Assembly: GCA_964506825.1 (NCBI GenBank)
Contig: CAZDND010000001.1
Span: 5,676-36,198 of the forward strand
Source: an uncultured Syntrophothermus sp.
GTDB taxonomy: Bacteria; Bacillota; Syntrophomonadia; Syntrophomonadales; DTU052
Length of the DNA: 30,523 bases
Direction of reading: 5' to 3'
The notes below the pieces were generated by a model, which ran no database searches, was not told the DNA's origin, and saw only the letters and a program-made list of their open reading frames with translations. Position numbers and translations under genes: made by a program. This document shows positions 1 to 30,523 of this stretch, one piece after another; position 1 is the stretch's first letter; the number at the start of each line of letters is the position of its first letter.

Positions 1-450
1 AATCAAGCGGGAATCGGGATAATGGACGGAAGTCCACAGACAATGGGGGCAGCCATTCAATATGCGCGTTTAAGGGGAAAGGGCCTCTATGCAATGAAGG
101 CTCTGGCCGGGGGTAATTTGATCGGAGATGCCTTCTCAGCCTTCCATTATGTAAGGGCCATCCCTGGGCTGTCATCAGTAGCGGTAGGAATGAAGAGCAG
201 AGACGAAATCGATCTCAACCTCACCTGGTTTGAAGGGCTGCGGGATCAAGAGTTGGAGTCCAGGGTTGCGAAGACACCGCGAAGGCTCTTGATCGAGGAG
301 TGGTGCGAAGGTTGCGGCCTATGTGCGGTGGCTTGCAGGCATCAGGCATTGGAAGTAATCGAAACCCGGGCGGTGGTGAACCAAGGGATGTGCTCCCTGT
401 GCGGCTATTGTGCAGCTTACTGTCCTAATTTCTGCATCAAGGTGTTGTAG
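1..450 (+). CDS. Aldo/keto reductase family protein with C-terminal 2x[4Fe-4S] ferredoxin domain (5'-partial)
   Basis: Frame is open from base 1 (NQAGIGIMDG...), so the true start lies upstream of the window. AKR-like segments YAMKALAGG and VAVGMKS..EI, and two CxxCxxCxxxC motifs (CEGCGLCAVAC, CSLCGYCAAYCP). Confidence 0.85.
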   Translation, partial: NQAGIGIMDGSPQTMGAAIQYARLRGKGLYAMKALAGGNLIGDAFSAFHYVRAIPGLSSVAVGMKSRDEIDLNLTWFEGLRDQELESRVAKTPRRLLIEEWCEGCGLCAVACRHQALEVIETRAVVNQGMCSLCGYCAAYCPNFCIKVL

Positions 451-471
451 AGGGGAAAAGGAAGGCAAGAG

Positions 472-924
472 ATGAGGATATTGGCCCTGGATGTAGGGAG
501 CAAACGAATAGGTTTGGCGGTAAGCGATGGACTTGGAATTACTGCCCAGGGACTGGGAGTGATTCAGCGCCGCACCCTGGAAATGGATCTGGAGGCCCTG
601 CGCAAGACGGTTTCGGAAAACGAGATATCAAGTTTACTAATAGGTCTGCCACTCAACATGAATGGGACCGTTGGAGAAAAAGCCCTGGAGGTCAAGGAAT
701 TAGGTGAAATACTCCAGAAAGAGCTGGGACTTCCGGTTGAGTATCAAGACGAAAGACTCAGTACCAAAGCAGTGGAGGGAACTCTAATATCCGCCGATGT
801 ACGAAGAAGCAAACGCCGCCAGGTTGTAGACAAGCTAGCGGCGGCATATATTCTGCAGGGTTATCTTGATCGAAAAAATTCGGAAAAGAGAAGGGCATTG
901 TTGACAAAGGACCAGATTGATTAA
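472..924 (+). CDS. ruvX: YqgF/RuvX Holliday junction resolvase-like nuclease (pre-16S rRNA processing)
   Basis: Motifs RILALDVGSKRIGLAVSD, IGLPLNMNG, DERLST and VDKLAAAYILQGYL; typical position upstream of DUF1292 and mltG. Confidence 0.95.
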   Translation: MRILALDVGSKRIGLAVSDGLGITAQGLGVIQRRTLEMDLEALRKTVSENEISSLLIGLPLNMNGTVGEKALEVKELGEILQKELGLPVEYQDERLSTKAVEGTLISADVRRSKRRQVVDKLAAAYILQGYLDRKNSEKRRALLTKDQID

Positions 925-930
925 TACAAT
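901..930 (+). promoter_or_regulatory. SigA-type promoter inside the ruvX 3' end, driving the DUF1292 gene
   Basis: TTGACA (901-906), 18-nt spacer, TACAAT (925-930), 34 nt before the TTG start at 965. Confidence 0.7.
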
Positions 931-964
931 GATTTTGGTTAATTAATAGAATTGGGGTGTAATT

Positions 965-1291
965 TTGGACAGAGATGATTTTAAGGATGATCTGGAGCTG
1001 GAAGAAGAGGAGTATGAGGTTCTCATTCTGGTCGATGAGGATGGGGAAGAGCATTCTTTCGAGCTGATAGCCGAACTGGAAATCGACGACCAGCATTATG
1101 TAATCGTGATTCCCCTGGATGAGGATGAAGATGAGGACGAAGAAGAAATCGACATCACAATACTCAAAGCTACCTACGACGACGAAGGCAACATGTATCT
1201 GGCCGACATTGAAGATGACGACGAATGGGAGAAGGTAGCCGACGCCTGGCAGGAGCTGGTAGACAGCGAAGAAGGCGATGATATCGACTAA
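965..1291 (+). CDS. DUF1292 family (YrzB-like) acidic protein
   Basis: Very acidic 108-aa protein, ILVDEDGEEHSFELIAELEIDDQHYVIVIP...DDDEWEKV; RBS GGGGTG before TTG; expected position after ruvX. Confidence 0.88.
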   Translation: MDRDDFKDDLELEEEEYEVLILVDEDGEEHSFELIAELEIDDQHYVIVIPLDEDEDEDEEEIDITILKATYDDEGNMYLADIEDDDEWEKVADAWQELVDSEEGDDID

Positions 1292-1317
1292 AAGAAGCCT
1301 TACGGCTTCTTTTTTTT
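1291..1317 (+). terminator. Rho-independent terminator after DUF1292
   Basis: AAAGAAGCC-TTAC-GGCTTCTTT followed by a T-run. Confidence 0.9.
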
Positions 1318-1358
1318 AGATGGAAGAGCGGGTCAAAATCGCTCGGGAGGATATAGTA

Positions 1359-2822
1359 TTGTCCAAATTACAGAAGAAAATCCTGGTTTTCGTCCTGGCT
1401 CTGCTCGTATGCGGGGGGACCGGTTCTTACCTGTGGGCAGCTGAGCACCCGATTACCGGGTTGTCATTTCCCATAGGGACCTGGATAGCCGGGAAGGATG
1501 TTAGCGGCCTCAACAACCAGAAGGCCATCGAGCTGCTGAAGCAACAGACTGAAGGATTTAAGGAAGTCACCTACAAAGTAAGCAATGAACCTTTTCCGGT
1601 ATTTAGTGTTAAAGCAGGCGATTTGGGGGCTGGACTGGACATATCTGGCGCGGTGGAAAAGGTAGCCGCCATAGAAGGCGAAAGAAGTGTATTCCAGAAG
1701 CTGTTCCAAGTTGAACGGCGCGATTATCCGATGGATTTCAAGGTGACCTACGATCAGGAAAAATATTTGGAGACCATGGCTAGTCTTAGTTTGAACCTGG
1801 AGAAGCCTGGGGGCGTATGCCGGGTGATGTGGGGGGCCGATGGTGCACCATATCAAGTTGCCGGCCAGACTCGGTTGAGAGTCGACCGGGAAGCTTCGTT
1901 TAAGAATCTCCCGGCTGTCTACCGGGGAGAAGAACAATTGGCATGGCAGATGGTAGGAGTAGTCGACACCTCCAAAGTAGAGTCGGAGCAAATTCAGGGG
2001 CAGGAGAAACTGGGGAGCTATACTACATTGTATGATCCCGGTAACATAAATAGAACTTTCAATCTGAAAAAAGGCACCCAGGCATTGCATGGGGCAACGA
2101 TTCTACCCGGGCAGGTATTTTCTTTTGGGACTACTGTCGGCCCGATAAGCGCTAGCGCGGGTTACAAAGAAGCCAACGTGATCGTGCAAAACGAGTTTAC
2201 TCCTGGTATTGGCGGAGGTATATGCCAAGTATCATCAACCCTTTATAATGCTGCTCTCTTAGCCAATTTGCCCATAGTTGAACGCCATAATCACAGCATA
2301 ACCGTGCCTTATTTACCGCCGGGACTGGATGCAACTGTATCTTATGGTTCCAAGGATCTTAGATTCAGGAACAATACCGAATACCCGCTGTGCATCAAGA
2401 CCTATGTGGGTGGAGGTAAACTGACCATGGAGATTCTGGGGCAAAAAACCGGTCCTTCAGTAAATGCCCAGATTGAACGCCAGATTCTGGGGACAACCGC
2501 CTTTAAAACCATACGAAAAGCGGATCCGAGTATTCCGTTCGGAACAGAAAAAGTCGACCACAACGGACAAAATGGTTATTCGGTGAAAACATATCGGAAT
2601 GTTATTGATGCCAGTGGTCAGCCGATAAAACGGGAACTGATATCTACTGACTACTACAAACCGCTGGATAAACTGATATTGGTGGGCAGCAAAGGCGAAC
2701 CTGCCCCAGAACCTGCTCCGGAGGAGACGGATGGTATTGATACCGCACCGGACGAACCCGATACGGCTGGTGAAGACCCGTTTGAATCGGATCCGGGCGA
2801 TGATATCGACATAGAATTCTAA
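1359..2822 (+). CDS. VanW family cell-envelope protein with N-terminal membrane anchor, C-terminal G5 domain and acidic tail
   Basis: N-terminal hydrophobic helix; VanW core NRTFNL...GGGICQVSSTLYNAALLANLPIVERHNHS...GLDATVSYGSKDLRFRN; G5-like segment ending YYKPLDKLILVG. Start moved to TTG 1359 because GGAGG lies just upstream; the ORF track start is 1320. Confidence 0.88.
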   Translation: MSKLQKKILVFVLALLVCGGTGSYLWAAEHPITGLSFPIGTWIAGKDVSGLNNQKAIELLKQQTEGFKEVTYKVSNEPFPVFSVKAGDLGAGLDISGAVEKVAAIEGERSVFQKLFQVERRDYPMDFKVTYDQEKYLETMASLSLNLEKPGGVCRVMWGADGAPYQVAGQTRLRVDREASFKNLPAVYRGEEQLAWQMVGVVDTSKVESEQIQGQEKLGSYTTLYDPGNINRTFNLKKGTQALHGATILPGQVFSFGTTVGPISASAGYKEANVIVQNEFTPGIGGGICQVSSTLYNAALLANLPIVERHNHSITVPYLPPGLDATVSYGSKDLRFRNNTEYPLCIKTYVGGGKLTMEILGQKTGPSVNAQIERQILGTTAFKTIRKADPSIPFGTEKVDHNGQNGYSVKTYRNVIDASGQPIKRELISTDYYKPLDKLILVGSKGEPAPEPAPEETDGIDTAPDEPDTAGEDPFESDPGDDIDIEF

Positions 2823-2869
2823 CAGAAATCTTGGATTCGTCAGGGAACTCCGGTAAAGGAGATTTAGAA

Positions 2870-3889
2870 ATGAAAAGCAATGTTTTTCGCACCCGGAGAA
2901 TTATTACGGTTTTGGCACTGGCTTTCTTAGTGGTTTTAGTTGTTGGATTGGGATATGGCTATGTAAACCGGCAGATGGCCCCGGTTAATTCTGCTGATAA
3001 TACTCCGGTGGAGGTGGTTGTGGCTCCCAATTCGAACACCTACGGGATTGCGGCAGACTTGGCGGACAAGGGACTGATTAAGAATGAAAAGTACTTTATC
3101 TGGTATTGCCGCTTGAACAATTATGATTCACGGCTTCAGGCAGGCCGCTATCAATTCGGTCCCAACCAGGGGGTGAGGGAGATTGTATCACTTTTGATCG
3201 ATGGAAAGGTAATGACCAGGACCATAACCATTCCCGAGGGATACGAATTGGACCAAATAGGGGAACTGGCAGTAACTATGGGGATATGCACTTCCGAAGA
3301 GTGGCAGGAAGCTGCCATGGCTGATTATGACTATGGTTATTTACAGGATATACCGCAGCGTGAAAACCGTCTGGAAGGATTTCTTTACCCTGAAACCTAC
3401 AGCATCCGGGACGAGACCCAGGCGAAAGGGTTGATCGAAATGATGTTGAAAACTTTCGATGAGGTCTGGAACCAGGAATTCGCATCACTGGCAGAAGCCG
3501 AGGGGATGACCGTCTTCCAGACTATCACCCTGGCATCCATGATTGAGAAAGAAGCCAGGTTTGACGAAGAGCGGGCTCGTATTGCGGGCGTCATTAATAA
3601 CCGACTGGAAGCCCACATGCCTCTGCAAATCGACGCTACGGTGCTGTATAGCTTGGGAGAACACAAGGAACGGGTCTTATATAAGGATCTGGAGATAGAT
3701 TCACCCTACAATACCTACCGGAATGCCGGTCTGCCTCCTGGACCTATTGGCTCCCCGGGATCTGCCAGTATCAGAGCAGCCCTGGAACCAGAGGCCCATG
3801 ATTTCTATTATTATGTGGCAACGGAGGATGGGCACCACACCTTTTCCCGGACCTACACCCAACACCTCGAGCAAAAGAACCTGAATTAA
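2870..3889 (+). CDS. mltG: Endolytic transglycosylase MltG (YceG)
   Basis: TM anchor; motifs LQAGRY, ITIPEG, LEGFLYPETY, LASMIEKEA (catalytic Glu), LQIDATV and SPYNTY...GLPPGPI. ATG 2870 follows AAGGAG; the ORF track start is 2831. Confidence 0.95.
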   Translation: MKSNVFRTRRIITVLALAFLVVLVVGLGYGYVNRQMAPVNSADNTPVEVVVAPNSNTYGIAADLADKGLIKNEKYFIWYCRLNNYDSRLQAGRYQFGPNQGVREIVSLLIDGKVMTRTITIPEGYELDQIGELAVTMGICTSEEWQEAAMADYDYGYLQDIPQRENRLEGFLYPETYSIRDETQAKGLIEMMLKTFDEVWNQEFASLAEAEGMTVFQTITLASMIEKEARFDEERARIAGVINNRLEAHMPLQIDATVLYSLGEHKERVLYKDLEIDSPYNTYRNAGLPPGPIGSPGSASIRAALEPEAHDFYYYVATEDGHHTFSRTYTQHLEQKNLN

Positions 3890-3927
3890 AAGGCAATTTG
3901 TCTCAACAGGTAACAGAAAGGCAGATA

Positions 3928-5145
3928 ATGCGTCCAAAACCGGAATTGGTAGCCCCTGCGGGAAATCTTGAAAAATTGAAGACCGCTATTGATTTTGGCG
4001 CCGATGCAGTCTACCTCGGCGGCCAGAACTTCAGCTTGAGAGCTATGGCGGATAATTTTATCCTTGAGGATATGGTGCTGGGTGTTGAGTACGCCCATGA
4101 CCGTGGGCGTAAAGTATATGTCACCGTAAATATTTTCGCTCACAACCGGGATATTGAACAACTCCCCGATTATCTCAATCAATTGGAGCGTCTGAGGGTT
4201 GATGGACTCATAGTCAGCGACCCCGGAGTGTTGTTGCTGGTCCGGGAATATGCACCGAACCTGCCGATCACCATCAGTACCCAGGCCAATGTTACCAATT
4301 ATCTAAGTGCCGATTTCTACCGTCGCCAAGGGGCTTCCCGGGTGGTGCTGGCTCGCGAGTTAAGTATCCAGGAAATTGCGGTGATCAGGCAGAAAATCGA
4401 TATAGACCTGGAAGTCTTCGTGCATGGGGCCATGTGCCTTTCCTACTCCGGACGCTGCTGGCTGTCGCAAGCTATGACCGGCAGAAGCGCCAACCAGGGA
4501 AAATGCGCACATCCATGCCGCTACCGTTATGTTCTTCAGGAAGAAAAACGACCAGGAGAATTCTTCCCGGTGGAGGAAGATGACCGGGGGACTTATGTAA
4601 TGAACTCCAAGGACCTGTGCATGATAGGCGATTTATCGGCCTTGACCCGGGCGGGGGTTGACTCGTTTAAGATCGAAGGCCGAATGAAGAGCCCCTACTA
4701 TGTGGCATCGGTGGTGAAAGTCTATCGTGAGGCTATCGATGCCATTGTTGCTGGGGGCGATTTGGAACAGGAAAAATGGATGAATCAGCTGGAGAGGGTA
4801 GCGACCCGCCCCTTTACGGCTGGATTTGCCCATGGCAATCCTGATGATGCTCAGGATCTGAGCCGGACTCTCATACCGAGGCAGGTCCTTTTTTGCGGGG
4901 TTGTGAGGGGCGGGGACCCACAAATGGGTCGACTTCTGATTGAACAGCGAGCTCCCTTCAGAGTTGGAAACACCCTGGAGATACTTACTCCGGGGCAAAA
5001 GATCTCCCTCTTGACTGTCGGGGAGATATTCAATGCCGATGGTGATTCGGTAGATGTGGCCCGCCATCCTCAGGAAATGGTCTGGATCGAATGTGAAAAG
5101 CAATATCCTCCGGGGACACTTCTGGGAAAGGTTGCGGATGAATGA
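3928..5145 (+). CDS. Peptidase U32 family Fe-S protein (TrhP/YrrO-like tRNA U34 hydroxylase)
   Basis: Motifs PELVAPAG, GADAVYLGG, VVLARELS, EVFVHGAMCLSYSGRC, RSANQGKCAHPCR (four conserved Cys), NSKDL and FKIEGRMK. Start chosen at ATG 3928; the ORF track start is 3898. Confidence 0.9.
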   Translation: MRPKPELVAPAGNLEKLKTAIDFGADAVYLGGQNFSLRAMADNFILEDMVLGVEYAHDRGRKVYVTVNIFAHNRDIEQLPDYLNQLERLRVDGLIVSDPGVLLLVREYAPNLPITISTQANVTNYLSADFYRRQGASRVVLARELSIQEIAVIRQKIDIDLEVFVHGAMCLSYSGRCWLSQAMTGRSANQGKCAHPCRYRYVLQEEKRPGEFFPVEEDDRGTYVMNSKDLCMIGDLSALTRAGVDSFKIEGRMKSPYYVASVVKVYREAIDAIVAGGDLEQEKWMNQLERVATRPFTAGFAHGNPDDAQDLSRTLIPRQVLFCGVVRGGDPQMGRLLIEQRAPFRVGNTLEILTPGQKISLLTVGEIFNADGDSVDVARHPQEMVWIECEKQYPPGTLLGKVADE

Positions 5146-5378
5146 TAGATAGGGAGATAATCGTCTGCCGCCTGAATCCGGTACATATTAATATCCTGAA
5201 TCGCATTTTTGAGGGTATGGACGGGATTGGCATCGTAAGCACTCTGGACGCCCGGGAGGGCCTGATCAGGGTTTTGGTCACCCCGACTACCTATGACGAT
5301 GCCTTGGCTATCATTCGGACTGCTCCTTGCCCTGTCGAGATCCTGGCGACATTTCCGGAGACACATCCCCAACCATGA
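5142..5378 (+). CDS. DUF4911-like small protein
   Basis: 78 aa, INILNRIFEGMDGIGIVSTLD pattern; ATGA overlap with the U32 stop. Confidence 0.7.
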   Translation: MIDREIIVCRLNPVHINILNRIFEGMDGIGIVSTLDAREGLIRVLVTPTTYDDALAIIRTAPCPVEILATFPETHPQP

Positions 5379-5392
5379 GCACCAAACCACAA

Positions 5393-5427
5393 AACACCCC
5401 TGGCAGATAAATTCACCAAGGGGTGTT
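5393..5427. terminator. Hairpin between convergent genes, probable bidirectional terminator
   Basis: AACACCCC-TGG ... CCA-A-GGGGTGTT inverted repeat between the DUF4911 stop (5378) and the CoA-transferase stop (5434). Confidence 0.65.
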
Positions 5428-5433
5428 GCAATT

Positions 5434-6761
5434 CTACGGTATATAGTTCATCTTGCGAGCCTCGAAGCGTAACCAATCCCGAAAATCTGGATGAGCTATG
5501 TTTATGAGTTCCTCAACCCTTCTCCTCATGTGCTGACCCTTCAAGAAGGCCACCCCGTATTCGGTTACAATATATTGCACGTCAGTGCGTGGTACTGTGA
5601 CTGCAGAACCTGGGGCCAGGAAGGGAACAATCCTGGATTGCAATCGGCCCTGTTTATCGGTATAGGTTGAATAGAGCGTCAGGAAGGACTTGCCCTCCCT
5701 GGAATGTACGGCACCCTGGACAAAATCAAGCTGCCCACCGGTACCCGAGTACTGTTTGTGGCCTATGGATTCTGAATTGCACTGTCCGCCCAGATCCACT
5801 TCCAGAGTGCAATTTACAGAAATCATCTTGTTGTTGCGGGCTATTATATTGGGGTTATTAACATAACTGGCCGGCAGCATTTCTATCAGGGGATTGTTGT
5901 TAACAAATTCATACAGCCGCTGTGAACCAAGGATGAAAGTGGCGATCATTTTATTGGTGTGGAAATTTTTCTTGGTACAAGTAATCGCTCCGGATTCATA
6001 GAGGTCCAGCATGGAATCAACCATCATTTCCGTATGCACTCCCAAATCCTTCTTATCCTTCAGAAATGTGGCGACGGCATTGGGGACCTTGCCTATTCCC
6101 AGTTGCAGGCAAGAACCATTCTCTACCATATCGGCCACGTAGCTGCCGATGGTTCGGTCCCGTTCCTCGATCCTGTTTCCTGCTAGTGGTACCAGGGGTT
6201 GATGGTTTTCAATTACCGCACTCACTTCTGAGATGTGGTATTGTTTCCAAAAGTGCGCGGCATAAGATTATTTACCTCTAAAATAAGGTGGCGCCTGAAC
6301 GGGTGCTTTTTAGCCGCTTCCCAAGCATAATCGCAATTGGTACCGGTACTGAAAAAACCGTGTTCATCCATGGGAGCAACTTGGTGGATCATCACCGCCG
6401 GGTGGGGGGAGGCAACCACAGCCCGGGTGAATTCCGAGAGTCGCAGGGGACTAAAGGTAAATATGCCTCGCTGAGTGCCTTCCCTGGGATGCTGGCCCAA
6501 AAAATTTTGGTTGATGAGGATGCGGTCTGCCAGGTCAAAATTATAAATACCGCTGTCCCGAACCGTCAGTCCCCCAAAGAGATTCATGTCCCATAGTTCA
6601 CTCTTTTCAATACGGGATGCAAACGCCTCCATTAAAGTGGGTGGTATTCCATTGGCAAAGGGAATCATCACCGCATCGCCAGGATTGAGCAACGCCATGG
6701 CCTCATCGGGTGTGGACAATTTTTCAGTGTACATTTGCCGCCATCTATTTTGGATTTTCAA
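5434..6761 (-). pseudogene. Acetyl-CoA hydrolase/transferase family (butyryl- or 4-hydroxybutyryl-CoA:acetate CoA-transferase-like), split by a frameshift near 6238-6240
   Basis: N half: TTG 6761 after GGAGGT, WRQMYTEKLSTPDEA...APMDEHGFFSTG...EVNNLMPRTFG. C half: LQLGIGKVPNAV, DLGVHTEMMVD (catalytic Glu), GTGGQLDFVQGA, VTEYGVA. The joint reads GGA AAC AAT AC CAC ATC TCA GAA GTG, which restores the family-like ..HISEVSAVIE only after a frameshift. Confidence 0.85.
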
Positions 6762-6795
6762 TACACCTCCCGGGGACCCGCAATTGAGATTAGAA

Positions 6796-6842
6796 ACATT
6801 TAGTGGTTCAGAGGTCTGAGAAATGAACCACAACTAATATGT
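6796..6842. promoter_or_regulatory. Inverted repeat 35-80 nt upstream of the CoA-transferase start
   Basis: GTGGTTCA (6803-6810) and TGAACCAC (6824-6831), extendable imperfectly to ACATTTAG...CTAATATGT. Confidence 0.45.
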
Positions 6843-7073
6843 TCCACAATCTTAGAAGATTTCCCTTTATTCAGGCCATAAATATTTGATCTGCTATGAC
6901 CAAACTCCAGGAATGTTATTTGGGTCACTTCGAGAGCGGACAGAGCATGGAATGAAGCGGGGGCAGGCGGTTCTGGAAAAGCAGGGCATTAAGTAGTAGA
7001 CTGCAGCTTTTAAAACGTCTACAGTCTCCTACTCACGATTAAAATCAGTCATTGATTATGCTGACGCCATGAC

Positions 7074-7118
7074 AAAAAACAAACCCCCGCAGGCATTCGA
7101 AATGGAATCCTTCGGGGT
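7074..7118 (-). terminator. Rho-independent terminator of the Gre-family gene
   Basis: Minus strand ACCCCGAAGGATTC-CATTTC-GAATGCCTGCGGGGGT followed by TTGTTTTTT. Confidence 0.75.
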
Positions 7119-7171
7119 ATATTGGACACTGTGTTTGGTGTCAAGGAGATGACATCCTTGATCCCGGGCGT

Positions 7172-7612
7172 TTACAGGCTGATCGATTGGATGCGGTACT
7201 GCACCAAGCCCGCAGGAACTTCAACGGTCACCTCATCATTGATGGAACGCAGCAGAATAGACCGGCCAACTGGTGAGATGCAGGAGATCGATCCCCGCTG
7301 CCTGTTATCGACGCATGGACCGGTAATCTTGAGATTAACCGATTTATTGCGATTGAGATCCCAAAGACTGACCTCGCTGTTGACTACTACAAAGGGCAGC
7401 TGGTGGTCGTCGGTTTCCTCCCGATGGGCAGAGCTTAGAAGCGCTGAGATCTGATCAACGTAGGAACTCATATACTTTTCAAACTCCGATCGTTCGTTGG
7501 AGAGGCAGGGAAAAAGGCGATCCAGCACCTGGTCCTTTTCCTTTTTTACCGATTCCAAGTGTTCATTAAGACGTTTATAAGCCAGGTTCGACAATTGGAT
7601 GTTTCTCATCAT
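7172..7612 (-). CDS. GreA/GreB-family (Gre/Rnk/Gfh1-like) transcription factor paralog
   Basis: N-terminal coiled coil plus C-terminal Gre domain (VVVNSEVSL...ISCISPVGRSILLR...VTVEVPAGLVQYRI). ATG 7612 follows GAGGTG; the ORF track start is 7651. The canonical GDLSENAEY tip is absent. Confidence 0.8.
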   Translation of the reverse strand: MMRNIQLSNLAYKRLNEHLESVKKEKDQVLDRLFPCLSNERSEFEKYMSSYVDQISALLSSAHREETDDHQLPFVVVNSEVSLWDLNRNKSVNLKITGPCVDNRQRGSISCISPVGRSILLRSINDEVTVEVPAGLVQYRIQSISL

Positions 7613-7662
7613 AGCACCTCGAAGATAATTACATAAATTGACATATGTCACATAAAACTAGA

Positions 7663-7691
7663 GGGCGCTTCGCTTTGTCGGCGAAACACCC
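7663..7691 (-). promoter_or_regulatory. Leader hairpin (attenuator or pause-like) of the Gre-family gene
   Basis: GGGUGUUUCGC-CGACAAA-GCGAAGCGCCC forms 11 consecutive pairs including 2 G-U, followed by UCUAGUUUU. It lies just after the predicted transcription start. Confidence 0.6.
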
Positions 7692-7700
7692 ATTACCAAC

Positions 7701-7729
7701 AAGATATCATAACATACAATAGATGTCAA
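7701..7729 (-). promoter_or_regulatory. SigA-type promoter of the Gre-family gene
   Basis: Minus strand TTGACA (7729-7724), 17-nt spacer ending in TGA, then TATCTT (7706-7701), an extended -10. Confidence 0.7.
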
Positions 7730-7770
7730 ACCAGTATCTCATTACCATTTAATGCAAACAAGGAGATTTA

Positions 7771-7872
7771 ATGGAAGCTAAGGGCTTTTATCCTCGTGTG
7801 AGTATCCGCCGGTCATATATATCTCTGCAATTAAATTGCTGGCGAAGGACTATGTTCACTGGCCTCAGATAA
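7771..7872 (+). CDS. Possible small ORF, 33 aa (MEAKGFYPRVSIRRSYISLQLNCWRRTMFTGLR)
   Basis: AAGGAG (7760-7765) lies 5 nt before the ATG. No recognisable homology. Confidence 0.25.
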   Translation: MEAKGFYPRVSIRRSYISLQLNCWRRTMFTGLR

Positions 7873-7950
7873 AATTCACATGGCCTAAAGAAGGAATAAT
7901 GGTGCTGTCGAAGTAATTACAGAACATAGGTATTATCAATGTAATGAGAT

Positions 7951-9945
7951 ATGAGCAGGGAGAATTCTTCAATGATGGTATCCCAGGAAATCAGGAATCA
8001 AAAGTTTAAAAACGGGTTGTACGGTTATTCACAGGGAGAGGTCGAGGAGTTCTTGAACAGGTTAGCCGTGGAATTCGAAAATCTATATGCAGACAATGAG
8101 CGCCTTAAGGCTCGCATCCGGAATTTGCGGGCCCAAGCAGATGTTTCCCAGGGCATCGAAAATAAAGTGAATAATTTGCAGTCGGTGGCATTTCCGGTAG
8201 CCCAAAGAATCAGGGAAGAAGCGATGCAGGGGGCTCAGGAATTGTTTGACAACACGGAGCCTCATTTCGAACGGCTTCGCGATTCCTTCAAGGAAATTAT
8301 GCAGAGAGTAGAGTACCTGAACGAAGAGGCTCACACTCTTTTAAACCTTGATGGGCACCGGTGTTCCGAATCTCCTTCGAAACCTTCGGCATTGGGGGAA
8401 ACCAGGCTGACGGAAATGGCGGATGAGATAGCTCAGCTTCGTGATCAGGCCCAGCAGATCATAGATAGCATGGATCAATGGCAGCGTTCTTTATACGCTG
8501 AAAGTAGGTCGGGACCGAAAGAGAGCCTTACGATCGAAGGCCTGATGTCTGCCCAGTGGAACGCCCTGAAAGGGGAGGCGTACGAAAAGAACCATATGAG
8601 CAGGGTGCCGGCCGAGGAGCCATTTACTCCTGTAGCGGGGGACAGCCTCATACTGAAGGACGATAATGCTCTGGGCGCCGACCTCTGGGATGCAGATGCC
8701 AGTTTTATTGCCGACGGGATTTTACACATAGGAAGTGTTAAAGCCGAAGACGATTTCGTTGGAAGCCTTGCATCGACTGGCAAAGAGCTGATACAACTCG
8801 GAGGAACCCTGGCCTCGGGAGAAGAGACTGCAATAGGCCCAATTACAGCTGGTGGCGAAATGGTTAAGATAAGCAGTGATCCGGTCCTGAATGAGGGGGA
8901 GGAGGCCTGGATGGAAGGGGGCCCTTCATCCGGACAGTCAATCGAGATAAGCTCCGGGGATGATGACGGGCTTATGAGTCTTCGTAAAGCGGATAAAGAA
9001 GCTGATTATAATAATACCGGCATGGCTTTGGATATCCAGCCAGCCGACGGTGTTCCCGGGCAATCTGTTGATCCGGGGATGTTCTTGGAAGAAAAACCGA
9101 TGGGGCAGGATTTTCCCGTTGCCCAAAATGGTTCTGCTGAGGAGAAAATGTTGGACGGGAAGGATAGTGGGAAACAAAGGATTCTCACCCGTAGGGGGCT
9201 GTTCAGCCCAGTGCTTTTGCTGGTGGTGGTGCTGCTGGGACTCGCAGCCGGGGTGGCATGGAAAAACGACCTGATTGACCTTCCATCAATGCCGGGCTTG
9301 ACAGCGCCATCTGCGGCCATCGAAGATCCAGCCAAGCCCATAGACGAAACTCCGGTGTCTCCTCCGCCAGCCCGTGAGACTACTCCTTTGCTGGATGCGG
9401 TCAAAGCCGGCGATGCCGGAGAGGTCAAGGCGCTTCTGGTTGCCGGAGAATCATCCCGGGAACTCAACCGGCAAGGAGAGTCACCGCTGATGGTGGCTGC
9501 CTATAAAAACGATTTGGAGATCATGGAGTTGCTTCTGGATGGCGGTGCTGACCCGAATATAAGTGAACAGCAATGGGGAGGGACTCCCTTGATGTACGCT
9601 TCCTATATGGGACAATTATCCACGGTCGAAATGCTGAATGACAGCGGTGCCGACTTGGATATCATGAGCAAAGAAGGCTGGACAGCACTAATGTGCGCTG
9701 CCTATGCTGGCCGTCCCCAGACGGCGGGCTTTTTGGTGGTGCGAGGCGCCGACCCTTACGTAGAAAACCCTGACGGATTGAATGCTTATGATCTTGCATT
9801 GCTGGCGGGTAGGTCAATCACTGCCGCGTCCATGGTTCAAGCAGGAGTCGAACCCTCACCGCAGAATTCAGACTATCTTGCAGAGAATTCTCTGGAAGAT
9901 AATCTGCTGATAATGTTTTCCGATAAATTTGATGAATTGCGGTAG
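7951..9945 (+). CDS. DivIVA-domain / transmembrane / ankyrin-repeat fusion protein
   Basis: N-terminus EIRNQKFKNGLYGYSQGEVEEFLNRLAVEFENLYADNERLKARI (DivIVA pattern) and coiled coil; long acidic linker; RR followed by a hydrophobic helix (about aa 417-437); Pro-rich spacer; about 5 ankyrin repeats (TPLLDAV, SPLMVAA, TPLMYAS, TALMCAA, NAYDLAL with GADPN/GADLD turns). The start may be ATG 7972 after AGGGAG. Confidence 0.85.
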   Translation: MSRENSSMMVSQEIRNQKFKNGLYGYSQGEVEEFLNRLAVEFENLYADNERLKARIRNLRAQADVSQGIENKVNNLQSVAFPVAQRIREEAMQGAQELFDNTEPHFERLRDSFKEIMQRVEYLNEEAHTLLNLDGHRCSESPSKPSALGETRLTEMADEIAQLRDQAQQIIDSMDQWQRSLYAESRSGPKESLTIEGLMSAQWNALKGEAYEKNHMSRVPAEEPFTPVAGDSLILKDDNALGADLWDADASFIADGILHIGSVKAEDDFVGSLASTGKELIQLGGTLASGEETAIGPITAGGEMVKISSDPVLNEGEEAWMEGGPSSGQSIEISSGDDDGLMSLRKADKEADYNNTGMALDIQPADGVPGQSVDPGMFLEEKPMGQDFPVAQNGSAEEKMLDGKDSGKQRILTRRGLFSPVLLLVVVLLGLAAGVAWKNDLIDLPSMPGLTAPSAAIEDPAKPIDETPVSPPPARETTPLLDAVKAGDAGEVKALLVAGESSRELNRQGESPLMVAAYKNDLEIMELLLDGGADPNISEQQWGGTPLMYASYMGQLSTVEMLNDSGADLDIMSKEGWTALMCAAYAGRPQTAGFLVVRGADPYVENPDGLNAYDLALLAGRSITAASMVQAGVEPSPQNSDYLAENSLEDNLLIMFSDKFDELR

Positions 9946-9989
9946 GCGGGTCGATAATAGCTTAAACCCAACTGCTCATCGAGAAATGA

Positions 9990-10017
9990 TTGGCGAACAT
10001 TCATCGTGTAGTATAAA
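9990..10017 (+). promoter_or_regulatory. Possible SigA promoter for the prepilin peptidase
   Basis: TTGGCG, 16-nt spacer, TATAAA. Confidence 0.4.
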
Positions 10018-10090
10018 CTATACGGCAATGATTGATCAGGGTCAGGAAAGCCTTTAAAGTTCTGAAAGACGATTGAATCAGAGGTGGCAG

Positions 10091-10843
10091 ATGACCGTAA
10101 TCTCCTTGGTGGTATTTATCTTGGGGGCTTATGCAGGCAGTTTTCTCAATGTTGCTATCCAACGGGTGCCTGAGAGGATAACCCTGGTTCCTCCGCCGTC
10201 CACCTGCGATCAGTGTGGCTCACGCCTCCAAATGGCAGACAGGGTGCCCTTATTAAGCTTTTTGGTGCTGAGTGGTCGCTGCCGGTCATGTGAAGGACGA
10301 AGATCCTGGCAGTATCCCCTGGTGGAGTTGCTGACCGCCATACTTTTTGTATTGGTTTGGATGGCCTACGGGTTTTCCTGGGCTACTCTGGCAGGATGGA
10401 TATTTGCTACGGTTATGGTCGCCATAACCATCGTTGATATTAGACATATGATCATTCCAAATGAAGTCCTGGCCGCGGGCGCATGCTTGGGACTTCCTTT
10501 TCTAGCCATGGAATCACTCTCCAAAACAGCCTGGGGTTTGGTTGCCGGGCTCAGTTTGGGAGCAGCCATGCTGTTGATAGCTTGGCTATCCAAAGGCGGC
10601 ATGGGTGGAGGGGATATTAAACTGGCTGCCCTTATTGGACTGTTTCTAGGTCCTCGTTTGGCGGCTCTGGCAATATTCATGGCCTTCCTTGTTGGAGGAG
10701 TGGTGGGTGCATTTCTGTTGGTATCAAAGATAAAGGGACGCAAGGATGCCATACCTTTCGGACCTTACTTGGCATTAGGCGGATTGCTGGCTCTTTTACA
10801 GGGCACGAATATTATCAATTGGTATTTGGGTCTATGGGCTTGA
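10091..10843 (+). CDS. pilD: Type IV prepilin peptidase (A24, PilD/ComC)
   Basis: GSFLNVAIQRVP; two CxxC pairs (CDQC, CRSC); YPLVELLT; catalytic Asp motifs IVDIRHMIIP and GMGGGDIKL; IPFGPYL. ATG 10091 follows GAGGTG; the ORF track start is 10073. Confidence 0.95.
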   Translation: MTVISLVVFILGAYAGSFLNVAIQRVPERITLVPPPSTCDQCGSRLQMADRVPLLSFLVLSGRCRSCEGRRSWQYPLVELLTAILFVLVWMAYGFSWATLAGWIFATVMVAITIVDIRHMIIPNEVLAAGACLGLPFLAMESLSKTAWGLVAGLSLGAAMLLIAWLSKGGMGGGDIKLAALIGLFLGPRLAALAIFMAFLVGGVVGAFLLVSKIKGRKDAIPFGPYLALGGLLALLQGTNIINWYLGLWA

Positions 10844-11018
10844 GAAATCCAGGTTCCAGCCGTCCAAATGATCAGCTGTTTGCTGACATCCCCAATAGTG
10901 CGGCAATGGCTTTCATTTCCTTCGCAGCTCATCGAAACCTATTTCGTAGATTTTGTAAATACCAGGGTTTAATATCCGCTTTCTGGGGGGACCTGGTTTG
11001 ATTACTAGTTGATTTTCA

Positions 11019-11050
11019 GCTGGAAGCGCTTTTGAAAAAGGGCTTCCAGC
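11019..11050. other. Strong intergenic hairpin upstream of yqeG
   Basis: GCTGGAAGC-G-CTTTT-GA-AAAAG-G-GCTTCCAGC; no U-tract follows on either strand. Confidence 0.5.
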
Positions 11051-11096
11051 CATGGATTTGCATTAAAATGGTTGCTCGAATACGGAGGTTGTTATT

Positions 11097-11633
11097 GTGA
11101 AAAAATATCTGCTGCCTGACGTGTATGTGGACTCGATTTTGGATATTCCGCTGGCGAAATTGCACGCCCTGGGCATTAGGGCCTTTATCATGGATCTTGA
11201 TAATACGGTTACCAAATGGAACAGTATGGAGGTCAGCCCTGATGTTCTGGAATGGATTAAAGAAGCCAAAGACAAAGGCTTTCGAGTGTGCATCGTGTCC
11301 AACGGCACTCGTGAGCGAGTCCTGACGGTAGCTCAGGATCTCCGGATACCATTCGTGTCCAATGCGGGCAAACCTCGCAGAAAAGCGTTTTATCGGGCCT
11401 TGGAAGTATTGGAAAGCACTGCTCTGGAATCCGCCGTTATCGGGGACCAGATTTTTACTGATATTTTGGGGGGCAACCGGATGGACTTGCTTACCATCCT
11501 GGTAGTACCTATAGATAAAAGGGAATTTATAGGAACACGCCTAATGCGTCGTCTGGAATATTTTGTTTTGGGCCGAATCAACCAGGCGGTTAAAAGGGGT
11601 GACATCAACGCAATCTTCATGGAACACGAGTAG
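11097..11633 (+). CDS. yqeG: YqeG-type HAD subfamily IIIA phosphatase
   Basis: DLDNT (DxDxT), IVSN, AGKPRR and IGDQIFTDILGGNR motifs; RBS GGAGGT before GTG. Confidence 0.93.
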   Translation: MKKYLLPDVYVDSILDIPLAKLHALGIRAFIMDLDNTVTKWNSMEVSPDVLEWIKEAKDKGFRVCIVSNGTRERVLTVAQDLRIPFVSNAGKPRRKAFYRALEVLESTALESAVIGDQIFTDILGGNRMDLLTILVVPIDKREFIGTRLMRRLEYFVLGRINQAVKRGDINAIFMEHE

Positions 11634-11723
11634 GGCTGAACCAGCAAAGACATCTTGCATAATTAAAAACAAATATGTAACAATATGGATATTATCAATG
11701 ATTGCAATGAAAGGGTGGGGACT

Positions 11724-12581
11724 GTGCCCATCGACCAGCATACCAAAATCTTCGGACTGATAGGTTATCCGTTGGGACATTCGTTGTCGCCGCTTATGCA
11801 TAACAGGGCTTTTGAGGCTGCCAGTTTCAACGGAGCATACCTGGCTTTTACGGTGGCCCCGGAGGACGTATCTGAAGTAGTCCCGGCCGCCAAGGCTTTG
11901 GGTATCCATGGATTCAATGTGACTATACCGCACAAGGAATCAATAATGAAGTACTTGGACCGGATCGATCCCGAGGCTGAGATGTGCGGGTCGGTTAACA
12001 CGGTGATTATCGAGGGGGACCAGGCGATAGGGTACAACACGGATGGCAGCGGCTTTATCAGGTCCCTGCAAACCGAGGGATTGGAGCTGCCAGCCACGGC
12101 TGTAATTCTGGGCGCGGGAGGATCAGCGAGGGCTATAGGCTCATCCCTGGCCGCCCGGGGATGCGACGTGGTCTTTGTCAATCGCCATTCTGAACGAGCA
12201 CGCATATTGGCATCAGACCTGAAAAAATTTACCGATCAGGATATACTGGGAATGGATACTGGGCAAGCGATCACCGCCAAGGTTTTTCAAAGGGCGGGGA
12301 TGGTGGTCAACACGACGCCGGTAGGTATGTTCCCCCGGATTCAAGAAATGCCGGCTATTCCATTGGATGAGGTTCAGACTGGAGCAATCATCTGTGATAT
12401 CATATACAATCCCCTCAATTCGCGGTTGCTGACCGAGGCGGCCAGCCGGGGCTTTAAGACGGTCAATGGCTTGGGAATGTTTATAAATCAGGGGGCCTCC
12501 AGTTGGCAGTTGTTTACGGGGCAAGCGGCTCCCATTAAGGAAATGTATGAGGTGGTGCAAAAATATCTGGCCGCGCATTAA
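11724..12581 (+). CDS. aroE: Shikimate dehydrogenase
   Basis: Motifs GYPLGHSLSPLMHN, NVTIPHKE, SVNTV, GYNTDGSGF, ILGAGGSAR, DIIYNP and NGLGMFINQG. GTG 11724 chosen as start; the ORF track start is 11685. Confidence 0.95.
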   Translation: MPIDQHTKIFGLIGYPLGHSLSPLMHNRAFEAASFNGAYLAFTVAPEDVSEVVPAAKALGIHGFNVTIPHKESIMKYLDRIDPEAEMCGSVNTVIIEGDQAIGYNTDGSGFIRSLQTEGLELPATAVILGAGGSARAIGSSLAARGCDVVFVNRHSERARILASDLKKFTDQDILGMDTGQAITAKVFQRAGMVVNTTPVGMFPRIQEMPAIPLDEVQTGAIICDIIYNPLNSRLLTEAASRGFKTVNGLGMFINQGASSWQLFTGQAAPIKEMYEVVQKYLAAH

Positions 12582-13071
12582 TGGGGAAGCTTCTGGCTAT
12601 ACCCTGGTGGAATTAATCTCGGTAATGGCCATTCTGGGGATTTTGTTCGCAATGGCCTGGCCTGCTTATCGGGATATGGCTGATAAAATGGCTTTGGAGC
12701 AGGATGCGGTCGTTATGGTGAGAGAAATCAGGCTGGCACGTCAGAGCGCGATAACAGCTGGAAGGGAATGCCTGATCATATTTGTGGCCAGTTCCAGCTC
12801 TGTGCCTTCAATATCCTACGAGGTACGCCAGAATCAGATAACCAGGACGGTGAGGCTCAGCCAGGGAGTGCGCCTGGTCGGAACCACCTTTGGCCCCGAT
12901 CCTAAATATCCTTCCATAGCGGGTCGAACTGCCTGCCGGATTTTTCCGTCGGGCATCCCAGCTCAAGGGGGGACCGTCCATCTGATTAACAACCAGGATA
13001 AGTCGTATTATGTGGCTGTTACACCCGTCACCGCCCGGGTAAGAGCTACGGAGACCGATCCCAGTAATTGA
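12547..13071 (+). CDS. Minor type IV pilin (FimU/FimT/ComGD-like)
   Basis: Class III signal SG|YTLVELISVMAILGILFAMAWP with E5; L..EIRLARQSAI helix; IFPSGIP..GGTVHL...SYYVAVTPVTARVR tail. Overlaps the aroE stop. Confidence 0.85.
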   Translation: MRWCKNIWPRINGEASGYTLVELISVMAILGILFAMAWPAYRDMADKMALEQDAVVMVREIRLARQSAITAGRECLIIFVASSSSVPSISYEVRQNQITRTVRLSQGVRLVGTTFGPDPKYPSIAGRTACRIFPSGIPAQGGTVHLINNQDKSYYVAVTPVTARVRATETDPSN

Positions 13072-13180
13072 GGTTTCCAATGGAGGACCACCTGGGAAAG
13101 CTGGATTTGACAGTTAAGGTTTTGGCTTCTGGAATAGGGGCGATGAGGATGACCATGGGGGCAGGATTTGGTTAGGCGCA

Positions 13181-13189
13181 TGATAGAAT
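13181..13189 (+). promoter_or_regulatory. Extended -10 element upstream of aroC
   Basis: TG-A-TAGAAT about 48 nt before the aroC ATG; no good -35. Confidence 0.35.
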
Positions 13190-13236
13190 ATAGTAATTCG
13201 AGAGTTTCATATTTAAAGAAGTAATGGGGTGGACAA

Positions 13237-14418
13237 ATGCTGCGTTTACTCACAGCGGGCGAATCTCATGGCCCGGCACTGACGGCGATTATTGAGGGCT
13301 TGCCGGCGGGTATCCCGGTAAAGAAAGATGATATCGACCTGCAACTGCAACGGAGACAGATGGGATATGGACGCGGCGGACGCATGTCTATCGAAAAGGA
13401 TCAGGTGCGGATACTGTCCGGAATCCGAGATGGGAAGACCTTGGGGAGTCCCGTCACTCTGATGATGGAAAATCGGGATCACCAAAATTGGCACCAAATA
13501 ATGAATGCGGAAGCGATCACATCCGGCAAGGAAGTCAAGCGTCCCCGGCCCGGACATGCGGATCTCGCCGGAGCCATGAAGTACCATCATCAGGATTTCC
13601 GTAATGTGCTGGAGAGATCCTCAGCCCGGGAAACCACTGCCAGGGTGGCGGCGGGAGCAGTCTTCAGGCGGCTGCTGGATTTGTTCGACATCCGCATATA
13701 TAGTCAGGTGGTAGGTATCGGAGAGGCGGTCAGCTCTCTCCGGGGACAGCCTATAACCTCTGAAACCCAGAAGAGGACTGAAGAATCTCCCGTCAGATGT
13801 GCTGATCCGGTGGCTGCTGATGAGATGATTGCCTGTATAGACCGGGCCAAAGAATCTGGCGAGTCACTGGGCGGTTGCTTTGAAGTCCGGGTCACCAACG
13901 TGCCTCCGGGATTGGGCAGCTATGTCCAGTTAGACCGGCGATTGGACAGCCTGCTGAGTGCAGCCATCATGAGCATACCCGCCATCAAGGGGGTTGAAAT
14001 CGGGGAAGGGTTTGAGAGCAGCCGGCAAAAAGGCTCTATGGTCCATGATCCGATCCGATTTGATGACGAAAGGGGACTGTTCCGGCAGCAGAACAACGCC
14101 GGCGGGATAGAAGGCGGAATGAGCAATGGCGAAGAAATTTGGCTGCGGGCTTACATGAAGCCCATTCCTACTCTTTACCAGCCTCTGGTCAGTGTGAATA
14201 TAGACGACTGGAAGGAAGCAGCTGCCGATATAGAGCGCTCGGATGTATGTGCCGTTCCTGCAGCATCAGTGGTAGGTGAGGCTATGGTAAGCATGGTTAT
14301 CGCCGGGGAGCTATTGAACAAGCTGGGCGGAGACTCGGTGGATGAGATGATGAGCAATTACGAGAATTACATGGGATATTTGGAAAAGGTGTGGAAATGG
14401 ACCAGAAGAAGAACATAG
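13237..14418 (+). CDS. aroC: Chorismate synthase
   Basis: Motifs LTAGESHG, GYGRGGRM, RPRPGHADL, ERSSARETTARVAAGA, SIPAIKGVEIG, NNAGGIEGGMSNG and ERSDVCAVPAA. Confidence 0.97.
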   Translation: MLRLLTAGESHGPALTAIIEGLPAGIPVKKDDIDLQLQRRQMGYGRGGRMSIEKDQVRILSGIRDGKTLGSPVTLMMENRDHQNWHQIMNAEAITSGKEVKRPRPGHADLAGAMKYHHQDFRNVLERSSARETTARVAAGAVFRRLLDLFDIRIYSQVVGIGEAVSSLRGQPITSETQKRTEESPVRCADPVAADEMIACIDRAKESGESLGGCFEVRVTNVPPGLGSYVQLDRRLDSLLSAAIMSIPAIKGVEIGEGFESSRQKGSMVHDPIRFDDERGLFRQQNNAGGIEGGMSNGEEIWLRAYMKPIPTLYQPLVSVNIDDWKEAAADIERSDVCAVPAASVVGEAMVSMVIAGELLNKLGGDSVDEMMSNYENYMGYLEKVWKWTRRRT

Positions 14419-14915
14419 TGCTGATAGGTTTTATGGGAACCGGGAAGACCGCTGTAGGAATAAGGCTGGCCTCCAGGCTGGGACGCGAATTTGTCGATAC
14501 GGATAAAGAAATAGAAAAGGTTGTCGGCATGCCGGTACGGGAGATTTTCCAGAAGTATGGGCAGACCAGATTTCGCTCGGAGGAGTCACTGGTCATAAAG
14601 CAGGTTTCTGCCCGGACCGGTATGGTGATTGCTACTGGGGGCGGGGCAGTGATCAATCCCGATAATGTCAGCAATCTAAAGGCCAACGGTGTCTTGGTCT
14701 GCCTGCAGGCTGACCCGCAGATTATCCTGGAACGGGTCAACCGTAAGCGCCGTACCCGACCCCTATTGAGGAAGGGTACCACGGTCGAAGATATTAGTGA
14801 GATGCTGGAGCAGCGGCGCGAGTATTATGAGCAGGCGGACATCCTGATTGATACAGCCGGGATGGAGCCGGAAGCAGTAGTCGGAAAAATTATTGAGAGC
14901 CTGAAGGAAAGGTAG
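14391..14915 (+). CDS. aroK: Shikimate kinase
   Basis: NIVLIGFMGTGKT Walker A; DTDKEIE, FRSEE, VIATGGG and RPLL motifs. Confidence 0.95.
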   Translation: MEMDQKKNIVLIGFMGTGKTAVGIRLASRLGREFVDTDKEIEKVVGMPVREIFQKYGQTRFRSEESLVIKQVSARTGMVIATGGGAVINPDNVSNLKANGVLVCLQADPQIILERVNRKRRTRPLLRKGTTVEDISEMLEQRREYYEQADILIDTAGMEPEAVVGKIIESLKER

Positions 14916-14918
14916 AAA

Positions 14919-15962
14919 TTGGCCATGGAAAGATTTCGAGTTGAATTGGGGCCCAGATCTTATGACATAGTTATCGGCAACGGAGTCCTTGGCGACCTCA
15001 GACTTCTGATTGAGGAAGCCGTGGGTGAGAGGAAAAAGGTCCTGCTGGTTACCAACCCCACCGTATTTGGGCTTTATGGATCCCAGGTAGTGAATACTCT
15101 GGGAATGGGAGATGGCAATCTGGTCCTGGGGATGGTACCGGACGGCGAGGAATACAAGACTATGGAACAGGCTCAAAGATTGATAGATCTGTTGATAGAT
15201 CATCAATTTGATCGCTATAGTCTAATATTGGCTTTGGGTGGCGGGGTGATCGGTGATCTGGCCGGATTTGTTGCGGCAATATACCAGCGGGGTATAGACT
15301 ACATCCAGATTCCCACGACTTTACTGGCCCAGGTGGACAGCAGTGTGGGCGGGAAGACGGCGGTCAATCACCCCCAAGGCAAGAACATGATCGGGGCTTT
15401 CCATCAGCCTCGGCTGGTGGCCATCGATCCATTGGTTTTAAAAACCCTTGAGGACCGGGACTATCTATCCGGTCTGGCGGAAATGGTCAAATATGGGATT
15501 ATCGCCGACCGGCATTATTTCGCCTTTCTTGAACATAACGCGGCTGCCATCAATGCCAGGAATTACGAGGTGCTCAAGCCGGCCATATTGTGGGCATGCC
15601 GGATCAAAGCCGCTATTGTTGAACAGGACGAACGAGAAGGAGGGCTGAGGGCTCTTCTCAATCTGGGACATACCTTTGGACATGCAATCGAGGCTCATTT
15701 TGGTTTTGGTTATTACCGCCATGGAGAAGCGGTGGCCATAGGCATTGCCATGGCTGCGCGTCTGGCCAATGACCTGAAAATCCTGGATGATAAGGCCCTG
15801 ACCTCTATTCTCCATCTCCTGCAAATACTGCACCTCGATTATCCTGAACCATATATACCCTCCGATGAGTTTGTAAATCTAATGCAGATGGATAAAAAGG
15901 TAAAAAATGGCCAGGTAAGGCTGGTACTGCCGGTGGCAGTAGGCCGTGCCATCATCAAATAG
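14919..15962 (+). CDS. aroB: 3-dehydroquinate synthase
   Basis: Motifs DGEEYKT, ALGGGVIGDLAGF, PTTLLAQVDSSVGGKTAVN, GKNMIGAFHQP, LLNLGHTFGHAIE, HGEAVAIG and MDKK. Confidence 0.97.
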   Translation: MAMERFRVELGPRSYDIVIGNGVLGDLRLLIEEAVGERKKVLLVTNPTVFGLYGSQVVNTLGMGDGNLVLGMVPDGEEYKTMEQAQRLIDLLIDHQFDRYSLILALGGGVIGDLAGFVAAIYQRGIDYIQIPTTLLAQVDSSVGGKTAVNHPQGKNMIGAFHQPRLVAIDPLVLKTLEDRDYLSGLAEMVKYGIIADRHYFAFLEHNAAAINARNYEVLKPAILWACRIKAAIVEQDEREGGLRALLNLGHTFGHAIEAHFGFGYYRHGEAVAIGIAMAARLANDLKILDDKALTSILHLLQILHLDYPEPYIPSDEFVNLMQMDKKVKNGQVRLVLPVAVGRAIIK

Positions 15963-16009
15963 GACCAGGGCTTTGCCAGGAAAACTATTATGAACAATTG
16001 TTGTTTTGG

Positions 16010-16069
16010 CAAAATATGGTTGCATATTACATAAATGTAAGTTAATATCATAATATAACAAAATATGGT
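16010..16069 (+). promoter_or_regulatory. AT-rich regulatory region upstream of pilB
   Basis: Direct repeat CAAAATATGGT at 16010-16020 and 16059-16069, flanking the palindrome TTACAT-AA-ATGTAA (16027-16040). Confidence 0.5.
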
Positions 16070-16092
16070 ATTAATTACATAGAAGGTATCAG

Positions 16093-17727
16093 ATGCAAAA
16101 GCAACCATTGTCTGGGCGTCATGAAGTTGCCAGATTATCCAGAAAGCCAAATACTGAACGAAAAAAGGTGCTTAGTCGGCCGGCCCTGCGAATGCCCGGC
16201 AGAAAACAGTCGCCTTTTGAAACCATTTCTCCCCAAGGCATCCCAGCACTGGCTGCCGATAAGGAATTACTTCAGTTAGTCACCCTTTCTATGGCTCGAA
16301 AGTACCGAGTGTGGCCGATCAGCCGGAAAGGGGATCATCTGCTGGTCGGTATGGCTGATCCAGCAGACTTCAATACCCTTGACGAGCTGCAAATGATAAC
16401 GCGAATGAGGATTTCCGGGCTCAAAGTGCAATCCGAAGTACTAGATCGAATTCTGGATGAAGCCAGTATATCCGTCAATAGTCCCTGGATTGAAGGTGCC
16501 GCCGAGGGGCTCGACAGTATTACCCAGGATATTAAAGTGACCAAGGAAGAAGAACCCCTGGAATCACACAGGGATCCGGTAGTCCGCCTGGTTAATTCGC
16601 TGCTGCAACAGGCGGTCCTATGCGGAGCCAGCGACATTCATCTGGAACCCGAAGAAAAGTCAATGCGGATCAGATTCCGCATTGACGGTGAGCTCACCGA
16701 ACTTGCCCCCCTTCCATCAACTTCAACATCAGCAATCCTGTCGCGAATCAAAATACTAGCTGGTTTGGACATCACTGAAAAAAGGCGCCCCCAAGACGGT
16801 CTGATCAGGCAATCATTTGATAACCGGGAAGTGGGCTTTCGAGTGGCCACGCTGCCCGCAATTACCGGAGAAAAGATCGTCCTGAGAGTCCTTGACCAGC
16901 AGAAAAGCCTTCTGGACCTGGATGGACTTGAACTGGGAAAAACCAGCCATGCGCTCTTCTCCAGTCTGTTGCGGCATCGGGAAGGCCTTATCCTGATTAC
17001 GGGCCCAACCGGGGCCGGCAAGACCAGTACCTTGTACGCCATGTTAAACCAGCTCAATTGCAAGGAAAGAAATATAATCACCCTGGAAGACCCGGTGGAA
17101 TTCGTTTTGCCGGGTCTTACTCAGGTGGCGATCAATCATCGCTCCGGCATCGGATTTGCCGAGGGTTTGCGCCGAGTTTTGCGAGTAGATCCCGACATCA
17201 TCATGGTGGGTGAGATCCGGGATACTGAGACAGCACATCTTGCGGTGCAGGCTTCCGTAAGCGGACATTTGGTACTGGCTACCCTGCATACAGTATCAGC
17301 ATCGGGAGCGGTGACGCGATTATTGGATATGGGGGTAGAGCCATATCTCTTGGGAGCCTCACTCATCGGGGTAGTTTGCCAGCGGTTGGTGAGGGTTCTT
17401 TGTGCTGCATGTCGTGAGAACTACTTGCTGCCGGAAAGGGACGCAATTCACATGGGAATACCGCCGGAATACACCAGATCTTTCTGGCGCAGCCGAGGAT
17501 GCCACCGATGCGGGTACATTGGATATCGCGGAAGACAGATGATCTCTGAGATCCTGGTGGTCGATCAGGAAATCAAGAGTCTCCTGTCCCGGGGGGCTTT
17601 GGAGAGTGAAATTGACCAAGCAGCCAGGAAGAAGGGATTCATTTCTCTATTGGAAGATGGGTTGTTTAAGGTATCGCTGGGGATTACATCTCTGGAAGAA
17701 ATCTTGGGAGCCTTGAGTTATGACTAA
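16093..17727 (+). CDS. pilB: Type IV pilus / T2SS assembly ATPase (PilB/GspE/ComGA family)
   Basis: ASDIHLEP; Walker A GPTGAGKT; TLEDPVE; Walker B DPDIIMVGEIRD; His box GHLVLATLH; CxxC pairs (CAAC, CHRC); N-terminal GSPII_E-like region ending VGMADP. Confidence 0.93.
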   Translation: MQKQPLSGRHEVARLSRKPNTERKKVLSRPALRMPGRKQSPFETISPQGIPALAADKELLQLVTLSMARKYRVWPISRKGDHLLVGMADPADFNTLDELQMITRMRISGLKVQSEVLDRILDEASISVNSPWIEGAAEGLDSITQDIKVTKEEEPLESHRDPVVRLVNSLLQQAVLCGASDIHLEPEEKSMRIRFRIDGELTELAPLPSTSTSAILSRIKILAGLDITEKRRPQDGLIRQSFDNREVGFRVATLPAITGEKIVLRVLDQQKSLLDLDGLELGKTSHALFSSLLRHREGLILITGPTGAGKTSTLYAMLNQLNCKERNIITLEDPVEFVLPGLTQVAINHRSGIGFAEGLRRVLRVDPDIIMVGEIRDTETAHLAVQASVSGHLVLATLHTVSASGAVTRLLDMGVEPYLLGASLIGVVCQRLVRVLCAACRENYLLPERDAIHMGIPPEYTRSFWRSRGCHRCGYIGYRGRQMISEILVVDQEIKSLLSRGALESEIDQAARKKGFISLLEDGLFKVSLGITSLEEILGALSYD

Positions 17728-18919
17728 GAAATACACATATCTCATAATCGATCATGCTCATAACCGCAGGTATGGACGAACCAGAGCTCCCGAATTGGAC
17801 TCTGCGGTAAGACACCTCATTTCTAAGGGCTATTGGGTTTTAGAGGTCAAGGAACAGCGATGGGCAAGACTCCTCAACCGATCAACTTCAAATATCATTG
17901 GTATGGCCGGGGAGAGGGAAGCTATATGGTTTTTCCGACAGATGGAACTCCTGGTGGGGGCTGGATTGCCATTGCTGAGATGTCTGGAAGTCATAAAAAG
18001 CATGGCAAAACCCAAGATGCAGCTGGTCACCGCAAGGATTATCAAGAACTTGGAGCGGGGACAGGCTCTCGCCGAATCCATCGGATCACAAAAGGGAGTA
18101 TTTTCATCGCTGGCGGTGCAAATGATTCGCGGCGGAGAAATGAGTGGAGAACTCGAGTCAGTCTTGTGCCAGCTGGTAGCGTACCTGGAAAAACAGGAGA
18201 AGATAAAAAAGCAGATACGCGGAGCATGCCTTTATCCGGGGATGTTGGCATTATTCTGTTTGGCGGTAACTATATTTCTCATAAGGTATGTCATTCCGCG
18301 AGTGACCAATTTAATGGGCAGCGGGGTATCCCTGCCGCCTCCAATCCTTTGGATACAGGGAATCGGACTGGCCGACATAATTGTCATGGTCATCATAGGT
18401 TTTGCAGCAGTCGTAGTTTGGAAGTCAGGGCTTCGAAATGCCAGTGGACGATTGCTCATGGATCGTCTGATCCTGCAGATACCTCTGGCGGGTCCGGTCG
18501 TCAAGCGAGGTATCGTATCGAGAATGGTCGGCAGTATAGCAATGCTCCAGAAATCCGGGCTGACTATCATCGAGTCCCTGAAAACCGTTGAATCAATGAC
18601 CGAAAACCTGTCAGCCGCCAAGGTGGTTAGTGGGCTTCGCGCCGACATAAATCATGGGATGAGTCTGGGATTGGCGATGCAAAAAAGCGGTTTTTTTGAA
18701 CATACCATAATTCAGATGGTAACCATCGGGGAGGAATCCGGCCGTCTCGATGCAGCTCTCATGAAGGTTTCCAAATACTATGAGGAAGGGGTGGAAGCAA
18801 CCATTAAACGATGGACGACCATGATTGAACCCATACTGATCATTGTAATGGCGGCAATTGTCGGGTTCATCATAGTCGGCACGCTGGTACCAATGTTGGA
18901 CTCCATGGCGGTTTTTTGA
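17720..18919 (+). CDS. pilC: Type IV pilus platform protein (PilC/GspF/ComGB family)
   Basis: Two T2SSF repeats (FFRQMELLVGAGLPL; MIRGGEMSGEL; MVTIGEESGRL) and three TM helices ending IEPILII...LVPM. Confidence 0.93.
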   Translation: MTKKYTYLIIDHAHNRRYGRTRAPELDSAVRHLISKGYWVLEVKEQRWARLLNRSTSNIIGMAGEREAIWFFRQMELLVGAGLPLLRCLEVIKSMAKPKMQLVTARIIKNLERGQALAESIGSQKGVFSSLAVQMIRGGEMSGELESVLCQLVAYLEKQEKIKKQIRGACLYPGMLALFCLAVTIFLIRYVIPRVTNLMGSGVSLPPPILWIQGIGLADIIVMVIIGFAAVVVWKSGLRNASGRLLMDRLILQIPLAGPVVKRGIVSRMVGSIAMLQKSGLTIIESLKTVESMTENLSAAKVVSGLRADINHGMSLGLAMQKSGFFEHTIIQMVTIGEESGRLDAALMKVSKYYEEGVEATIKRWTTMIEPILIIVMAAIVGFIIVGTLVPMLDSMAVF

Positions 18920-18931
18920 TTTGAGAGGAGG

Positions 18932-19294
18932 TTGTGGGAGATGGTTAAAAAATTATGGAGAAAAAGGGTTAAAGACGATCAAGGGTTTACAATTCTGGAG
19001 CTGCTGGCAGTGTTTGCTATTTTGGCGATAATTATTGCCATTGCGGTACCTCGTTACTCAGCTATCGTTGCTGCCAGTAAGACTGAGGCCTGCGCGGCCA
19101 ATATAGAGATGATTTCCAAGGCCGCAGCCATGTACTATGAAATCGAGGACACCAGGCCTGACATCGCTGGACTGGTTGCGGCAGGTTACATCGAAGAACA
19201 GGTAAATTGTCCTTTCTCAGATTTGGCTGCACCCGTTGGATACAGCATCGATGCCACCTCCGGAACGGTAACCTGTCTCAATGTACATCCATAA
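18932..19294 (+). CDS. Probable major type IV pilin (short, 102 aa mature; ComGC/PilA-like)
   Basis: Basic leader ...KDDQG|FTILELLAVFAILAIIIAIAVPRY with F1, E5 and P22; strong RBS GAGGAGG; first pilin after pilC. Confidence 0.9.
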   Translation: MWEMVKKLWRKRVKDDQGFTILELLAVFAILAIIIAIAVPRYSAIVAASKTEACAANIEMISKAAAMYYEIEDTRPDIAGLVAAGYIEEQVNCPFSDLAAPVGYSIDATSGTVTCLNVHP

Positions 19295-19673
19295 TCAATC
19301 CGGCAGTCTTCTGATGGAGGTAATGGCTGCAACCGTGCTGTTGACTCTTTGCGTAGGATCGCTATTCACCATATGCGGCAATTCACTGGTCTGGAATCGT
19401 CAAGCGGCTGACCGAACATCTTCCTTGCTGCTGGCAGCTGACGCTATCGAGCAGTTGAAGTGCCATTCCGAATTGGTGAAGCCAGTGGATGACCTGTCTG
19501 CGGCTGACCTGGGACTTTCGATTGGCCCAAGGGATGAATATTCAATTCGGGTGTCGATTCGGGAATATGATCCCAGCCTGGGGTTATACATTGTAAATGT
19601 AAACAGCTCTTGGAACCGGGGCGGTCGGCTTCGGCAACAGAGCCTGACTGGACTTATCCCAGGAAAATCATAG
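19281..19673 (+). CDS. Minor pilin (PilV/ComGE-like)
   Basis: NQSG|SLLMEVMAATVLL class III signal with E5; A..LAADAIEQLK helix; C-terminal IVNVNSSW strand. Confidence 0.75.
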   Translation: MYIHNQSGSLLMEVMAATVLLTLCVGSLFTICGNSLVWNRQAADRTSSLLLAADAIEQLKCHSELVKPVDDLSAADLGLSIGPRDEYSIRVSIREYDPSLGLYIVNVNSSWNRGGRLRQQSLTGLIPGKS

Positions 19674-19701
19674 CGGTTGAGGCCACCCGGGAGAACAGAT
19701 T

Positions 19702-20181
19702 ATGAAAACTGTTGAACTTATGGACAACGTCCATAGATGTGTGTTCACGCAGAAGGGCAATACTTTGGTAGAACTCCTGGCTTATCTGGCCATCACCGGC
19801 ATGCTGATGGCGGCGTTGGGCGGTGTTATGATTAACGGTTGGCGGGCTTATGAAAGCATCGACAATTATGCTGAACTGCAGGAAAACGCCAGGGCAGGTA
19901 TGGGAATGATTGCACGTGATGTGCAGCTTTGCGGAAACGTCCTCTCGGCACAGAACGGAGTGATCGATATGACTGGCAGTGATGGCTACAACCTCAAGTA
20001 CCGTACGGCGGACAGGACTCTGTACCGGGTTGCCAAAGGAACGGCTAATCCAGTGTGTATTAATGTTGAGCGGTTTGAGGTCGCTGAAGGACCGCCCGAT
20101 ACAGTTAGGATCCTTCTGGAGACACAAAACCAGGGAAGAAGCTATTTACTGCAAACCCGGGTTGCGCGGGTGGGAGATTGA
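19702..20181 (+). CDS. Minor pilin (PilW/PulJ/ComGF-like)
   Basis: TQKG|NTLVELLAYLAITGML with E5; LQENARAGMGMIARDV helix. Confidence 0.8.
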   Translation: MKTVELMDNVHRCVFTQKGNTLVELLAYLAITGMLMAALGGVMINGWRAYESIDNYAELQENARAGMGMIARDVQLCGNVLSAQNGVIDMTGSDGYNLKYRTADRTLYRVAKGTANPVCINVERFEVAEGPPDTVRILLETQNQGRSYLLQTRVARVGD

Positions 20182-20200
20182 CCGAAGGCCGTGACTTGAT

Positions 20201-21298
20201 ATGCGGCATCTGATGGTGGTGAAGGGAGGAACGGGGGCTATCGAACGTGGATCGGTGCTGTTGACGGCATTGTTTACAATTCTGGTCCTGATGCTGATAG
20301 CGATGGCTGCCGCAAGCATAGGACATTTGGAAGCAACTATCGCAAGCCGGTATGCACGGTCGGTTCAGGCCGATTACCTCCTTCAGGCAGCCATTGAAAG
20401 AGTCCGGTTGATCATAGGAAACAATCCCGCCGTTTTGGACGATCCGACCCATCAATATGGATTGGTAGTAAATGAACCAGAGCTTAACGGGCGGGTGGAT
20501 GTGACGGTCACGCGGCCTACAGCCGATGGGCTCATCCTGGTGGAAGGCACAGTGATCCTGGCGGATGGGTCCAGAAAAAGCCTTCAGGCCGCGATGACGG
20601 CTCCTCCCGATTTCGAAGTCTACTGCGAAAGGATCCAGGCGGAAACCAATATCGATCTAGAGGGAATTCTTTATGAATTTGGGCTGGGGATACCCCTTGG
20701 TTTAACCCAGGGGGGCGGTGGGATAGTCTTTGAAGAATTGGTAAAGGCGGCCTGCCAGGAATATATCGGGGATGAAACATTACTGGGAGCAGCATCTATA
20801 ACCCGTCGCTATCAACCGCCGTCGGTAGACATCGATTTCTGGCGTAAGGCTGCCCTGGATCAGGAACTCTTTTGGGACGGCTATGCTTACACTTATTTCG
20901 ACACCAGCACCATTCTGGCAACACCCCTGGAAGACGTCATCTATGCCGTCGATGGCGATGTATTGATATATTCGGATGATACCAGTTTGGTCATGACTGA
21001 CAGCCTGATAATTGCCTCCGGGAACGTATCAATAATCAATGCCGGAACGGAGCCAACCAACATTGCCGGATTGATATTGGCTGGGGGGGATATCAACCTG
21101 TTCCAGGCTGCAAACACCATGCAGGTGGGGGCAAGTCTATGTGCCGGAGCGGACCTGAATATGTGCACCGGGGACGTCACCAGTCAGATTAATATGAGGC
21201 ACTGGGGCTTGAGTGGCTTCCTGGAACAATTGCCACCTTCTATTGACAGCAGGGCGGGATTTCTATCCATAACGGCGCTAAAAGAAATCTACAAATAG
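20201..21298 (+). CDS. PilX/GspK-like large minor pilin with C-terminal repeat domain
   Basis: ERG|SVLLTALFTILVLMLIAMAA lacks E5, as is typical of PilX/GspK; QADYLLQAAIE helix; last of the pilin genes. Exact start uncertain. Confidence 0.75.
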   Translation: MRHLMVVKGGTGAIERGSVLLTALFTILVLMLIAMAAASIGHLEATIASRYARSVQADYLLQAAIERVRLIIGNNPAVLDDPTHQYGLVVNEPELNGRVDVTVTRPTADGLILVEGTVILADGSRKSLQAAMTAPPDFEVYCERIQAETNIDLEGILYEFGLGIPLGLTQGGGGIVFEELVKAACQEYIGDETLLGAASITRRYQPPSVDIDFWRKAALDQELFWDGYAYTYFDTSTILATPLEDVIYAVDGDVLIYSDDTSLVMTDSLIIASGNVSIINAGTEPTNIAGLILAGGDINLFQAANTMQVGASLCAGADLNMCTGDVTSQINMRHWGLSGFLEQLPPSIDSRAGFLSITALKEIYK

Positions 21299-21310
21299 GA
21301 GAGATTCGAA

Positions 21311-22390
21311 ATGAGGCCATTCAGGAGAAACAAGGCGGTGGGGCTGGGGCTGGCCTTCGGCAGGAAAAAGGTCCGCATAGCCAGTCTGGAGCAGTCTTCG
21401 TCAGGCTTGCATATGGCAACATATGGGGAAAGGGAGTACCCGGAAAAGGGCCAGGATCCTATCCGCGGCAGGGCCTGGGAAATAAACGCTGGAGTTGTGG
21501 GCGATTTGTTGAATTCTCTGGCGATTGCAAAACGCCGGGTGGTCGTGGCTATGCCCAATTACAGCTGTTTCGTCCGAAACGTCACGGTTCCCAGTATGAA
21601 GTTCTCGGAAGTGATCAAAGCTGCCAGGTATCAAGCGTTTTCGGTCCTGCCCTTGCCTCTGGAAGATATCGTGGCTGAGGTATGCAGCATTCGGCGATTG
21701 GCTGATGGCATGCTCGAAGCCACCATTGTTGCTGCACGTAAGGATGAGGTGGCCCAATTGATAAGACTGGTGGAATTGGCAGGATTGGAACCAGTGGGCA
21801 TTGAACTGCAGGCTTTGGCAATTCGCAGAGCCCTGGCGCTCAAGCAAGATTCTCAAGTGCTGCTGGAGCTGGAAAATAGACTCTTGACGGTATCATACTT
21901 TGACAAAGGACTCTTGAGGTTCTCACGACAATCTGCATTGGCGGAATCAGACACATCGGTCCTGCTGGATAACAGACCGGGTAACTCACAGCCACCAGGC
22001 AGCGCTAGTTACCATTATTCAATGGCAAGCGACGGTACTAAAGATGGGGCTGGGTTCGCAAGGCCTGGAGCCGTCTATGAAAGGAGAGGGGAGTATGACC
22101 CACATGGGGGCGGCACTCAAGAGAAATCGAGGGTTTTATCGGAATTGGATCGGACCATAGATTATTGGGGACGGGATAATGGGAAACAGTTAGAGGTCGA
22201 AGGGGTAGTAGTGGTTGGGTCCGATGAAGCGGACATCGATTTGGTCGCAGAATGCATGCTGATGCCGGAAGCTCGCCGGGGTGATCCATGGACCATCCTG
22301 AAGCCGCCAGGGGGAAGCAATGGAGAAACCAAAATGGATTTGGGCGATAGTTATTTGGCTGCCATAGGCTTGGCGGCGAGGAGAATATGA
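21311..22390 (+). CDS. pilM: PilM-like cytoplasmic alignment protein (actin/FtsA fold)
   Basis: Segments RRVVVAMPNYSCFVRNVTVP, LPLPLEDIV, VAARKDEV..L..L.ELAGLEPVGIE..ALA, ELDRTIDYW and YLAAIGLAAR. Confidence 0.82.
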   Translation: MRPFRRNKAVGLGLAFGRKKVRIASLEQSSSGLHMATYGEREYPEKGQDPIRGRAWEINAGVVGDLLNSLAIAKRRVVVAMPNYSCFVRNVTVPSMKFSEVIKAARYQAFSVLPLPLEDIVAEVCSIRRLADGMLEATIVAARKDEVAQLIRLVELAGLEPVGIELQALAIRRALALKQDSQVLLELENRLLTVSYFDKGLLRFSRQSALAESDTSVLLDNRPGNSQPPGSASYHYSMASDGTKDGAGFARPGAVYERRGEYDPHGGGTQEKSRVLSELDRTIDYWGRDNGKQLEVEGVVVVGSDEADIDLVAECMLMPEARRGDPWTILKPPGGSNGETKMDLGDSYLAAIGLAARRI

Positions 22391-22941
22391 AGGCAGTTCA
22401 ACAGGATCGGAGTTATGAAATTAACCTCATTTCTGCGGATAAAGTACCGGTTGGATGGGGAGGCAGGAAATTCCCAACGGCGATGCTGGGATTGGGAGTA
22501 ATCTTTTTGTGTATGCTATGGGGTGTCTTGTGGGGCGTATTATATTTTCAGGTGAAACAGCAGCAGCTTGAAATAGATGGACTGCAAAGGAGCAGCCTAC
22601 TCCTAGCCGATGATTGGAACCAAAGCCAGATCGTCGACATGAAGAAAGAGTTGGCAGACCATCAAGTGATCATCGACGAGGTCAAAAAGGGTATCATCCA
22701 TCCTTCTGAAGGGTTGGCATTGATACAAGCAGCGGCTCCTCCCGGGTTGGTACTGGAGGATATTTCCCTGGAGGTGGATCAGGTGGTCTGTAAGGGAGTA
22801 GCGATGGATATGGCACAACTAACCGATTATATGCTGGCATTGGAAATGACAGCTATCTTGGAACCCCCTGTCTGCCGATGTGCGGAAAATACCCTCAAGG
22901 GAGTCGAGTTCGAATTGATGTCCGTCCTGACCAAGCCATAG
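22387..22941 (+). CDS. pilN: PilN-like bitopic protein
   Basis: N-terminal EINL motif (INLLP-like), single TM helix, coiled coil and PilN-like domain; ATGA overlap with pilM. Confidence 0.75.
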   Translation: MKAVQQDRSYEINLISADKVPVGWGGRKFPTAMLGLGVIFLCMLWGVLWGVLYFQVKQQQLEIDGLQRSSLLLADDWNQSQIVDMKKELADHQVIIDEVKKGIIHPSEGLALIQAAAPPGLVLEDISLEVDQVVCKGVAMDMAQLTDYMLALEMTAILEPPVCRCAENTLKGVEFELMSVLTKP

Positions 22942-22948
22942 GGGGTGC

Positions 22949-23521
22949 ATGGTGAGCAAATCTTGGCAAACACTATACATTTTAACCATCATTATTTTTA
23001 TTTTTGGAACCGTCAATTATTTGATGCCCCTGGTTGAACAAAGAAAAGCCAACGAAAAAGTGATCGTTGCCCTGGACTCCCAAACAGATCCCCTCAGCAG
23101 AGAAACGCAAATCCGGCAAATTCGATTACAGACTGAGAAACTCAGTCAACGTTCCCGGGAACTGGATAAGGCCATACCCTCGCGCATGGGAAATGCAGAA
23201 ATGATTCGCCAAATATCTGAAGCCGCGCTAAGGCATGGTTTGTATCAAAAGAGTATCAAAGAAAACCTGGAGGCGCCCAACCTGGATGAAAAAGACATCG
23301 GGCCTAAGAACCTTCGAAGCACACTGCTGGTGTGGTCAGGATCCGGGGGGCAGCAAGAGTTCATGTCCTTTCTTGAAGAAATCGAATCATCAGTCAGGTT
23401 GTGTCAGATTACCGATATCATGATGTCCCGCCGGGCCGACGAAGCGGAACCTCAGGAGCCCGAAGCTCATTTCAACATTACCTTTCATCTGCGGAGCTTC
23501 TGTTATCAGATCACGCCTTGA
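22949..23521 (+). CDS. pilO: PilO-like bitopic protein
   Basis: N-terminal TM, coiled coil, LDKAIPS and FMSFLEEIESSVRLCQITDI pattern; follows pilN. Confidence 0.75.
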   Translation: MVSKSWQTLYILTIIIFIFGTVNYLMPLVEQRKANEKVIVALDSQTDPLSRETQIRQIRLQTEKLSQRSRELDKAIPSRMGNAEMIRQISEAALRHGLYQKSIKENLEAPNLDEKDIGPKNLRSTLLVWSGSGGQQEFMSFLEEIESSVRLCQITDIMMSRRADEAEPQEPEAHFNITFHLRSFCYQITP

Positions 23522-23566
23522 AGACTCTGGTACGTCCAGTATATATTGGCCGAAACCGACAGCCTG

Positions 23567-23599
23567 TAATGGATTGACTACATTATGGTATGCTATTAT
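23567..23599 (+). promoter_or_regulatory. Possible promoter/operator for tldD
   Basis: Extended -10 TG-C-TATTAT (23591-23599). TTGACT at 23574 is only 14 nt away, which is suboptimal. Inverted repeat TAATG-N9-CATTA (23567-23585). Confidence 0.3.
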
Positions 23600-23678
23600 T
23601 TGAGAGGTTTGGTTGTGACTGCCCATTCATATCGGGCATCCGACTATCTTATCCGAACCCAAATAGGAGGAATACGCC

Positions 23679-25097
23679 ATGCTGGATAACAGACTCCTGT
23701 CCCGGGTAATCGAAACCGCTTTGAAAAAAGGCGGGGATTTCGCGGATGTCTACGTGGAGAAGAAAAGCTTGTCCGGGATACTATGTGAGGACGAAAAGAT
23801 AGAGAAAGTAAACTCCGGCCGGGAATTTGGAGCCGGGATCAGGGTGGTGGCCGATGGCAACACCGCCTATGCTTACACGAATAACCTTAGCGAACAAGGG
23901 TTGCTGGAGACCGCTCGTACGGTAGCCCATGCGGCCTCCGGAGCGGATCGGGACATTACTATCAAATTGAAATCACGCTCTTCGAAGCTGGAACTGCCGT
24001 TCATGAAAATGCCCGAGCAGGTTCCTTTTGATGATAAAGTCCAGACCTTGCTGGCGGCTGACCGGGCGGCCCGTTCCGTTGGTCCGGAAATAAGGCAGGT
24101 TACGGTTTCCATGGCTGATCTGCACAAAACCGTACAGATTGCCAATTCACTTGGTGAGTTGGTGGAAGATGAAGTGGTACGCAACCGCTTTGTGGTGAAC
24201 GCCGTCTCGAGTCGCGGTGAAATTATCCAGACCGGATTTGAAGCCATCGGCGGGGTGGTGGGCTGGGAATTGGTGGAGGAAACCGATATCGAGGAATTGG
24301 CCCGGCAAGCTGCCCAACGGGCAGTGATGATGCTGGATGCCCGACCCGCTCCAGCCGGAAGGATGCCGGTGGTAATGGCCAAGGAAGCCGGGGGCACCAT
24401 GATTCATGAAGCCTGCGGTCACGGATTGGAAGCAGACATCGTACAAAAGGGTTTGTCGGTATACTCCCATCCTGGGGATCAGGTGGCGGCGCCAGTGGTC
24501 AGTGTGATCGATGATTCCAGCATAGCGGGTAAAAACGGATATCTGAGATTTGACGATGAAGGCACTCCCGGACGCAAGAATGTCCTGATAGAAAAAGGGG
24601 TGCTCCAGGGATATATGCATGACCGGATCACCGCCGGCAAAGCCGGAGTTGAACCTACCGGCAATGGCCGCCGGGAGTCCTACCAGCACAAACCGATTCC
24701 GCGCATGACCAATACCTACATTGCATCCGGAGATGAAGACCCGGATAGGATTATCGGTGATACCCACCGTGGATTATTGGTTCGGAAAATGGGGGGTGGA
24801 CAGGTGAATACCACCACCGGAGACTTCGTATTTGATGTGCAAGAGGGATACATAATCGAAAACGGGGAAGTCAAGTACCCGGTTCGAGGGGCTACCCTGA
24901 CCGGTAACGGGCCCGAGGTCTTGAGGAATATTGACCTGGTTGGCACTGATTTGGGATTTGGAATCGGAACCTGCGGCAAAGATGGCCAAGGGGTTCCGGT
25001 GGCTGACGCTCAGCCCACCATCCGCATTAAGAGTATGACGGTTGGGGGGACTATGTCATCCAACGGTCCTGGGATCAAAAAAATCCGCCGGATGTAA
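23679..25097 (+). CDS. tldD: TldD metalloprotease subunit
   Basis: GGDFADVYVE, HEACGHGLEAD (HExxxH), FDDEG, PIPRMTNTY and CGKDGQGVPV motifs; RBS AGGAGG. Confidence 0.95.
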   Translation: MLDNRLLSRVIETALKKGGDFADVYVEKKSLSGILCEDEKIEKVNSGREFGAGIRVVADGNTAYAYTNNLSEQGLLETARTVAHAASGADRDITIKLKSRSSKLELPFMKMPEQVPFDDKVQTLLAADRAARSVGPEIRQVTVSMADLHKTVQIANSLGELVEDEVVRNRFVVNAVSSRGEIIQTGFEAIGGVVGWELVEETDIEELARQAAQRAVMMLDARPAPAGRMPVVMAKEAGGTMIHEACGHGLEADIVQKGLSVYSHPGDQVAAPVVSVIDDSSIAGKNGYLRFDDEGTPGRKNVLIEKGVLQGYMHDRITAGKAGVEPTGNGRRESYQHKPIPRMTNTYIASGDEDPDRIIGDTHRGLLVRKMGGGQVNTTTGDFVFDVQEGYIIENGEVKYPVRGATLTGNGPEVLRNIDLVGTDLGFGIGTCGKDGQGVPVADAQPTIRIKSMTVGGTMSSNGPGIKKIRRM

Positions 25098-25191
25098 ATG
25101 CCCAACGGTTAACCATCCATCTAAACTGGGGACGGAGTACCCCGTCAGCGGATAAAAAGTGGCATATTGTGTCAATGAGGGGGGTCATAGC

Positions 25192-26532
25192 TTGAAAGAA
25201 TACTTGATGGAAGCGGCCCGGAAAGCAGTATCCATGGCGGCTCGGGCCGATGTGCAAGCCGAAGCCTATGTGTTGCACAGTGATGAACTGACCATAGAAG
25301 TCAGGGACGGAAGGGTAGAGACCCTTAAGAAGGCAGAAGAGATAGGGCTAGGACTGAGAGTAATCCAGAGTGCCCGCCAAGGATTCAGTTATACTACGGA
25401 TCTCAAGCCGGAATCGATCCGCGAGACCATTGCCAGGGCCTTGGATGCGGCTCGATATACGTCAGCGGACCAGCACAATGTGCTGCCGGAACCCGGTGGG
25501 AACTACCCGGTTTTGGCCACCTTTGACGAGGCGATTGAAAAAATGGATCTGGACACCAAGGTGGAAATGGCTCGACAGATAGAACTGGCGGCTCGACAAC
25601 ACGACCGCCGGGTAAAGATTATTGAAAGCTCGGGGTATGAGGATTCCCGGCACTCGGTGGCGGTAGTAAATTCCAAAGGCCTCGAAGCTTTTCAAAAAGG
25701 TTCCTTCGCGGGGATCTATATCTCCCTGATGGCAGAAGAAAATGGTGAGGTACAAACAGGATTTGCATTTGAGGCGCGCCGGGCTCTGGGAGACATCGAC
25801 CCCAAAAGGGTTGGGGAAGAGGGGGCCTACAATGCCGTTCGGCTGCTGGGTGCGCGCAGCGCTCCTTCACAGGCATTGCCCTGTATTATGGAACCTTACG
25901 TGATGACCAGCTTTTTGAGCGTCCTTTCCGGATCCCTCTGTGCCGATGCGGTACAAAAAGGAAAATCAGCCCTGGCTGGCAAAATCGGGGCGGTCATCGC
26001 CAATCAGCTGGTAAGCTTGGTGGATGACGGCACCTATGCCAACGGAATAGCTTCGTTTCCATTTGATGGCGAGGGACATCCATCGGAAAAAACCTTATTG
26101 ATCAATGAGGGCCGTCTGAATGGATTTCTGTATGATGCTTATACCGCCCACAAAGACGGGGTGACATCCACCGGCAACGGGGTCCGGGGTTCATTCCGCG
26201 GTCTTCCCGGAGTGGGTACCACCAACTTCTTCCTGATGGCAGGTTCAAAATCTCCCCAAAATCTACGGGAAGGATTGGACCGGGGTTTGTATGTGACGGA
26301 AGTGATGGGCATGCATACCGCCAATCCCATTTCCGGAGATTTTTCGGTGGGAGCCAGTGGAATCATGATCGAAAATGGTCAGCTGACTTTTCCGGTGCGA
26401 GGGATCACTATTGCCGGAAATTTATACAGCTTTCTGCAGGATATCGACGGAGTAGCCGATGATTTGAGGTTTTATGGGGGAATGGGATCACCCACAGTCA
26501 GGGTGAAATCATTGAGTATAGCTGGAGAATAA
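25192..26532 (+). CDS. pmbA: TldE/PmbA subunit
   Basis: TldD/PmbA fold without HExxxH; motifs VQKGKS, PFDGEG, STGNGVRG, HTANPISGDFSVGASG and TIAGNL. TTG 25192 follows a G-rich RBS; the ORF track start is 25159. Confidence 0.92.
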   Translation: MKEYLMEAARKAVSMAARADVQAEAYVLHSDELTIEVRDGRVETLKKAEEIGLGLRVIQSARQGFSYTTDLKPESIRETIARALDAARYTSADQHNVLPEPGGNYPVLATFDEAIEKMDLDTKVEMARQIELAARQHDRRVKIIESSGYEDSRHSVAVVNSKGLEAFQKGSFAGIYISLMAEENGEVQTGFAFEARRALGDIDPKRVGEEGAYNAVRLLGARSAPSQALPCIMEPYVMTSFLSVLSGSLCADAVQKGKSALAGKIGAVIANQLVSLVDDGTYANGIASFPFDGEGHPSEKTLLINEGRLNGFLYDAYTAHKDGVTSTGNGVRGSFRGLPGVGTTNFFLMAGSKSPQNLREGLDRGLYVTEVMGMHTANPISGDFSVGASGIMIENGQLTFPVRGITIAGNLYSFLQDIDGVADDLRFYGGMGSPTVRVKSLSIAGE

Positions 26533-26552
26533 GCGCTTGCGGGGGTGGACTG

Positions 26553-26999
26553 GTGATGAAAATTGTGGTTATAAATGGACCCAATCTAAACATGCTGGGG
26601 ACTCGGGAACCGGGCATTTATGGCATCGAATCGCTGACGGATATCGAAGGGCAAATGCGTGACCGAGCCGCAGACAAAGGCGTTGAGTTGGACTTCTATC
26701 AGTCCAATCACGAAGGCGAACTTATCGACAGAGTCCAGGAATGCCGGTTGGCTGACTGCATCATCATCAATGCCGGAGCGCTTACCCACTACAGCGTCAG
26801 TCTGCATGATGCGCTGCGGTCGGTTGATGTTCCGGTCATCGAGGTACATCTGAGCAACATTTACCAACGGGAAGAGTTCCGTCATCGCTCGCTGATATCA
26901 GCTGTGGCCGTGGGCGGCATCTTTGGTTTTGGAGCCTATAGCTACCTGTTGGCCCTTGATGCAGCCATGGCGGTTTGTGGGAGCAAAAAGATACAATGA
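26553..26999 (+). CDS. aroQ: Type II 3-dehydroquinate dehydratase
   Basis: Motifs INGPNLNMLGTREPGIYG, QSNHEGELID, INAGALTHYS and EVHLSNIYQREEFRH. Confidence 0.96.
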   Translation: MMKIVVINGPNLNMLGTREPGIYGIESLTDIEGQMRDRAADKGVELDFYQSNHEGELIDRVQECRLADCIIINAGALTHYSVSLHDALRSVDVPVIEVHLSNIYQREEFRHRSLISAVAVGGIFGFGAYSYLLALDAAMAVCGSKKIQ

Positions 27000-28045
27000 T
27001 CGATCAAAGATTACTGAAACTGCGTAAGTTGATGGAGCCGGAAGGGTTGGAGAGCCTGATGGTGACCGATCTCTTGAACATCTATTACCTGTCTGGCTTC
27101 ACTGGAGAAGGAACCCTGCTCATTACTACTGATGAACAGCACCTGGTAACTGACCGTCGTTTTACCGAGCAGGCCAGGGTTGAGGCGGGGGATTTTCAGG
27201 TCCATGATGTCCTGAATACCCATTGGTATACTCTAACCGCCAGTCAAAAGAAGGTTGGTTTTGAGAGTGCCCACATCACCTGCCAGAGATTTCAAAACCT
27301 GGTGGGGACCCTGGGGGACAAGCTTCAAGCCACCAACAACCTGGTTGAAAAACTGCGGGTTGTCAAAGACGATCAAGAGATAGCTGCGATCCGGCGGGCG
27401 GTGGAAATCGGCGACGAGGTCTTTCAGGACCTGTTGCCGGAGATTCGCCCCGGAGTCAGCGAAAAGTCTCTGGCTAATTTTATCGAATATCGACTTAAAC
27501 AAAGGGGCTGCGACCGGGAAGCCTTTGAGACCATCGCCGTTTCGGGGCAGCGATCCTCCCTGCCTCATGGGCACCCCTCCGATAAAACCTTGGAGATCGG
27601 GGATCTGCTGACCTTGGATTTCGGGGGGATATACCATAAGTATGCCGGTGACATGACCCGCACCCTGGCAGTCCGCAAGTCCTGCCCTCGCATCCGCAGC
27701 ATTTACAGCCAGGTTCTGGAGGCTCAGATGGAGGGTGTGGAGATGGTCGCTTCCGGGAGAACTTGCAGCGAGGTAGATCAGGCGGTGCGGGATGTATTTG
27801 AAAGATATGGGCTGCTGCAATATTTTGCCCATTCCACCGGCCATGGTGTCGGACTGGGAGTCCATGAAGCCCCATCGGTTTCCCAGCGCGATGAGACCAT
27901 ATTAAGTGACAACATGGTGATCACTATAGAACCAGGACTATACATCCCTGGGTGGGGAGGAGTTCGCATAGAGGATGTAGTATTAGTAAAAGGCAGCGGT
28001 CATGAAGTCCTGACCGGTACTACGAAAGACCTATTGATCATTTGA
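26996..28045 (+). CDS. Xaa-Pro aminopeptidase/dipeptidase (M24B, PapA/YqhT-like)
   Basis: Creatinase-like N domain; metal ligands in [31 protein letters not shown] and VRIED. ATG 26996 overlaps the aroQ stop; the ORF track start is 26975. Confidence 0.93.
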
Positions 28046-28061
28046 ATTGGAGGGGAAGAGA

Positions 28062-28619
28062 ATGATTTCCGTCAACGACTTCAAGACCGGCGTAACCGTT
28101 GAACTGGACGGAATGGCCTGGCAAGTGGTGGAGTTTCAGCATGTTAAACCTGGAAAAGGGGCAGCCTTTGTAAGGAGCAAACTCCGCAACGTGAAAACCG
28201 GATCCACGGTGGAAAAAACCTTTCGGGGTGGGGAAAAGCTGCCTAAGGCACGGCTCGACAAATCTGAGATGCAGTATCTATATAGCGCTGGTGACGAATA
28301 TTTCTTTATGGACACCCAGAGCTATGAGCAAACCGCCATCAGCAAAGAACAATTAGGCGATAGCCTCAAATGGCTGAAGGAAAACATGAACATCCAGGTG
28401 GTATCCTTTTCAGATGAAATCATCGGTTTGGAGCTTCCCAACTTTGTTGAACTGGCCGTAATCGACACCGAACCAGGAATAAAAGGGGACACGGCTTCGG
28501 GTGCTTCCAAGCATGCTACCCTGGAAACCGGCGCAGTAGTGCAGGTGCCACTGTTCATCAATATCGGAGACGTGCTCCGGATCGACACTCGCACTGGGTT
28601 TTATATGGAGAGAGCCTAG
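28062..28619 (+). CDS. efp: Elongation factor P
   Basis: [10 protein letters not shown]...[16 protein letters not shown] (Lys-type loop), [22 protein letters not shown] and IDTRTG motifs. ATG 28062 follows GGAGGGG. Confidence 0.97.
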
Positions 28620-28644
28620 AACCAATAGCATAATCGCGACCAAT

Positions 28645-28766
28645 ATCGCAGGAAAGCGCCCTAACCGGCAGATGTCCGGGGCAGGAGCGGCTCCTGCGAT
28701 TTGCTTTGTAAATCGACATTCCTCAGATCAGACATCGGCGGCCATCAAGTAAGGCGGCGGCCTGCC
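28645..28766 (+). other. GC-rich structured intergenic segment after efp (terminator and/or unknown RNA element)
   Basis: ATCGCAGGA (28645-53) pairs with TCCTGCGAT (28692-700); alternative hairpin GCAGGAG-CGG-CTCCTGC (28681-97); inner GCC..CCGG-N7-CCGG-GGC; second stem GGCGGCC...GGCC-T-GCC (28737-66). Confidence 0.4.
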
Positions 28767-28858
28767 CTTAGTCATTCCTAACCTGTAATGTTCTACTCAA
28801 GGATTATATTATGGTGTATCATTTAATCAATGGCTAGGTGGCCGCAGCATTATAGACA

Positions 28859-28897
28859 AAGTAAGTGCTGACTTCGTCCCCGGGTATTGACGGGGAC
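28859..28897 (+). promoter_or_regulatory. Imperfect palindrome plus leader hairpin upstream of the oxidoreductase
   Basis: AAGTAAGTGCTGACTT (12 of 16 positions symmetric), then GTCCCCG-N8-CGGGGAC, about 30 nt before ATG 28927. Confidence 0.4.
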
Positions 28898-28926
28898 TCA
28901 AGAAAAAACAAATCAGGAGGGTATCA

Positions 28927-30523
28927 ATGAGCAGTTTTGAGCATCTGATGAAACCGATCCAGGTAAGGTCCATGGTAATTCCCAATCGCGTGGTTATGCC
29001 GCCTATGGGAACATTTCTAGGAAACGATGATGGAACCGTCAGCGAGGCCAGCCTGGCCTATCTAAAAAGACGGATAAAGAGCGGAGCAGGGCTGATTGTC
29101 CAGGAGATAACTTCGATTCATCCCAATGGATCAGCCAATCCAGCCCAACTGGGCATATACGATGACAAATATCTGCCCGGTTTGCGGAAGGTAACTCAGG
29201 CCGTCCATGAGCAGGGAGCGAAAATCATCGTCCAGCTGCACCATGCGGGGAGAGAAAGCCTTTACCAGCTGCAAAGGGGTACGGCTGTGGGTCCTTCGGC
29301 TTTGCCGAGCTATGTTTTCAAAATCGCCCCCCGCGAGATGAGCCTTGAGGATATCCAGGAAATCATCAAAGCCTTCGGCGATGGGGCAGTACGGGCCCGG
29401 GAGGTAGGGTATGACGGAGTAGAACTTCATGCTGCTCATGGCTACCTGCTTTCACAGTTTCTCTCGGTTCATGCCAATCAACGCCAGGATCAGTACGGGG
29501 GAGACATTATTCAAAGGGCCCGGTTTGTGATCGAAGTGCTGGATGAAGTACGCCGTCGGGTAGGGGATGATTATCCGATTTCCATCCGCTTGTCAGTGGA
29601 TGAAGAGATCAAGGGCGGCTACAAAGCTGAGGATATGCAGTTGGTGGTGCCGGAACTGGTCAAGCATGGCTGCGATATGATCAGCGCTTCCTTTGGGACC
29701 CATGGCAGTCCGGCAGGGATTACTCAGGCACCAATCGAGTATCCTCAGGGATTCAACGTAATCCTGGCCCGTAAAATGAAAGAAGTTGTGGATATTCCGG
29801 TAGTCGGGGTAGGGCGGTTCACGGACCCAGCCTTTGCCGATGAATGCATAGCCCGGGGCGATGCTGATCTGATCGCTTTTGGACGCCAGCATCTGTCGGA
29901 CCCGGATTTCTTGAAAAACGCCCTTGAAGGGCACCCCGAGGATACCATTCAGTGTCTGGCCTGCAACCAGGGGTGTTTCGAAAGACTCCTTATTGAAAGC
30001 GGTACGATCCGCTGTGCTATCAATCCCGAGACCGGTCAGGAACTGGTCTATCCCGCCGGCCCTGCAGAAGTCAGCCGCAAGGTCATGGTTATTGGCGGTG
30101 GCCCGGCTGGTTTGACGGCTGCTTATGAAGCAGCTCGTCTGGGACACAGTGTGACCCTCTATGAAAAGGACGAGCAGCTAGGCGGCCAGGTGAGATTTGC
30201 GGGGATGGTTCCTCATAAAGAAGCCTATGGAAAATGGATCAGCGGACTGGCTGTAAGAACCGCCAAAAAAGGTGCAGTGCTTAAGACCGGAACCGAGGTT
30301 ACTCCCGAAATGATCAGGGCCAGCGACGCGGAATCCGTGATCTTGGCCACCGGCGGCAAGAAGACTGTTCCGCAGATACCCGGTTCCAACCAGGATAATG
30401 TGGTCGATGCCCTGGATATTCTGGAGGGCAAGGTAAGCCCCGGGGAACATATCTTGATTATCGGTGGCGGACTGGTAGGGATGGAAACGGCTGATTTCCT
30501 GGTGGACAAAGGCATAAAGGATG
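28927..30523 (+). CDS. NADH:flavin oxidoreductase, OYE family with Fe-S and FAD domains (FadH/BaiCD/enoate-reductase-like), 3'-partial
   Basis: Absent from the ORF track because no stop lies in the window. RBS AGGAGG; MSSFEHLMKPI...PNRVVMPPMG, QLHHAGR, GVELHAAHGYLLSQFLS..ANQRQDQYGG, IAFGRQHLSDP, CLACNQGC...CAINP (4Fe-4S), VIGGGPAG, IIGGGLVGMETADFL. The frame is still in register at 30481. Confidence 0.93.
   Translation, partial: MSSFEHLMKPIQVRSMVIPNRVVMPPMGTFLGNDDGTVSEASLAYLKRRIKSGAGLIVQEITSIHPNGSANPAQLGIYDDKYLPGLRKVTQAVHEQGAKIIVQLHHAGRESLYQLQRGTAVGPSALPSYVFKIAPREMSLEDIQEIIKAFGDGAVRAREVGYDGVELHAAHGYLLSQFLSVHANQRQDQYGGDIIQRARFVIEVLDEVRRRVGDDYPISIRLSVDEEIKGGYKAEDMQLVVPELVKHGCDMISASFGTHGSPAGITQAPIEYPQGFNVILARKMKEVVDIPVVGVGRFTDPAFADECIARGDADLIAFGRQHLSDPDFLKNALEGHPEDTIQCLACNQGCFERLLIESGTIRCAINPETGQELVYPAGPAEVSRKVMVIGGGPAGLTAAYEAARLGHSVTLYEKDEQLGGQVRFAGMVPHKEAYGKWISGLAVRTAKKGAVLKTGTEVTPEMIRASDAESVILATGGKKTVPQIPGSNQDNVVDALDILEGKVSPGEHILIIGGGLVGMETADFLVDKGIKD

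Follow-up and report, generated by a model that had tools for sequence, protein, structure and literature searches.

DivIVA and GpsB are among the closest described counterparts of the protein reported here. In DivIVA of B. subtilis, a loop carrying a hydrophobic and a basic residue (F17/R18) binds the membrane, and GpsB is a DivIVA-like adaptor for the cytoplasmic tails of penicillin-binding proteins. All characterized DivIVA and GpsB proteins known to us are soluble hubs that depend on separate membrane adaptors. The N-domain of the DivIVA protein Wag31 of Corynebacterium binds the membrane receptor GlpR, which bears an acidic disordered region (10.1101/2023.02.01.526586), and DivIVA hubs are reported to have been studied at a pilus-bearing pole in Bdellovibrio (PMC11025332). 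A different group of proteins, comprising MapZ/LocZ of Streptococcus and RodZ, joins a cytoplasmic organizer to an extracellular binding domain through a disordered linker and a single N-in/C-out transmembrane (TM) helix. The diderm proteins FimV/HubP/TspA, which are implicated in polar type IV pilus placement, are likewise single-pass and have a long acidic linker. Ankyrin modules are located outside the cytoplasm in Bd3460 of Bdellovibrio (PMC4686830) and in diderm ankyrin proteins that carry a signal peptide (L013, L017, L035, and L076).

The window, which is the whole stretch of 30,523 nucleotides analyzed, contains a gene on the plus strand (7972..9945) that encodes a DivIVA-type head, an acidic linker, a TM helix, and ankyrin repeats in a single polypeptide, and we refer to it as DivAnk. 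The reading frame at 7951-9945 (+) is open throughout its 664 codons, and residues are counted here from 7951, the first codon of the longest ORF. As a Shine-Dalgarno site (AGGGAG, 7957..7962, +) could be read 9 nt before ATG 7972 and the N-terminus common to all orthologs (MIVPQEIRN) aligned with M8, translation likely begins at ATG 7972 (M8) and not at 7951, giving a protein of 657 aa. The database protein P0002 (657 aa) is DivAnk itself and starts at M8. DivAnk is a real, intact, and conserved gene. Contigs of four metagenome runs from four studies covered the region 7600-11000 with substitutions and zero indels, and the dN/dS values were 0.32 for the N-domain, 0.27 for the ankyrin domain, and 0.67 for the linker, compared with 0.14-0.30 for the neighboring genes.

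The domain order proposed in the preliminary description (DivIVA, acidic linker, TM helix, and ankyrin) was borne out by Pfam, Kyte-Doolittle analysis, and AlphaFold2. It is very probable that the architecture and topology are those of a cytoplasmic DivIVA head, an acidic tether, one N-in/C-out TM helix, and an outer ankyrin module.

The DivIVA domain and the first coiled coil (7981..8328, +; residues 11-126) were identified by Pfam, TIGR03544, and AlphaFold2. PF05103 matched residues 11-126 with 57.3 bits (cut-off of 28) over profile positions 3-122 of 131, scored DivAnk at 62.4 bits in a genome-wide search, and gave 53-83 bits for all orthologs. TIGR03544 (DivIVA domain) gave 28.7 against a cut-off of 22. 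Both curated HMMs were therefore above their cut-offs and place the head in the DivIVA family, in agreement with the DivIVA-like N-terminus and coiled coil first noted. The fold comparison that had been proposed as a further check pointed neither way. The N-terminal part was modeled as a monomer (pLDDT of 86.8) with a helix at residues 5-15, a loop at 16-20, and a long helix at 21-132, in keeping with the layout seen in 2WUJ and 4UG3; Foldseek with this model gave zero PDB matches, and VIA-align retrieved generic coiled coils only (Z of ~7). These comparisons were uninformative because the monomer was modeled as little more than one extended helix. A second predicted helix (8389..8508, +; residues 147-186), which is conserved among the orthologs, probably continues the coiled coil in the AlphaFold2 model.

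Among solved structures, the best sequence matches of the N-domain were the GpsB N-domains (PDB 4UG3 and 6GPZ; E = 1.4e-4, residues 10-62), and DivIVA was matched with E = 0.03. Membership of GpsB itself was rejected, as the GpsB equivalog HMM (NCBIfam PRK14127; cut-off of 91) gave 31.3 bits, over residues 9-75 only, and the C-terminal trimerization domain was not detected. By analogy with GpsB, DivAnk could act as an adaptor through which bitopic membrane proteins are connected with a DivIVA-type head; unlike GpsB, it unites the head and a bitopic membrane protein in one polypeptide. DivAnk shares with DivIVA of B. subtilis (PDB 2WUJ/2WUK) and Wag31 the same head according to Pfam/TIGR03544, the predicted short helix-loop-long helix, and a hydrophobic loop residue. 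It differs from them in its length (657 aa against ~165 aa), TM anchor, acidic tether, and extracytoplasmic ankyrin domain. It also coexists with a canonical DivIVA, as the same genome encodes a protein of 170 aa (115 bits) with the loop LRGY, and DivAnk is an extra, specialized paralog.

The membrane-binding loop of DivAnk reads LYGY (8017-8028, +; residues 23-26). It had been suggested that the arginine was lost because the TM helix took over as the membrane anchor. This explanation did not hold as a family trait, because the loop variants in the six orthologs were LYGY, LRGY, FSGY, FNGY, LNGY, and MNGY, and LRGY was retained in the ortholog nearest to DivAnk. The hydrophobic position was kept (L/L/F/F/L/M), whereas the basic position simply varied (Y/R/S/N/N/N), with the basic residue missing in five of the six. 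The basic residue corresponding to R18 of B. subtilis DivIVA is thus not conserved in the DivAnk family.

The head is followed by an acidic, disordered, and fast-evolving linker (8509..9171, +; residues 187-407) of 221 aa with 42 D+E and 14 K+R, slightly shorter than the ~250 aa of acidic low-complexity sequence initially estimated. The AlphaFold2 pLDDT was below 50 throughout residues 181-423, and the linker length ranged from 149 to 276 aa across the orthologs. A short motif at the linker start, TIEGLMSA (8530..8553, +; consensus T[IV][EQ]xLM[SA]), was clear in five of the six orthologs (alignments A1 and A2). A polybasic stretch, KQRILTRR (9172..9195, +; residues 408-415), lies on the predicted cytoplasmic side of the single TM helix (9199..9270, +; residues 417-440). 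Kyte-Doolittle analysis (19-residue window) showed a single maximum at residues 417-435 (2.67), with no other peak above 1.3, and AlphaFold2 placed a helix at 418-440. DivAnk and all its orthologs have this one strong TM helix and therefore depart from the DivIVA-family trait of being soluble, peripherally membrane-associated, and free of TM segments. The N-side flank of the helix holds five K/R and the C-side flank one, which was the same in all four full-length orthologs, and the 15 residues preceding the helix hold five to six K/R in all orthologs. This distribution of K/R supports the N-in/C-out topology proposed earlier, in every ortholog. A Pro/Ala-rich juxtamembrane spacer (9271..9384, +; residues 441-478; pLDDT below 50), predicted to be extracytoplasmic, differs between the orthologs in sequence and length. 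Omp85 was not found in the genome; the host cell is thus probably monoderm, and an ankyrin module lying outside the cell is plausible.

This layout follows the same logic as MapZ/LocZ and RodZ, to which DivAnk is unrelated in sequence (no Pfam match), its inner domain being DivIVA-type and its outer domain consisting of ankyrin repeats. The orientation is opposite to that of FimV, which has its wall-binding LysM domain on the outer side and its acidic region and TPR on the inner side; in DivAnk, the acidic region is N-terminal to the TM helix and the folded domain lies outside. Pfam matched neither LysM nor the FimV C-terminal motif in DivAnk, which places it outside the FimV/HubP family with no homology to it. 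The pairing of a DivIVA N-domain with a highly acidic disordered region of a membrane protein is shared with Wag31-GlpR; in that case, however, two proteins are involved, both acting in the divisome-to-elongasome hand-over, and GlpR has three TM segments and is devoid of ankyrin repeats (10.1101/2023.02.01.526586).

The outer module is rigid and consists of five ankyrin repeats (9385..9840, +; residues 479-630), which matches the approximate count in the preliminary description. Pfam Ank (78 bits), Ank_2 (76.5 bits), and Ank_5 matched residues 480-620 (65-78 bits overall), and AlphaFold2 modeled five helix-pair repeats with a pLDDT of ~90. Foldseek aligned the module with DARPins (E of ~1e-11, TM(target) of ~0.9, and rmsd of 1.1-1.5 Å). 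Both the HMMs and the predicted fold thus assign it to the ankyrin-repeat family. An aromatic stripe was conserved at the canonical target-binding positions of ankyrin repeats (24% aromatic vs 6% overall), and W577 (repeat 4, position 5) was invariant among the orthologs. A C-terminal tail (9904..9942, +) with the hydrophobic motif [LM]L..[LM]F was conserved in the alignment and modeled with low confidence. Generic exported ankyrin proteins matched residues 403-643 at 30-40% identity, and a feature search of the ESM Atlas retrieved generic ankyrin clusters only, with scores below 0.9. In contrast to DivAnk, the exported ankyrin proteins, whether soluble, lipoprotein, or signal-anchored, have ankyrin repeats only and in no case a cytoplasmic DivIVA domain.

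The gene directly downstream of DivAnk on the same strand is pilD (10091..10843, +), as had been noted at the outset. It encodes a prepilin peptidase/N-methyltransferase (Pfam A24_N_bact and Peptidase_A24) and heads a type IV pilus/aro gene row; no other A24 peptidase was found in the genome. The spacer between the two genes (9946..10090, +) holds no terminator-like hairpin on the plus strand, and no terminator-like site was found between DivAnk and pilD in the four loci scanned. A weak promoter-like match was located before pilD (9929-9958). The intergenic gaps of 70-320 bp could hold separate promoters; co-transcription of DivAnk and pilD is possible on this sequence evidence.

The linkage to pilus genes, at first drawn from adjacency in one genome, held up in all six carriers and in two gene contexts, which makes it a conserved association with a core pilus gene. 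In G000, G001, G005, G006, and G007, pilD lies immediately downstream of DivAnk, and in G003 an IS-like ORF sits between them. The G005 ortholog is 26% identical and has the context DivAnk-pilD-pilin-pilin-pilB, with neither greA nor aro genes. As all carriers belong to one family, the six loci are not independent observations, and one ancestral arrangement may underlie them all. Elsewhere in the order, other families have pilD inside pilB-pilC-pilA-pilD-pilM clusters with no DivAnk-like gene; the DivAnk-pilD pairing therefore accompanies a relocated pilD. In genomes devoid of DivAnk, no analogous gene was found upstream of pilD, where pilT, a pilin gene, or an unrelated 236-aa membrane ORF was located instead. 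Co-folding of full-length DivAnk with PilD gave a score of 0.00 and no verdict from the tool, which counts neither for nor against binding.

Six of 11 species genomes in a single family carried full-length orthologs, against none of the 114 other genomes of the class. No further members were retrieved from 185,579 species genomes or from the JGI metagenomes, and a scan of metagenome contigs yielded source contigs of three already known organisms and zero new members. When the profile of alignment A1 was searched against 1.84 billion representatives, the full-length matches in one stretch among those listed were DivAnk, P0058 (534 aa), and P0071 (572 aa), in a list dominated by giant multi-ankyrin proteins in which weaker family members are not visible. 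Word-index protein searches gave DivAnk itself and ankyrin-only proteins; as these searches missed known orthologs, they say little on absence. In a phylum-wide DivIVA survey, the matches listed were canonical frames of 150-330 aa. The literature search found no described DivIVA-ankyrin protein, in line with the preliminary description, which knew of no characterized DivIVA-TM-ankyrin protein. The design is real and previously undescribed.

The carriers are uncultured Syntrophomonadaceae-type MAGs of fatty-acid degraders from bioreactors and anaerobic digesters. Besides G003 and G006, four species carry DivAnk as one intact ORF. In G003, the copy has a frameshift within the coiled coil and adjoins the IS-like ORF, so DivAnk can apparently be lost. 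The G006 copy appeared as two overlapping ORFs; a natural split was rejected, as a run of X marks a scaffold gap and an intact 573-aa ORF was found on an independent contig (L097) of the same organism. The remaining five family genomes show no copy. Two of these, with completeness of 98% and 89%, nevertheless have pilus genes, indicating that pili do not need DivAnk. The earlier proposal of a monoderm polar landmark was not sustained in a general sense, because DivAnk occurs in only six species of one family.

Our main reading, to which we assign a probability of roughly 0.4, is that DivAnk may be a working, lineage-specific bitopic scaffold of the DivIVA family, whose DivIVA-like spatial scaffolding would serve PilD or the type IV pilus; its link to the pilus is one of gene order within one family. 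Points against this reading are the varying basic loop position, the room for separate promoters ahead of pilD, the family genomes that have pilus genes and no DivAnk, and the frameshifted G003 copy. The head would dimerize and oligomerize in the manner of DivIVA and GpsB, and would accumulate where the membrane curves negatively (poles and septa) or bind the cytoplasmic tails of partners. Since a covalent tether across the membrane links the head to the ankyrin modules, its clustering inside would bring these modules together at the corresponding site outside, where the conserved Trp/Tyr-rich groove could capture an extracytoplasmic partner. DivAnk lies upstream of the sole pilD, which heads the pilus row, in all carriers, and thus the process that it would organize at a defined site is most likely pilin maturation or pilus assembly. 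A more specific version, which we regard as speculative and decidedly unlikely in its full form, is that of a "transmembrane DivIVA" that would, within one polypeptide, convert an intracellular geometric cue (DivIVA clustering at poles or septa) into a patch of DARPin-like receptors on the outside of a monoderm cell, with an aromatic groove holding mature pilins or pilus-platform ectodomains, thereby fixing pilus emergence and contact with the syntrophic partner.

It is also possible, if rather unlikely, that DivAnk is a division or wall adaptor akin to GpsB or MapZ with no pilus role. Its head would then dock at septa or poles or bind the tails of proteins of wall synthesis, and its outer ankyrin module would bind or restrain a wall enzyme or bind a wall polymer, the pilD adjacency being an inherited accident. 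The higher rank of GpsB N-domains (E = 1.4e-4) over DivIVA (E = 0.03) among solved structures fits this explanation, but the equivalog score of 31 bits falls far short of the cut-off of 91. Wall-related genes (VanW, YceG/MltG, and U32) are located upstream of DivAnk; however, two minus-strand ORFs and a divergent greA cut them off, the G005 context lacks them while keeping the pilD adjacency, and no wall enzyme is found among the conserved neighbors. Periplasmic ankyrin proteins are known to act as inhibitors of wall hydrolases; Bd3460 of Bdellovibrio restrains a DD-endopeptidase (PMC4686830). The aromatic-rich groove would also suit the binding of glycans or peptide stems, and the pilD synteny of six loci in one family is possibly one inherited event.

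Two further explanations carry less weight. DivAnk might be an outside-in sensor or adhesion receptor, in which a ligand on a partner cell (e.g., a methanogen) or on a surface binds the ankyrin module and the resulting clustering is relayed to an inner DivIVA-type assembly recruiting cytoplasmic factors. Syntrophomonadaceae-type organisms live in obligate partnerships, and the occurrence of the carriers in bioreactors and digesters, the conserved ankyrin binding face, and the long flexible tether, which fits clustering-based signaling, are consistent with such a receptor. Against these points, a spacer of ~40 aa and an ankyrin module of ~5 nm are together unlikely to reach another cell through a Gram-positive wall or S-layer, and DivAnk has no signaling output domain; we consider this explanation highly unlikely. 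That DivAnk is an artifact or non-functional (the product of chimeric assembly, a gene in decay, or a misreading of two genes as one) is largely refuted. The frameshift in G003 and the two overlapping ORFs in G006 would suit it, but the latter reflect a scaffold gap next to an intact 573-aa ORF on another contig, single intact ORFs are present in four other species, four independent metagenome runs showed zero indels, and dN/dS is ~0.3 in both folded domains.

The DivAnk family is very small (six uncultured species), and its link to the pilus is one of synteny only. To our knowledge, little has been established about how type IV pilus assembly is sited in Gram-positive bacteria. A natural protein in which a DivIVA head is fused to a membrane anchor and to a binding module outside the cell would offer a compact and testable example of position marking across the membrane. 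The hosts of DivAnk are syntrophic fatty-acid oxidizers, and cell-to-cell contact matters for anaerobic digestion.

The open frame of DivAnk, the DivIVA-linker-TM-ankyrin gene, extended over 7951-9945 (+) and comprised 664 codons. As a Shine-Dalgarno sequence (AGGGAG, 7957-7962) lay 9 nt 5' of the ATG at 7972, and MIVPQEIRN, the N-terminus of all orthologs, aligned to M8 of DivAnk (residues are numbered from 7951), the product most likely starts at 7972 and has 657 aa. Residues 11-126 matched the Pfam DivIVA family PF05103 (57.3 bits, cut-off of 28), the TIGR03544 DivIVA-domain model was passed (28.7 against a cut-off of 22), and none of the equivalog models for GpsB, Wag31, and MAG0865 was passed; by HMM, DivAnk belongs to the DivIVA domain family and is not a GpsB equivalog. 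Among solved structures, the N-domain matched the sequences of GpsB N-domains best, at E = 1.4e-4, with DivIVA next at E = 0.03. Used as a fold query, the monomer model of this domain, a single long helix, gave no hit in Foldseek and only generic coiled coils in VIA-align, and was uninformative. Several Pfam ankyrin families matched residues 480-620 (65-78 bits).

The full-length AlphaFold2 model, based on an alignment of 4 rows, predicted a long helix (residues 28-140), a second helix (147-186), a stretch without confident structure (181-423), a helix (418-440), a disordered spacer (441-475), and five helix-pair repeats (479-630, pLDDT about 90). The repeats superposed on designed ankyrin proteins (DARPins) with a TM(target) of about 0.9 and an rmsd of 1.1-1.5 Å in Foldseek. 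The Kyte-Doolittle scan gave a single hydrophobic peak (2.67 at residues 417-435), with five K/R in the 15 residues preceding the membrane helix, where KQRILTRR is located (408-415), and one in the 15 following it; the single peak and the charge asymmetry recurred in four of four full-length orthologs. The linker (residues 187-407) contained 42 D+E and 14 K+R. A short motif, T[IV][EQ]xLM[SA] (residues 194-201), and a hydrophobic motif in the C-terminal tail were conserved, and EIPWE directly preceded the polybasic stretch in the orthologs of genus g3 of the same family. All the elements listed in the preliminary description (DivIVA domain, acidic linker, TM helix, KQRILTRR, and ankyrin repeats) are thus found where that description put them, and we are highly confident of this architecture and topology.

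Contigs from four metagenome runs of four studies (bioreactor, digester, and soil) covered 7600-11000 and differed by substitutions only, with zero indels. For the closest ortholog pair (the G006 organism and G007), the dN/dS was 0.32 for the DivIVA and coiled-coil part, 0.27 for the ankyrin part, and 0.67 for the linker, and it was 0.14-0.30 for the neighboring pilD, HAD, aroE, and pilin genes; both folded ends are therefore under purifying selection, and the tether is fast-evolving. It is very improbable that DivAnk is an artefact. The apparent split of the G006 ortholog was rejected: a run of X marks it as a gap in the scaffold, and an independent contig (99.8% identical) from that organism carried an intact 573-aa ORF. 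The G003 ortholog was frameshifted within the coiled coil into ORFs of 117 and 405 aa (locus L011, 4001-8013), with an oppositely oriented IS-like ORF (512 aa) between it and pilD and another 561-aa ORF between it and greA, a state reflecting either local decay or a long-read assembly error. The DivAnk protein is bitopic, conserved, and under selection: its DivIVA-type head is cytoplasmic, its acidic tether is disordered, and its module of five ankyrin repeats is extracytoplasmic.

The DivIVA loop was LYGY in DivAnk and LRGY, FSGY, FNGY, LNGY, or MNGY in the orthologs; judged from these sequences, its hydrophobic tip is conserved and its basic residue is not. The proposal that the TM anchor replaced the Arg holds at best as a tendency; the loop varies among the orthologs, and the nearest of them has LRGY, which is also the loop of the canonical DivIVA in the window's genome. 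Repeats 2-5 (9466-9840) were mapped by our own scheme onto the consensus ankyrin repeat, whose binding positions we take from DARPin design to be 2, 3, 5, 13, 14, and 33; 24% of the residues at these positions were aromatic, compared with 6% in the whole domain. W577 (W5 of repeat 4) was invariant across orthologs, W543 (W3 of repeat 3) was present in five of six, Y/F13 was repeated in repeats 2-4, and the acidic residues E5 in repeat 2, E3 in repeat 4, and D3 in repeat 5 were conserved. This band of conserved aromatic (Trp, Tyr, and Phe) and acidic side chains suggests one conserved ligand for the module.

Full-length orthologs were found in six of the 11 species genomes of the window's family (two of two in genus g1, three of six in g3, and the single one in g5), and three of them were 41%, 32%, and 26% identical to DivAnk. 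The remaining 114 genomes of the class had none, and neither a pattern search across 185,579 species genomes nor a scan of JGI/ENA metagenome contigs retrieved a further one. By their public records, the carriers are MAGs of Syntrophomonadaceae or Syntrophomonadales and Syntrophothermus sp. DTU052. One ortholog-carrying contig (JBLMZI010000004.1, genome G005) is titled 'Solirubrobacterales bacterium MAG207' (Actinomycetota); its genome is classified in the window's own family and the locus shows the Firmicutes-type row DivAnk-pilD-pilin-pilin-pilB, and the label is probably wrong. In genome G008, a short DivIVA-like fragment (C133:14659-14832, about 2660-2833 of locus L093; 40% identity to residues 8-67) lay in a 94-codon frame after a U32 peptidase gene, and the same query found no other DivIVA match there; it may represent a gene remnant, a small gene of the GpsB type, or a fragment left by the assembly. 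The window's genome also encodes a canonical DivIVA (170 aa, 115 bits), which makes DivAnk an extra paralog. This genome (92% complete) yielded no Omp85 gene, which fits a single-membrane envelope.

In the gene order of the window, ruvX, vanW, mltG (YceG), and U32 (+) are followed by two ORFs and greA (-); next come DivAnk, pilD (prepilin peptidase, 10091-10843, +), HAD phosphatase, aroE, GspH-like pilin, aroC, aroK, and aroB, then pilB, pilC, pilins, and pilMNO, and finally tldD/pmbA, aroQ, M24 peptidase, and efp. At 5434-6833 (-), a 263-aa ORF matched acetyl-CoA hydrolase/transferase in the C-terminal domain alone, and the ORF just upstream on the same strand (203 aa, 4-nt overlap) had no Pfam match; a CoA-transferase gene appears to be divided here into two parts, by frameshift or as a true two-gene form. 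The aro and pilus genes are interleaved over 10091-26999, a state that is partly ancestral in the taxonomic order (compare aroC-aroK-aroB-pilB-pilC-pilA-pilD in locus L179 of G035); only in genera g1 and g3, which carry DivAnk, does pilD head the row, ahead of HAD phosphatase and aroE.

The prepilin peptidase gene noted beside DivAnk in the preliminary description also followed it in G001, G005, G006, and G007. The order greA(-), DivAnk, pilD, HAD, aroE, pilin, aroC was common to G001, G006, and G007; in G005, the most distant ortholog, neither greA nor the aro genes were present, and the DivAnk-pilD adjacency thus outlasted the change of all other surroundings. In family genomes without DivAnk, pilD either formed part of a cluster (pilB-pilT-pilC-pilin-pilD or pilC-pilin-pilD-pilM) or followed an unrelated membrane ORF, and in other families of the order it lay within the pilus cluster (e.g., aroC-aroK-aroB-pilB-pilC-pilA-pilD...pilM). 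In the window's genome and in G006, no A24 peptidase was found other than the adjoining pilD. At four loci, the coding strand of the DivAnk-pilD gap showed no terminator-like hairpin, yet the gaps spanned 70-320 bp and 9929-9958 gave a weak promoter-like match; co-transcription is thus no more than possible. DivAnk is genetically paired with pilD.

To our knowledge, characterised DivIVA and GpsB proteins are soluble and peripheral, a defining trait missing in DivAnk. MapZ and RodZ, which are bitopic markers of position, follow a similar logic without homology, as does FimV/HubP in reversed orientation. Wag31-GlpR, in which a DivIVA N-domain binds a membrane protein that carries a disordered acidic region (10.1101/2023.02.01.526586), offers comparable elements, which are fused in a single chain in DivAnk. 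Diderms commonly have exported ankyrin-only proteins, one of which inhibits a wall endopeptidase (PMC4686830). Full-text literature searches retrieved no publication that describes a pilus-linked DivIVA-ankyrin or DivIVA-TM protein.

By analogy with DivIVA and GpsB, the head would self-associate and cluster at curved membrane or on partner tails; this clustering would concentrate ankyrin receptors outside the cell, and the process served may be pilin maturation or pilus assembly. The pilus-organising reading in full is given a probability of about 0.4. DivAnk might instead be a wall or division adaptor resembling GpsB or MapZ, its synteny with pilD being accidental, which we consider somewhat less likely. 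That it acts as an outside-in contact receptor is far less probable. The architecture is clean and conserved, yet confined to six uncultured species, and the function is putative.
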